In this document: piece by piece, positions 1 through 48,587 of the stretch | Layout of the letters: each line of letters opens with the position of its first letter | Numbering within the stretch: position 1 is the first letter of the stretch | From: Comamonadaceae bacterium | Lineage (GTDB): Bacteria > Pseudomonadota > Gammaproteobacteria > Burkholderiales > Burkholderiaceae_C | Reading direction: 5' to 3' | NCBI GenBank assembly: GCA_947372425.1 | Contig: CANBTQ010000001.1 | Span: forward strand, 1 to 48,587 | DNA length: 48,587 nucleotides | Made by a program: the position numbers and the translations under genes | Notes under the pieces: generated by a model | What the model saw: only the letters and a program-made list of their open reading frames with translations | The model's database searches: none | Told to the model about the DNA's origin: nothing

Positions 1-137
1 TGCACCGGGTAAGCCATCAGCGTGGCGGCCTCCACCTGACTCAGGCCTGCGGCCACGCGGGCGGCCTTGAGGGTGTCGCCCGTGGGGGACGGCATGTCCA
101 ACGGCGTGAACGGGGTCGTGTGGATCGCGGTAGTCAT
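1..137 (-). CDS. XRE-family helix-turn-helix protein, N-terminal part (runs off window start)
   Basis: Manual translation from ATG at 137: MTTAIHTTPFTPLDMPSPTGDTLKAARVAAGLSQVEAATLMAYPV; LKAARVAAGLSQxEAA is a typical HTH_3 helix pattern. Not in the ORF track because it is truncated. Confidence 0.65.
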   Translation of the reverse strand, partial: MTTAIHTTPFTPLDMPSPTGDTLKAARVAAGLSQVEAATLMAYPV

Positions 138-311
138 GGCCGCATGATAAGCAGCGGCAAGGTCGGCGCGGCGGGTTCGGGCTGCGGCATAAAGGGCTTT
201 CAAGGGGTATGCAAGGCCCAGACTAACAGGAGTGCAGCTATAGGCTATTCTGGTCGGCCCACCCCCCGCGCAACCGGCCCCGCCGCAGCGCCCCACCGCC
301 CCGGATTGCTC

Positions 312-1511
312 TTGAACACCACCACCGCGCCTGCGCACCCACTGCCCACTGCCGACGTCAACCCCTGGCTGGTGCTGCTGCTGGCCGTCAGCTGCGGGCT
401 GATTGTGGCCAACATCTACTACGCACAGCCGCTGGTCGGCCCGATCAGCCTGGCGCTGGGCCTGCCGGCGCAATCGGCCGGCCTGATCGTGACGCTGACG
501 CAAGTGGGCTACGGCCTGGGCCTGATGCTGGTGGTGCCGCTGGCCGACTATGTGGAGAACCGCCGCCTGGTGCTGTGCGCAGTGGCCGTGAGCGCACTGT
601 CCATGCTGGCGGCGGCCTGCAGCACCTCGGCCGCGGTATTTCTGGTCTGTGCCCTGCTTACCGGCATCAGCTCGGTGGCGGTGCAGGTGCTGGTGCTGTA
701 TGCCGCGCACATGGCGCATGACGGCATTCGCGGCCGCGTGGTGGGCAGTGTGATGAGCGGGCTGATGCTGGGCATCATGCTGGCGCGGCCGGTGTCCAGC
801 CTGATTGCCGACCTGGCCTCCTGGAACACGGTGTACCTGTGCTCCGCCCTCACCATGGTGCTGCTGCTGGCGGTGTTGCGCAGCACGCTGCCACAGCGCC
901 AGCCCCACAGCAGCATCGGCTACGGGGTGCTGATGGCCTCGATGCTGCAGCTGGCCACGCACTCGGTGCTGCTGCGCCGGCGCGGCCTCTACCATGCCTG
1001 CCTGTTTGCCAGCTTCAGCCTGTTCTGGACCGTGGTGCCGCTGCACCTGGCGCAGCACTTCGGTCTGGCGCAGCGCGGCATTGCCCTGTTTGCGCTGGCC
1101 GGTGTGGCCGGTGCCATTGCCGCACCGATTGCCGGGCGCGTGGCCGACCGCGGCTGGGTGCGGCCCGCCACGGCAGCGGCCATGCTCACCGTGATGGCCG
1201 CGCTGCTGCTGTCACACATCGAACTGGCCAACCCGCACCACCAGGTGCTGCTGCTGGCAGCGGTAGCCATCGTGCTGGACTTTGGTGTGGCAGGCCATCT
1301 GGTGCTGGGCCAGCGCGTGATCTTTTCGGCCGCAGCGGCCCTGCGCGGACGCTTCAATGCCATCTACATGGCCACCTTTTTTGCCGGCGGCGCCATCGGC
1401 TCGGCGCTGGGTGGCTGGGCCTATGCGCAGGGCGGCTGGGCCCAGGCCGCGTGGACGGCGCTGCTGTTTCCGGCGCTGGCCTTTGCCTACTTCCTGAGCG
1501 AGAAAAAATAG
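312..1511 (+). CDS. MFS transporter
   Basis: About 12 hydrophobic helices; motifs ANIYYAQPL, PLADYVENRRL, GRVADRG, RGRFNAIYM. Start uncertain; TTG at 312 is preferred over the ORF-track start 120, which overlaps the divergent gene. Confidence 0.88.
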   Translation: MNTTTAPAHPLPTADVNPWLVLLLAVSCGLIVANIYYAQPLVGPISLALGLPAQSAGLIVTLTQVGYGLGLMLVVPLADYVENRRLVLCAVAVSALSMLAAACSTSAAVFLVCALLTGISSVAVQVLVLYAAHMAHDGIRGRVVGSVMSGLMLGIMLARPVSSLIADLASWNTVYLCSALTMVLLLAVLRSTLPQRQPHSSIGYGVLMASMLQLATHSVLLRRRGLYHACLFASFSLFWTVVPLHLAQHFGLAQRGIALFALAGVAGAIAAPIAGRVADRGWVRPATAAAMLTVMAALLLSHIELANPHHQVLLLAAVAIVLDFGVAGHLVLGQRVIFSAAAALRGRFNAIYMATFFAGGAIGSALGGWAYAQGGWAQAAWTALLFPALAFAYFLSEKK

Positions 1512-1607
1512 TTCCCCTGGCGGGCCGCGGGGCAGCCGTGCAGGGTCTGCGCCGCCTGCGCTGTTTGCCGTATATTGGGCCCACGATTCAACAGGGGGAC
1601 ACCCGAC

Positions 1608-2390
1608 ATGGCACTGGCTTCACGGTTTTCCCTTGCGCTGCTTGGCGCCCTGCTGTTTACGCCCCTGGCCTTCGCGGCCGATGCAACAGCCCTGCTGCCG
1701 TTTGCCTCCGACGAAGGTCTGGTGCGCCTGGCACGCTCGCCCGCCAAGGCCGACTTCGCCGCGCTGGCCAACCAGTTTGAAGCCCAGTCCAACGGCGCCT
1801 TTTGCGGGCCGACCACGGCCGCCATCGTGCTCAATGCCGTGCACGGTCACAACCCGGACCGGCCCCGCGACCACCGCCGCCTGCAGGCTGCCGACCTGCA
1901 GTTTGTGCCCGCCGGCTTCGACCTGAGTCTGCCCCGCTACACCCAGGACAATGTGATCGACAAGGGCGCCAAGACACGCGCCCAGGTGCTGGGCGAGCCG
2001 GTGCTGATCAACGGCAAAACGGTGCAGGACTTCGGCTACCAGACGCGCCAACTCGACGAGATGCTGCGCGCCAACGGCCTGGCCACGCGCCTGGTGATCG
2101 TGGACGATGCCCTGCCGGAAGACGGCATCCGCGCCGACCTGATCCGCAATCTGCAGCACGCGGATGACTACGCCATCGTCACCTACAAGCGCAGCGCCGT
2201 GGGCCAGACAGGGGGTGGGCACATCTCGCCACTGGGTGCGTACGACCTGCAGACAGATTCCTTTCTGGTGCTGGACGTGAACCCCGGCAGCGCCGGCTGG
2301 GTCTGGATGCCTGCCACCGTGCTCATTCAGGGCATGCGCAGTTTTGACATGCTGGAGAACCGCGGCTACATCCTGGTGAGCCCGCCGTAG
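1608..2390 (+). CDS. Phytochelatin synthase-family (papain-like) protein with signal peptide
   Basis: QSNGAFCGPTT (catalytic Cys), GGHISPLGAYD (His), LVLDVN (Asp); hydrophobic N-terminus ending AFA; GGGGA upstream of ATG 1608. Confidence 0.88.
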   Translation: MALASRFSLALLGALLFTPLAFAADATALLPFASDEGLVRLARSPAKADFAALANQFEAQSNGAFCGPTTAAIVLNAVHGHNPDRPRDHRRLQAADLQFVPAGFDLSLPRYTQDNVIDKGAKTRAQVLGEPVLINGKTVQDFGYQTRQLDEMLRANGLATRLVIVDDALPEDGIRADLIRNLQHADDYAIVTYKRSAVGQTGGGHISPLGAYDLQTDSFLVLDVNPGSAGWVWMPATVLIQGMRSFDMLENRGYILVSPP

Positions 2391-2437
2391 ATGCAGCAGC
2401 CACAGACCTTGAAGCCCCGGCGGCAGCGCCCGGCCGT

Positions 2438-3532
2438 ATGACCCTGCCATCGGAACCAGAGCGCCCGGCAGCACCGCCCGGGCACACGCTGCGCGACAGC
2501 TTGGCCCTGGTGCTTTGCAGCATGGCCCTGGCGGCCTTGCTGCACGCGCTGCATGCGCCGGCTTCGATGCTGCTGGGCAGCATGCTGGTGGCCATGGGCT
2601 TTGCGCTGCGTGCGCCGGGCCTGCGCGTTCCGCCGCCATTGTTCGGTGTGGCGCAGGGCCTGTTGGGCTGCCTGATGGCGCGCAGCCTGCAGCCGGCGGT
2701 GTTGCAGCGGGTGGCGCACGACTGGCCGCTGTTTCTGGGCTTTACGCTGCTGGTGCTGGGCGCCAGCGCGGCCCTGGGCTACACACTGGCACGGCGCCAT
2801 GTGCTGCCCGGCACCACGGCCGTCTGGGGCCTGGCGCCGGGGGCCGCATCGGCCATGGTGGTCATGGCCGATGCCTATGGCGCCGATGCCCGCCTGGTGG
2901 CGCTGATGCAGTACCTGCGTGTGGTGATGGTGACCCTGCTGGCGTCCCTGGTCTCGGCTCTGTGGGCTGGCCATGCGGCAGCGGTCGCCGCGCCGGCCGA
3001 CTGGCTGGCCTGGAGCAGCCCGGGCCACATCGCCGCCACCCTGCTGCTGGCCCTGGGCGGCATGGCCGTGGCCCGCGCGCTGCGCATATCGGCCGGTGCC
3101 ATGCTGGTGCCGCTGGTGACCGGCATCGCCCTGCAAGGCCTGGGCTGGCTGACGATTGAGTTGCCGGCGCCGCTGCTGGGCCTGGCCTACGCGGTGCTGG
3201 GCTGGAGCGTGGGCCTGCGCTTTACCCGGCCCATTCTGAACCACGCCTGGAACGCCCTGCCCCATGTGCTCAGCGCCATTCTGTCGCTGATTGCGCTGGG
3301 CTTGCTGCTGGCCTGTGCCCTGGTTGTGCTGGGTGGGTTCGATCCGCTCACCGCCTACCTGGCCACCAGCCCCGGCGGCGCCGATTCGGTGGCGGTGATT
3401 GCCGCCAGCGCCGCCGTGGATGCGGGCTTTGTGATGGCCATGCAGCTGGCGCGTTTCATCATGGTGTTTCTGTTCGGGCCGCGCCTGTTCCAGTGGATTG
3501 CGCAGCGCACCATCCCGCCGGCCCACCGGTAG
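2438..3532 (+). CDS. AbrB-family membrane protein (duplicated domain)
   Basis: Two internal repeats with APGAASAM / SPGGADSV and MQYLRV / MQLARF motifs; highly hydrophobic. Confidence 0.85.
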   Translation: MTLPSEPERPAAPPGHTLRDSLALVLCSMALAALLHALHAPASMLLGSMLVAMGFALRAPGLRVPPPLFGVAQGLLGCLMARSLQPAVLQRVAHDWPLFLGFTLLVLGASAALGYTLARRHVLPGTTAVWGLAPGAASAMVVMADAYGADARLVALMQYLRVVMVTLLASLVSALWAGHAAAVAAPADWLAWSSPGHIAATLLLALGGMAVARALRISAGAMLVPLVTGIALQGLGWLTIELPAPLLGLAYAVLGWSVGLRFTRPILNHAWNALPHVLSAILSLIALGLLLACALVVLGGFDPLTAYLATSPGGADSVAVIAASAAVDAGFVMAMQLARFIMVFLFGPRLFQWIAQRTIPPAHR

Positions 3533-3537
3533 GCAGG

Positions 3538-4323
3538 CTACTGCGCGGCGGCGTCGATCCAGGCTTCGATCTCCAGGATGGAGGCCGACGGTGCTGCCAG
3601 ATGGCTGGCATCGGGCTCGTACAGTTTTGTCAATGGATGCTTTGCCAGTTGCTCGAACAGCGTCTGCTTAACACGCAGCAAGCCGGGGTAATCGCGGGTG
3701 GGGGCGATGAACAGCACCGGCGTTGCGGGCGGGACGCTGCGCACGGCCAGGGTCTCGTTCATGGCACCGTCCGGCTCAAACCATGACAGATACACCACCG
3801 GGCTCACCGTCACGGGATACAGCCCCTTGGCGCCCTCATAGTCGTTGAGCCGGACCGGGGCCTGCCCCTGCCCGTTGGCCAGCAGTTCGCGCGCCTGCTG
3901 CACCGCGCCCGCCAGTTTGCTGCGCACCGTGGGGCCGGCCACATCCCCTCCGGGTGCAATGGCCACAATGCCGTCCACCGGGTGGCGGCCACCAAAGTAC
4001 AGCGCAAACAATCCGCCCTGGCTGTGCCCGGCAACAAAGACCCTGCGTGCCCCCTGGCTGCGCATGTCGGCCAGGGCGGCTTCCACTTCGTCCTCTGCAA
4101 CACGTACTGCGCTGTCGTATTCGCGCCGGGCAGACCAGGGCATGTCCAGATTGCGCACCAGGTAGCCGTGCTGCTCCAGTGCGGCAGCCAGTTCGGCCAC
4201 ATGCTTGGTGGGCGCGCCACCCTTGCCATGCAGGACCACCACCCCGACCCCGGGCGAAGCGGCCCGTGCCTGCAGGCCCAGCAGCGCCACCGCGAAGACA
4301 AGCAGCCAGGTTCGCAGGTTCAT
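3538..4323 (-). CDS. Secreted alpha/beta hydrolase
   Basis: Signal peptide (ARA|A), VVLHGKGG oxyanion loop, GHSQGG nucleophile elbow, C-terminal His (ASHL); GGAGG RBS. Confidence 0.85.
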   Translation of the reverse strand: MNLRTWLLVFAVALLGLQARAASPGVGVVVLHGKGGAPTKHVAELAAALEQHGYLVRNLDMPWSARREYDSAVRVAEDEVEAALADMRSQGARRVFVAGHSQGGLFALYFGGRHPVDGIVAIAPGGDVAGPTVRSKLAGAVQQARELLANGQGQAPVRLNDYEGAKGLYPVTVSPVVYLSWFEPDGAMNETLAVRSVPPATPVLFIAPTRDYPGLLRVKQTLFEQLAKHPLTKLYEPDASHLAAPSASILEIEAWIDAAAQ

Positions 4324-4460
4324 GTCGCCTCCACAAAAAACGGGTTCAGCCGAATGTAATGCAGCGGCACGGCAGCAGACCGGGTGCGGTTTGCACGCAC
4401 CTTGCCCGGGCGCAGCGCAAGATGGTCGACAATACGCAGCCCCTTACCAGCGAGAACACC

Positions 4461-4706
4461 ATGCCGGCCACTGAAATCGAAGTCACCTCTGCCGGCCAGG
4501 TTGCGGGCATGGAGTTGCTGGTGCCCACCGGCAAACAGGGCAGCACCCTGCCGCATGTGCAGGACTGGGTCACCGCCAAGCTCACGGCCCGCACGCCGGT
4601 GAAAGACGTCAGCAAGTCGGTGCTGGTCAAAGGCATCAAGCAGTGGGCGGTGTATGAGGAAAAGGCCGGCGCCAAGACCCGGCGCACGGTGTTCAAGATC
4701 ACCTGA
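4461..4706 (+). CDS. Small hypothetical protein (81 aa)
   Basis: MPATEIEVTSAG...RRTVFKIT; GC3-biased codons, GAGA upstream, fills the gap between two minus-strand genes. Confidence 0.65.
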   Translation: MPATEIEVTSAGQVAGMELLVPTGKQGSTLPHVQDWVTAKLTARTPVKDVSKSVLVKGIKQWAVYEEKAGAKTRRTVFKIT

Positions 4707-4739
4707 GCGCGGACTGGCCGCACGCGCCCCGCACAGGCG

Positions 4740-5738
4740 CTACAGCGCCTCGGTATCCACGTCGAGGGTGGCCTGCGCGTCATAACGCGCGCCGCTCACG
4801 CTGTGCTGGTTGATCAGCCGGTCTGCGGCCTGCATCACGTCCTCGGACAGGGTCAGCGCATCGGCGGCGGCATTTTCCTGGATGTGGGCCAGGCTCTGGC
4901 TGCCGGGGATGGGAATGATGTAGGGCCGGCGCTGCAGCAACCAGGCCAGTGCCAGTTGCGCCGGGGTGCAGCCAGCCTGCCCGGCCAGCAACCGGTAGGG
5001 TGCCAGCAGCGCCAGATTGCGCGGGTAATGGTCGGGCGCAAAGCGCGGCATGTTGCGCCGCATGTCGCGGGCATGCAGGGTATTCACGTCCTCCAGCAGC
5101 CCGCACAAAAAGCCGCGCGCCACCGGGCTGAAGGCGACAAAGGCAATGCCCAGTTGCTGGCACGCATCCAGCACACCGAGCTCGGCGTTGCGGGTCCAGA
5201 GCGAGTATTCGGTCTGCAAGGCCGCAATCGGATGCACCGCATGCGCACGGCGCAGCGTGGCGGCCGACACCTCGCTCAGACCGATGCTGCGGATCAGGCC
5301 ACGCTCCACCAAGCGGGCCAGCGCGCCCACGCTGTCTTCAATCGGTACCGTGCGGTCCCAGCGGTGCAGGTAGTACAGGTCTATCACTTCGGTGTTGAGG
5401 CGCTTCAGGCTGGCCTCGCACTGGCGCGCCAGGGTGTCCGGGCGGCCATCGATGATGCGTGTGGTCTTGCCATCCACCTGGCCCATCGCCAGGCCACACT
5501 TGCTGGACAGCACGATGCGGCTGCGCTGTGCCTGCAGCACCCGCCCCAGCCGCGCCTCGTTGTTGCCGTTGCCGTACAGGGTGGCGGTATCCATCAGGGT
5601 GTAGCCGGCGTCCAGCGCCCCCAGCAGCGCGCGCTCTCCGTCGACCTCGCTGACCGGTGGCGCATAACCATGGTCCAGGTTCATGCAACCCAGACCGATA
5701 CGGCCCACCTGAAACGGTCCCAAAGCGCGCAACTGCAT
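4740..5738 (-). CDS. Aldo/keto reductase
   Basis: IGLGCM, DTATLYG, IDLYYLHRWD, IGLSE, QTEYSLW, AFSPVARG and IPIPGS motifs. Confidence 0.93.
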   Translation of the reverse strand: MQLRALGPFQVGRIGLGCMNLDHGYAPPVSEVDGERALLGALDAGYTLMDTATLYGNGNNEARLGRVLQAQRSRIVLSSKCGLAMGQVDGKTTRIIDGRPDTLARQCEASLKRLNTEVIDLYYLHRWDRTVPIEDSVGALARLVERGLIRSIGLSEVSAATLRRAHAVHPIAALQTEYSLWTRNAELGVLDACQQLGIAFVAFSPVARGFLCGLLEDVNTLHARDMRRNMPRFAPDHYPRNLALLAPYRLLAGQAGCTPAQLALAWLLQRRPYIIPIPGSQSLAHIQENAAADALTLSEDVMQAADRLINQHSVSGARYDAQATLDVDTEAL

Positions 5739-5774
5739 AGCCAGCTCCCCCAAAAAACAGGGGCCTACCTTACC

Positions 5775-6434
5775 TCAGCCCGCGGGCAGCTGCACCGCAT
5801 GGCTGAAATAGCGCACGCCAGCAGGCCAGGCGCCCGGGTGGTGGGCAAAACCGTCGCGGGCCGGTTCGCTGCTGCTATTGCTGGCGCCGGCCTGGATGAT
5901 CTGCGGGCCCTCGGCGTCCAGCGCCGCACGCGATTTGAGCGAAGGGCGCACGATGGCGATGTGGCCGGGCCGCGCCGGGTCCGGGCTGGCATAGGACACC
6001 ACCACCAGCTCGCCGGCATTGGCGCGGCCTTGTGCCTGCGCCGCGTCGGCCAGGCCATGCCAGCCCTGGGCCTGGCCCTCGGCACTGGCGAACCAGCCGG
6101 TTTGCGCGCTGGCCAGCAGCCGGGCGCTGTGCTGCGGCGGGCGCAGCATATACACGCCCAGGCGCTGGCCGATGGCGGCGGCAAAGGCGCTGCAATGGGT
6201 GGCGCGGCCCAGGCCGGCGGTTTCGGTGAAGCGGTCGGCCTCGCCGGTCTCCCAGTTCACATGCTGGTGGGCCAACCAGCGGTGCTCCACATCAGAAGCG
6301 TCCAGCACCCGGGCCAGGGCCTGCGCGGCCGGTGTGAGCGGGCCGCAACAGGGGGTGGTGGCATCGGCGGCAGCCGGTGGCGGCTGCAGCCACAGCAGGG
6401 CGCAGCACAGCGCAAGGAGTACGGGGTGTTTCAT
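5775..6434 (-). CDS. Secreted protein with Cys...His dyad (papain-like NlpC/P60/CHAP-type hydrolase, putative)
   Basis: Signal peptide; THCSAFAAA and PGHIAIV motifs resemble the NlpC/P60-CHAP catalytic segments. Confidence 0.6.
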   Translation of the reverse strand: MKHPVLLALCCALLWLQPPPAAADATTPCCGPLTPAAQALARVLDASDVEHRWLAHQHVNWETGEADRFTETAGLGRATHCSAFAAAIGQRLGVYMLRPPQHSARLLASAQTGWFASAEGQAQGWHGLADAAQAQGRANAGELVVVSYASPDPARPGHIAIVRPSLKSRAALDAEGPQIIQAGASNSSSEPARDGFAHHPGAWPAGVRYFSHAVQLPAG

Positions 6435-6464
6435 GGGTGGGCCGGACAGGGTGAAGCGCCAAGC

Positions 6465-7730
6465 TTACACACAGACCGCCTGCGCCCACTGCAGATAGCC
6501 CTGACCGGCCGGCGTGAAGCGCGCATAGCTGCGCAACAGCTTCAGGCCTTGCTGGGCCTGGCTGCGCAGCTCGCCCACGCGCCGCGCCAGCTGGGTGCGC
6601 TGGCTTGTAGGTAGCGCGTCGTCCGCCAGACAACGCGTCAACGCCATGGCGCAGTGCGCGTGCACATAGACGCCTTCGAAGATGCCCACCAGCGGGCGCG
6701 GGTCGCTGCGCCAGCCCACGGCAAAGCGCGCGTCCGACTGGCCGGGCTGCAGCAGCGGCACCGACTCTTCGACATAGCGCAGCTTGACGTGGCTGTGCTC
6801 GTGCACCAGGCTTTCGAGTGCACTCACGGGGTCCGAGGGGTGTATCCAGGCCGCACCCTGCATGGACGAAATGGTGAAGCCGTTCATGCGCCAGCCCGGC
6901 GGCGGCAGGCGCGGCACGGTGACGCGCATCATGCAGCGCCACTCGTCATAGGCGTCGGGCCAGCGCGTAAGCACGGTGTGCGCCGCATCCACAATCGATG
7001 CGCAATCGCAGGCCGGATAGGCACTGGCGCGCAGGTCCACCGCATCGTCCTGCACCGTGCCTTCGCGCTCTGGGGCACGGCTTTCGTCGAGCGTGATGCG
7101 CAGTGCCGGCAAATCGTTGCGCACGGCAATTCCCGATGCGGGCAACATGGCCAGCGGGGGCTGCAGCGGCAGGCTCAGGAACGGCCCGGCGGTGTCGGCC
7201 GGGCACAGCAACACGGTGTCACCCCGGCGCTGGCACAGCCAGCTGCCATCGGCAGAGCCCGGGGGCAGGCGCACGCTGGTGGCGCAGTCCCAGGTTTCAA
7301 TGCAAGCGTGGCGTGCCACCAGAACCACGGCCGGCGCACCGTCCACCAGGCCGGTGACATAGTTGTTGACCGCCGCCAGCAGCGGGGCCACGGCCGGCGC
7401 CGGTGCGCCGGCAATCAGGGCGCGCCCGCTGCTGTGCAGCCAGTGGCGAAACAGGGGCGAGGAGCCGATGTCAAAACGCTCGGCTGCAGTGCGCGCAGCC
7501 AGATCGCGGGCCGCCTGCTGCCAGCGCGCATGGTGCCGCTCCAGCGCGGGGGATGCCAGCACGGCCTGCAACAGGGCTGCAAAATCGTCCAGCCGGTTTT
7601 GCACCGAGGCCTGCACCAGGGCCTCGGTGATGCCCACGTCGGGCATCAGGGCCTGCCGCACAAAGTCGGCGTTTTGCCACTCAGGCAGCAGGGCTGGCGC
7701 TGGCGGCGAACCGGGGGGCAGGGCTGACAT
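6465..7730 (-). CDS. HExxH-motif RiPP tailoring protein (aKG-HExxH peptide beta-hydroxylase family), 421 aa
   Basis: LESLVHEHSHVKL followed by WRSDPRPLVGIFEGVYVH and a C-terminal FTPAG, the signature of rSAM-associated HExxH domains; GAGG RBS before ATG 7730. Confidence 0.85.
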   Translation of the reverse strand: MSALPPGSPPAPALLPEWQNADFVRQALMPDVGITEALVQASVQNRLDDFAALLQAVLASPALERHHARWQQAARDLAARTAAERFDIGSSPLFRHWLHSSGRALIAGAPAPAVAPLLAAVNNYVTGLVDGAPAVVLVARHACIETWDCATSVRLPPGSADGSWLCQRRGDTVLLCPADTAGPFLSLPLQPPLAMLPASGIAVRNDLPALRITLDESRAPEREGTVQDDAVDLRASAYPACDCASIVDAAHTVLTRWPDAYDEWRCMMRVTVPRLPPPGWRMNGFTISSMQGAAWIHPSDPVSALESLVHEHSHVKLRYVEESVPLLQPGQSDARFAVGWRSDPRPLVGIFEGVYVHAHCAMALTRCLADDALPTSQRTQLARRVGELRSQAQQGLKLLRSYARFTPAGQGYLQWAQAVCV

Positions 7731-8877
7731 GAAGACCTCGCTTCTGCAGTGCGGGATGGAGGATGTTGGCCACGGCGTCGAAGAAGTACATCTGGTCGGC
7801 ACAGAGCACGGACTCGCGGTCGGAGATGCCCCGCACAGCGTCGCTGCGCCCGGGCAGAAATCCGCCGCCGCACAGGGCGCGGTGGCGGCACGCGGCGCAG
7901 CGGGCCGGCAGCGCGGCACCCAGGTTCAGCAGCCGGGCAAACAGCGGGTCGTGGCTGAGGCTGTCGAGGCTGGTGTCCTCCAGCGTGTACGGGGTGGCAG
8001 CGGAGCCGTCGGCGGCCACGCGCAGGTAGTCGGGATATTCGTAGCGGCCGTCGGTATTGACCACAAACATGTTGTAGCAGTCGTTGACCAGCACATCGAC
8101 ATGGCCGCTGCCGCCCAGTACCAGGTGCAGCAGGTTGCCAAACAGGCGCACCTGCAGGGTCGGGTCGTCGAGCGCCCACCAGCGACCAAAGAGTTCCGCG
8201 AACCATTGGCCATAGCGCGGCGCAGCCGCATAGCGGCCTTGGCCGCCCAGCGGCCAGGGCGGTTTGCGCCAGTGGTATTCCATGGGCCACAGCACATCGA
8301 TTTTGGTCACGGGCAGGCTGCGCAGCCAGTCCAGAAAAGCCTGCGGCGGCAGGTCCGGATTGGCCACCGCCAGAAAACCGCCAATCAGCGCGCCGTCGCC
8401 GCTGTCCTGCAGACGCCGCACGTTGGCCAGGACACGGTCATAGGTGCCGCGCCCGCGCAGATCCACACGGACTGCGTCGTTCACGGCCTGCGGGCCGTCC
8501 AGGCTGATGCCCAGCACCACCCCGTGCCGGCGCAGCAACTGCTGCAACTCCGGCGCCAGCGGCCGCAGCAGATTGGTCTGCACCGCCACGACCAGATTCC
8601 AGCCGTCGCGCCGACGCTGCGCCACCTGGTCCAGAAAGGCGGACCAGCAGGCCACCGGCCAGAGCAGCGGTTCGCCGCCATGCAGCACGATGGAAAAGGG
8701 CTCGGCGGCACCGCGGGGCTGGTGTTCGCAGATGCGCTCCAGCAGGCGCAGCGCGGTATCCAGGGGCATGCGACGCGGCACCCGCGTGTAGGTGCGGTCC
8801 ACCTGGTTGAACATGTAGCAGTAGGTGCAATCCATGATGCACACTGCCGTCAGTTTGACGATGACCGACTGGAACAT
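7681..8877 (-). CDS. Radical SAM/SPASM peptide maturase, FxsB/XyeB-like (cyclophane-forming) family
   Basis: CIMDCTYC (CxxxCxxC), LHGGEPLL, QTN, GISLDG, YGQWF..LF..WW, VVNTDG.YE..D.LR, C-terminal CAACxxxxxCGGG...SVLC. Confidence 0.88.
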   Translation of the reverse strand: MFQSVIVKLTAVCIMDCTYCYMFNQVDRTYTRVPRRMPLDTALRLLERICEHQPRGAAEPFSIVLHGGEPLLWPVACWSAFLDQVAQRRRDGWNLVVAVQTNLLRPLAPELQQLLRRHGVVLGISLDGPQAVNDAVRVDLRGRGTYDRVLANVRRLQDSGDGALIGGFLAVANPDLPPQAFLDWLRSLPVTKIDVLWPMEYHWRKPPWPLGGQGRYAAAPRYGQWFAELFGRWWALDDPTLQVRLFGNLLHLVLGGSGHVDVLVNDCYNMFVVNTDGRYEYPDYLRVAADGSAATPYTLEDTSLDSLSHDPLFARLLNLGAALPARCAACRHRALCGGGFLPGRSDAVRGISDRESVLCADQMYFFDAVANILHPALQKRGLHVSPAPRFAASASPAA

Positions 8878-8900
8878 GGCAATGCCGACCCACTGCGCAA

Positions 8901-8935
8901 CACGGGGCAGGCCGGCAGCTCCGGCATGCCCCGTG
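8901..8935 (-). other. GC-rich stem-loop between precursor and rSAM genes
   Basis: CACGGGGCA-g-GCCGG / CCGGC-a-TGCCCCGTG inverted repeat with a 5-nt loop and no U-tract. Confidence 0.7.
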
Positions 8936-8950
8936 CTGGCTAGCGGCTGC

Positions 8951-9154
8951 TTACCACTTCAGTCCAAACACCACGCTAATGGCGGCCGGGTTAAAGCCCG
9001 GACGGCCGGCGAGTTGGGAAATGGCGGTCTCCAGAATGCGCCCTTCAACCACCTTCTGGTTGAGCGAATGCACATCGCCCTTGAAGGTCGTGCTGAGGTT
9101 GCGCGCCAGGTTGTTGGCCTCGGACAGGTTGGCTGCTGGGGTGGGTGTCGGCAT
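8951..9154 (-). CDS. Putative RiPP precursor peptide (67 aa)
   Basis: Strong AAGGAGA RBS (9161-9167) before ATG 9154; short ORF directly upstream of the rSAM; aromatic-containing C-terminus FNPAAISVVFGLKW. Confidence 0.8.
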   Translation of the reverse strand: MPTPTPAANLSEANNLARNLSTTFKGDVHSLNQKVVEGRILETAISQLAGRPGFNPAAISVVFGLKW

Positions 9155-9235
9155 TGTTTTTCTCCTTAGGTTGGTGACTTCACTGACGGGCCAGGGCGCG
9201 CACAATAGCCACCGGCGCACCCGCCGCACCGCCAA

Positions 9236-9330
9236 GGAAATGTTAGTTTCGAATTTGTATCTTCACAAGACAAGTATTTTGAAATATTTGCCTGTTTGTT
9301 TGATAAATGACGATTTTTAATTCCGCATTC
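9236..9330. promoter_or_regulatory. AT-rich divergent promoter region (RiPP operon / glutathione peroxidase)
   Basis: Sharp drop in GC between divergent genes; no specific site assigned. Confidence 0.45.
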
Positions 9331-9353
9331 CATGCCACAGACTGGAGCCATTC

Positions 9354-9839
9354 ATGCCAACCGTGTACGACTTTGAAGCCCTGCAGATTGACGGGAAGAA
9401 GGTGGCCCTGAAGCACTTCAAGGGCCAGGTGCTGCTGATTGTGAACACCGCCAGTGCCTGTGGCTTCACGCCGCAGTTTGCCGGCCTGGAGACGCTGCAC
9501 CAGCAATACGGCGGCAAGGGGCTGGCGGTGCTGGGCTTTCCGTGCAACCAGTTCGGCGCGCAGGACAGCGGCAGCAATGCCGAGATTGCCGGCTTTTGCC
9601 AGCTCAACTACGGTGTGACGTTTCCGATGATGGCCAAGATCGAGGTCAACGGCAGCGGCGCCCACCCGCTCTACCAGTGGCTGTGCAAGGAGGCGCCCGG
9701 CCTCTTGGGCAGCAAGGCCATCAAGTGGAACTTCACCAAGTTTCTGGTGGGCAAGGACGGCACCGTGCGCAAGCGCTACGCGCCCACCGACACGCCGCAG
9801 AGCCTGGCCACGGACATAGAAAAGGCCCTGGCCGCGTAA
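9354..9839 (+). CDS. Glutathione peroxidase (Cys-type, cytoplasmic)
   Basis: IVNTASACGFTPQ, LGFPCNQFG, KWNFTKFLV; GGAG RBS. Confidence 0.95.
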   Translation: MPTVYDFEALQIDGKKVALKHFKGQVLLIVNTASACGFTPQFAGLETLHQQYGGKGLAVLGFPCNQFGAQDSGSNAEIAGFCQLNYGVTFPMMAKIEVNGSGAHPLYQWLCKEAPGLLGSKAIKWNFTKFLVGKDGTVRKRYAPTDTPQSLATDIEKALAA

Positions 9840-9868
9840 ACAGCCAGGGCCCGATCGGGCAAACATAG

Positions 9869-9935
9869 GGGCCGCCCCAAGGCGAGACGCGCCCCCCGGG
9901 GGCTGCGACCCACACGCAGTGGGGGAGCCGGGGGC
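9869..9935. repeat. Dispersed ~67-bp REP-like element, copy 1
   Basis: GGGCCGCCCCAAGG...CCCCCCGGGGGC...ACACGCAGTG...GGGGGC; homologous to 12193-12260. Confidence 0.7.
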
Positions 9936-9936
9936 T

Positions 9937-11154
9937 TTACTTCACCAGCTCTTTGATTTCAATCTTCAGGCCCGCAGCACCCACGCTCACCGGCGCCGAC
10001 TGACCCGACAGGTCGCCCGGCTGCGGCATGGCGTTTCCGCTCTTGCTGACACGGGCGCCGACTATCACCTTGCTGGCTGTGGACAGGGCGGTAGCGGGCG
10101 ACATGGCCATGCTGTCGTCCAGCGCAAAGGTCAGCGGCAAGTCTTTGACCTGTTTGCGCAGAATGGCCAGCGGCATGCGCGAGCCTTCGGCGGCGCGGGC
10201 AAACACAAACACGGTGTCATCCGGTTTGGCCTGTTTGGCCAGGGCGGCGGACAGGGTTACCGTGCCGCTGACGCTGGCCTTGCCGGCAGCTGCGGGTTGC
10301 GCAGGCGCATCCAGGGGTTTGGCATCCAGCGGCTTGGCCGCCGGTGGCAGGCCGGCCAGGCTGCGGGCCTCGGCGATGGCGCCGTCCATCTGCTGCACGA
10401 ACACGTTACCGGGAGGGCCGACCTTGGCCAGCTTTTCCCAGAAGGTCAGTGCACTGGTGTAGTCCTTCTTGTTGAAGGCATAGGTGCCGGCCAGGTACAG
10501 CGACTTGAGGTTGTTGGGATCGAGGTGCAGCGCACGGTCGATCAGTTTCATGGGCGCGCCCTCGAGGTTGCTGCCATTGTTGACAGCCATCGAGTCGGCA
10601 TAGTCGGCCAGCAGGGTGGGGTCATCCTTGCGCAGGTTGGAGGCTTTTTCATAGGCCTTGAGGGCCTCGGCGTGCCGCCCCAGCACGCTGTACGAGCGCG
10701 CCAGCATGGACCAGCCTTCCACGTCATCAGGCTTGTCCTTCAGGCGGGCAGCCAGCTTCTCGGTCATGGCCGCAATCTGGTCCGCGCCGGTGGCGTGGGG
10801 TGCGGGTTTGCCGTCGGCCGACAGCATCTGCGGTGCCTCGCCCTCGCCCTGGGCCGGGCCGGGTACGCCCTTCCACAGGTAGCCGGCACCGGCAATGGCA
10901 ATCACGCCCACGGCCAGGCCTGCCATCAGCAGATAGGACGGCTTTGCTGCCGCGGCAGCGGGCACCGCAGCGCTTGCGCCCTGGGCCGGCTGGGTGGCGG
11001 CCGGGGCCGTGCTGCCGGACAGCACCAGATCCAGAATCTGGCGCTCCAGTGCAGTCTTGCCTTCTTCAAATTTTTCGTCGGGCAGCACGCCGCTGGCATG
11101 CAGTTGCTTGAGTTGGGCCAGCTTTTGCTTCAGCGCTTCGATGTTGTTCGTCAT
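9937..11154 (-). CDS. ccmI: Cytochrome c maturation TPR protein CcmI/CycH
   Basis: TM helix, TPR region (DVEGWSMLARSY, YADSMA, ALHLDPNN), C-terminal Ig-like domain (TVFVFARA..RMPLAI, ARVSKSG, QPGDL); last gene of the ccm operon. Confidence 0.88.
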   Translation of the reverse strand: MTNNIEALKQKLAQLKQLHASGVLPDEKFEEGKTALERQILDLVLSGSTAPAATQPAQGASAAVPAAAAAKPSYLLMAGLAVGVIAIAGAGYLWKGVPGPAQGEGEAPQMLSADGKPAPHATGADQIAAMTEKLAARLKDKPDDVEGWSMLARSYSVLGRHAEALKAYEKASNLRKDDPTLLADYADSMAVNNGSNLEGAPMKLIDRALHLDPNNLKSLYLAGTYAFNKKDYTSALTFWEKLAKVGPPGNVFVQQMDGAIAEARSLAGLPPAAKPLDAKPLDAPAQPAAAGKASVSGTVTLSAALAKQAKPDDTVFVFARAAEGSRMPLAILRKQVKDLPLTFALDDSMAMSPATALSTASKVIVGARVSKSGNAMPQPGDLSGQSAPVSVGAAGLKIEIKELVK

Positions 11155-11187
11155 GTTCCGTCTTTTCAATCAATAACAGGCGGGCTC

Positions 11188-11640
11188 TCAGGAGCCCTGG
11201 TTGGCTTCGGGCTCTTCGGCGTCGAAACGGTCTTCGGGCATGCGGCTGCGCCGGCGCAGCACCAGCACCAGGCCTAGCAGGCCGAGTACCAGCAACAGGC
11301 CGGGACCGACCCAGAGCAGGACCGTCATGCGGTTAAAGGGCGGGCGGTACAGCACGAAGTCGCCGTAGCGGGCCGTCATGTACTCGGTGATCTGCTGGTC
11401 GGTCATGCCTTTTTGCAGCATCTCGCGCACCTGCTGGCGCAGGTCTATGGCCAGGTCGGCGTGCGAGTCGGCAATGGTCTGGTTTTGGCACACCAGGCAA
11501 CGCAGCTCGGCGGTGATGGTGAGCATGCGGGCTTCCAGCTCCGGGTCGGCAGCTGCCGGCACGGCCTCATTGGCCGAGGCCAGCGAGACGCACAGAAAAA
11601 GGCACAGAAGGGCGAACCCACGGGCAAAAAACTTAGACAA
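11188..11640 (-). CDS. ccmH: Cytochrome c maturation protein CcmH
   Basis: LRCLVCQNQTIADS, RYGDFVLYRPP. Confidence 0.95.
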   Translation of the reverse strand: MSKFFARGFALLCLFLCVSLASANEAVPAAADPELEARMLTITAELRCLVCQNQTIADSHADLAIDLRQQVREMLQKGMTDQQITEYMTARYGDFVLYRPPFNRMTVLLWVGPGLLLVLGLLGLVLVLRRRSRMPEDRFDAEEPEANQGS

Positions 11641-12178
11641 TTCCCGCCTCCTTTTTCAGCTGTTGCACCAGCGGAATCAGCTTGGTTTCAATGGCTTCGG
11701 GTGTGAAGGGGCCGATCTGCTTGTAGCGAATCACGCCCTGGGCATCGATCAGGAAGGACTCGGGCACACCGTAGACACCGTAGTCAATGCCGACGCGGCC
11801 ATCGTGGTCATAAAGCGAGGCTTCATACGGGTTGCCAAAAGTGGCCAGCCATTTCATGCCGGCGGCGCGCTCATCCTTGTAGTTCAGGCCGTAGATGGGC
11901 AGCAGCTTCTGGCGTGAAAACTCCACCAGCAGCGGATGCTCTTCGCGGCAGGCCACACACCAGGAGGCAAACACATTGAGCAGCCAGACCTTGCCCAGCA
12001 TGTCGTCGCGCTTGAAGCTGGTGTCGGGCTTTTCCAAACCCACCAGTGCAAAGGCCGGCGCCGGCTTGTTGATCAGCGGTGAGGGCACCTCGCGCGGGTC
12101 CAGGCTCAGACCCCGCATCAGAAAGCCCACCAGCACCATAAAGATCGCCAGGGGCAAAAGGAACTTCAGGTATTTCAT
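11633..12178 (-). CDS. ccmG: Thiol:disulfide oxidoreductase CcmG/DsbE
   Basis: ASWCVACREEHP, GVYGVPESF. Confidence 0.95.
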   Translation of the reverse strand: MKYLKFLLPLAIFMVLVGFLMRGLSLDPREVPSPLINKPAPAFALVGLEKPDTSFKRDDMLGKVWLLNVFASWCVACREEHPLLVEFSRQKLLPIYGLNYKDERAAGMKWLATFGNPYEASLYDHDGRVGIDYGVYGVPESFLIDAQGVIRYKQIGPFTPEAIETKLIPLVQQLKKEAGIV

Positions 12179-12192
12179 GATGGCTCTCCGCA

Positions 12193-12260
12193 GGGCCGTC
12201 CCAAGGAGAGCAAAGCCCTCTCGGGGGGCAGTGAGTACACGCAGTGACGAATATGGGGGC
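12193..12260. repeat. Dispersed ~68-bp REP-like element, copy 2
   Basis: GGGCCGTCCCAAGG...CCCTCTCGGGGGGC...ACACGCAGTG...GGGGGC, lying between ccmF and ccmG. Confidence 0.7.
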
Positions 12261-14213
12261 TCATACTGCCACTCCTGTTTTGCGGCGATAACGCCGGTCG
12301 GTCACGGCCATCAAACCACCCAGGGCCATGATCATGCAGCCGCCCCAGATCCAGTCGATAAAGGGCTTCACGTAGACGCGCACGATCCAGGCGCCGCCGT
12401 CCACCTCTTCACCCATGGACACGTACAAATCACCCGTCAGGCCGGGGTGGATGGCCGCCTCCGTCATCGGGTTCTGCTGCACGCGGTAGACGCGTTTTTC
12501 AGGGCTGAGTTCGGTGATTTTGCTGCCGTTGCGGGTGATTTCTATGGTCGCCCGGGTGGCATCGTAATTGGGGCCCTGAATGTCCTTCACACCCTTGAAG
12601 GTGAAAGCGTAGCCGCGTACCGTGGTGCTGTCGCCCACGGCCATCTTGACGTCACTCTCCACCTCGTAGGTCTTGACCATCGTGACGCCAAAACAGAACA
12701 TGGCCACACCAATGTGCGCCACCATCATGCCGGCCAGGGCACGTGGTATCTGCCGGGTCTTGCGGCGGATTTCAGCAAAGCCCTTGCCTTCGGGGCGCAC
12801 ACGCTCCCAGAAGTCGGTAGCCACCGAACTGACAATCCAGTAGGCCATCAGCAGACCCAGGCTGGCCAGCAGGTGAATGGAGCCGGCCAACCAGCCGGTC
12901 AACAGGGCCATGACAACGGTAACGCCGGCTGCCCACTTGAGGCGGCTGGCCAGATCGGGGACCGACGTTTCCTTCCAGCGCGCCATCGGGCCCACGCCCA
13001 TCAGGAAGATGGTGGGCACCATCAGGGGCACGAAGACCGAGTCGAAGTACGGCGGGCCCACCGAAATCTTGCCCATGCCCAAAGCGTCCAGCAGCAGCGG
13101 ATACAGCGTACCCAGCAGCACCACGCCGGCCGCCACCATGAACAACACGTTATTGGCCAGCAGTGTGGTTTCCTTGGAGAACAGGGCAAAGCGGGCGCCC
13201 AAGCCCACGGTGGGCGCGCGCCAGGCAAACAGCGCGAACGAGGAGCCGATCACGATCGTCAGGAAAGCCAGGATGAACAGGCCGCGGCGCGGGTCGGTGG
13301 CAAAGGCATGCACCGAGGACAGCACGCCCGAGCGAACCAGGAAGGTACCCAGCAGCGAGAACGAGAAGGCCAGAATCGCCAGCATCACGGTCCAGTTTTT
13401 GAAACTGCTGCGTTTTTCGGTGACCGCCAGCGAGTGGATCAGTGCCGTACCCAGCAACCAGGGCATGAGGGAGGCGTTTTCCACCGGATCCCAGAACCAC
13501 CAGCCACCCCAGCCCAGTTCGTAATAAGCCCAGGAACTGCCCATGGAGATACCCACGGTCAGGAACATCCAGGCCACGGTGGTCCAGGGGCGCGTCCAGC
13601 GCGCCCAGGTGGCATCCAGATTGCCACCAATCAGCGCCGCAATGGCAAAGGCAAAGGCCACGCAAAAGCCCACATAGCCCATGTATAGCGTGGGCGGGTG
13701 GAACACCATGCCCGGGTCCTGCAGCAAGGGGTTCAAGTCGCGGCCGTCGGCCGGCACCGGGAACAGGCGGTCAAACGGGTTGGAGGTGAGCAGCATGAAC
13801 AGCAGAAAGCCCACGCTGACCAGGCCCATGACGGCCAGAATGCGCGCCAGCACCTCGCGCGGCAGGTGACGGCTGAACAGGGCGACAGCCACCATCCAGA
13901 TCACCAGCATCTGCACCCACAGCAGCAGCGAGCCTTCATGGCCGCCCCAGAAACCCGCGATTTGGTATTGCAGCGGCAAATGGGTATTGGAGTTGGATGC
14001 CACATAGAGCACCGAGAAGTCGCTCTTGATAAAGGAAATCATCAGGCAGGCCGAAGCCAGTGACACCAAGACAAACAGCAGGTAGGTTGCTGGACGCGCG
14101 ATGACCATCCAGTCGGCGCGACCGCGTGCCGCGCCGGCCATCGGAACCACGCCGATGACCAGTGCCACGCCCATGGCGAGCCAGAGTAAAAAGTGACCAA
14201 TTTCAGGAATCAT
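12261..14213 (-). CDS. ccmF: Heme lyase CcmF
   Basis: WGGHEGSLLLW, LNPLLQDPGM.FHPP, WGGWWFWDPVEN, SVHAFA. Confidence 0.97.
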   Translation of the reverse strand: MIPEIGHFLLWLAMGVALVIGVVPMAGAARGRADWMVIARPATYLLFVLVSLASACLMISFIKSDFSVLYVASNSNTHLPLQYQIAGFWGGHEGSLLLWVQMLVIWMVAVALFSRHLPREVLARILAVMGLVSVGFLLFMLLTSNPFDRLFPVPADGRDLNPLLQDPGMVFHPPTLYMGYVGFCVAFAFAIAALIGGNLDATWARWTRPWTTVAWMFLTVGISMGSSWAYYELGWGGWWFWDPVENASLMPWLLGTALIHSLAVTEKRSSFKNWTVMLAILAFSFSLLGTFLVRSGVLSSVHAFATDPRRGLFILAFLTIVIGSSFALFAWRAPTVGLGARFALFSKETTLLANNVLFMVAAGVVLLGTLYPLLLDALGMGKISVGPPYFDSVFVPLMVPTIFLMGVGPMARWKETSVPDLASRLKWAAGVTVVMALLTGWLAGSIHLLASLGLLMAYWIVSSVATDFWERVRPEGKGFAEIRRKTRQIPRALAGMMVAHIGVAMFCFGVTMVKTYEVESDVKMAVGDSTTVRGYAFTFKGVKDIQGPNYDATRATIEITRNGSKITELSPEKRVYRVQQNPMTEAAIHPGLTGDLYVSMGEEVDGGAWIVRVYVKPFIDWIWGGCMIMALGGLMAVTDRRYRRKTGVAV

Positions 14214-14215
14214 GT

Positions 14216-14671
14216 TTATTTGCTCGTAACAAGGGATGCAGCGGTCTTTTGATTGCTCTTGGCCGCGTTTTTCAGAGCTTCTGCCGCTTCGGGCGGCATG
14301 TAGTTTTCGTCGTGTTTGGCCAGCACTTCCTTGGCCACAAAGACACCGTCCTGCAGCTTGCCCTGTGCGACCACCCCTTTGCCTTCCTTGAACAGGTCGG
14401 GCAGGATGCCTTCAAAGTGCACCGGCACGCTCTTGGCCGTGTCGGTCACCATGAAGTCCACCGCCACGCCGCTGCGCTTGACGCTGCCGGCCACCACCAG
14501 GCCGCCCAGGCGGAAGGTGCGGTTCACCGGCGCCTCTTTGGACTCAATCTGTGTGGGCGAGAAGAAAAACACCAGATTGCTCTGGAAGGCATTCAGGATG
14601 AGCGCAGCAGCTGCCGCAATCACCAAGACCACACCGCCGGCAATGGCCAGCCGTTTATGACGCGTTTTCAT
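14216..14671 (-). CDS. ccmE: Heme chaperone CcmE
   Basis: [22 protein letters not shown] (heme-binding His/Tyr). Confidence 0.96.
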
Positions 14672-14677
14672 GTTTGT

Positions 14678-14848
14678 TTAACCTTGTTCATCTTCCAGAT
14701 CACCAATCGCGCGCAAGGCGGCACGGTGCCGGCGCGCTGCCAGCACCGGCTCCAGCAGCATCCAGGCTGCCGTCACCCCGTACGAACCCCACACATACAA
14801 GCCATAGCCACCCATGGCAAAAAAATCACTCGCACTGTTCCAGACCAT
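14678..14848 (-). CDS. ccmD: Heme exporter protein CcmD
   Basis: MVWNSASDFFAMGGYGLYVWGSYG; 56 aa between ccmC and ccmE; GGAG RBS. Confidence 0.92.
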   Translation of the reverse strand: MVWNSASDFFAMGGYGLYVWGSYGVTAAWMLLEPVLAARRHRAALRAIGDLEDEQG

Positions 14849-14858
14849 GTCGCTCCCC

Positions 14859-15602
14859 TTACTTCTTGTGCGCCAGGGCTTGCACCCAGTCGGCACTGCT
14901 CTCGCGCTCCAGCACCACCGCGCGCGCGCGCATGAACACTACCGCAAAGGCGTAGGCCCAGAAGGCCACCGTCATCAATAACATGGACAGCAGCATGGTG
15001 TGGGCCATCTTGGGTGCCGCCGTCATGCTGATGCTCGAACCCTGGTGCAAGGTGTTCCACCAGCGCACCGAGAAGTAAATGATGGGCACGTTGACCGCGC
15101 CCACAATGGCCAGCAAGGCACCGGCGTGGTCGGCCCGGCGCACATCGTCAATCGCCTCCACCAGCGCCATAAAGCCCAGGTACAAAAACAGCAGGATCAG
15201 CTCGGAGGTCAGGCGCGCATCCCAGACCCACCAGGCGCCCCAGGTCGGCTTGCCCCAGAAGGCGCCGGTCCACAACGCCAGAAAGGTAAAGGCCGCGCCG
15301 GTGGGCGCAATGGCACGCGCCATCATCGAGGCCAGACGGGCGTTGGCAGCCCAGCCAAAGGCGGCCCAGCCGGCCATGGCCATGTACAAGACCATGGACA
15401 TCCAGGCGGCGGGCACGTGGATAAAGATGATGCGGTAGGAGTCGCCCTGGGTGGCGTCGGTGGGCGCCACGAAGAAGCCCACATACAAACCCCACACAGC
15501 AAACGCGGCGGCAATGGCATACAGCCAGGGCACGCTGATGCTGGCCAGACGGTAAAACGTCTTGGGCGCGGCAAAGGTAAAAAGTCTTGGCAGTTTTTTC
15601 AT
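14859..15602 (-). CDS. ccmC: Heme exporter protein CcmC
   Basis: IFIHVPAAW, WGKPTWGAWWVWDARLT (WWD domain), WWNTLHQG; ATG 15602 overlaps the ccmB stop. Confidence 0.96.
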   Translation of the reverse strand: MKKLPRLFTFAAPKTFYRLASISVPWLYAIAAAFAVWGLYVGFFVAPTDATQGDSYRIIFIHVPAAWMSMVLYMAMAGWAAFGWAANARLASMMARAIAPTGAAFTFLALWTGAFWGKPTWGAWWVWDARLTSELILLFLYLGFMALVEAIDDVRRADHAGALLAIVGAVNVPIIYFSVRWWNTLHQGSSISMTAAPKMAHTMLLSMLLMTVAFWAYAFAVVFMRARAVVLERESSADWVQALAHKK

Positions 15603-16270
15603 ACGGAGATTCGCAAGGCAGCGGCCGTGGCCACCGGGGCTCCCAGGGCAGAGAGCAGAAACATGGCACCCAGCAGGTAGAAGTGGCCGTCGGGTGACAG
15701 ACCGGACTCCGCGGCTGTGACGGCACCGGCGCCGAAGATCAGCACCGGAATGCACAGCGGCAGCACGATCAACAGAATCAGCACGGCCGAATTGCGCAGG
15801 CCCAGCGTGAGTGCGGCACCCATGCCGCCCATCAGGCTCAGGATGGGCGTGCCCAGCAGCAGGCCGAAGGCCATCAGCCCGATCGACTCCCAGCCCAGGC
15901 CGAACAACAGGCCCAGCAGCGGCGACACCAGCAGCAGCGGCACGCCCGTCATCAGCCAGTGGGCAATGCATTTGGCCGCAGCCAGCTCGACACCGGAGAG
16001 CTGCGAGATCAGCATCTGCTCCAGCGAGCCGTCGGCATAGTCGCTGCCGTACATGGAGTTGAGCGACAGCATGGAAGACAGCAGTGCGCAGACCCAGACA
16101 ATGCCGGGCGCGATCTGCTTGAGCGTGGCGGCCTCGGGCCCCACACCCAGCGGAAACAGACTGGCCGCCACGACGAAAAACACCACCGGCAGCAGCGCCT
16201 CGGCCGGGCGCCGGCTGGCCAGGCGCAGATCGCGCGCCAGGATGGCCATCATCGGGCTCATGGCGCTCAT
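15599..16270 (-). CDS. ccmB: Heme exporter permease CcmB
   Basis: DYADGSLEQ, PLCIPVLIFG; six TM helices. Confidence 0.95.
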   Translation of the reverse strand: MSAMSPMMAILARDLRLASRRPAEALLPVVFFVVAASLFPLGVGPEAATLKQIAPGIVWVCALLSSMLSLNSMYGSDYADGSLEQMLISQLSGVELAAAKCIAHWLMTGVPLLLVSPLLGLLFGLGWESIGLMAFGLLLGTPILSLMGGMGAALTLGLRNSAVLILLIVLPLCIPVLIFGAGAVTAAESGLSPDGHFYLLGAMFLLSALGAPVATAAALRISV

Positions 16271-16935
16271 GCTGCGCGCGTCCCTTGCAACATCAGCTCC
16301 ACCAGCGGCAGACCTTCAGGCTGGACGCGGATATGGCTGGTGAACAGCACGGTGCCACCGCGCCGCGCATTCTCGATAAACAGCTCCTGCACCAAGGCCA
16401 GACCGGCATCGTCGAGCGCATCAAACGGCTCGTCCAGCACCCAGAAGCCGGGCTTTTCTTCCAGCGCCAGGCGGGCCAGGGCGACGCGGCGGCGCTGGCC
16501 TTGCGAGAGCATGCGCACCGGCAGCTTGCGGCGGTGGAACACACCCATGCGACGCAGGGCTGCCTCCATGCGCTCCTGCGAGCAGGGGCGACTGTGGATG
16601 GTGGTGAGAAAGCGCAACGCCTCCAGGGCCGTCAAATCATCCTTCAGGGCGTTGGCGTGGCCCATGTAGACCAGCTTGGATTGGAATTCTGTGGACTTGG
16701 CCAGGGGCTGGTCGTTCCAGCTGAGCTGGCCGCCGTCCGGGCGCGAAAGGCCGGCAATCACCCGCAACAGGCTGGTCTTGCCGCTGCCGTTGGAGCCGCG
16801 CAGCCACACCAGCTGGCCGGCGTGCAGTTCAAAACTCAAGGCCTTGAAAAGAACTTCGGTGCCACGGCGGACGGTGAGATCCTGGGCCCGGATGCCCGTT
16901 CCCTGCGCGTTGTGAAAAGTCAAATCTTCAGCCAA
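16267..16935 (-). CDS. ccmA: Heme exporter ATP-binding protein CcmA
   Basis: GSNGSGKT, LSQGQRRRVALARL, WVLDEPF; TTG start uncertain. Confidence 0.93.
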   Translation of the reverse strand: MAEDLTFHNAQGTGIRAQDLTVRRGTEVLFKALSFELHAGQLVWLRGSNGSGKTSLLRVIAGLSRPDGGQLSWNDQPLAKSTEFQSKLVYMGHANALKDDLTALEALRFLTTIHSRPCSQERMEAALRRMGVFHRRKLPVRMLSQGQRRRVALARLALEEKPGFWVLDEPFDALDDAGLALVQELFIENARRGGTVLFTSHIRVQPEGLPLVELMLQGTRAA

Positions 16936-17066
16936 GGTAGTAAGTGAACCGCCCTTGTGGGGCAGATGATGTCGCGGCGTCCTCTGCCGCCGCAGGCTCA
17001 GAACACATTATCGCCCACCGGCCCCCCAAACAGGGGGTAGGACACATGCCGGTCAGGCTTCTACAT

Positions 17067-17080
17067 TTGATGCGAATCAA
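17067..17080. promoter_or_regulatory. FNR/Anr-type binding site upstream of ccmA
   Basis: TTGAT-GCGA-ATCAA, a perfect TTGAT-N4-ATCAA match about 130 bp upstream of ccmA. Confidence 0.75.
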
Positions 17081-17118
17081 GTAATCCTCGATCTTCCCAA
17101 GGCTGGATTAGGGTTTTC

Positions 17119-18564
17119 TTAAAGCCCGGTCCAGGCATACCAGGGCCCGTCAATTGAGCCTGGTTGTTGCCAAATGGACATGTACACCTGCTTGCCATAG
17201 AAGAACGGCATGCCCCAGGCAAAGGTTTTGGTATCCGCCACATAGCTCGCTCCGGCGTTGGCGGTGCTCCTGGCATTGACCGCACCACCCAAGTCACTGA
17301 AAGCGGTATTGTTGGTCAACGATAGCCGTGCATAGCTGGCGATCTGGAAGGCCACCGCTACAGGTGGATTGGCGGAGAGGTCGCCATCCGACAGCATGGC
17401 ACTCAGATTCGGCAGGGTACTGGCGGGGCAGTACCAGTAATTGGCGACCGTTAGGGCCGACGTCTGGTTCAGGTTGTCACAAGGCGGGACAGAGGCATCA
17501 TAAAAAAATATGCCATTGGTACCCGTGTCCAGGTAACTGTTCGAAAAAATATGCCCGTTGAATTGGGTATGGATACTGAGGTACGAGTCGCTGGAGGTAT
17601 CGGCAACACCCAAGAACACCTTTTGAGCGCCTGGCGGCAGATTGCTTCCATCAACACCCAACACCAACTCGCCCAAAGCCGATTGCGCGCCAGGGTTGTT
17701 CACTGGGATCGCAGGCATTTTCAAAAGCACCCCGTTGTTATAGGGGGCAGACAAGGCGGCAACAGGATTGAAAACTTGCAATGCCCGTGAAATCGGCGTG
17801 AGACTGCAAGTCGCGGAGTCCGTCGCCGCAACTGGGCAGGCGTAGTAGAGCGCGGACGACCCCGGTGGGTCTGTAGCGGTCACATGGTAGCTGCCTTGCT
17901 CGCAATAGAGTCCGCAATCCAAGGTGGTTGAGCCTATACCCAGTACGCCATTGGCGCCCAGGTCGCCGGCAGATGCCAGGATGTTGGATGATTGCGGTGG
18001 TGTTGAGTCCGTGACGGAGTTGCAGCCCGCCGTCGGGCTCAGCGCCGACTGGTCATCAATCAGTTGCACTGCCACCGGACTTTCGGTTCCTTGCTGACCC
18101 AGCCAGACATCCGCTCCGGCCAGGGGTCCCCAGAGCCCCCCAATGACAAAAGGCAAGCATTCCCAAACGTTTTCAGTGGCCGAGACGGTAATGGGTGGCA
18201 AATTCAGCGACTTCACCTTGCTGGCGAGCACGCGTAAACCAACCGACCCCGTATCCACCAGCACATGGTCAATCGTTACGCATTGCAGTGGGTCTGTACG
18301 CAGACCACCCGGGACACAAACGGTCACATCAGCGAACAGCGAATTCGTGCTGGCAGTTCCAAAACCTTGTGGGCCAAGGGCGTCCACGCTGACACGCAGG
18401 TTGTTGCCCGTCTGGATAAAGGATGTGGCAACGGCATCGTTCAGCAACTGGCAGTCGACATTGTTACAGCGCAGTGCAGTGGTGCTGGAGTCGCCGCCAC
18501 CTCCGCACGACATCAATAGCAAGGCCCAAAAAAATACGCCGAACAGTCGAAAGACACAATGCAC
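17119..18564 (-). CDS. DUF3443-like lipoprotein with two Asp-Thr-Gly motifs (pepsin-like aspartic protease fold, putative)
   Basis: Lipobox-like LLLMSC-GGGG; VTVCVPG...IDHVLVDTGSVGLRV and YLDTGTNG; FAWGMPFFYGK; GTG start at 18564 inferred. Confidence 0.75.
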   Translation of the reverse strand: MHCVFRLFGVFFWALLLMSCGGGGDSSTTALRCNNVDCQLLNDAVATSFIQTGNNLRVSVDALGPQGFGTASTNSLFADVTVCVPGGLRTDPLQCVTIDHVLVDTGSVGLRVLASKVKSLNLPPITVSATENVWECLPFVIGGLWGPLAGADVWLGQQGTESPVAVQLIDDQSALSPTAGCNSVTDSTPPQSSNILASAGDLGANGVLGIGSTTLDCGLYCEQGSYHVTATDPPGSSALYYACPVAATDSATCSLTPISRALQVFNPVAALSAPYNNGVLLKMPAIPVNNPGAQSALGELVLGVDGSNLPPGAQKVFLGVADTSSDSYLSIHTQFNGHIFSNSYLDTGTNGIFFYDASVPPCDNLNQTSALTVANYWYCPASTLPNLSAMLSDGDLSANPPVAVAFQIASYARLSLTNNTAFSDLGGAVNARSTANAGASYVADTKTFAWGMPFFYGKQVYMSIWQQPGSIDGPWYAWTGL

Positions 18565-18571
18565 TTCGCGA

Positions 18572-19036
18572 CTACCCCAGACCAATGGTTTGCAGATTGA
18601 TACCCGGCGGCAACAGAGAGCGGCGGTACGCAAAACCGCTATACACACTCATGTGCCCCGATGATTGCACCACCAAGTCGCTCCCTTGGTGCAGAAACTG
18701 CCGCTGCATGCCACCGTGCCGGGCCGCATCGTGCGCGGCGCCGGTGTAAGCGGCGTAGGAACGGCCCAGCAAGCTCGACAAGTCGGGCTTGTACAAGGTG
18801 TGCCAAGTTACCGCAAAAACCTTCCCGTTGCCGGTGACGTACTGTGTGATGCGTGATCCATCGGCACCCTGGAGTTCATGCAGCGTGTACTGCGTCGCAT
18901 GCGCCAGGGAGTGGGTTGCACGCATACGCAGGCGATCGCCAACGATGGAGCTTTCGTTTTCCCCCAACCCGGCCCAAGCCGACGACACACCCAGCAGGAC
19001 CAGCGCCAGCAGACACCGGCGTCTACTGAAAGTCAT
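18572..19036 (-). CDS. DUF2844-like secreted protein
   Basis: Signal peptide ending AWA|GLG; VFAVTW...PDLSSLLG.Y, VVQSSGHM..YSG.AY; adjacent to its usual partner DUF3443. Confidence 0.75.
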   Translation of the reverse strand: MTFSRRRCLLALVLLGVSSAWAGLGENESSIVGDRLRMRATHSLAHATQYTLHELQGADGSRITQYVTGNGKVFAVTWHTLYKPDLSSLLGRSYAAYTGAAHDAARHGGMQRQFLHQGSDLVVQSSGHMSVYSGFAYRRSLLPPGINLQTIGLG

Positions 19037-21539
19037 ACCGGTAGCCCAGGTAGAAGAAGTACGACTCGCTGGTCTCGTGGTTGGTGGGGCCATCGGTTTG
19101 CGAGGTTTCGTAAATGCCCTCGGCCATCACGTTGGCCCGGTCCGACAGCTTGTAGGAAACGCGCAGTCCCGGTGAGATGCGGCTGACCTTGGTCTGGGTG
19201 TTGTCGGTCTGGGTGTAGTAGCGGATGGACGGCTCCAGGCTCATCTTGTCACCCATGAAGCCGGTCAAATTGTTGTAGCCCAGTTGGGTGCCGTTCATGG
19301 TGTCACTGGTCACCTGGCTGATATTGAAGCCGCTGATGTCGCGCCCGGAATACAGGTTGGAGCCCGTGAGCTGGAACGACACGTTGTACTGCGCGCCGCT
19401 GGCCGGTTGCGCCTGGAAGTTGCCCACCGCCGGCAAGGCGCCCACTTCACTGTAATGCAGGTCCATGGAGCCCTGCCATTTGGCCGACAGCGCCCGCGAA
19501 AAACTGACCATGGCCTGCTTGGCCTGTGCCGCCGTGGCCAGTGCCGAGCGGTGTGCGCAATCCAGCGCCGACATGGACGGGCCGCATTGCAGCGTGGTGC
19601 GCAAGGGGTCGCCCAGGGCCGGGTTGAGCCGGTCCAGCAGGGAGCTGATCGAGGTGCTGCCGGACGAAATCAAGGCATCGCTGAGCTGCAGCGAAGGCGC
19701 TTTGCGGTCATCGATCAGCGTGGTGATGGTCGTGTCATACGGGCCCTGGAAGGAACCTTGCACGGTCAATGCATTGATCTCGTTGAAATTGATGTCGTAG
19801 TCCATCTGGGTGAACATGGACAGCGCCTCACCGAAGTAACGGACCTCGGTGCCAATGGCCCGCCGGTCCGAGTAACCCTCGGTGGTCTGCTCCACCAGTG
19901 ACATGCTGCCGCCCCAGTGTTCAAACAGGTTGTCGGCTTCCAGCATGACACCGGCCATGGACTGCTGCGGCGCATTGACCAGGGTGTTGGCTGGCACGCC
20001 CAGCATGGCATCCACCTTGTAATGCTCGGCCATCGGCATGGCCATGGACACCCCATCAAAGAGGCCGAACAGCGAACCGCCGATGGCCGACTGGCGCCCG
20101 ACACGGAAGTCCGTCCGGCTCTTGATGTCCCGGTAATCCACATAGGCGGCGCTGATCAGACCTTGTGTGGTGGAGTTCAGCGCACTGGCAGTCGCCAGGT
20201 TGTCGGAGTGCGAACCGCGCATCACCACTTTGGTGATGGATTCATCGGTTTCAAAACGCCCGGTGGCATCCCAGCTGGAAACCAGCACCGACTGGTTGGT
20301 GCGGGTCAGGGTGTTCTGGTCGATGCCGGTGGCAATGCTGACCAGCGAATCGGTCTTGGTCTGGCCGCCGTAATAGTATTGCGACACGCTGCCCGTGGCG
20401 CTCAGCCGCTTCTTGTCCGGCTTCAGGCCGGTCGCACCGGCCTGGACCACATTGGTGCCGGCTCCCAGCGCCAACAGCCGCTGCTCCACATGCGCTACCG
20501 CCTCACCATCGGGGTACAGCCGCAGATAGAGCTGGTATTCGGAACGGGCTTTGGCGGGGTTGTTCAGCGCCTCCCATGCCATACCGATCAGCTCCTGCGC
20601 AGCCGGTGTAAACGGGTTGGGTGGCAGCATCAAGGCCTTGTTGGTGATATCCACCGCGTCCTGGTAGCGGCGCTCATTGAAAGCCGCCCGGGCCTTAGCC
20701 AACAGGTCGGCGCCCTGTCCGTCCACATCCGACACGTTCACTTCCACCTGGGGCTGCGGGCCGGGCACGGCCGGCGCCGCGGCAACGGCCTCGGGTGCGC
20801 TAACCGGTGCCGCCAACTGCAGGGAATCGGCCATGGTCATCACACCGGCAGCGGGGAAACTGGCGCGTGCGCGCTGGCGTACCGTCTCGGCGTCTTTCTC
20901 GCTCTTGAAGAAGCCCATTACCAGGTCTACGCTCTTGACGCCGCCGCGCACACTGTTCTGGGTATAGACGTCATAGTTCTGGAACGCGGCCGGAATGCGG
21001 GGCATCTGCGCCGCCTGCTCCGGGCTGGCAGACTGCAGCACCACCACAAAGTTGCGGTCCAGCGCCGCGTCCGCGGGTTCAGGCAGGGCATCGGCCACGG
21101 ACAGATCGCCCTCGGCCCGGTTCTTGAACACCAGGTCAATCACGCGGGAGCCCGGGCCCTGGCGCACCTGCAGCAGCATCTTCTCGCTCAGGCGCACGGT
21201 CAGCAACTTGGTCAGCGCCTTCGGTGCCGGGGTGTAGTTCAGGTCAATGCGCGGGCGTCCGGCATCGGCGCCCAGGCGTTTGCCTTCTTCTATGGTCTGG
21301 CTCAGCACCACCTCTTCGGCGGAGATCATCTGAAAGCTCAGCTGCGCCAGATCGGTGGCAGTGCCAGCCGCCGGCGCCTGGCGCAGGTAGCGCACATTGG
21401 CGGCAAAGGTGATGCGGGCAATCGTAGCCCCGCCGTCCTGCACCCAGTCCAGGCTCTCTATGGTTTGTGCTGCGGCCAGTTGCGCAAGCAGGGCCAGCGC
21501 GGCCCCTGCCAGCCAGGCAATGCGTGGAGATGTTTTCAC
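19023..21539 (-). CDS. Outer-membrane beta-barrel (porin of a PCC3-like conduit) with N-terminal periplasmic SPOR/TPR-like region
   Basis: Signal peptide; helical repeat region (AQELIGMAWE, EYQLYLRLYP); C-terminal ~450 aa of amphipathic strands ending YLGYRYDFQ; GTG start 1 nt after the giant cytochrome stop. Confidence 0.82.
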   Translation of the reverse strand: MKTSPRIAWLAGAALALLAQLAAAQTIESLDWVQDGGATIARITFAANVRYLRQAPAAGTATDLAQLSFQMISAEEVVLSQTIEEGKRLGADAGRPRIDLNYTPAPKALTKLLTVRLSEKMLLQVRQGPGSRVIDLVFKNRAEGDLSVADALPEPADAALDRNFVVVLQSASPEQAAQMPRIPAAFQNYDVYTQNSVRGGVKSVDLVMGFFKSEKDAETVRQRARASFPAAGVMTMADSLQLAAPVSAPEAVAAAPAVPGPQPQVEVNVSDVDGQGADLLAKARAAFNERRYQDAVDITNKALMLPPNPFTPAAQELIGMAWEALNNPAKARSEYQLYLRLYPDGEAVAHVEQRLLALGAGTNVVQAGATGLKPDKKRLSATGSVSQYYYGGQTKTDSLVSIATGIDQNTLTRTNQSVLVSSWDATGRFETDESITKVVMRGSHSDNLATASALNSTTQGLISAAYVDYRDIKSRTDFRVGRQSAIGGSLFGLFDGVSMAMPMAEHYKVDAMLGVPANTLVNAPQQSMAGVMLEADNLFEHWGGSMSLVEQTTEGYSDRRAIGTEVRYFGEALSMFTQMDYDINFNEINALTVQGSFQGPYDTTITTLIDDRKAPSLQLSDALISSGSTSISSLLDRLNPALGDPLRTTLQCGPSMSALDCAHRSALATAAQAKQAMVSFSRALSAKWQGSMDLHYSEVGALPAVGNFQAQPASGAQYNVSFQLTGSNLYSGRDISGFNISQVTSDTMNGTQLGYNNLTGFMGDKMSLEPSIRYYTQTDNTQTKVSRISPGLRVSYKLSDRANVMAEGIYETSQTDGPTNHETSESYFFYLGYRYDFQ

Positions 21540-21540
21540 T

Positions 21541-24500
21541 TCAAGGTCCCACCGGTATTGGCTTGGTTCTGGTTAGCCCACGCAATTGACGCCGTATCAA
21601 TTCACCATTGGTGACGTGGCAGCTGATGCAGGTCAGCTTATCCGGGCTGGCAACATACAAAGGCGAAATATGGTGGTAATTTGCCGGCAACCAGCTCATA
21701 TTCTTGTGGCAGTTGTCACACGAACGTGTGGTATTGAAATGCCCTGCCGGCCGGCCGGAGGCATTCATGCCGTTGTGGCAAGCCTGGCAGGTGTTGGCCG
21801 AAACGCCATTGTGGTTGAACTGCGCCGGCAACCAGGTGGTGGGACGGTGGCAGGTGTCACACGAGGTGCCAACCATCAAATGGCGCGCTGGCATGCCAGA
21901 GGCACTCTTGCCATCATGGCAGGTCTTGCATTTGCCGGCCTCGACGCCCTTGTGGTCGTAGCTGTTGCCCAGGCTTCCCCGGCTCAATTTTCCGCCTTGC
22001 GTATTGGGACGAATCAGGCTCATGTCGGGGTTGACGTGGGCCGAACGCATGACGGGCTTTAACAAGCTTCTGTGGTTATGGAATCCACTCGCATAGCTGT
22101 GGCAGTTGCCGCCGTCGCACTCGTTGGGAATCTTTTGCTTTGTACTGGTATGTTTGCTGGGCGTGCGCGTTTCAAAACCCTTGACATTGGTCCACGCCAG
22201 TTTGTCCTCATGGCATTGCGAACACAGCATGCCCGCGGTCTTCGCGTTGGCATGACCCGCACTGCCCATGGTGGTATTGGCGAACGTCGACGTACTGCTG
22301 TGGCACGCATCACAACTGAGCACTGCGGTACCTGTTTTGGTGGCTGTGGGCACGTGCGTTATCGTGGCTGTGGTGACGGGTCCTAATCCGGTTGTGATCA
22401 TCGGCTGATACGTGATGGCGGCTGAACTGCAATCCGTATTGGACTGGGTTTTACAGCCCGCAAATGGAGCTGTTCCGCTGGTGCCACCAGCGCCGATGGT
22501 GTGGCACGTATTGCAGGATTGCGCTCCAGCGGCTGGTGCCGTATAGGACGCGGGAACAGCACTGATGCCCTTGTGAATTCCCGCTACCGACAGAACGCTG
22601 GATGAGGCGTAAGAATAATCGCCCGACGTTGCTGACGTGACATGGCAATCGGCGCAACTCGCGTTCGTGGTTGGCATGTGTCCTGGCGGTTTACCAGCAG
22701 CAATAAAGGAAGTGGTGCTGCTACCGTGGCACGACGTGCAGTTCCCGCCATCCAATGAAGACGTACCGGTGTGCTTGGCGTCGGCATATCCAAACGGGGT
22801 GGCGGCAGAACCCGGTCGGGTCTGGAATCCGGTGTACTGTGTGGTGAGCACCGACAGGTTCAAAACGCCTGGGCTCGGCTTGTAATAGGTGCCCATGCCC
22901 AACCATTGGGCACCACGCTCATGGCAGTCGGTGCAACTAAGCGTTCCGAGGTTGCTGTGAATAGTCGAATTGTCCACAGGCGCCGGACTTGCAAACAGCG
23001 AACCGGTGCTCGTCACGCCCACCAAGCCCGAAGGAATATTTTTCGTGTGGCAGGCGGCGCAGGCTACGGCGTAGGGAATATGCGTCGTGGCTGAAGGCGT
23101 AGGGCTTGATTTTGGTATCGCCACAATGGCAGTAACGCCCTTAAACGTACTGCCGGTGATTTTGTCACCATGGCACGCTTCGCAGGCTCCGATACTGGTG
23201 TGGTCGAACTTGCCGCCCGCAAACGTACCTCCGGTCACTGGCGTCACCAAAGGTCCACCTTTGTAGACGTGGCACACATCACATTTGTTGATGTTGCCGT
23301 ACGGGATATGCACGATGCCATCGGTGATGGGCGACTTGATGATGTAGGCAGGAATCGCGTTTGCGCCACTGCCAGACGCAGCGATTGACATGTAGCTCGC
23401 ATTGGTCTCGCTGTGGCACTGCTCGCAGTTGCTGGTGGTGGACTGCGCGTACTGGTGAATATTGGCAATGCTTGGGCGCGGCAGCGCGAAATTGATCGAA
23501 CTGCTGACATAACCGCCACTGCCGTTGGACGCCAAGTTGGTATGGCAGTTCTGGCATTGCGCCGTGGCACTGTACGGAATGTGGTTGGCATTCTTGTCTA
23601 CGGCCGAGAACGATTCCGTGCTGCCATGGCAGCCCGCGCACTCAGCACTACCACCCGGGTGGTTTCCATCGGTAATGGAGTTGCCACCACCGGTGCTGGT
23701 GGGCCGCGTCTGGAAGCCCTTGTACTGAACCGGTGGCGTGCTGGCAGGCTGCAAAGTGGTGAAGTTGCGCGGATACAGGCTCAGGTCCAGCCAGACCTTG
23801 CCGGCCTCATGGCAAGCGGCGCAAGCACCACTGACACCGGTGTGGATGGAGGGCCCATCCGGTGGCTGCAGACCGTTGTACTTGAACTTGGTAGCACCCA
23901 GCGTGGTGGTGGTGGACACCGCCGGCACCAGGGTGGACGGCATGCTGCCCAGATGGCAGGTCTCACAGGCCGTGCCGCTGTAGGTCAGCGGGATGTGGTC
24001 GTTGGTGCTGGTGCCGGCCGATCCGGCGGGCAGCACGACGATTTTGGTGATGCCCTTGAATGAACTATTGCCAATGTTGCTGCCATGGCAGGTGGCGCAG
24101 TCTTTGGCAATGCCGGCGTGGCTGTACTGACCCGCCGCAAAGGTGGTGCTGGTGTTGCCGATCTTGGACTGGCCAACCGGGACATTCAGGTGGCAGACGC
24201 CGCAGTCGGTTCCCGCCGGGTTGGGCACGTGAATCGGCGACAGAACCGGTGCCGTCATGCTGACCGGCACGATGCCGCCCTGGAAGGTGGTGGGCGTTAC
24301 CCCACTGTGGCAGCTGGCGCAGGAGGCGGTTGCGTTCGCGTGGCTGAAACCGGAATTGCTGAACTTGGCACCGTTTTGTGTGGCAGAGGTCATGCTGCTG
24401 GAGCCGCCCACGTGGCAGTCCGCGCAATCGAGGTTGGCCATGGGGATGTGCACGGGCGTCGTACTACCGTCCGAAGCACCAACCACGGTCATTTTCGACG

Positions 24501-27500
24501 TGCTGTAGTAGGCGGCATTGGCGGCACTGTGGCAATCTGCGCACTTGGCGTTAACCGGTGCATTGGCGTGGGTCAATGCATTCGATGGCCAGACCCCGTA
24601 GTCGGGGTTGGTGTGGCAAGTGCCACAGGTCACGGACGCCGTGGGGATGTGGTTCAAGGGCTTGGCGGTGGCCTCCCAGACGGTGAAGCCGCTGTGGCAA
24701 TCGGAGCAGTCGCGGTCGACCGGGTGCAGGCTGTCTTGCACGCTGTTGTTGGTCTTGGTGCCATAGGGTCGGGTCTGGAAACCATGGTAGGGCGCAACCT
24801 GGGTTGCCAGATACGGCGCCATTCCCATCCAGTCCATGCCCTTCTCGTGGCAGGTATTGCAACTGCCCGACACGCCGGCATGGATGGCATCGGTCTTGGG
24901 AGGCTGCAACAGGAAGCCGCTGTTGGGCGCTGCATGCGGCGCATTGCCCGGCACCAGCGCGGTGGGCATGGCATTGCGGTGGCAGTCCTCGCAGGTGGTG
25001 GAACTCGGGATGTGCGAAGTGGCTCCCGCCGTAATGGACGGCGGCATCATCACGATGCTGGTTATGCCCTGGAAGGAAGCACCCGTGATGGCGGGGCCGT
25101 GGCACTCGGCGCAATTGCTGGTCATGTTGCTGCCGTGGCTGAAGGACGAACCGCTGAACTTGGCCGTGAGTGGCATCGGCAACGTCAGGCTGCTGGTGTG
25201 GCAGCTTTCACAGGTCTGGCTGCGCATGGGCACGTGCTTGGCCGCATCGGGGCCGACCACCGCGCGCGTGGCGTTACTGCTGTAGGTGTCCGCATTGGCG
25301 CGACTGTGGCAGTCGGCACAGGCACTGTTGGTTGGCAGGTTGGCATGAATTGCCGTGATGGTCGGTGGGGTGCCCCAGGCTGTGTGACAGGCGGCGCAAT
25401 TGGCGGAGCCGTTGTACGGAATGTGCGGCGTGGGCAGCGACGCGGCGCCAAAGGCATCGGTGTTGCCATGGCACTGCGAGCAGTCGCCCTTGTCGGGATG
25501 CCCGATGTCCAGCATCGAGGTGCCCGTTGCGTTGGCAATCATCGGACGGGTATGGAAACCGGTGTACAGGTAGTTGGGGTTGTTGGTCTGCACACTGGTC
25601 TGGTTGCGCGGATAAGCCGAGGCCACACCCACCCACGACAGGCCTGCCTCGTGGCAGCTGGCGCAGGTGCCGGTCACGTTGCTATGGATCGTGGGGGAAT
25701 CGGGTGGCGATACGTTAAAGCCACTGCCGGGAACCGGGTGTGCTGCCGTCACCGACAACAGGCCAGCCGGAATGCTGCCGCTGCCGCTATGGCAGTTTTC
25801 GCAGGCTGCCGTCGTTGGGATGTGCGCGTTGGCGCCTGAGGTCTGCATCACGACCAGGCTGCTCACCCCCTTGAAACTGCTATTGGTAATGGTGGCGCCG
25901 TGACAGGCGGCGCAACCCGTCGTGAAATCCGTGTGGATGAACTGACCGCCTGAAAACGAAGGACTGCCGGTGTAGCCAGTCGATGGCACCAAACCGGGTG
26001 GAATGCTGTTGGCGTGGCAGATTTCGCAGCCCACATTGCTGCTGGTCGGAATGTGGCGGGGCGTCAGACCGTAAATTGATTTGGGAGTGACACCGTAAAA
26101 AGTTCCGGCAGCGACACCGGAGCCATGGCAGTCGCCGCAATTGGTCGTAATGCCCGTGTGAATGAAGGCCGAGCCGCTGAACTTGGAGCCTTCGGGCACG
26201 CTGCCGGCGGGCATGCTGGTGCCTGCGCCCATGTGGCAGGCCGAGCAGTCCAGACCACCCAGGGGAATGTGGTTGTTAAAACTGCTGTCTTGTGTCTGGA
26301 TCGGCTTCAGCGTCGTGGTGGCCTTGAACTGCCCGACATTGGCCGAGTCGTGGCACTGCTGGCAGTTGCTGGTGGTCGATTGAATATAGGTATGGATCAC
26401 ACCCACCGTCGGCGCCGTGCCGAACTTGACGTGGCAGGTTGCACACGCGGTATTCGCGACGTAAGGGATATGGCCGTTCGGTTGGCTGGGCTGACCAAAG
26501 GCCAGCGTGTCACCGTGGCACAGCGAGCAGTCGCCCGAACTCTGGTCCGGGTGACCCCCGTCGGCCACCGAGTAACCCGACGCGTTCAACAACGGCCGGG
26601 TCTGGAAGCCGTAGTAGTTGCCGGTGCCGGACGTGGTACGGGGCGGGCTGAGCAGGTTCATGCCCATCCAGCTCAGACCGGCTTCGTGGCAGCTGTTGCA
26701 GCTGACTTTGGCGTCGTTGTGAATCGTGACCGAATCGGGCGCCGGTGCCTGGAACAGGCTGCCCGGTACGTTGCGGGTAGACGAGGCCGGGATGAGCGCG
26801 GTGGGCTTGCTCGACGCGTGGCAGTTTTCGCAGGTCGTCGAGGTGGGCAGGTGTCCGCTGGGCGCGGCGGTCGATGGCATCACGATGATGGGGTTGATGC
26901 CATAGAAGCTGCTGTTCGAAATATTCGGGCCATGGCAGGCCTCGCAGCCGGTATTCGCCGCCGGGTGCAGGAACTGTGCGTTGGCAAAGGTGGTCATGCC
27001 CAGAGCGGGAACCAGGCCCGTGGGCGCGCCATTGGTGTGGCAGGTGTCGCAGGCGGCGCCGGCGGTGGTGGGCACGTGCGCCGGTGCCAGGTTGCCAATC
27101 GTCTTGGGGTAGACACCCTTGAAGGTGCTGGCGGTCACCGTCGCGCCATGGCAGGTCGCACACGATACGGTGCTGCTGGCATGGTTGAACAGGGAACCAC
27201 TGAACTTGGCGCCATCGGGCACCAGGGCGCTTGCAACGCTGGAGCCGGCACCGACGTGACAACCCTCACAACCCAGACCGCCCATCGAAATGTGCAGGTC
27301 CGGCACCGTGACAACGGCCGTCTTCATGCCGGTGCTGTAGAAGGCTGCCTTGGCGGTACTGTGGCATTGGTCGCAACCGACGATGGACTGGCTGTACAGG
27401 TGGATGGCCGACACCTTGGGCAGGCTGCTGAAGTTGCCGTGGCAGGCGGCACAGCCCACGTTGGCGTCAAACGGAATGTGGTTGTCGGGCTTGACCGGTG

Positions 27501-30500
27501 CGCCGAACGCAATGGTGTTGCCATGGCACTGCGAGCATTCGCCGGTGCCCAGGTGGGCCGCATCGTCCACCGAGGTAATCGTTCCGCCGCTGACGGGGCG
27601 GGTGTGGAAGCCGGTGTACAGGTCGGTGGCGACGCCGGTGTAGCTGGGCGGGTTGCGACGGTAGTCGGCCATGCCCATGCCCATCCAGGTCATGCCGGCT
27701 TCGTGGCAGTTGTTGCAAGTGGTCACGCCGCTGTGGATGGCGATGGAGGTGGGCGCCGGGTTCTGGAACAGGCTGCCCGGAACATTGTGGATGGCCGTCA
27801 CCGACGAAAGCCCGGTTGGCACCACACCAACGTGGCAGCTGTCACAGGTGGCCGACGTCGGCATATGGGAGCTCGTGCCTGCCGGCGAGGTGGCGGGCAT
27901 CAGCACGATGCTGGAAATGCCGTAGTAGCTGGCACCGCCGGCGTGGCAGGTGGCGCAGCTGACGTTGACACCCGTGTGGCTAAAGGCGGAGCCGCTGAAC
28001 CTGGAGGCTTCCGTCCACACGCCGGGCGCCAGACTGGTGCCCGCGCCAACGTGGCAGGTTTCGCAACCGGCGCTACCCATGGGCACGTGGTTGCCGATGG
28101 GCGGCACGATGGGACGCAAGGTGGTGGTGGGCGCAAATTCTTTGGCGGCGGCAGCGCTGTGGCACTGCTGGCAGTTGCCGCTCGGATTTTGAATATAGGC
28201 GTGGATATTGGCGATGGTGGGCGCCGTACCAAAGCTGACGTGGCAGGCACCGCATGCCGTGTTGGCTACATAAGGGATGTGGTGTGCCGGTGCAACCGGC
28301 GTACTGAAGTAGTCAAAGCTCAGGTGGCAGGCGGAACAATCGGTCGGGCCGGGCGGGTGCGGCGAAAGGTCGGCAACGGAATACCCGCCGCCACCCGGTG
28401 TGGGCCGGGTATGGAAGCCGGTGTAGGACGCATTGGCGATGTATTGGGTGGGTGCGCGGGTGTAGCCCGACACACCGATCCAGTTCATACCGGCCTCGTG
28501 GCAGGTGTTGCAGCTGCCGCTGACGCCACTGTGAATCGCGCCCGGCGTGGGCAGGGGGCTGGAGAACTGGCTGCCCGGCACGCTGTGGGCCAGGGTGACG
28601 GAAATCAAACCCGACGGCGCGGTGTGACAACTCTCGCAGCTGGCCGTGGTGGGCAGGTGCCCGCTGGTGGCAAATGTGGTGGGCCTGACGACCAGGCTGG
28701 TGGCCGACACACCGTAGAAACTGCTTGCACTCACGCTGGCGCCGTGGCAGGCATCGCAACCACTGCTGACGCCCTTGTGGTTGAACTGTCCACCTGCAAA
28801 CGTGTTGGGGGCGGTGCCGCCGCTGAAGGGGATTTGCACTGCCGGCACGCTGGTGTGGCAGTCTTCACAAACCTGCGACGAGGCGATGTGCGAGGGTGCC
28901 AGTCCGATCCGGTTTTTGGGCGTGATACCGGCATAGGTACCGGTCACAACGCCATCGCCGTGGCAAGTCGCGCAGCCGGATTGGATGCCGGTATGCACGA
29001 AGCCCGATTTGCTGAACTTGTCACCGTCAACGACGGTTGCATGCACATCGCTGCCCGGCGCAACGTGGCAGGCATCGCAAGCCTGTCCGTTCATGGCAAT
29101 GTGGTTGGCGGGTGGCGCGGTGATGACGGGCGTCATGGGATACGTGGTGGTATCTCCATGGCACTGCGCACAGGTTGTGCCGGCCCTGGCATTGGCATGG
29201 ATATCGGTCAGCCCGGGCATGACCTTGTAGTCACCGGTCTTGTGGCAGGTGGCACACGCGGCCGTGGCGACGATGGGTATGTGGTTGCTCGGCAGGTTGG
29301 TTGCCAGAAATCCGTCGTTGATGGTGTGGCAGGTGGCGCAATCGCCACCGGTCTGGTGTGCCGGGTCCGCAATCGAATAACCGCCACCGCCAATATTGGG
29401 CCGGGTCTGGAATCCGATATACGGTTGTGCGACCGAGGCGTTCAGGCTGGCCGTTCGCGGGCCGTACAAATCCATGCCGACCCAGGACAAGCCCGCTTCG
29501 TGGCAAGCCGCGCAGCTAACGCTCATGTTCGCATGAATGTCTGCGGACGAGGGCTTGAGCAACTGGAAACCGGTGCCCGGCACGGTGGCGGTGGCATTGG
29601 CTGCCAGCAAGCCGGATGGGGCGGGTTTGTGGCAAGTCTCGCAGGCGGCCGCGGTGGGAATATGTGCAGTCGGGCCGGACCCGCTGCTCGAAGGCATGGG
29701 AATGATGTTGTTGATGCCGAAGAAGCTGAGCGAAGTCCCGTTGCTGCCGTGGCAGCTCGTGCAGCCGGTGCTGACGCCGCCATGGTTGAACTTGGCGTTG
29801 GTGAATTTGGCACTGTTGCCGACCGGGAGCTGCACGCCGCTGCCAGCGACCAGGTGACAGGTTTCGCAGGCCTGGCCATTCATGCCGATATGGTTGTCCG
29901 GCGGGGCCTTGATGGGCGGGACCATATGCGCCGAGCTGTAGGCCGACGCAGCAGCACTGCTATGGCACTGCTGGCAGTTGGTGCTGCTGGAAGGCGCGTT
30001 CTCGTGAATGGCCTGCAGAGTGGGCATCTTCGCGTAGTCGGCGTCGGTGTGGCAATTGGTACAGGAGACCGCCGCGATAGGAATGTGGTTGTTCGGAATC
30101 TTGGGGCCGGTGAACTGGATGGTGGTGTGGCACTTGTCGCAGGCCTGGCCTTGGGCCAGGACGGCCGCATGGGTCGCGTCCGGCGGACTGGTGCGCACGC
30201 CAGGATGCGGGTTGGCGGGGCTGTGGCAGTTCAGGCAGGCAAGGGTTTTGACCGCCACGTGGTTGAAGGTGAGCGCGGCATCGGCAAACTGCGCCATATT
30301 GGCCTGGTGGCAGCTTTCGCAAGGGGCGTTGCCGGTCGGGATATGGTTGACCGGCATGACCGAGAAGGTGGCACGCGGGTTGTTCCAGCCGTGGCAGGAA
30401 GCGCAGTCCTTGGGTGTGCCCTTGAACACGCCTTTCAGGTGACAGGTTTCGCAGCGCACATTCTGGTGCTGTGCATTCAGGACAAAACCGGTGCTGCTGT

Positions 30501-30651
30501 GGTCAAAGTCGTTACCCGATTGCTGGGCCTGGGCCAACTGCATGGCCCCCAGTTGCATCAGGGCCATGGCAAGCAAAGCCAATCCGCCCATCCAGAGGGG
30601 CTTCAGTGCACGCCTGCGCAGCAACGCAAGCAGATTTTTTAGCTTGGCCAT
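21541..30651 (-). CDS. Giant multiheme c-type cytochrome (3036 aa, about 79 heme-binding motifs), probably extracellular
   Basis: Hand count of 78 CxxCH plus one CX4CH; signal peptide ending AQA; GAGG RBS; Ser/Thr/Gly/Pro-rich. Confidence 0.95.
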   Translation of the reverse strand: MAKLKNLLALLRRRALKPLWMGGLALLAMALMQLGAMQLAQAQQSGNDFDHSSTGFVLNAQHQNVRCETCHLKGVFKGTPKDCASCHGWNNPRATFSVMPVNHIPTGNAPCESCHQANMAQFADAALTFNHVAVKTLACLNCHSPANPHPGVRTSPPDATHAAVLAQGQACDKCHTTIQFTGPKIPNNHIPIAAVSCTNCHTDADYAKMPTLQAIHENAPSSSTNCQQCHSSAAASAYSSAHMVPPIKAPPDNHIGMNGQACETCHLVAGSGVQLPVGNSAKFTNAKFNHGGVSTGCTSCHGSNGTSLSFFGINNIIPMPSSSGSGPTAHIPTAAACETCHKPAPSGLLAANATATVPGTGFQLLKPSSADIHANMSVSCAACHEAGLSWVGMDLYGPRTASLNASVAQPYIGFQTRPNIGGGGYSIADPAHQTGGDCATCHTINDGFLATNLPSNHIPIVATAACATCHKTGDYKVMPGLTDIHANARAGTTCAQCHGDTTTYPMTPVITAPPANHIAMNGQACDACHVAPGSDVHATVVDGDKFSKSGFVHTGIQSGCATCHGDGVVTGTYAGITPKNRIGLAPSHIASSQVCEDCHTSVPAVQIPFSGGTAPNTFAGGQFNHKGVSSGCDACHGASVSASSFYGVSATSLVVRPTTFATSGHLPTTASCESCHTAPSGLISVTLAHSVPGSQFSSPLPTPGAIHSGVSGSCNTCHEAGMNWIGVSGYTRAPTQYIANASYTGFHTRPTPGGGGYSVADLSPHPPGPTDCSACHLSFDYFSTPVAPAHHIPYVANTACGACHVSFGTAPTIANIHAYIQNPSGNCQQCHSAAAAKEFAPTTTLRPIVPPIGNHVPMGSAGCETCHVGAGTSLAPGVWTEASRFSGSAFSHTGVNVSCATCHAGGASYYGISSIVLMPATSPAGTSSHMPTSATCDSCHVGVVPTGLSSVTAIHNVPGSLFQNPAPTSIAIHSGVTTCNNCHEAGMTWMGMGMADYRRNPPSYTGVATDLYTGFHTRPVSGGTITSVDDAAHLGTGECSQCHGNTIAFGAPVKPDNHIPFDANVGCAACHGNFSSLPKVSAIHLYSQSIVGCDQCHSTAKAAFYSTGMKTAVVTVPDLHISMGGLGCEGCHVGAGSSVASALVPDGAKFSGSLFNHASSTVSCATCHGATVTASTFKGVYPKTIGNLAPAHVPTTAGAACDTCHTNGAPTGLVPALGMTTFANAQFLHPAANTGCEACHGPNISNSSFYGINPIIVMPSTAAPSGHLPTSTTCENCHASSKPTALIPASSTRNVPGSLFQAPAPDSVTIHNDAKVSCNSCHEAGLSWMGMNLLSPPRTTSGTGNYYGFQTRPLLNASGYSVADGGHPDQSSGDCSLCHGDTLAFGQPSQPNGHIPYVANTACATCHVKFGTAPTVGVIHTYIQSTTSNCQQCHDSANVGQFKATTTLKPIQTQDSSFNNHIPLGGLDCSACHMGAGTSMPAGSVPEGSKFSGSAFIHTGITTNCGDCHGSGVAAGTFYGVTPKSIYGLTPRHIPTSSNVGCEICHANSIPPGLVPSTGYTGSPSFSGGQFIHTDFTTGCAACHGATITNSSFKGVSSLVVMQTSGANAHIPTTAACENCHSGSGSIPAGLLSVTAAHPVPGSGFNVSPPDSPTIHSNVTGTCASCHEAGLSWVGVASAYPRNQTSVQTNNPNYLYTGFHTRPMIANATGTSMLDIGHPDKGDCSQCHGNTDAFGAASLPTPHIPYNGSANCAACHTAWGTPPTITAIHANLPTNSACADCHSRANADTYSSNATRAVVGPDAAKHVPMRSQTCESCHTSSLTLPMPLTAKFSGSSFSHGSNMTSNCAECHGPAITGASFQGITSIVMMPPSITAGATSHIPSSTTCEDCHRNAMPTALVPGNAPHAAPNSGFLLQPPKTDAIHAGVSGSCNTCHEKGMDWMGMAPYLATQVAPYHGFQTRPYGTKTNNSVQDSLHPVDRDCSDCHSGFTVWEATAKPLNHIPTASVTCGTCHTNPDYGVWPSNALTHANAPVNAKCADCHSAANAAYYSTSKMTVVGASDGSTTPVHIPMANLDCADCHVGGSSSMTSATQNGAKFSNSGFSHANATASCASCHSGVTPTTFQGGIVPVSMTAPVLSPIHVPNPAGTDCGVCHLNVPVGQSKIGNTSTTFAAGQYSHAGIAKDCATCHGSNIGNSSFKGITKIVVLPAGSAGTSTNDHIPLTYSGTACETCHLGSMPSTLVPAVSTTTTLGATKFKYNGLQPPDGPSIHTGVSGACAACHEAGKVWLDLSLYPRNFTTLQPASTPPVQYKGFQTRPTSTGGGNSITDGNHPGGSAECAGCHGSTESFSAVDKNANHIPYSATAQCQNCHTNLASNGSGGYVSSSINFALPRPSIANIHQYAQSTTSNCEQCHSETNASYMSIAASGSGANAIPAYIIKSPITDGIVHIPYGNINKCDVCHVYKGGPLVTPVTGGTFAGGKFDHTSIGACEACHGDKITGSTFKGVTAIVAIPKSSPTPSATTHIPYAVACAACHTKNIPSGLVGVTSTGSLFASPAPVDNSTIHSNLGTLSCTDCHERGAQWLGMGTYYKPSPGVLNLSVLTTQYTGFQTRPGSAATPFGYADAKHTGTSSLDGGNCTSCHGSSTTSFIAAGKPPGHMPTTNASCADCHVTSATSGDYSYASSSVLSVAGIHKGISAVPASYTAPAAGAQSCNTCHTIGAGGTSGTAPFAGCKTQSNTDCSSAAITYQPMITTGLGPVTTATITHVPTATKTGTAVLSCDACHSSTSTFANTTMGSAGHANAKTAGMLCSQCHEDKLAWTNVKGFETRTPSKHTSTKQKIPNECDGGNCHSYASGFHNHRSLLKPVMRSAHVNPDMSLIRPNTQGGKLSRGSLGNSYDHKGVEAGKCKTCHDGKSASGMPARHLMVGTSCDTCHRPTTWLPAQFNHNGVSANTCQACHNGMNASGRPAGHFNTTRSCDNCHKNMSWLPANYHHISPLYVASPDKLTCISCHVTNGELIRRQLRGLTRTKPIPVGP

Positions 30652-30685
30652 TAGCAGTTACCTCGATTTTCGATGTAGTGTGAAT

Positions 30686-32515
30686 TCATTTTTCCGACCC
30701 CTGACCTGCGCGACTTTTTACTTTTTTCCAGCTGTCCACCTGGTGGCACTGCTCACAGCGGGGGCCGAAACCACCGTTGTGCACATCATCCTTGCGGTGG
30801 CAGGCCACACAGGCCGTGCCGACGGGTGCCGCATCCTTGTCGGGCGGCGCCACCTGTTTGTGGCAACTCGCACAGGCCACCTTGGCGTGCGAACTCTCCA
30901 ACCGGTATTTGGTGCGGGTGTCGTGGTCAAACGACCAGGTAGTCCAGGCCCGCGCGTTGTGGCAGGACTCGCAGCGCACGCCGAACACCTGCTTGTGCTT
31001 GTCGTCCTTCTTGTGGCAGCTGTAGCAATCGCGCGCGGCGTCCTTGTAACGCAGGCTGCTGTGGCAGGCCTTGCACTCGGTGAGGATGTGCTTGCCGGTG
31101 AGCGGGAAGCGCGACTTGCCGTGGTTGAAGCTGGTGCCCTTCCAGGCCTTGTCGTTGTGGCAGCTCTCGCATTTGTCGCCCAGCTGGGTTTCGTGCTTGT
31201 CGTCCTTCTTGTGGCAGCTGATGCACAGCAGCGCGGTGTTGCGCATGCTGCTCAGGTCCTTGTGGCAGGCCACGCATTTCACGCTGGGAGCGGCATGGGC
31301 GTTGCGCAGCTGGAACTTGGTCTTGTCGTGCTGGAAGCGGCCTTCGGTTTTCTTCCAGTCCTGTTCGTTGTGGCAGTCGGCACAGGTGGTGCCCAGGTTG
31401 GCCTTGTGCTTGTCGTCCTTCAGGTGGCAACCGATGCAGTCCTTGGGTGCCTCTTTGAACAGCTGGCTCTTGTGGCACTCCTTGCACTCCACCTTGAAGT
31501 GTTTGCCCAGCAGCGGGAAGCTGGTTTTCTCGTGGTCAAACTTGGCCACTTCCTTCCAGTTTTTCTCGGTGTGGCAGGTCACGCAGTTGGTGCCCAGCGA
31601 CTCCTTGTGCTTGTCGTCCTTCTTGTGGCAGGCATAGCACTCCTGCTTGAGCTTGTCCTTGTACAGGTTGCCGGTGTGACAGGCCTTGCACTCGGTGCTG
31701 CTGTGCTTGCCCTTGAGCAGGTATTTGGTGTCCGTGTCGTGGTTGAAGGTGGAGGGCTTCCAGGCCTTGGTGCCGTGGCAGGTCTCGCACTTCTCGCCAT
31801 ACAGGCCCTTGTGGCCCTTTTGCTCGTCGTTCTTCTTGTGGCAGGCGTAGCAATTTTTCGGCGTGTCCTTGTAGACATTGTTCTTGTGGCAGTCCGCGCA
31901 CTTGACGTCCGTGTGCTTGCCGGTGAGGGCGAACTTGGTGGTGTCGTGGTCAAACTTGGCGTCCTTCCAGTCGGACTCGTTGTGGCAGTCGGCGCACTTG
32001 GTGCCCAGGCTGCCCTTGTGTTTGTCGTCCTTCTTGTGGCAGCTGTTGCAGTCCTGCGCCGCTTCGCGGTACTTCTTGCCGCTCACATGGCATTTTTCGC
32101 AGGCCACTTTCTCGTGCTTGCCCTTGAGGCTGTAATCGGTCTTGGCGTTGTGGTCGAACTTCTTCTTGTCAAAGTCGGTGCTTTTGAAGTCGCGGCCCTT
32201 GTGTTCGCTGTGGCAGCTCTTGCAGACAACGGGCTGCTCCAGGTGGCCGTGCATGCCGGTCTTGGCACGCACGTCGGCACCCACGGGTTTGTGGCAGTCC
32301 ATGCACAGGCGGTCCTGCGCCTTGCGGTCGAGTTTGACGTGGCACTGTTTGCAATCGTCCTCGTACTTGGCGTGGTCCTGCATCAGCTTGCCCGGCGCCA
32401 TGATGGACTCAATGCCCTGGGCCTGCGCGCCCGACACCCAGCACAGCAGCAGGCCGCAGGCTATCCACAGCAGGTGCCGGATGGTTTGCAGCAAGGAGGT
32501 GCGGGCGGTTGTCAT
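30686..32515 (-). CDS. Periplasmic multiheme cytochrome c (24 CxxCH, Lys-rich)
   Basis: Hand count of 24 CxxCH: an N-terminal triheme plus seven FDH..F.L.GKH-CxxCH-CxxCH-KKDDKH-CxxCH-W repeats; signal peptide ending AQA. Confidence 0.94.
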   Translation of the reverse strand: MTTARTSLLQTIRHLLWIACGLLLCWVSGAQAQGIESIMAPGKLMQDHAKYEDDCKQCHVKLDRKAQDRLCMDCHKPVGADVRAKTGMHGHLEQPVVCKSCHSEHKGRDFKSTDFDKKKFDHNAKTDYSLKGKHEKVACEKCHVSGKKYREAAQDCNSCHKKDDKHKGSLGTKCADCHNESDWKDAKFDHDTTKFALTGKHTDVKCADCHKNNVYKDTPKNCYACHKKNDEQKGHKGLYGEKCETCHGTKAWKPSTFNHDTDTKYLLKGKHSSTECKACHTGNLYKDKLKQECYACHKKDDKHKESLGTNCVTCHTEKNWKEVAKFDHEKTSFPLLGKHFKVECKECHKSQLFKEAPKDCIGCHLKDDKHKANLGTTCADCHNEQDWKKTEGRFQHDKTKFQLRNAHAAPSVKCVACHKDLSSMRNTALLCISCHKKDDKHETQLGDKCESCHNDKAWKGTSFNHGKSRFPLTGKHILTECKACHSSLRYKDAARDCYSCHKKDDKHKQVFGVRCESCHNARAWTTWSFDHDTRTKYRLESSHAKVACASCHKQVAPPDKDAAPVGTACVACHRKDDVHNGGFGPRCEQCHQVDSWKKVKSRAGQGSEK

Positions 32516-32528
32516 GCGGGAGTGCGGC

Positions 32529-33422
32529 TTAGTAGGCGTGGACCGCGTAGATGTGGACCAGGGTGGTCGCGATCAGCACATACACGAAGGGAATGTGGGC
32601 CACATGCCAGAGCGAGAACAAAAACGAGTAGGCCGAGAACTGCGACACCCGGACCACCGAGTTCAGATAGGCGTCCACCGTCTTGCGGGCGCGGCTGCGG
32701 CGGCGCTGCAGATCCTGCTTGCTCCAGTGCTGGCTGGCAGCCATTTGCGGCAGCAGCAGTTCGAGCTCGGCCACGCATTGGCGGTACACCAGGTATTGCC
32801 GCAGGGGCAGCCAGAACACGGCACGGAAATTGGTGGCCCAGCCCTCGGGCGACTCCTGCTCGCGCTGCTCAAAGGCCTTGAGCCGCTGCTCCACGCGCGG
32901 GGCAAAGGCCAGGCGCGAGCGGGCATCTTCCTTGTCCATGCCGGCGTTGCGCATCAGGGTCTGCAGGTCGGTCTGCTCGCCCTGCAAGCCGCGGTTGATG
33001 CGCTGAAAGATAAAGCGTCCCACCACGCCGCTGCCGGCCACGATCAGCATGCTGTAGAGCGCCACCGCGGCATTCAGGGAACCGGTACGGAAGTTGGAGT
33101 GCAGCAGGATCATCAGCGGACCCAGCACGCCCAGCGCAATGTGCAGCCAGAACCAGCCCTTGATGCTGCCCCAGTTGCGGGCAAAGCGCACGTACTTGCG
33201 CAAGGGGTAGCTCAGCAGCACCAGCATCATGACGGCGCCCGTGACACCCACCCAATAGCCGGTGTCGTCCCCGGGCTCAAACAGCGCGAGCTGGCTGATA
33301 CGCCAGGTTCCCCACACCAACAGCGTCAACGTCAGGTAGACCAGCGTATCCCCGCCCAGGAGCTGCAAGGATGACTTGCTTTGCCCCCGGCTTGCCGGCT
33401 CCTTGTCTGCTGCAGTGTTCAT
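32529..33422 (-). CDS. Inner-membrane protein of the PCC3-like conduit (putative b-heme quinol oxidoreductase)
   Basis: TM helices with intramembrane His: WFWLHIALG..ILLHSNF and FSLWHVAHIPF..LVHIYAVH. Confidence 0.75.
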   Translation of the reverse strand: MNTAADKEPASRGQSKSSLQLLGGDTLVYLTLTLLVWGTWRISQLALFEPGDDTGYWVGVTGAVMMLVLLSYPLRKYVRFARNWGSIKGWFWLHIALGVLGPLMILLHSNFRTGSLNAAVALYSMLIVAGSGVVGRFIFQRINRGLQGEQTDLQTLMRNAGMDKEDARSRLAFAPRVEQRLKAFEQREQESPEGWATNFRAVFWLPLRQYLVYRQCVAELELLLPQMAASQHWSKQDLQRRRSRARKTVDAYLNSVVRVSQFSAYSFLFSLWHVAHIPFVYVLIATTLVHIYAVHAY

Positions 33423-33486
33423 ATTTATGTTGTTGGCGTGAATGCCATGTCCCGCCCACCCTGGAACGATTAAAAACTTGCCTCGA

Positions 33487-33558
33487 CCTTACAAAGAAGC
33501 CGTTACAAAAAGCTTAAGAAAAGCGGATTTTTTGTAAGGTTGTAGGCAAAAACCTACA
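33487..33558. promoter_or_regulatory. AT-rich promoter region with direct and inverted TTACAAA / TGTAGG-CCTACA repeats
   Basis: CCTTACAAA (33487) ... TTACAAA (33503) ... TTTGTAAGG (33531); TGTAGG-N6-CCTACA (33541-33558). Confidence 0.5.
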
Positions 33559-33626
33559 TTTTTGGGGGCTATCTTGGTAACAAGATGTACAGCGCCTCCA
33601 AGGGCGAAGGCGCTGCCTTGCGCAGC

Positions 33627-34025
33627 CTATGCGTCGGGGCGGCCGCCCGGTGTTTTGACCGGTGGGGTTTCGGACCGCGGTTGTTCCGCATCGCTGTACA
33701 GCATGGACAGCATGAAGCTCTCACCAAACTCTTCGTGGTCGCCCTTGTTGAGCTGGTAGGCCAGCGCAGCCCAGACCGACGCGTAGACGGCAATGGCCAG
33801 AATCACCATGAGCGAGAGAAAGTCAATCTGGCGCAAATGCACACCGGGCCACGGCGACTGGGTCAGAACATAGGCCGCCGCCAGAACCAGCAGGGTGACC
33901 AGCCGGCCGTAGCTGGCGGCATTGCGCACCCGGATCTTGCGTTTGCGCACCAAGGCCATGCCCAGCACGGCGAAGCCCAAGATGAGCGCCAGCAAAATCA
34001 ACGCTGCAAGGGTGATTGGTTTCAT
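33627..34025 (-). CDS. Small membrane protein (3 TM), unknown function
   Basis: 132 aa with three hydrophobic segments and a basic RKRKIRVR loop; co-oriented with its neighbours. Confidence 0.65.
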   Translation of the reverse strand: MKPITLAALILLALILGFAVLGMALVRKRKIRVRNAASYGRLVTLLVLAAAYVLTQSPWPGVHLRQIDFLSLMVILAIAVYASVWAALAYQLNKGDHEEFGESFMLSMLYSDAEQPRSETPPVKTPGGRPDA

Positions 34026-34076
34026 ATTTTGGGTGGTTTCAAGGACTGCTGCATTATCGGTGGTGTCGCCAGGCGC

Positions 34077-35366
34077 TCATTCGGTGCCGAATTTGGTCTC
34101 GAAGCGGATCCCGATTTTCTGCAACAGGGGCGTGGGCAGCAAGCCGCCGGCGCAAACAATCACCACATCGTTGGGCAAGGTCTGTTGTTCGCCCTGCGCC
34201 TCGATCAGCACGTCTTTTTCGCGGATTTCCTTCACGCCGGAATTGAGCATGACCCGGATCCGCCCGGCTTTTTCGCCCTGCTCCAGCAGGCTGCGGTTCT
34301 TTTGCTTGACGCGGGAAAAAGCGGCGCTGCGGTAGGACAGCGTGACCGTGCTGCCAGGCTGGTCTGAAATGGCGATCGCGGCTTCCAGCGCGCTGTCGCC
34401 ACCGCCCACCACCAGCACGTGCTGGCCCTTGTACTGTTCGGGGTCGAGCAGGCGGTAGACCACCTTGTGCGATTCCTCGCCGGGCACGTCCAGTTTGCGT
34501 GGCGTGCCGCGCCGGCCCATGGTGAGCAGAACGCTGCGTGCCAGGTAGCCGCCCTTGTTGGTGCGGACCAGGAATCCGTCGTCGGTTTTTTCGATGGATT
34601 CCATGCGCTCCCGGAAGGAAATCTGCAGGCCGGTCTTTTGCACCACATCGTTCCAGAATTCCAACAGCTTTTCCTTCTGCACTTCGCCGAACTTGACGGT
34701 GCCGATGATGTCCAGCACCACCGGCGCCGTCATGGCGATCTTCTGGCGCGGGTAATGGTAGACCGCGCCGCCCAGCGAGTCTTCCTGTTCGATCAGCTTG
34801 TATTTGAGTTTGTGGTGAACCGAGGAGAGACCGGCCGACAGCCCGGCCGGGCCGCAGCCGATGATGACCACGTCAAATTCCGCCGCGCCGCTGGTGCGCT
34901 TGCGTATGGACTGGATGGCCTGGCGGCCCTGCTCGGCAGCCTTGCGGATCAGCCCCATGCCGCCGAGTTCGCCGGCAATGAATATGCCCGGCACATTGGT
35001 TTCAAAATCGACGCTGATATTGGGAATGTCAATGCCGCGCTTCTCGGTTCCGAACACCAGCTTGATGGCGTCAAACGGACAGGCCGCCAGGCAGGCACCG
35101 TGGCCGATGCAGTGCGCCGCATTGATGAGCACGCCCTTGCCGTTGACGATGCCGATGGCGCCCTCCGGGCACACCGTGGTGCAGGAGCCCGAGCCAATGC
35201 ACAGGGCGGGGTCAAAGATGGGGTGCAGCGAGGGTGGCTCGGCCAGCCCGCTTTGAATCGACTCGCGCAGCAGTGACTTGTCGGTCTCCACCTTTTTCAC
35301 GTGGCGCCGCGAGTACAGCACGATGATCGTGATGATGATTGCGGCATACAGGTATAGGTAGTTCAT
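34077..35366 (-). CDS. Membrane-anchored ferredoxin-domain FAD/NAD(P)H oxidoreductase (thioredoxin-reductase-like)
   Basis: N-terminal TM; CIGSGSCTTVCP and CIGHGACLAACP; IIGCGPAG; VVGGGDSA...SYR; no CxxC. Confidence 0.85.
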   Translation of the reverse strand: MNYLYLYAAIIITIIVLYSRRHVKKVETDKSLLRESIQSGLAEPPSLHPIFDPALCIGSGSCTTVCPEGAIGIVNGKGVLINAAHCIGHGACLAACPFDAIKLVFGTEKRGIDIPNISVDFETNVPGIFIAGELGGMGLIRKAAEQGRQAIQSIRKRTSGAAEFDVVIIGCGPAGLSAGLSSVHHKLKYKLIEQEDSLGGAVYHYPRQKIAMTAPVVLDIIGTVKFGEVQKEKLLEFWNDVVQKTGLQISFRERMESIEKTDDGFLVRTNKGGYLARSVLLTMGRRGTPRKLDVPGEESHKVVYRLLDPEQYKGQHVLVVGGGDSALEAAIAISDQPGSTVTLSYRSAAFSRVKQKNRSLLEQGEKAGRIRVMLNSGVKEIREKDVLIEAQGEQQTLPNDVVIVCAGGLLPTPLLQKIGIRFETKFGTE

Positions 35367-35456
35367 GGCTCGGTCCGCAAAAACGGCGGCCCATTTCCCC
35401 TCAGGCCGCACACGCTGGTACAGCCTGCATTATTCCCCATGCGCTTTACGGCATGC

Positions 35457-36698
35457 TTATGGGGCTTGCAGCGCCGCGTCCAGCACCTCGACCCAGTGCC
35501 GTACCGGCGTGGCGGTGCCGCTTTGCAAATGGGTGATGCAGCCGATGTTGGCGCTGATGATGACCTCGGACGCGGCAGGCTGCAGATTACCCAGCTTGCG
35601 GTCCCGCAGCTGGTACGACAGCTCGGGATTGAGCACGGAGTAGGTACCGGCCGAGCCGCAGCACAGGTGCGATTCGTTGCTGGCCAGGCGCACGGCAAAG
35701 CCCAGTGCCGCCAGATGCTGCTCGACGCCACCGCGCAGCTTCTGGCCGTGCTGCAGGGTGCAGGGCGGATGAAATACCAGGCCGGCCCGGGGCGCATCGC
35801 GGAGCTTGTCGCGCAGCGCAGGCACCAGTTCCGGCAGCAGTTCGCTCAGGTCGCGCGTGAGTTCGCTGACACGGGCCGCCTTGGCGGCATACGCCGGGTC
35901 GGCACGCAGGATATGGCCGTATTCCTTGACCGTGACACCGCAGCCCGAGGCGTTCATCACCAGTGCTTCGACACCGCTGCCGCTGCCTGACGCAATCAGC
36001 GGCCACCAGGCGTCGATGTTGGCGCGCATCTGCGCCATGCCGCCGTCCTGGTCATTCAAGTGGAATTTGACGGCACCGCAGCAGCCCGACTTGGGTACCA
36101 CCACGCATTGGATGCCGGCGGCGTCCAGCACCCGGGCTGTAGCGGCATCGATGTTGGGAGCCATGCTGGGCTGGGCGCAACCGGCCAGCATCAGCACCTT
36201 GCGGGCGTGGCTGCGCGTTGGCCAGGTGCCCGCGTCCTGTTTGACCGGCACTTTGGCTTGCAGGCTGGCAGGCAGCAGCGGGCGCACCAGCTGACCGAGC
36301 TTCATGGCAGGAGCAAACAGGGGGGACGGCAGGCCTTCCTTCAAGGCCCAGCGCACGGCCTTCTCACCGGCCGGGCGCGCGACCTTGGCATCCACCAGCT
36401 TGCGGCCTATGTCCACCAGATGCCCGTAGTCGACACCGCTGGGGCAGGTGCTTTCGCAGTTGCGGCAGGTCAGGCAGCGGTCCAGGTGCAGTTGCGTGGC
36501 GCGCGTGGGTTCGGCGCCTTCGAGCACCTGCTTCATCAAATAGATGCGGCCACGCGGACCGTCCAGTTCGTCGCCCAGCAGTTGGTAGGTGGGGCAGGTG
36601 GCGGTACAGAAGCCGCAGTGCACGCATTTGCGCAGGATGGCCTCAGCCGCCAGCCCGTCGGGCGTGCCCTGGTACTCAGGCGCGAGATTGGTTTGCAT
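35457..36698 (-). CDS. glcF: Glycolate oxidase Fe-S subunit
   Basis: CVHCGFCTATCPTY, CLTCRNCESTCPSGV, CCG domains. Confidence 0.95.
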   Translation of the reverse strand: MQTNLAPEYQGTPDGLAAEAILRKCVHCGFCTATCPTYQLLGDELDGPRGRIYLMKQVLEGAEPTRATQLHLDRCLTCRNCESTCPSGVDYGHLVDIGRKLVDAKVARPAGEKAVRWALKEGLPSPLFAPAMKLGQLVRPLLPASLQAKVPVKQDAGTWPTRSHARKVLMLAGCAQPSMAPNIDAATARVLDAAGIQCVVVPKSGCCGAVKFHLNDQDGGMAQMRANIDAWWPLIASGSGSGVEALVMNASGCGVTVKEYGHILRADPAYAAKAARVSELTRDLSELLPELVPALRDKLRDAPRAGLVFHPPCTLQHGQKLRGGVEQHLAALGFAVRLASNESHLCCGSAGTYSVLNPELSYQLRDRKLGNLQPAASEVIISANIGCITHLQSGTATPVRHWVEVLDAALQAP

Positions 36699-37870
36699 CA
36701 GATCAGTCCGGGATTGAAGAGGCCTTGGGGGTCAAAGCTGGCCTTGAGGCGCTGGCTGATGGCGTCCAGGCTTGGGCTGTTGGTCTGCAAGCTGTTGGAT
36801 CTGCCCGCGCCGGTGTTGGCGGCGTTGCCGGCCTGGCCCACAGCATGTGGGTCCACGAAGACAGTGGCGCTGCCACCGGCGGCGTGCGCCAGCGCCTTTA
36901 ATTCAGCGGCCGCACGGGCGGGAGCCCAGAGCCAGCGCAGTCCGCCATGCCACTCCACCAGGGGATGGCCGGGCAGGCGCAGCACCGGCGCGGTCTGCGG
37001 CACGCTGATGCGCCAGAGCACCGCGTCGGCAGGGGGCGGCGCCGTAAAAAAGGGCAGTTGCTGGTTGCGGCACAGGCTCCAATCGGGCGCCGTCTGCGCG
37101 TTGTCCAGGCGCTGGCCCGGCACTTCGGCCAGCATGCGCTGGCATGCCGCCTCCACCGCCGCCATGGCGCCACGCAGGCGCACATACAGGCTGGGTTTGG
37201 CCGGTATGCCGGGAACCGAGTCGTCCATCACCCAGCAACTGGCGTTGAGTGGCAGGGGTTCGCCACCCCAACGGTGCAGATGTTCCAGCGCTTCGGCCTG
37301 CTCCAGTGCGAAGCACAGGGTGGCTTCGGCAGGGGCCACCGGCAGTACTTTGAGTGAGACTTCGGTCAGCAGGCCCAGCGTGCCACGCGCGCCCACCATC
37401 AGACGCGAGACGTCGTAGCCGGCCACGTTTTTCATGACCTGGCCACCAAAAGTGAGGTGCTGGCCCAGACCGTTGATGAGCTTGATGCCCAGCACGTAGT
37501 CGCGCACGCTGCCGACACTGGCGCGAGCCGGGCCGGCCAGACCGGAGGCGACCATGCCGCCCACGGTGGCCGCGGCTGCGCCGGACTGTGACCAGCCGAA
37601 GTGTGGGGGCTCAAATGCCAGGCACTGCCCCTGCTCGGCCAGCAGGGCCTCCAGGTCAGCCAGCGGCGTGCCGCAACCCACGGTGACCACCAGCTCGGTG
37701 GGCTCGTAGCTGATGACGCCACGCAAGCTGCGCGTGTCCAGCAGTTCGCCATGCGAGCGGCCCAGAAAGTCTTTGCTGCCGCCGCCGCGCAGGCACAGCG
37801 GGGTGCCGTCTGCGCGCGCCGCGGCGATGCGGTCGGTGACCGTGCGCAGTGCGTGTTCCATGTTTGCCAT
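36698..37870 (-). CDS. glcE: Glycolate oxidase FAD subunit
   Basis: YEPTELVVT, FGGQVMKNVAGYDVSRL, FDPQGLFNPG; start could be 37861. Confidence 0.93.
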   Translation of the reverse strand: MANMEHALRTVTDRIAAARADGTPLCLRGGGSKDFLGRSHGELLDTRSLRGVISYEPTELVVTVGCGTPLADLEALLAEQGQCLAFEPPHFGWSQSGAAAATVGGMVASGLAGPARASVGSVRDYVLGIKLINGLGQHLTFGGQVMKNVAGYDVSRLMVGARGTLGLLTEVSLKVLPVAPAEATLCFALEQAEALEHLHRWGGEPLPLNASCWVMDDSVPGIPAKPSLYVRLRGAMAAVEAACQRMLAEVPGQRLDNAQTAPDWSLCRNQQLPFFTAPPPADAVLWRISVPQTAPVLRLPGHPLVEWHGGLRWLWAPARAAAELKALAHAAGGSATVFVDPHAVGQAGNAANTGAGRSNSLQTNSPSLDAISQRLKASFDPQGLFNPGLI

Positions 37871-37937
37871 GGCGCCGATGGTACGGGCTGCCTTGGCGGC
37901 AACGCGTGAATTATTTGAACGTCTGCGCGTGAAAAAA

Positions 37938-38861
37938 TTAGTCCACGAAGCAATTCACCGGCAGCCCCGGTGTTTCCACCCGGGTAAAGAACACGGCACC
38001 CGAGTCGGGGAACAGGGCCAGTTCGGCTGCGCTGCGGCCATGGCGGGCGGTGGTGAGGTACAGGGTTTTCAGGTCTTCACCACCGAAGCAGGGCATGGTG
38101 GGACACTGGGCCGGGGTTTCCAGGGCCTGCAACAGGCGGCCGTCGGGCGCAAAGCAGCAGACCTGCCGCCCCTCAAACATGCTGACCCAGTAATTGCCCC
38201 GCACATCCACTGCCGCGCCATCCGGGCGGCCCGGGTAACTGCGATCGGCAAAGGTCCAACCGGCGGGCTTGGCTGCAAACTGCAGGTGGGTGCGGTGCCG
38301 GCTCAGGGCATTGGCAGACGCATCAAAGTCCCAGGCATGGACCACATGGCTGGGCGTATCGGCCCAGTACAGGGTGGTGCCCTGCGGGCTCCAGGCCAGG
38401 CCGTTGGCTGTGAGCGCGTCGCCGGCCTGGCGCTGCACTTGGGCGGCGCCGGCGCGGCAGTCAATCGAAAACAGCTCGGCGGCACGAGCAGCTTTGGGCT
38501 CGTCAATGGTGCCAACCCAGAAGCGGCCCAGCGCATCGCACTTGCCGTCATTGGCACGCACCGTGGCCGTGTCGTAGGGCAAGCAGGTGATCAACTCCAG
38601 CGCGCCGGCCCATTCCCGGGCGCGAAACACGCCGTGGCGCAAGGCAATCACCAATCCGCCCGTTGCAGCCGGAGCGATGCAGCCCGGTTCGCTGGGCATG
38701 TCCCAAGCCTGCACCGTGCCCATGTAAATATTGGACCGCAGGATTTTCTTGCCGGCGATGTCCACCCAGTACAGCATCTGTTCCTGCGGCTGCCAGAACG
38801 GGGATTCGCCCAGTTCGTAGGTGTCCGGTCCCAATTTTTGCCAGGTTGTCGGGCTGCTCAT
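37938..38861 (-). CDS. SMP-30/gluconolactonase family protein
   Basis: LGESPFW, LYWVDI, RANDGKCD..GRFW, NGLAWSP, PDGAAVD, FGGEDLKTLY; GGAG RBS. Confidence 0.92.
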   Translation of the reverse strand: MSSPTTWQKLGPDTYELGESPFWQPQEQMLYWVDIAGKKILRSNIYMGTVQAWDMPSEPGCIAPAATGGLVIALRHGVFRAREWAGALELITCLPYDTATVRANDGKCDALGRFWVGTIDEPKAARAAELFSIDCRAGAAQVQRQAGDALTANGLAWSPQGTTLYWADTPSHVVHAWDFDASANALSRHRTHLQFAAKPAGWTFADRSYPGRPDGAAVDVRGNYWVSMFEGRQVCCFAPDGRLLQALETPAQCPTMPCFGGEDLKTLYLTTARHGRSAAELALFPDSGAVFFTRVETPGLPVNCFVD

Positions 38862-38895
38862 GCGGGTGTCTCCTGCTGAATGGGGGTGGATCGGT

Positions 38896-39762
38896 TCATG
38901 CCAATGGTTGCACCTGGATGCGCATGCGGGCGGCAAAGGTCTCGCCGGGCTGCAGCACACGCGCACCCAGGGACTCTGGCGTTACGCCGGCTTGCTGTGC
39001 CAGGGCCAGGGCGTTGTTGACATGGCTGACCGGCTCGATGGCGATGCTGTCGCGCTGGGGCGTGGTGAATACCACCAGGTGGTCCAGATCCGACGTCAGG
39101 CGCATGCGCAGGCCGGCCTCAATGAGTTCCACCGTGCCGCGCCAGCCGTCAAAGCAGTGGTCAATATCCAGCGCGCTGCAGTCGTTATCCAGTCCGGCAT
39201 TGGCCCGCCGTTGGGTGGGCAGGGTGTCAGCGCCCATCTCCCAGCGGCCTGCGGCGGCAAATGCAATATGCGTCTGTGCGCTCTTGGCAAAGTACGGGTG
39301 CCAGCCCAGGCCCGCAGGGGCAGCGACACCGGCACGGTTGGTGATGGACAGCTGCAGTTCCAGCGCATCGTCGCTCAGGCTGAAGGTCTGGCGGCTGTCA
39401 AAGGCAAAGGGCCAGGCGGCATCGGCCGTGTGGCGGTAGCCCAGCACCGCGTGGGTGGCACTGGCCTCCTCCACTGCCCAGGCGCGTTCCCAACCCACGC
39501 CATGGATGGTGTGCGGCTCGGGAGCGAAGTTCTGCGGCAAGGTGTATTCCTGGTCCGCCCAGTGCAGCTTGCGCCAGCCGATGCGGTTGGAATAGGGCAC
39601 CAGCGGGTAGCTGCCGGATACGCGCACCGACTGCAGTGTGGCGGCGGGGGTGGAGCGCAGCACTTCCTGCTGCCCGAACCACAGTCCGGCCACGCAACCG
39701 CCCAGGGCAGGCTGCAATTCGCAGCGCAGGGCACCGCTCAGGAGAGAAATGGAAGAGGTCAT
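38896..39762 (-). CDS. Aldose 1-epimerase family protein
   Basis: YPLVPYSNRI, HTIHGVGW, GLGWHPYF, IAIEPVSH. Confidence 0.9.
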   Translation of the reverse strand: MTSSISLLSGALRCELQPALGGCVAGLWFGQQEVLRSTPAATLQSVRVSGSYPLVPYSNRIGWRKLHWADQEYTLPQNFAPEPHTIHGVGWERAWAVEEASATHAVLGYRHTADAAWPFAFDSRQTFSLSDDALELQLSITNRAGVAAPAGLGWHPYFAKSAQTHIAFAAAGRWEMGADTLPTQRRANAGLDNDCSALDIDHCFDGWRGTVELIEAGLRMRLTSDLDHLVVFTTPQRDSIAIEPVSHVNNALALAQQAGVTPESLGARVLQPGETFAARMRIQVQPLA

Positions 39763-39836
39763 AGGGCGTAGAGCGTCCAGGTTTGGCACGGCAGCTCGCG
39801 TGGCCATGCTGGCGGATTGTGCATTGCCGAACGCCC

Positions 39837-39886
39837 AAAAAAGAGGCCCGGAGCAACTGAGGGGTTACCAAAGTTGCGCCGGGCCT
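39837..39886 (-). terminator. Intrinsic terminator downstream of amtB
   Basis: Minus-strand stem AGGCCCGG-c-GCAACT / AGTTGC-t-CCGGGCCT followed by CTTTTTT. Confidence 0.65.
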
Positions 39887-39922
39887 GACCACCAGCAGGG
39901 CTGGCGGTAGGGATGCTAGTGC

Positions 39923-41455
39923 TTAGCGACCGTAAGCAGACTCGCCGTGGGACGTGATGTCCAGGCCTTCGCGTTCGTCTTCTTCTGTGACACGCAGACC
40001 GATGGTCTTGTCCACAATGAAGTAGGCAACGAAGGACACGACACCAGACCAGACGATGGTGGTCAGCACAGCCTTGGTCTGGACCCAGACCTGGGCGCTG
40101 ATCGAGTAATCCGCTGCAGTGATGCCGGTAGCCGTCACCCAGTCAGCCACGAAACCGGGGCCGCCCAGGGATGGCGAGTTGAACACGCCGGTCAGGATGG
40201 CACCCAAGATGCCGCACACACCGTGCACGCCGAACACGTCGAGTGTGTCGTCAGCGCCCAGCAGCTTCTTCAGGCCCGTCACGCCCCACAGGCCGGCAAA
40301 ACCGGACAGCAGACCAATGATCAGGGCGCCGCCGATGCCGACGTTGCCGCAAGCGGGGGTGATGGCAACCAGACCGGCCACGGCACCGGATGCAGCACCC
40401 AGCATAGAGGCTTTGCCCTTGTGCAGTGCTTCACCGATAGACCAGGTCAGCACGGCAGCAGCGGTAGCGCCAAAGGTGTTGATGAAGGCCAGAGCCGCGA
40501 AGCCGTTGGCTTCCAGCGCAGAGCCGGCGTTGAAACCGAACCAGCCCACCCACAGCAGCGCAGCGCCAACCATGGTCAATGTCAGGCTGTGAGGAGCCAT
40601 GGATTCTTTGCCGTAACCGACGCGCTTGCCGATGAAGTAGGCACCCACCAAACCAGCCACAGCCGCGTTGATGTGCACCACGGTACCGCCGGCGAAGTCC
40701 AGCGCACCCCATTGCCACATCATGCCGGCAGTGGCGTTGACTTTGTCGACCACTTCTTTGCTGGCGTAAGCGTCCGGGCCGGCCCAGAACCAGACCATGT
40801 GTGCCATGGGCAGGTAGCTGAAGGTGAACCACAGAACCATGAAGGCCAACACGGCGGAGAACTTGATACGTTCGGCAAAGGAACCGACGATCAGGGTACA
40901 GGTGATACCGGCAAACGTAGCCTGGAAGGCAGCGTAGACGATTTCAGGGATGTAGACGCCCTTGCTGAAGGTGGCCGCGTTGGCAAAGGTGCCGGCCGCG
41001 TTGTCCCAGATGCCCTTCATGAAGAGTCGATCCAGACCACCGATGAACTGGTTGCCTTCGGTGAATGCCAGGCTGTAGCCGTAGATGAACCACAGCACCA
41101 CGATCAGCGAGAACGTGACCATGACCTGCATCAGGATGGACAACATGTTCTTGCTGCGCACCAGGCCGCCATAGAACAGCGCCAGGCCAGGGACGGTCAT
41201 CAAGATCACCAGCAGGGTGGAGACCATCATCCAGGCGGTGTCGCCCTTGTTGGGAACGGGGGCAGCGGGGGCCGATGCGTCAGCTGCCGGGGCGGCGGCC
41301 GCAGCGGCAGCGGGTGCAGCCGGGGCCGCAGCGGCAGGCGCTTCGGCCTTGGCTTCAGAGGCCACAGCAGCCGGGGCGGCGGTCTGGGCTGGCGCGAACG
41401 TCGCGGCAGTCAGCAGGCCCAGCCCCAAGGCGAGGGAAACAAGCAGTTTTTTCAT
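39923..41455 (-). CDS. amtB: Ammonium transporter
   Basis: GLALFYGGLVRSKN, LDFAGGTVVHINA, LWVGWFGFNAGS, DDTLDVFGVHG; downstream of P-II gene. Confidence 0.97.
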   Translation of the reverse strand: MKKLLVSLALGLGLLTAATFAPAQTAAPAAVASEAKAEAPAAAAPAAPAAAAAAAPAADASAPAAPVPNKGDTAWMMVSTLLVILMTVPGLALFYGGLVRSKNMLSILMQVMVTFSLIVVLWFIYGYSLAFTEGNQFIGGLDRLFMKGIWDNAAGTFANAATFSKGVYIPEIVYAAFQATFAGITCTLIVGSFAERIKFSAVLAFMVLWFTFSYLPMAHMVWFWAGPDAYASKEVVDKVNATAGMMWQWGALDFAGGTVVHINAAVAGLVGAYFIGKRVGYGKESMAPHSLTLTMVGAALLWVGWFGFNAGSALEANGFAALAFINTFGATAAAVLTWSIGEALHKGKASMLGAASGAVAGLVAITPACGNVGIGGALIIGLLSGFAGLWGVTGLKKLLGADDTLDVFGVHGVCGILGAILTGVFNSPSLGGPGFVADWVTATGITAADYSISAQVWVQTKAVLTTIVWSGVVSFVAYFIVDKTIGLRVTEEDEREGLDITSHGESAYGR

Positions 41456-41488
41456 GATTTTTTTCCTTTATGTAGTGGTCAGAGGCGC

Positions 41489-41836
<348 letters not shown>

Positions 41837-41911
41837 TCAGCTAGATATCAGGGTTGCAGACACCGGGCAGTAGCTGCCGGCTTCTCCAAAAATCAGGAGA
41901 TAGTCTGACTA

Positions 41912-41927
41912 AGCAGGGTCCGTGCCA
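41912..41927 (-). promoter_or_regulatory. Sigma-54 (-24/-12) promoter of glnK-amtB
   Basis: Minus strand reads TGGCACGGACCCTGCT (GG-N10-GC). Confidence 0.75.
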
Positions 41928-41990
41928 ACCCGGTCATACAGGGATGGTGTGCACTTGTGTGCACCGATTGGCGCCAGCTGCGTTATAAAA

Positions 41991-42006
41991 CTGTACAAAT
42001 AATCAG
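41991..42006. promoter_or_regulatory. Possible LexA box upstream of comM
   Basis: CTGTACAAATAATCAG (CTG-N10-CAG, AT-rich core) just after TATAAA. Confidence 0.5.
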
Positions 42007-42008
42007 CT

Positions 42009-42025
42009 CGCACGCAGTTGGTGCA
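42009..42025. promoter_or_regulatory. NtrC-type enhancer site
   Basis: CGCACGCAGTTGGTGCA versus consensus TGCACCA-N3-TGGTGCA, about 85 bp upstream of the sigma-54 promoter. Confidence 0.55.
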
Positions 42026-42075
42026 CGCGTAAACCACGCACTCGATGCATGCGCACTATTTTGGAAATCTCTGAA

Positions 42076-43620
42076 ATGAGCCTATCTTTGGTGCAGAGCC
42101 GCGCTCTGCTGGGTCTGGAAGCCGCGCGAGTCACCGTCGAAGTGCATCTGGCCAATGGCCTGCCGAGCTTTACCTTGGTGGGTCTGGCGGATGTGGAAGT
42201 CAAGGAAGCACGCGAGCGGGTGCGCTGCGCCATCCAGAACTCCGGACTCGAGTTCCCCAACAACAAACGCATTACCGTCAACCTGGCGCCGGCCGACCTG
42301 CCCAAAGACTCCGGACGGCTGGACTTGCCGATTGCACTGGGCATTCTGGCCGCCAGTGGACAGATTGACGGGCAGCGACTGGAGGAGTACGAATTTGCAG
42401 GAGAGCTGTCGCTTTCAGGTGCATTGCGGCCGGTGCGCGGCGCTCTGGCCATGGCCCTTACCCTGGTCGGCACACCGGTGCCAGCCTGCCTGGTGCTGCC
42501 GCCCGGCAGCGCGGAAGAAGCTGCGCTGGTGCCCGATGTGCGCGTATACCGCGCACACCATTTGCTGGACGTGGTGCGCCAGTTTGCCGCCGGCGGCGTC
42601 GAACTGGCAGAACCACCGGAGCCTGCCGCTAACACCTGGTGCCGCCTGGAGCCCACCGCAGTCGTACACCAGGCGGCCCAAGCCGATATGGCCGATGTCA
42701 AGGGACAAGCCACTGCCAAACGGGCCCTTGAGATTGCGGCGGCCGGCGGCCACAGCCTGCTGCTGGTGGGGCCGCCCGGCTCGGGTAAATCGATGCTGGC
42801 CCAGCGTTTTGCCGGCCTGCTACCGGCCATGAGCCCCGAAGAGTGCCTGCAAAGCGCCGCCATCCATTCCTTGAGCGGCCGCTTCAAGTTAGAGCACTGG
42901 GGCCAGCGCCCCACCTGTTCGCCGCACCATTCCGCAAGTGCGGTGGCTCTGGTGGGTGGGGGCTCGCCGCCACGCCCGGGCGAAATCTCGCTGGCGCACC
43001 ATGGCGTGCTGTTTCTGGATGAGTTCCCGGAGTTCAACCGTGCTGCGCTGGAGGCGCTGCGCGAGCCGCTGGAGACCGGAACCATCACCATTGCGCGCGC
43101 CGCGCGCCGTGCCGAGTTTCCGGCGCGCTTTCAATTGATAGCGGCCATGAACCCGTGTCCTTGTGGCTATTTGGGCAGCGCAGCGCACCACTGCCGCTGC
43201 ACGCCGGACCAGATTGCGCGCTACCAGGGCCGGCTGAGCGGGCCATTGATGGACCGGATCGACCTCCATGTAGAAGTTCCAGCACTGCCCGCACGGGATT
43301 TGCTACGGGCTCCGCCCGGCGAATCCAGCGCGGACATGCGAAGCCGCAGCGCCGCCGCACGCCAGCGTGCGCAGTTGCGCCAGGGCAAACCCAACCAGGC
43401 CCTGGCAGGCCAGGAGATTGACCAATACGCCCAACTGGACGCAGCCACCAGTCAGTTTCTACAAACTGCCGCCACACGCCTGGGCTGGTCGGCACGCAGT
43501 GCGCACCGGACGCTGAAAATTGCGCGCACCATTGCCGACCTGGCGGCCAGTGCGACAATTGAACTGGTGCACGCGGCCGAAGCGATGCAATACCGGCAGG
43601 CAGGACAAAGTGCGCTGTGA
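42076..43620 (+). CDS. comM: ComM/YifB family AAA+ ATPase
   Basis: ITVNLAPADLPK, GPPGSGKS, PGEISLAHHGVLFLDE, AAMNPCPCG, SGPLMDRID. Confidence 0.92.
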   Translation: MSLSLVQSRALLGLEAARVTVEVHLANGLPSFTLVGLADVEVKEARERVRCAIQNSGLEFPNNKRITVNLAPADLPKDSGRLDLPIALGILAASGQIDGQRLEEYEFAGELSLSGALRPVRGALAMALTLVGTPVPACLVLPPGSAEEAALVPDVRVYRAHHLLDVVRQFAAGGVELAEPPEPAANTWCRLEPTAVVHQAAQADMADVKGQATAKRALEIAAAGGHSLLLVGPPGSGKSMLAQRFAGLLPAMSPEECLQSAAIHSLSGRFKLEHWGQRPTCSPHHSASAVALVGGGSPPRPGEISLAHHGVLFLDEFPEFNRAALEALREPLETGTITIARAARRAEFPARFQLIAAMNPCPCGYLGSAAHHCRCTPDQIARYQGRLSGPLMDRIDLHVEVPALPARDLLRAPPGESSADMRSRSAAARQRAQLRQGKPNQALAGQEIDQYAQLDAATSQFLQTAATRLGWSARSAHRTLKIARTIADLAASATIELVHAAEAMQYRQAGQSAL

Positions 43621-43725
43621 AACCTTCACCCGAAAAAATCAATACATGGTGCACCACACGCAACCCTGCGCTACGATGGAACTCCATAAAGACAACATGA
43701 GCGCAAAAGGGGCAGGCTTAACACC

Positions 43726-44322
43726 ATGAGCTCAAATCTTCAACACATTGACCAGATTCCTGTCGCGCCCGGCATTTCCGGTGCCGAGTTGGCAGCCCGT
43801 TTGCTGTCGGCCCCAGAAGCTCTGACCGGGCTCACCATCGAAGAAGCACATGTGGTGGTGCGCTACATGACTCCGCGCTTCTTTCCGGCCAACACCACCT
43901 TCATCCGCGAAGGCGATTCCGGGGACAGCGGCTTCATGGCACTCCTGATTGAAGGGGATGTGGTTGTGGAACGCGTCACCGTGAGCCGCACCGAGCCGGT
44001 CACCATCCGGGTATTGGGGCCGGGCAGTCTGATCGGCGAAATCGGGCTGGTCGACAAAGAGCCGCGCTCGGCGTCCTGCACCGCCAGCACCGACGTATGG
44101 TGCGCCATATTGACCCGTGATGCCATCGAAACCATGATCAACCGGGACCCGGTAGTGGCCGCCCGCCTGTTGTTGGGCGTCTCGGCCAATATCGCCGAAC
44201 GCCTGCGCGACACCAACCGACAGCTCAAGCTATATGCCCGGCTTGCCACTGCCATGCGCGAAGAGCTCACCAGCGTCAGCACGCCCTCGGCCACACGCAC
44301 CGGCAGCCAGAGCCGCGCATAG
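43726..44322 (+). CDS. Cyclic nucleotide-binding domain protein (no HTH evident)
   Basis: FIREGDSGD, GSLIGEIGLVDKEPRSASC. Confidence 0.85.
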   Translation: MSSNLQHIDQIPVAPGISGAELAARLLSAPEALTGLTIEEAHVVVRYMTPRFFPANTTFIREGDSGDSGFMALLIEGDVVVERVTVSRTEPVTIRVLGPGSLIGEIGLVDKEPRSASCTASTDVWCAILTRDAIETMINRDPVVAARLLLGVSANIAERLRDTNRQLKLYARLATAMREELTSVSTPSATRTGSQSRA

Positions 44323-44433
44323 GCCGGCGGCGAGAAGCGGAACAATCAGCCCCTGCCTGCGTCCAGCGCTTGTTCACCCCGCTGCGACTTTGATGCACGC
44401 AACAAAAAATTCACCCTAGACAGCAAAGTTCAC

Positions 44434-46278
44434 TTGTTACCCCTGCAGATTCTTAGCGAAGTATTCGGTTACGACCAGTTCCGCGGTCCCCAGCAAGCCA
44501 TTGTCGACCACATGGTGGCTGGCCATGATGCACTGGTGTTGATGCCCACCGGGGGCGGCAAGAGCCTGTGCTACCAGATACCGGCGATTGCCCGGCAGCA
44601 GGCCGGCCATGGTGTCACCATTGTGGTATCCCCCCTGATTGCCCTGATGCACGATCAGGTGGGTGCCTTGCACGAGGCCGGTGTGGCGGCCGCCTTTCTC
44701 AACTCCACGCTGAGCAGCGATGAGGCCTACCAGGTGGAACAGCGCATGCTGCGCGGGGACATTTGCCTGCTCTATGCCGCGCCCGAGCGCCTGACCACAC
44801 CACGCTTTCTGGCACTGCTGGATTCCCTGTTTGATCGTGGCCAACTGAGCATGTTCGCGATCGACGAAGCACATTGCGTCAGCCAATGGGGCCACGACTT
44901 CCGGCCCGAATACCGCAGCCTGACCATATTGCACGAGCGATTCCCCGGTGTACCGCGCATGGCGCTCACCGCCACCGCCGACGCGCTCACGCGCGACGAC
45001 ATCCTCGAACGCCTGCAGTTGGAGGCTGCGCGCGCCTTTGTCAGCAGCTTTGACCGACCCAACATCCGCTACACCATTGTGGAAAAGCGCGACAGCACCT
45101 TGCAGCTACTGCGCTTTATTGAGCGCGAACATGAGGGTGACGCTGGCATCGTCTATTGCCAGTCACGCCGCAAGGTGGAAGACATGGCACAGACGCTGGT
45201 GGATGCAGGCATCAACGCCCTGCCGTACCATGCAGGCCTGGACAACAAGGTCCGGCAAAAGCACCAGGACCGCTTTGTCCGGGAGGACGGCATCGTCATG
45301 GTGGCGACCATTGCCTTTGGTATGGGCATTGACAAGCCGGACGTGCGCTTTGTGGCGCATCTGGACATGCCCAAGAACATCGAGGGCTATTACCAGGAAA
45401 CCGGCCGCGCCGGGCGCGACGGCCTGGCGGCCGAGGCTTGGATGGCCTATGGTTTGCAGGATGTGGTGAATCAACGCCGCATGATTGACGAGAGCCCGGC
45501 GGGGGAAGAGTTCAAACAGGTTATGCGCGGCAAACTCGATGCCTTGTTGGGCCTGGCCGAAGCCACCGATTGCCGCCGTGTGCGCTTACTGGGCTATTTT
45601 GGCGAGGCCAGTGCACCGTGCGGCAATTGCGACAACTGCCTGCATCCGCCCGCCATCTGGGATGGTACCGACGCCGCCCGCAAACTGCTCAGCACCATCT
45701 ACCGCATCCAGCAAATGAGTGGCGTGAGCTTTGGCGCAGGCCACGTGATGGACATTGTGCGCGGCAAGACGACTGAAAAGATCACCCAGTACGGGCATCA
45801 GGCCCTGAGTACTTTTGGCGTCGGCTCCGCCCTGAGCGAGTTGCAATTGCGTGGCGTGTTGCGGCAACTGGTTGCCATGGGTGCCGTGCGGGTGGATGCG
45901 CAGGCATTCAATACCTTGCAGCTGACCGAACAGTCACGTGCCGTGCTGCGCGGAGAAGTAGCCGTGCAATTGCGGGAGTCCGCAGCAGAGGGCGGGCGCA
46001 AACCCAAGCGGGACGCGCGATTGGGTACCGTGGTCAAAGCACCGATAGCCCTGGACAGCGAAGCCCTGCTGCGCTATTCGGCGCTGAAGGCCTGGCGGGC
46101 TGAGGTGGCGCGGGAACACAATCTACCGGCCTATGTGATCTTTCATGACGCGACCCTGGCAGCCATCGCGCAACGTGCGCCCCGGTCCATGAACGATCTG
46201 CAGGGCATCAGCGGTATTGGCGCGAAAAAGCTGGAAGCCTATGCAGACGAGGTTTTGCGGGTGGTGGGGTTGTCCTGA
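44434..46278 (+). CDS. recQ: DNA helicase RecQ
   Basis: MPTGGGKSLCYQ, DEAHCVSQWGHDFRPEY, QETGRAGRDG, Zn-binding CRR..CGNCDNC, HRDC (PAYVIFHDATL); TTG start uncertain. Confidence 0.96.
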   Translation: MLPLQILSEVFGYDQFRGPQQAIVDHMVAGHDALVLMPTGGGKSLCYQIPAIARQQAGHGVTIVVSPLIALMHDQVGALHEAGVAAAFLNSTLSSDEAYQVEQRMLRGDICLLYAAPERLTTPRFLALLDSLFDRGQLSMFAIDEAHCVSQWGHDFRPEYRSLTILHERFPGVPRMALTATADALTRDDILERLQLEAARAFVSSFDRPNIRYTIVEKRDSTLQLLRFIEREHEGDAGIVYCQSRRKVEDMAQTLVDAGINALPYHAGLDNKVRQKHQDRFVREDGIVMVATIAFGMGIDKPDVRFVAHLDMPKNIEGYYQETGRAGRDGLAAEAWMAYGLQDVVNQRRMIDESPAGEEFKQVMRGKLDALLGLAEATDCRRVRLLGYFGEASAPCGNCDNCLHPPAIWDGTDAARKLLSTIYRIQQMSGVSFGAGHVMDIVRGKTTEKITQYGHQALSTFGVGSALSELQLRGVLRQLVAMGAVRVDAQAFNTLQLTEQSRAVLRGEVAVQLRESAAEGGRKPKRDARLGTVVKAPIALDSEALLRYSALKAWRAEVAREHNLPAYVIFHDATLAAIAQRAPRSMNDLQGISGIGAKKLEAYADEVLRVVGLS

Positions 46279-46296
46279 CCCCCATCCCGCACTGCC

Positions 46297-46590
46297 TCAA
46301 TGCTGGTGAAAACCGCTTTCGAAGGCCATGGCAGCGCCGGTCATGGTGTTCTGGAGGCGCTCAATGGCACGTTGGTGACGCTCGCAGGTTGCCGACTTGT
46401 CGGCCTGTTGGCGGTGATGCTGGATCAAGGTTTGCAGCTTGCTGCGGCAGGTGTCCAGAGCGCCAGCGAAGTTCAGCGCAATATAGGCCGAGTGGTCGTT
46501 GTGCGTCTGCCGGAACTCATCCGACCAGTAGTTGAACAACTGCCACTTGTAAGTACCTTTTTCCGGAACCTGAATCGTGTTTCTGTGCAT
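46297..46590 (-). CDS. Hypothetical protein (~97 aa), possibly SOS-regulated
   Basis: MHRNTIQVPEKG...FESGFHQH; convergent with recQ; ATG lies inside a LexA box. Start uncertain. Confidence 0.45.
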   Translation of the reverse strand: MHRNTIQVPEKGTYKWQLFNYWSDEFRQTHNDHSAYIALNFAGALDTCRSKLQTLIQHHRQQADKSATCERHQRAIERLQNTMTGAAMAFESGFHQH

Positions 46591-46598
46591 ATATACAG
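46583..46598. promoter_or_regulatory. LexA (SOS) box
   Basis: CTGTGCATATATACAG; the minus strand reads TACTGTATATATGCACAG, close to the CTGT-N8-ACAG consensus. Confidence 0.7.
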
Positions 46599-46764
46599 TA
46601 CGTATCTTGGAACATGGATGCTTGCCACATGTTTCGGCATCCCCCTGGGTGTATTGACGCGCCAGCCCCTGAATCGGTTGACATCCAGGTCGATAAGACA
46701 TGGATATGCCACAGCGAAACGGAAAAGCTAGAATCTGCACAAATCATTCAGCAAAGGCTTTTCC

Positions 46765-46905
46765 ATGTCCGCACCTGCGCACTCCACCGACGTTCACACT
46801 CCCGATGCAGTGGAAGCCGTTGTTCCCCTGATTCCGCTGGTTTTGCCACTAGTCGGCGCTGTTCTGATTTTTTTGCTGGCCTTTATCGCTGTCTCCATGG
46901 CCTGA
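46765..46905 (+). CDS. Small single-TM membrane protein (46 aa)
   Basis: Manual translation MSAPAHSTDVHTPDAVEAVVPLIPLVLPLVGAVLIFLLAFIAVSMA; AAGG upstream; below the ORF-track cutoff. Confidence 0.65.
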   Translation: MSAPAHSTDVHTPDAVEAVVPLIPLVLPLVGAVLIFLLAFIAVSMA

Positions 46906-46993
46906 TTGCAGCGGGCGGCGATCCTGTCGCCGTTGCCTCCCTGGCAGTTCCGGCGCAGGTTCGCGCTAGAGGTTTGAATCGTTTGGAGGACTT

Positions 46994-47593
46994 GTGCGCG
47001 GTCTGATTTCAAACAGGTATTCCGCTGTGCTGTGCGTCCTGCTGCTGTCCAGCGCACTTGCCGTGCAAGTTGTCATGGCCCAGACAATGTCTGCGACACC
47101 GGCTGCGAATTGCCCCGGTCTTCTCAACAAAACCTTCAAGCGACTGCAGGACGAGTCGCCACAGTCGCTTTGCCAGTACACAGGCAAGGTGCTGCTGGTG
47201 GTGAATACGGCCAGTTATTGCGGCTTTACCCCCCAATATGAGGGACTGGAAAAGCTGCACGCAGATTTCAACTCCAAAGGCCTGGTGGTGCTGGGGTTTC
47301 CATCCAACGACTTTGGCCAGCTCGAGCCAGGCAACAACAAACAGATTGCCGACTTTTGCACCAATACCTATGGTGTGAAATTTCCGATGTTTGAAAAATC
47401 GGTGGTTGCCGGTGCCAACGCCAACGCGCTATACCGCGAAATGGCCCAGTCCACCGGAAAGTCTCCGCAATGGAACTTTCACAAGTATCTGATTGATCGC
47501 AAGGGCCGGGTGATCAGCAGCTACCCCAGCAACGTGACGCCACAGGACAAAGGCCTTTTGGCCGACATTGATCGGGCACTGTCCGGCAATTAG
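46994..47593 (+). CDS. Glutathione peroxidase with probable signal peptide
   Basis: VVNTASYCGFTPQY, LGFPSNDFG, QWNFHKYLI; hydrophobic N-terminus; start uncertain. Confidence 0.92.
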   Translation: MRGLISNRYSAVLCVLLLSSALAVQVVMAQTMSATPAANCPGLLNKTFKRLQDESPQSLCQYTGKVLLVVNTASYCGFTPQYEGLEKLHADFNSKGLVVLGFPSNDFGQLEPGNNKQIADFCTNTYGVKFPMFEKSVVAGANANALYREMAQSTGKSPQWNFHKYLIDRKGRVISSYPSNVTPQDKGLLADIDRALSGN

Positions 47594-47788
47594 CCCCGCT
47601 GCGCAGTTGCGCCCATGACGGGTCTGCACAAACCTCGCCAAGCAACATCGTGCCGGCCAAATGCACGCATAAAGTAATGCAAGTTTTGCATAACTTTTCC
47701 ATGTAATCACTTGGTAACTTCGGTACCGGTTCATAGAATTGACGACCACCCAATCATTGCGTTGCCACTGGCGCAAGTTTGGAGTCGC

Positions 47789-47822
47789 CTTTTCAAAGAA
47801 GTCCCGGGTTTTCTTTGAAAAG
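47789..47822. other. Perfect 12-bp inverted repeat in the pckG leader
   Basis: CTTTTCAAAGAA-N10-TTCTTTGAAAAG. Confidence 0.55.
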
Positions 47823-47847
47823 TCGATTTTCAAACTCAGGAGCTTTT

Positions 47848-48587
47848 ATGAATTCACCCCGTATGCAAGGACTCACGCTGAACGCCCCCAGCTACGTCAA
47901 GAATGCGCGACTCATCGCCTGGGTCGCCGAAATGGCCGCACTGTGCAAGCCCGCCGATGTCTACTGGTGCGATGGCTCCGAAGAAGAGTACCAACGCCTG
48001 TGCCAGCAATTGGTGGATGCAGGCACCTTCAAGCGCCTGAACGCCGCCAAGCGCCCCAACAGTTTCCTGGCCTGCTCCGACCCGAGTGATGTGGCCCGTG
48101 TGGAAGACCGCACCTTTATCTGCAGCGAGAAAAAGGAAAACGCCGGCCCCACCAACAACTGGATGGCTCCCGCCGAGATGCGTGCCCTGCTGCAAACCGG
48201 CAAGGACGGCAAAAAAGCCCTGTTTGACGGCTGTATGGCTGGCCGCACCATGTATGTGGTGCCCTTCTCCATGGGCCCGCTGGGCTCGCACATTGCCCAT
48301 ATCGGCATTGAACTCTCCGACAGCGCCTACGTGGCCGTGAACCAGCGCATCATGACGCGCATGGGCAAAGCGGTGTACGACGTGCTGGGCGTGGATGGCG
48401 CTTTTGTGCCCTGCGTGCACACCGTGGGCGCTCCGTTGGCAGCGGGTCAGGCCGACGTCAAGTGGCCTTGCAGCCCCACCAAGTACATCGTGCACTACCC
48501 CGAGACCCGCGAAATCTGGTCGCACGGCTCCGGCTACGGCGGCAACGCGCTGCTGGGCAAGAAGTGCTTTGCACTGCGCATCGCCTC
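47848..48587 (+). CDS. pckG: Phosphoenolpyruvate carboxykinase (GTP), N-terminal part (runs off window end)
   Basis: Manual translation from ATG 47848 (AGGAG RBS): ...WCDGSEEEY...[15 protein letters not shown]...GPTNNW...[13 protein letters not shown]...[20 protein letters not shown]. Confidence 0.95.

Follow-up and report, generated by a model that had tools for sequence, protein, structure and literature searches.

Which peptide is made, and which of its residues are modified, by a cluster that encodes a small protein beside a cyclophane-type radical SAM (rSAM) enzyme and an HExxH protein is the question raised by one locus in the DNA of a Comamonadaceae bacterium. The window analysed here, that is, the whole stretch of 48,587 nucleotides (contig CANBTQ010000001.1), had been described in an initial annotation as carrying a 67-aa open reading frame with a ribosome-binding site, a hairpin, an rSAM gene and an HExxH gene, and this set of features is found at positions 6465–9154 of the minus strand.

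Organization of the locus

The precursor gene (P0001, 67 aa; 8951..9154), which is defined by its open reading frame and its relatives, is preceded by the ribosome-binding site AAGGAG (9162..9167), located 7 nt 5′ of the ATG, and is followed by an intergenic stem-loop (8878..8950) predicted by folding. The rSAM gene (P0002, 398 aa; 7681..8877) and the HExxH gene (P0003, 421 aa; 6465..7730) come next and overlap by 50 nt, all of these features being on the minus strand. The region of the 73-nt spacer forms a long hairpin (z = −5.25; none of 200 shuffles is equally stable), the spacer on its own gives z = −3.4, and z falls below −2 in 23 of the 47 spacers of related loci. The hairpin is likely to stabilize or attenuate the transcript, which would provide the precursor in excess of the enzyme.

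The GC3 of the three genes is 0.76–0.84, close to the 0.84–0.88 of the adjoining genes. Three DNA runs, each from a different study, contain contigs of near-identical DNA, with 29–30 of 30 bins covered in each, the best of these runs being possibly the source sample of this DNA itself; therefore, the cluster is not an assembly artefact. A single 198-nt contig in one RNA run was discounted as evidence of expression. A scan for sigma-70 promoters gave no match at the locus, terminators were not in excess, and no plasmid match was obtained at E 1e-60. Among 60 relatives of the host, including 36 from the host genus, no copy of the rSAM was found; its distribution is therefore patchy.

The radical SAM enzyme

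The rSAM has a CxxxCxxC motif (C13/C17/C20) and four C-terminal cysteines (C327/C330/C336/C359), and these are kept in at least 88 of 91 family rows. Comparison with the NCBIfam models, a check proposed in the initial annotation, places triceptide synthases nearest and all of them under their cut-offs: YhhB (NF041707) scores 226 bits against 445, FxsB (TIGR04269) 214 against 370 and XyeB 112 against 450. No curated NCBIfam cut-off is passed by this enzyme or, among the best five families listed per enzyme, reached by any of 24 related rSAMs, and public annotation of the related rSAMs reads merely "radical SAM protein." The closest solved structure is that of ChlB (E 9.5e-35), which together with the top families YhhB and FxsB bears out the assignment to the cyclophane type. 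Judged by sequence, the enzyme is a relative of the three-residue cyclophane-forming (triceptide) maturases, from which its chemistry is extrapolated at 25–35% identity.

In a tree of 71 rows, from which 23 near-duplicate loci had been removed by name and in which the outgroup is not monophyletic, the rSAM lies inside a 63-row clade with a support of 100. Three loci (L045, L144 and L148) have F-x-L precursors, yet their rSAMs lie outside this clade. Almost throughout the clade, a tryptophan (W197) takes the place of the Leu of the FLLP motif. Asp214 of HtkB is reported to determine the third-residue preference of that triceptide synthase, and by our own codon count from the supplement it is the residue directly after FLLP. 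The equivalent residue here is Met199, and I, M or L occupies the position in 58 of 59 family rows; as 9 of the 18 rows that do not belong to the precursor set are hydrophobic here as well, the position is consistent yet does not discriminate and was rejected as a specificity argument.

A precursor family present in several phyla

Neither NCBIfam nor Pfam has a RiPP family that matches the window precursor, RiPP precursor models match none of the 50 family precursors scanned, and the earlier view of a precursor family without a curated model is thereby upheld; an ESM Atlas search with the window precursor returned nothing. A direct search gave 15 relatives, of which 14 share the C-terminal stretch through FGLK. 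This set was unable to rank the candidate motifs, and the loci of rSAM relatives were therefore fetched (159 loci, consisting of the best 80 of 138 and the best 80 of 106). The initial annotation had suggested collecting small open reading frames near homologous rSAMs, and an iterated profile search found the precursor kept beside the rSAM in 98 of these 159 loci, in several phyla. Among the 61 loci with no profile match, the rSAM is less than 33% identical in 44 and the contig start cuts off five; a clear precursor relative was seen in 6 of 10 profile misses viewed by eye. The hosts include Polaromonas, Nitrosomonas, Vibrio, Pseudoalteromonas and Tenacibaculum, as well as Streptomyces, Mycolicibacillus, Acidobacteria, Chloroflexia and Opitutaceae. 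A search of the whole library yielded 103 representatives of clusters at 50% identity, of which 101 have F-x-L/M, 78 have its tandem form and two are long, unrelated proteins.

The relatives have in common a leader motif and a core built from one to three (F/W)-x-L units. The leader motif of the window precursor (E37–L48; 9011..9046, minus strand; consensus E-x-x-K-S-R-I-L-x-A-A-x-x-x-L) is conserved and may serve as the recognition helix for the rSAM. Among the precursors scanned, that of L144 has a TAT signal above the cut-off, and those of L026, L028, L101 and L148 are signal-bearing by eye; some members may therefore be exported whole.

No report of this peptide family was found in the open-access literature, although the major triceptide surveys (Sugiyama 2022; He 2022; Morishita 2024; Ruel 2025; Phan and Morinaka 2024) may list it as uncharacterized. 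The family motif is absent from the supplements of PMC11499958, PMC10288494 and PMC9062424, and a text search of the accessible literature for the motif gave only isolated single occurrences, which were judged to be due to chance.

The gene immediately downstream of the cluster, at 5775–6434 (P0004), was considered as a pathway protease and rejected, its product having no tblastn match in the 159 related loci described above. By eye, this protein has a signal-peptide-like start and Cys/His motifs; it has no family in Pfam or NCBIfam, and the closest Atlas cluster that has a name is a Tae4 amidase (0.88), which serves as a lead only. No conserved protease or transporter was found among the gene clusters common to distant loci, for which open reading frames were called crudely. 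Single neighbors are ClpP-like at L088 and trypsin-like at L038.

The core motif and the candidate crosslink

Triceptide synthases are reported to join an aromatic ring to a C-β on aromatic-X-X motifs, native Phe motifs giving paracyclophanes (PMC11499958; PMC11002830). The third residues listed for the characterized enzymes are Asn, Asp, Ser, Arg, Lys and Ala, without Leu, and the open-access literature yielded no rSAM report of a Leu third residue or a Leu crosslink formed by a cyclophane synthase.

When 49 precursors are aligned without anchoring, no column other than F63 is invariant, and L65 reaches a conservation of at least 90%. Motifs were counted in 64 non-redundant precursors drawn from 103, with L020 and L042, which are apparently frameshifted, left out. 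F-x-L/M is present in all 64 (shuffle mean 21.5), a conservation that is partly circular as the precursors were gathered with a profile that rewards F-x-L. The (F/W)-x-(L/M) unit occurs once in 19 precursors, twice in 38 and three times in 7, with a four-residue period, and the tandem form [FW]x[LM]xFx[LM] is found in 45 of 64 (500 shuffles: mean 0.12, maximum 2). In the window precursor, which ends in FGLKW, the first unit is lost (I59-S60-V61) and the single unit F63-G64-L65 (8960..8968, minus strand) is kept. As the one retained family unit, F63-G64-L65 is the best candidate for the crosslink, and it is the predicted cyclophane site.

Of the three motifs that the initial annotation had put forward, FGL thus stands, being the F-x-L common to the family. 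LKW falls, with W in the last position of 26 of 64 precursors, and FNP is confined to the subgroup associated with the HExxH clade; as neither is conserved across the family, both are ruled out as its crosslink motif. The conserved aromatic-X-X motif in a precursor adjoining the rSAM, as read from these alignments, is a feature expected of triceptide systems.

The HExxH protein and the GFNP segment

The HExxH protein contains H310-E311-x-x-H314 and W340-R-S-D-P-R-P346, and H310, E311 and H314 are unchanged in 12 of 12 aligned sequences. It scores 94 bits against TIGR04267 (cut-off 40), and its structure model (pLDDT 90) has SjiH as the best Foldseek match (E 1.3e-12, TM 0.66), with ChlH also found and nothing significant beyond these two. 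The earlier suggestion of an aKG-HExxH partner is supported by this profile and fold: the protein is a member of the aKG-HExxH peptide hydroxylase family, and hydroxylation is its predicted activity. The gene is an accessory to the peptide family, because no HExxH gene of any kind was found in 37 of the 67 loci that could be scored.

These 67 were obtained from 97 loci with a precursor (L042 left out), 30 being unscorable as the downstream sequence is too short. GF[ND][PE] and this HExxH clade occur together in 24 of the 67, the enzyme occurs without the motif in one (L026), and 37 have neither; the remaining five carry a second HExxH clade alongside cores that contain Cys. The motif, whose pattern was fixed post hoc after the data had been seen, is thus found in 24 of 25 loci of this HExxH clade vs. 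none of the 42 other scorable loci. On the tree, each trait changes five times, and a phylogenetically corrected test of the association is not significant (median p 0.5), as just two independent pairs fall on branches with good support. Asn/Asp is the sole candidate residue present in all 25 loci, the AND stretch of L026 included. Because GF[N/D]P travels with the HExxH clade, G53-F54-N55-P56 (8987..8998, minus strand) is the likely site of a predicted hydroxylation, with Asn55 as the first choice for the hydroxylated residue, followed by Phe54 and Pro56. Known targets of HExxH enzymes are reported to be His, Asp, Phe, Gln and Pro, and the same logic of motif tracking rightly foretold Pro hydroxylation by PesO (PMC13060819).

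Comparison with known systems

The precursor here ends in FGLKW and lacks the FxSxx C-terminus, which we take to be the mark of the FxsB/FxSxx-COOH system, and the rSAM stays below the FxsB cut-off. The YhhB system, whose cut-off is likewise missed, is described with Tyr/His-x-Arg motifs, whereas the core here has no Tyr or His. The same two enzyme types as here, an FxsB-/YhhB-related rSAM and an aKG-HExxH protein, are combined in ChlBH, SjiBH and MscBH (PDB 9GM3, 8S5F and 22OB); in contrast to these, the genes here are separate and unfused, the rSAM lies below curated cut-offs, the core is F-x-L rather than Tyr/His-x-Arg/Asp or Phe-x-Ser, and the HExxH protein is just 12–16% identical to SjiH and ChlH. 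The family resembles the xenorceptides (XyeAB-CDE), darobactin and dynobactin in its serial three-residue aromatic motifs, its β-strand-like core and its hydrophobic-x-aromatic dyad at the C-terminus. It differs from Xye in the low XyeB score and in having neither a Gly-Gly leader end nor conserved protease and transporter (XyeCDE) genes. HaaB and ScaB (His-x-Ala) are reported to accept an unactivated aliphatic third residue (PMC11002830), but these enzymes and HtkB (His-x-Lys) act on His-first motifs, and the residue after Pro is Asp214 or His204 vs. Met199 here. PesO and PflC/PosC, likened here by description, are stand-alone HExxH genes as in this cluster, and the presence of PesO tracks a precursor Pro; their partners are MNIO enzymes rather than a cyclophane-type rSAM. 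On this comparison of genes, the cluster is triceptide-related, and its enzyme types and their pairing are already known.

A model for maturation and its alternatives

From the computed genes, family, motif conservation, co-occurrence and folds, we infer all of the chemistry, the order of steps, the processing and the target discussed here. In the favored model, to which we assign a probability of about 0.55, the three-gene cluster yields a peptide with a predicted Phe63–Leu65 crosslink made by the rSAM and a likely hydroxylation in G53–P56 made by the HExxH enzyme. Maturation would start with binding of the conserved leader by the rSAM, which, by analogy with triceptides (PMC11499958; PMC11002830), would abstract a hydrogen from Leu65 and couple this residue to the Phe63 ring, probably from Phe63 C4 to Leu65 C-β, with a loss of 2 Da. 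Afterwards or independently, the HExxH enzyme would add a hydroxyl group (+16 Da) within G53-F54-N55-P56. The leader would be removed by a host protease encoded outside the cluster to leave a rigid, amphipathic, β-strand-like peptide, and in relatives whose core has two or three (F/W)-x-L units, most of which lack any HExxH gene, one ring per unit would form at four-residue spacing.

Binding of the precursor is hinted at by co-folding of the rSAM with precursor residues 22–67, which scored 0.57 vs. 0.00 for the best control and returned no contacts. The pass mark is reached by 116 of 157 solved pairs and 2 of 215 mismatched pairs, with contact agreement of at least 44% and partner pLDDT of at least 46; at scores up to 0.60, which account for just 18 of the solved passes but for both of the mismatched ones, passes are mostly wrong unless the pair is likely beforehand, and a ChlB-like complex may have been memorized.

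A rather unlikely alternative is that members of the HExxH subgroup carry two rings, one linking Phe to Pro in F54-N55-P56 and the other F63–L65, with Asn55 hydroxylated inside the first. ChlH is reported to require a pre-installed cyclophane (PMC12636437), a dependence that would favor a ring at FNP and argue against F63–L65 as the sole ring, and in most of the subgroup F54 is kept while the F-x-L unit upstream of it in the core has given way to I/L-S-V/I; however, F-x-P occurs in just 13 of 64 non-redundant precursors and L115 has FNE in place of FNP. In addition, L124 and P0157 combine GFNP with two F-x-L units, which speaks against a simple replacement of one motif by the other. The Leu C-γ hydrogen is tertiary, and this counts for another regiochemistry on the alternating core, namely Leu C-γ or C-δ to Phe, or the reverse pairs V61–F63 and L65–W67. 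The position two residues before the Phe is hydrophobic in 98% of the 64 precursors, so that the reverse pair equals F-x-L in conservation, and position +4 is aromatic in 53%; moreover, WprB is reported to employ Arg C-γ (PMC11851443), and the plant peptide arabipeptin A to contain a Leu C-β to Tyr link (PMC12186524). Such a link is nevertheless rather improbable, because the characterized enzymes of the group are described with aromatic-first motifs and a C-β link, and position +4 is frequently Ile, Cys or Leu.

Some aKG-HExxH members cleave peptide backbones, PflC and PosC being reported to cut at the Ala of a conserved motif (PMC12636437). If the HExxH enzyme cut the backbone, oxidatively or hydrolytically, within GFNP or just past it, such as at the adjoining Ala, it could free the core in place of the missing protease, as no conserved protease was found near the family clusters and A57 is unchanged in 16 close precursors. 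This role for the HExxH enzyme seems quite improbable, since the 37 loci without the gene share the same processing need and hydroxylation is the commoner reported activity (PMC13060819). That the rSAM makes no cyclophane here, performing epimerization or another radical reaction, or that it acts on something other than the small protein, would agree with scores under all curated cut-offs and with W197 in place of the Leu of FLLP; it is very unlikely given that the precursor adjoins the rSAM across several phyla and that the nearest characterized enzymes are all cyclophane synthases.

The C-terminus and a possible target

The core alternates hydrophobic with small or polar residues, and its end resembles the β-signal of outer-membrane proteins, described as polar-x-G-x-x-hydrophobic-x-hydrophobic/aromatic at the C-terminus (10.64898/2026.09.25.754295): S60, L65 and W67 fit three of the four specified positions, and the Gly position is V62. 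An alternating end pattern, defined post hoc, fits 22 of the 64 precursors; of 3810 long six-frame open reading frames of the host, 14 fit it, among them BamA, whose C-terminus alternates in this way and has Gly at −4. Darobactin and xenorceptide are reported to behave as extra β-strands on BamA. Targeting of BamA by the product is a speculative lead suggested by this likeness in sequence, and against it stand the 42 of 64 precursors without the end pattern, the many with C-terminal tails and the absence of export genes. A wider proposal appears improbable as a whole, namely that this large family, with some 100 clusters at 50% identity in several phyla, carries all-hydrophobic Phe/Trp-x-Leu staples formed by a crosslink new to cyclophane synthases, possibly at Leu C-γ with a quaternary carbon. 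The staples would fix an amphipathic strand that imitates the β-signal, the peptides would be a further class of antibiotics that bind BamA, and two HExxH oxygenase clades, each recruited independently, would tune them.

Biological implications

The locus first noticed belongs to a widespread family of precursors and maturases without a curated model that is broader than this single cluster. The family includes natural members that differ in motif number (one, two or three) and in whether an HExxH gene is present, which allows the targets of the two enzymes to be separated. If true, a Phe–Leu staple would add a bulky, branched aliphatic residue to the partners that cyclophane synthases can use, and two genes would suffice as a minimal tool for making rigid, hydrophobic β-strand peptides. 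Because of the β-signal-like C-terminus, the products merit screening against BamA, which is a validated antibiotic target in Gram-negative bacteria.

Genes flanking the cluster

Between the precursor gene and a divergently oriented glutathione peroxidase gene (window 9354-9839) lies an AT-rich stretch (9240-9335), which is likely to be the promoter region; no match to the sigma-70 consensus was found in it. Downstream, a gene on the minus strand that starts 31 nt past the stop codon of the HExxH gene (5775-6434) encodes a 219-aa protein with a signal-peptide-like start. A Pfam scan assigned this protein to no family, its Atlas neighbour is a Tae4-amidase, a weak match, and it is absent from the related loci and was not found among 60 relatives of the host. 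Farther out, the region is flanked by a phytochelatin-synthase-family gene (PF05023; 1575-2390, plus strand) and by a cytochrome c maturation operon (9937-16270, minus strand; assigned by inspecting the ORFs), for neither of which was a connection to the cluster seen.

Variation among related loci

Among loci fetched around relatives of the radical SAM enzyme, a second clade of HExxH proteins (L018, L021, L022, L023 and L035), distinct from that of the window, carries the motif HEAIH and scores 40-46 bits against TIGR04267; its gene lies immediately 3′ of the radical SAM gene (e.g., L018:7164-8171). The precursors paired with this clade are longer, with an acidic, Pro-rich tail after their core, F-D/E-L-x-F-D/H-L-x-C. 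The core Cys may be the target of the second-clade enzyme; in L030 and L130 the precursor Cys is present, but no HExxH gene was detected.

In L040 and L140 (2688-2867), the precursor lies 3′ of the radical SAM gene, not 5′ of it. Compared with close relatives, the precursors of L020 (5773-5931) and L042 (2990-3136) and the precursor P0019 are apparently frameshifted, which appears to reflect sequencing error or decay.

More distant radical SAM enzymes (~30% identity) adjoin other repeat precursors, in L046 (5554-5913) and other Bradyrhizobium loci, in L143, L156 and L159, and in L149. These precursors have AFRRG repeats, HTDG repeats or an FFGQNF-type core, and every adjoining enzyme scanned scores under the curated cut-offs; these loci are separate cyclophane-type systems.

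Within the precursor family, TAT-like or Sec-like N-termini occur in L144 (2747-3115), L148 (5601-5903), L028 (5606-5923), L101 (387-773) and L026 (5549-5923), the L144 precursor scoring above the TIGR01409 cut-off. These N-terminal sequences suggest that, in some members of the family, the whole modified protein would be exported.

What the first reader, a model, noticed from the sequence alone, without database searches (positions are those of the whole stretch)
21541..30651. Giant single-chain cytochrome: 3036 aa, about 79 hemes, a candidate one-polypeptide nanowire
Seen: 78 CxxCH plus one CX4CH by hand count (allow +/-1), roughly one per 38 aa; almost every motif has a spare His a few residues upstream (NHIP, FxH, IH), consistent with bis-His ligation; Sec-type signal peptide and no lipobox or C-terminal TM. 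This is far above MtrA/MtrC (10 hemes) and above the few-tens range I recall for PCC3 outer cytochromes. Inference: an elongated conductive filament encoded as one protein rather than a polymer like OmcS.
Basis: partly seen in the sequence, partly recalled or inferred. Interest (0 to 1): 0.92.

Follow-up and report, generated by a model that had tools for sequence, protein, structure and literature searches.

The report
79-heme modular PCC3 conduit cytochrome
A freshwater bacterium encodes one 3,036-residue protein with 79 heme-binding sites, built from repeated seven-heme units, that is the predicted outer arm of the published but untested "PCC3" electron conduit; it is not a record, and it likely carries electrons about 60 nm from the cell surface, probably fed from NAD(P)H by a flavoprotein gene that travels with the cluster.

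Summary
The gene is the extracellular cytochrome of a PCC3 cluster (di-heme-b-type membrane protein, 24-heme cytochrome, giant, 22-stranded barrel), followed by ccm genes. It is not exceptional: He et al. 2017 already reported an 85-heme PCC3 member and the wire idea, and 15 of 88 close relatives have more motifs (up to 113). Not found in the papers read: the subfamily obeys a strict grammar of seven-heme modules with an optional two-heme insert, and always carries DUF2844 and a pepsin-like DUF3443 (42 of 42 loci), whose paralogues follow type II secretion genes. An Fe-S/FAD NAD(P)H oxidoreductase co-occurs with the membrane protein (11 of 200 genomes both, none with one only), suggesting outward, NAD(P)H-fed transfer; this scan noted that link before on other DNA. 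A single chain would reach about 60 nm, so it is a surface arm, not an OmcS-like micrometre wire. Heme-chain continuity and expression are untested.

The parts
21541..30651 (-). Giant PCC3-type extracellular multiheme cytochrome, 3036 aa, 79 heme motifs
   Evidence: homologues
30526..30651 (-). Sec-type signal peptide (about residues 1-42, ends A-Q-A; cleavage site inferred)
   Evidence: sequence; one hydrophobic stretch, no lipobox
29341..30525 (-). N-terminal part: hemes 1-11 (five-heme cap plus a first, six-heme module B-G)
22741..29340 (-). Seven tandem modules of 9,7,9,9,7,9,7 hemes (hemes 12-68, residues 438-2637), 37-52% identical
21541..22740 (-). C-terminal cap: hemes 69-79, with the CX4CH motif, a spare Cys pair (C2733/C2741), five closely spaced hemes and a basic tail; conserved in the subfamily
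30686..32515 (-). 24-heme periplasmic-type cytochrome (609 aa, 25 aa per heme, Lys-rich)
   Evidence: 24 motifs in most complete relatives
32529..33422 (-). PCC3 inner-membrane protein (297 aa) with two WX3HX13H motifs and SGVVG; predicted di-heme b
   Evidence: motif definition from PMC5566968
33627..34025 (-). 132-aa three-helix membrane protein, no Pfam match; seen in two related loci of the genus
34077..35366 (-). Membrane-anchored Fe-S/FAD oxidoreductase (thioredoxin-reductase/FNR type; N-terminal helix, two atypical ferredoxin motifs with Ser and an invariant His in place of the second Cys)
   Evidence: co-occurrence
19023..21539 (-). 838-aa outer-membrane protein: N-terminal periplasmic part with TPR repeats, C-terminal beta-barrel of 22 strands
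18572..19036 (-). DUF2844 protein with signal peptide
17119..18540 (-). DUF3443 lipoprotein with two invariant pepsin-like Asp motifs (DTGS, D[ST]G); true start near 18540, not fixed
9937..16935 (-). Cytochrome c maturation operon ccmA, B, C, E, F, G, H, I (ccmD not tested)

Best explanation
The 79-heme protein is the predicted outer arm of a PCC3 porin-cytochrome conduit, built from tandem seven-heme modules, that likely passes electrons outward from cytoplasmic NAD(P)H to extracellular acceptors such as humic quinones or Fe(III). Shown: motif count, module grammar, gene order, family motifs, co-occurrence. Inferred path: NAD(P)H -> FAD and Fe-S of the anchored oxidoreductase -> two b hemes of the inner-membrane protein (a split ferric-reductase/NOX-like unit, as cytosolic reductase plus MsrQ) -> 24-heme periplasmic cytochrome -> 22-stranded barrel -> giant cytochrome. 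The giant would be made via Sec and the adjacent Ccm system, likely exported by type II secretion with DUF2844/DUF3443 as helpers, and held non-covalently at the barrel. Each heme would be bis-His, the second His coming from the preceding linker. Reach would be about 60 nm and would change in steps of seven hemes by gain or loss of modules. My odds: PCC3 outer cytochrome 0.9; elongated continuous chain 0.65; NAD(P)H-linked input 0.6; outward direction given that 0.8.
For: PCC3 anatomy complete and in published order; same order in Rhodoferax, Rubrivivax and others, and homology to a Sideroxydans-labelled cluster (L089: membrane protein 34%, barrel 33%). Spare His before 78 of 79 motifs. 640 of 648 modules counted in 132 relatives have 7 or 9 hemes; close relative P0017 differs by one seven-heme module. 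Oxidoreductase and membrane protein: both in the same 11 of 200 genomes of the order (9 families), none with one only, all 11 head-to-head 256-409 bp apart; in the genus 16 of the 17 genomes with the membrane protein have it, 0 of 76 others. A distant homologue of the membrane protein is fused to an Fe-S domain (P0220, E 1.8e-6). Precedent: MsrQ receives electrons from a cytosolic NADH oxidoreductase (PMC12525009, abstract). DUF2844 and DUF3443 follow the barrel in 42 of 42 modular loci, 0 and 1 of 16 others; a second pair follows gspF in this genome and in two others. Holders are lake, freshwater, mat and peat metagenomes. The genome also has an Mtr-like cluster (labels from my reading of the sequences), and no RuBisCO or reaction centre was found (77% complete).
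Against: No PCC3 has been tested (bioRxiv 2025.02.27.639646 passages). In Sideroxydans ES-1 proteomes the extracellular PCC3 cytochrome was not detected although its partners were (PMC11429942 passages). The model of residues 44-780 lacks hemes, has pTM 0.41 and gave me no coordinates, so neither shape nor heme spacing is shown. Co-occurrence may reflect one transferred cassette, and three Pelomonas/Roseateles loci lack the oxidoreductase within the stretch held. PCC3 is common in iron oxidisers, which argues for inward flow in some hosts. DUF3443 is also in 13 genomes of the genus without the PCC3 membrane protein, and two of the three secretion-linked loci were chosen because gspK lay near. 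Location outside the cell is assumed from the published model. Expression here is untested.
Confidence: 0.5

Rival explanations
1. Published PCC3 model: the same conduit, but the membrane protein exchanges electrons with the quinone pool, for respiration on external acceptors or for Fe(II) oxidation; the oxidoreductase only serves assembly or redox upkeep.
For: He et al. 2017 propose a quinone-active cytochrome b; PCC3 is frequent in Gallionellaceae and Leptothrix; MsrQ binds ubiquinone.
Against: The oxidoreductase is kept head-to-head with the membrane-protein gene in 11 of 11 genomes across 9 families; the MsrQ abstract says its data contradict ubiquinone as donor; no RuBisCO found in this genome (incomplete genome).
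Confidence: 0.27
2. The giant is mainly an electron store or a broad multivalent surface for dissolved humics, flexible or coiled, not a straight wire.
For: Low pTM (0.41) fits flexible joints; module number varies freely, 44-113 motifs; Hoover et al. 2023 name the capacitor option.
Against: Strict, conserved heme order and conserved caps fit a vectorial chain; AlphaFold models of other PCC3 cytochromes were 'long and mostly linear'. Storage and conduction do not exclude each other.
Confidence: 0.13
3. One reading: a stand-alone conductive filament equal in role to OmcS nanowires, possibly polymerising end to end.
For: Heme density and bis-His pattern; no lipid anchor; single-chain 'nanowire' cytochromes are predicted in Desulfuromonadia (PMC11492766 passages).
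Against: Always encoded beside a barrel and a periplasmic cytochrome (76 of 80 loci hold the barrel); one chain is only about 60 nm (recalled spacing); 78 of 79 hemes have a candidate ligand in their own chain, so no inter-subunit ligation is needed.
Confidence: 0.08
4. Assembly artefact or silent pseudo-giant.
For: The genome is a fragmented assembly (387 contigs); no listed piece spans the whole gene.
Against: Modules 37-52% identical; even depth; intact orthologues of 68-92 motifs in isolates and in a single-contig genome.
Confidence: 0.02

Closest known systems
PCC3 extracellular multiheme cytochrome (He et al. 2017, PMC5566968; Hoover et al. 2023, PMC10734462)
   Same: Four-gene core in the same order; membrane protein of about 300 aa with WX3HX13H twice and SGXXG; 24-heme periplasmic partner; 22-strand barrel (as given for Leptothrix cholodnii); T/S/A/G-rich, repetitive outer cytochrome; 79 hemes lies within the published range (up to 85); 38 aa per heme is at the top of the published 22-39.
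   Different: A distinct subfamily with a fixed seven-heme module and optional two-heme insert; two extra conserved genes (DUF2844, DUF3443); the linked Fe-S/FAD oxidoreductase is not in the published four-gene model.
MtrCAB / MtoAB
   Same: Periplasmic cytochrome, barrel and outer cytochrome as a trans-envelope conduit (works like).
   Different: Not homologous by family cut-offs (NCBIfam scores 96 and 73 bits against cut-offs 209 and 192); 79 and 24 hemes against 10 and 10; no lipobox; barrel only a generic match to MtrB (Z 14.4, rmsd 8.0, rank 24).
OmcS/OmcE/OmcZ cytochrome filaments
   Same: Dense bis-His heme array suited to electron hopping (inferred).
   Different: Those are polymers of small subunits reaching micrometres; this is one chain, tied to a porin cluster; no structural match found.
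Ferric-reductase/NOX superfamily, MsrQ with its cytosolic reductase
   Same: Two HX13H motifs in a membrane protein plus a cytosolic FAD/NAD(P)H enzyme (works like, inferred).
   Different: No Pfam or PDB sequence match for the membrane protein; the reductase is of the thioredoxin-reductase fold with its own ferredoxin; the output is a heme chain.
Other giant multiheme cytochromes (113 motifs cited in PMC11492766; over 100 in PMC11495043; up to 116 in bioRxiv 10.64898/2026.05.27.727921)
   Same: Single chains with very many CxxCH motifs, known from genomes only.
   Different: Larger than this protein; other lineages.

Membership tests
PCC3 | Gene order: inner-membrane protein, periplasmic MHC, extracellular MHC, porin | tested here: met
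   definition
PCC3 | Inner-membrane protein of about 300 aa with two WX3HX13H motifs and SGXXG | tested here: met
   297 aa; motifs at 90, 272 and 131; conserved in 47 rows
PCC3 | Five membrane helices in that protein | tested here: inconclusive
   Simple hydropathy scan found four above threshold; a fifth near residues 25-45 falls below it
PCC3 | Periplasmic MHC of 21-27 hemes | tested here: met
   24 CxxCH, signal peptide; range
PCC3 | Outer-membrane beta-barrel porin | tested here: met
   Model pLDDT 92.7, pTM 0.84, 22 strands by my count of the DSSP list; matches outer-membrane barrels, Z up to 17.2
PCC3 | Extracellular MHC: repeats, rich in T/S/A/G, 22-39 aa per heme | tested here: met
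   A+S+T+G 43%, 38 aa per heme, modules
PCC3 | Homology to clusters of founding taxa | tested here: met
   L089 (labelled Sideroxydans lithotrophicus, a MAG, not strain ES-1): membrane protein 34%, barrel 33%, 24- and 12-heme genes between
PCC3 | Extracellular location and electron transfer | not testable with these tools
   Untested for any PCC3
MtrC/OmcA or MtrA families | Ten hemes, family HMM above cut-off, lipoprotein (MtrC) | tested here: not met
OmcS-type polymeric nanowire | Small subunit that polymerises | tested here: not met
   3036-aa single chain
OmcS-type polymeric nanowire | Continuous heme chain with close spacing | tested here: inconclusive
   Heme-free model, pTM 0.41, no coordinates returned
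Pepsin-like aspartic proteases (DUF3443 gene) | Two catalytic D[ST]G motifs in a pepsin fold | tested here: inconclusive
   Both Asp motifs invariant in 37 rows; Atlas hits to pepsin-like clusters only 0.78-0.84, a lead; fold not modelled

The most novel reading that the evidence does not exclude
A NOX-like enzyme with a built-in cable: NAD(P)H is oxidised inside the cell and the electrons leave through 105 hemes to the tip of a single-chain wire, whose length (about 30-110 hemes) evolves in seven-heme steps and which has its own type II secretion helpers (DUF2844 and a pepsin-like DUF3443). PCC3 would then be a quinone-independent reductase of humics or minerals in lake Burkholderiales, not an iron oxidase.
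Probability: 0.3. Interest if true: 0.8.

Novelty: new variant of a known kind. Interest (0 to 1): 0.5.

Why it matters
The largest solved single-chain cytochrome has 16 hemes (bioRxiv 2025.05.29.656830 passage); nothing is known of how 70-110-heme chains fold, leave the cell or conduct. A regular seven-heme module makes the giant tractable: one or two modules can be expressed and solved, and natural length variants test distance against rate. Cultured carriers exist (Rhodoferax lacus IMCC26218, 68 motifs; Rubrivivax sp. A210, 92). If the input is NAD(P)H, PCC3 should not be read as a marker of iron oxidation, and lake bacteria would have an overlooked route to reduce humic matter. As a record-size claim it does not matter.

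Tried and rejected
Record heme number: rejected. Assembly duplication: rejected. Fold searches with the model of residues 44-780: no Foldseek match at E 0.001 or better, best MtrA at E 4.1, none with Z 2 or more; a heme-free coil model makes this weak, so no claim of a new fold. Complex of the membrane protein and the oxidoreductase, with two hemes and FAD: no verdict, 0.30 against a mark of 0.32; not used either way. Fusion search for the membrane protein among longer proteins: 1 hit among 4378 candidates, with cNMP and Fe-S domains, not the flavoprotein. Relatives longer than 5313 aa could not be searched, so the subfamily's upper limit is open. First locus scan with the barrel alone found nothing. 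PDB sequence searches for DUF3443 found nothing and for the membrane protein only chance hits. GspK is in 89 of 94 genomes of the genus, so it does not discriminate. Paper searches: DUF3443 and DUF2844 0 papers each; PCC3 with ferredoxin/NADPH returned no microbial PCC3 paper among the 15 listed; Hoover 2023 has no 'thioredoxin reductase', 'pyridine nucleotide' or 'FAD-dependent'. The rows of He 2017 Supplementary Table 4 were not readable (legend only) and could hold members of this subfamily; bioRxiv supplements were closed.
Full report
Observation. The minus-strand ORF 21541-30651 encodes 3036 aa with 78 CxxCH and one CX4CH. Shuffles give 0.5 motifs on average (maximum 5 in 1000); 78 of 79 motifs have a spare His in the preceding linker, 72 of them 6-10 residues upstream. 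There is a signal peptide, no lipobox and no other membrane segment. The count is not an assembly effect: modules are 37-52% identical, DNA repeats are short and diverged, contigs of run X1 cover 8.5 of 9.1 kb at the depth of the flanks, three further studies hold scattered pieces, and a single-contig genome of the genus has an intact 72-motif orthologue. Against: X1 may be the source sample, and no listed piece spans the gene.

What it is. On the same strand lie an Fe-S/FAD oxidoreductase, a small membrane protein, a 297-aa membrane protein, a 24-heme cytochrome, the giant, an 838-aa TPR/barrel protein, DUF2844, DUF3443 and the ccm operon. The 297-aa protein has both WX3HX13H motifs and SGXXG, which He et al. 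2017 define for the PCC3 inner-membrane protein (PMC5566968; passages and sections 15 and 16 read). Residues 378-838 of the 838-aa protein fold as a barrel of 22 strands (pLDDT 92.7) that matches outer-membrane barrels. A scan of species genomes with the giant's C-terminal cap gave 90 relatives, 80 kept; 76 of the 80 loci hold the barrel and 45 the membrane protein (many end before it); one is labelled Sideroxydans lithotrophicus. In seven loci the membrane protein and 24-heme gene lie downstream instead. The host is likely a Rhodoferax: R. lacus gives 72-73% for the membrane protein and barrel and 91% for CcmF; holders are freshwater, lake, mat and peat metagenomes.

It is not a record. He et al. 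report a median of 34, and 63 and 85 hemes, for PCC3 outer cytochromes and propose molecular wires. Gallionellaceae have 10-35 (PMC10734462 passages) and the Leptothrix group 10-57 (PMC13386937 passages). Other papers cite 113, over 100 and 116 motifs (passages). My search (1669-5313 aa only) gave 178 hits, 120 listed; I took the top 88, above a drop from 726 to 463 bits. They have 44-113 CxxCH (median 65.5); 15 exceed 78 and 12 exceed 85; some are fragments.

Module grammar. Linkers fall into recurring types. With profiles built from this protein, close relatives read as N-cap, (A B C D E F G)n, C-cap, with an optional two-heme insert. Of 648 full modules counted in 132 proteins, 490 have 7 hemes, 150 have 9 and 8 have other numbers. 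This protein is 11 + (9,7,9,9,7,9,7) + 11. Its relative P0017 (72 motifs) matches six modules in order at 61-93% and lacks one; four larger relatives (91-113 CxxCH) have modules 66-75% alike within a chain, a sign of recent expansion. He et al. mention repeats in general; I did not find this unit in the passages read. AlphaFold2 on residues 44-780 (71 rows, no hemes) gave pLDDT 76.7 and pTM 0.41, mostly coil with short helices, and no match among solved structures. Local folds are thus predictable, but overall shape and heme spacing are not shown. With a recalled rise of 7-8.5 A per heme, a straight chain would be 55-67 nm.

Input side. The upstream gene encodes an N-terminal membrane helix, two atypical ferredoxin motifs and a thioredoxin-reductase/FNR-type FAD and NAD(P)H part (best PDB match YpdA/Bdr, E 1e-39). 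In 93 other genomes of the genus, 17 have the PCC3 membrane protein at 49% identity or more (two as contig-end fragments), 16 have the oxidoreductase, and all 16 are among the 17. In an even draw of 200 genomes of the order, the same 11 (9 families) have both, none has one only, and all 11 pairs are head-to-head 256-409 bp apart. Kin and co-transfer weaken this as statistics, and three Pelomonas/Roseateles loci lack the gene in the stretch held. He et al. likened the membrane protein to the ferric-reductase domain but proposed quinone coupling. The simplest reading is a split ferric-reductase-like unit; MsrQ is a precedent, taking electrons from a cytosolic NADH oxidoreductase (PMC12525009, abstract). 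By inference, flow from NAD(P)H outward is favoured by both redox potential and membrane potential but conserves little energy, so it would be a redox valve or a tool to reduce humics and metals; flow from Fe(II) inward to NAD(P)+ would be uphill on both counts. I reached this link before consulting earlier notes; four of them report it on other genomes, so it is not new to this scan, and those notes are not independent evidence.

Export side. A 79-heme holo-protein without a lipid anchor must cross the outer membrane after Ccm maturation. Of the 80 loci, 58 hold the barrel and 3.5 kb beyond it; DUF2844 and DUF3443 follow in 42 of 42 with the module and in 0 and 1 of 16 without (my own sequences as queries may miss distant copies). 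A second DUF2844-DUF3443 pair follows gspF of a type II secretion operon in this genome and in two others (3 of 3 loci cut out, two chosen because gspK lay near). DUF3443 is a lipoprotein with two invariant pepsin-like Asp motifs (Atlas lead). I infer helpers for secretion or processing. Against: DUF3443 also occurs in 13 genomes of the genus without this membrane protein. Neither domain name occurs in the library searched.

Physiology. Contig C26 carries a nine-heme membrane cytochrome, a decaheme, a 729-aa putative barrel and a multiheme lipoprotein, which I read as CbcL- and MtrABC-like (labels recalled, not scanned). RuBisCO and reaction-centre genes were not found in this 77%-complete genome. 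This fits a heterotroph that reduces external acceptors; humic lakes are rich in such genes (PMC6344600 passages). No PCC3 has been tested; both copies are transcribed in Sideroxydans CL21, while ES-1 proteomes lacked the outer cytochrome. Expression of this gene was not tested. PMC13322032 and PMC11475568 (passages) did not bear on this family beyond noting other porin-cytochrome clusters.

Verdict. A real giant cytochrome of a known, untested kind, neither a record nor an OmcS equivalent. It defines a modular subfamily with two extra conserved genes and cultured carriers: new variant of a known kind, interest 0.5.

Noticed in passing
proteins P0093, P0094, P0107, P0118: Distant relatives with 131, 124, 148 and 115 CX2-4CH motifs in one chain (129, 120, 134, 115 strict CxxCH); three exceed the 113-116 cited as the highest in the papers read. 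P0093 and P0094 end like the second PCC3 type seen in L024, L025 and L007. Context not fetched.
   Followed up: partly
L116:8481-16828 (G000:C32), L115:4949-18262, L117:4044-14442: DUF2844-DUF3443 pair directly after gspF in type II secretion operons; suggests these unstudied families are secretion accessories.
   Followed up: partly
window 17119-18540: DUF3443 looks like a pepsin-type aspartic protease lipoprotein (invariant DTGS and D[ST]G, many conserved Cys).
   Followed up: partly
G000:C26:9857-18328 and C113:2067-4139: Second conduit: nine-heme membrane cytochrome, decaheme, barrel, multiheme lipoprotein cut at the contig end; a paralogous eight-heme membrane cytochrome on C113.
   Followed up: partly
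window 34077-35366: Both ferredoxin motifs of the oxidoreductase lack the second Cys (Ser in one, invariant His in the other), hinting at unusual or higher-potential clusters.
   Followed up: no
L030, L031, L036, L038, L039, L041, L042: Rearranged cluster: membrane protein and 24-heme gene lie downstream of DUF3443.
   Followed up: no
L053 and L073 (24-heme gene), L081 (giant): Cytochrome genes split over several frames; sequencing error or decay not resolved.
   Followed up: no
P0220: 824-aa fusion of cNMP-binding domains, an Fe-S dicluster domain and a PCC3/PCC4-like membrane domain with both HX13H motifs.
   Followed up: partly
window 26125-30642 (+): 1505-codon open frame antisense to the giant; no Pfam match and codon pattern of a shadow frame.
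   Followed up: yes
window 35457-41827 (-): Upstream housekeeping genes: glcF, glcE, gluconolactonase, aldose epimerase, amtB, P-II; glcF also lies beside the cluster in several relatives.
   Followed up: no
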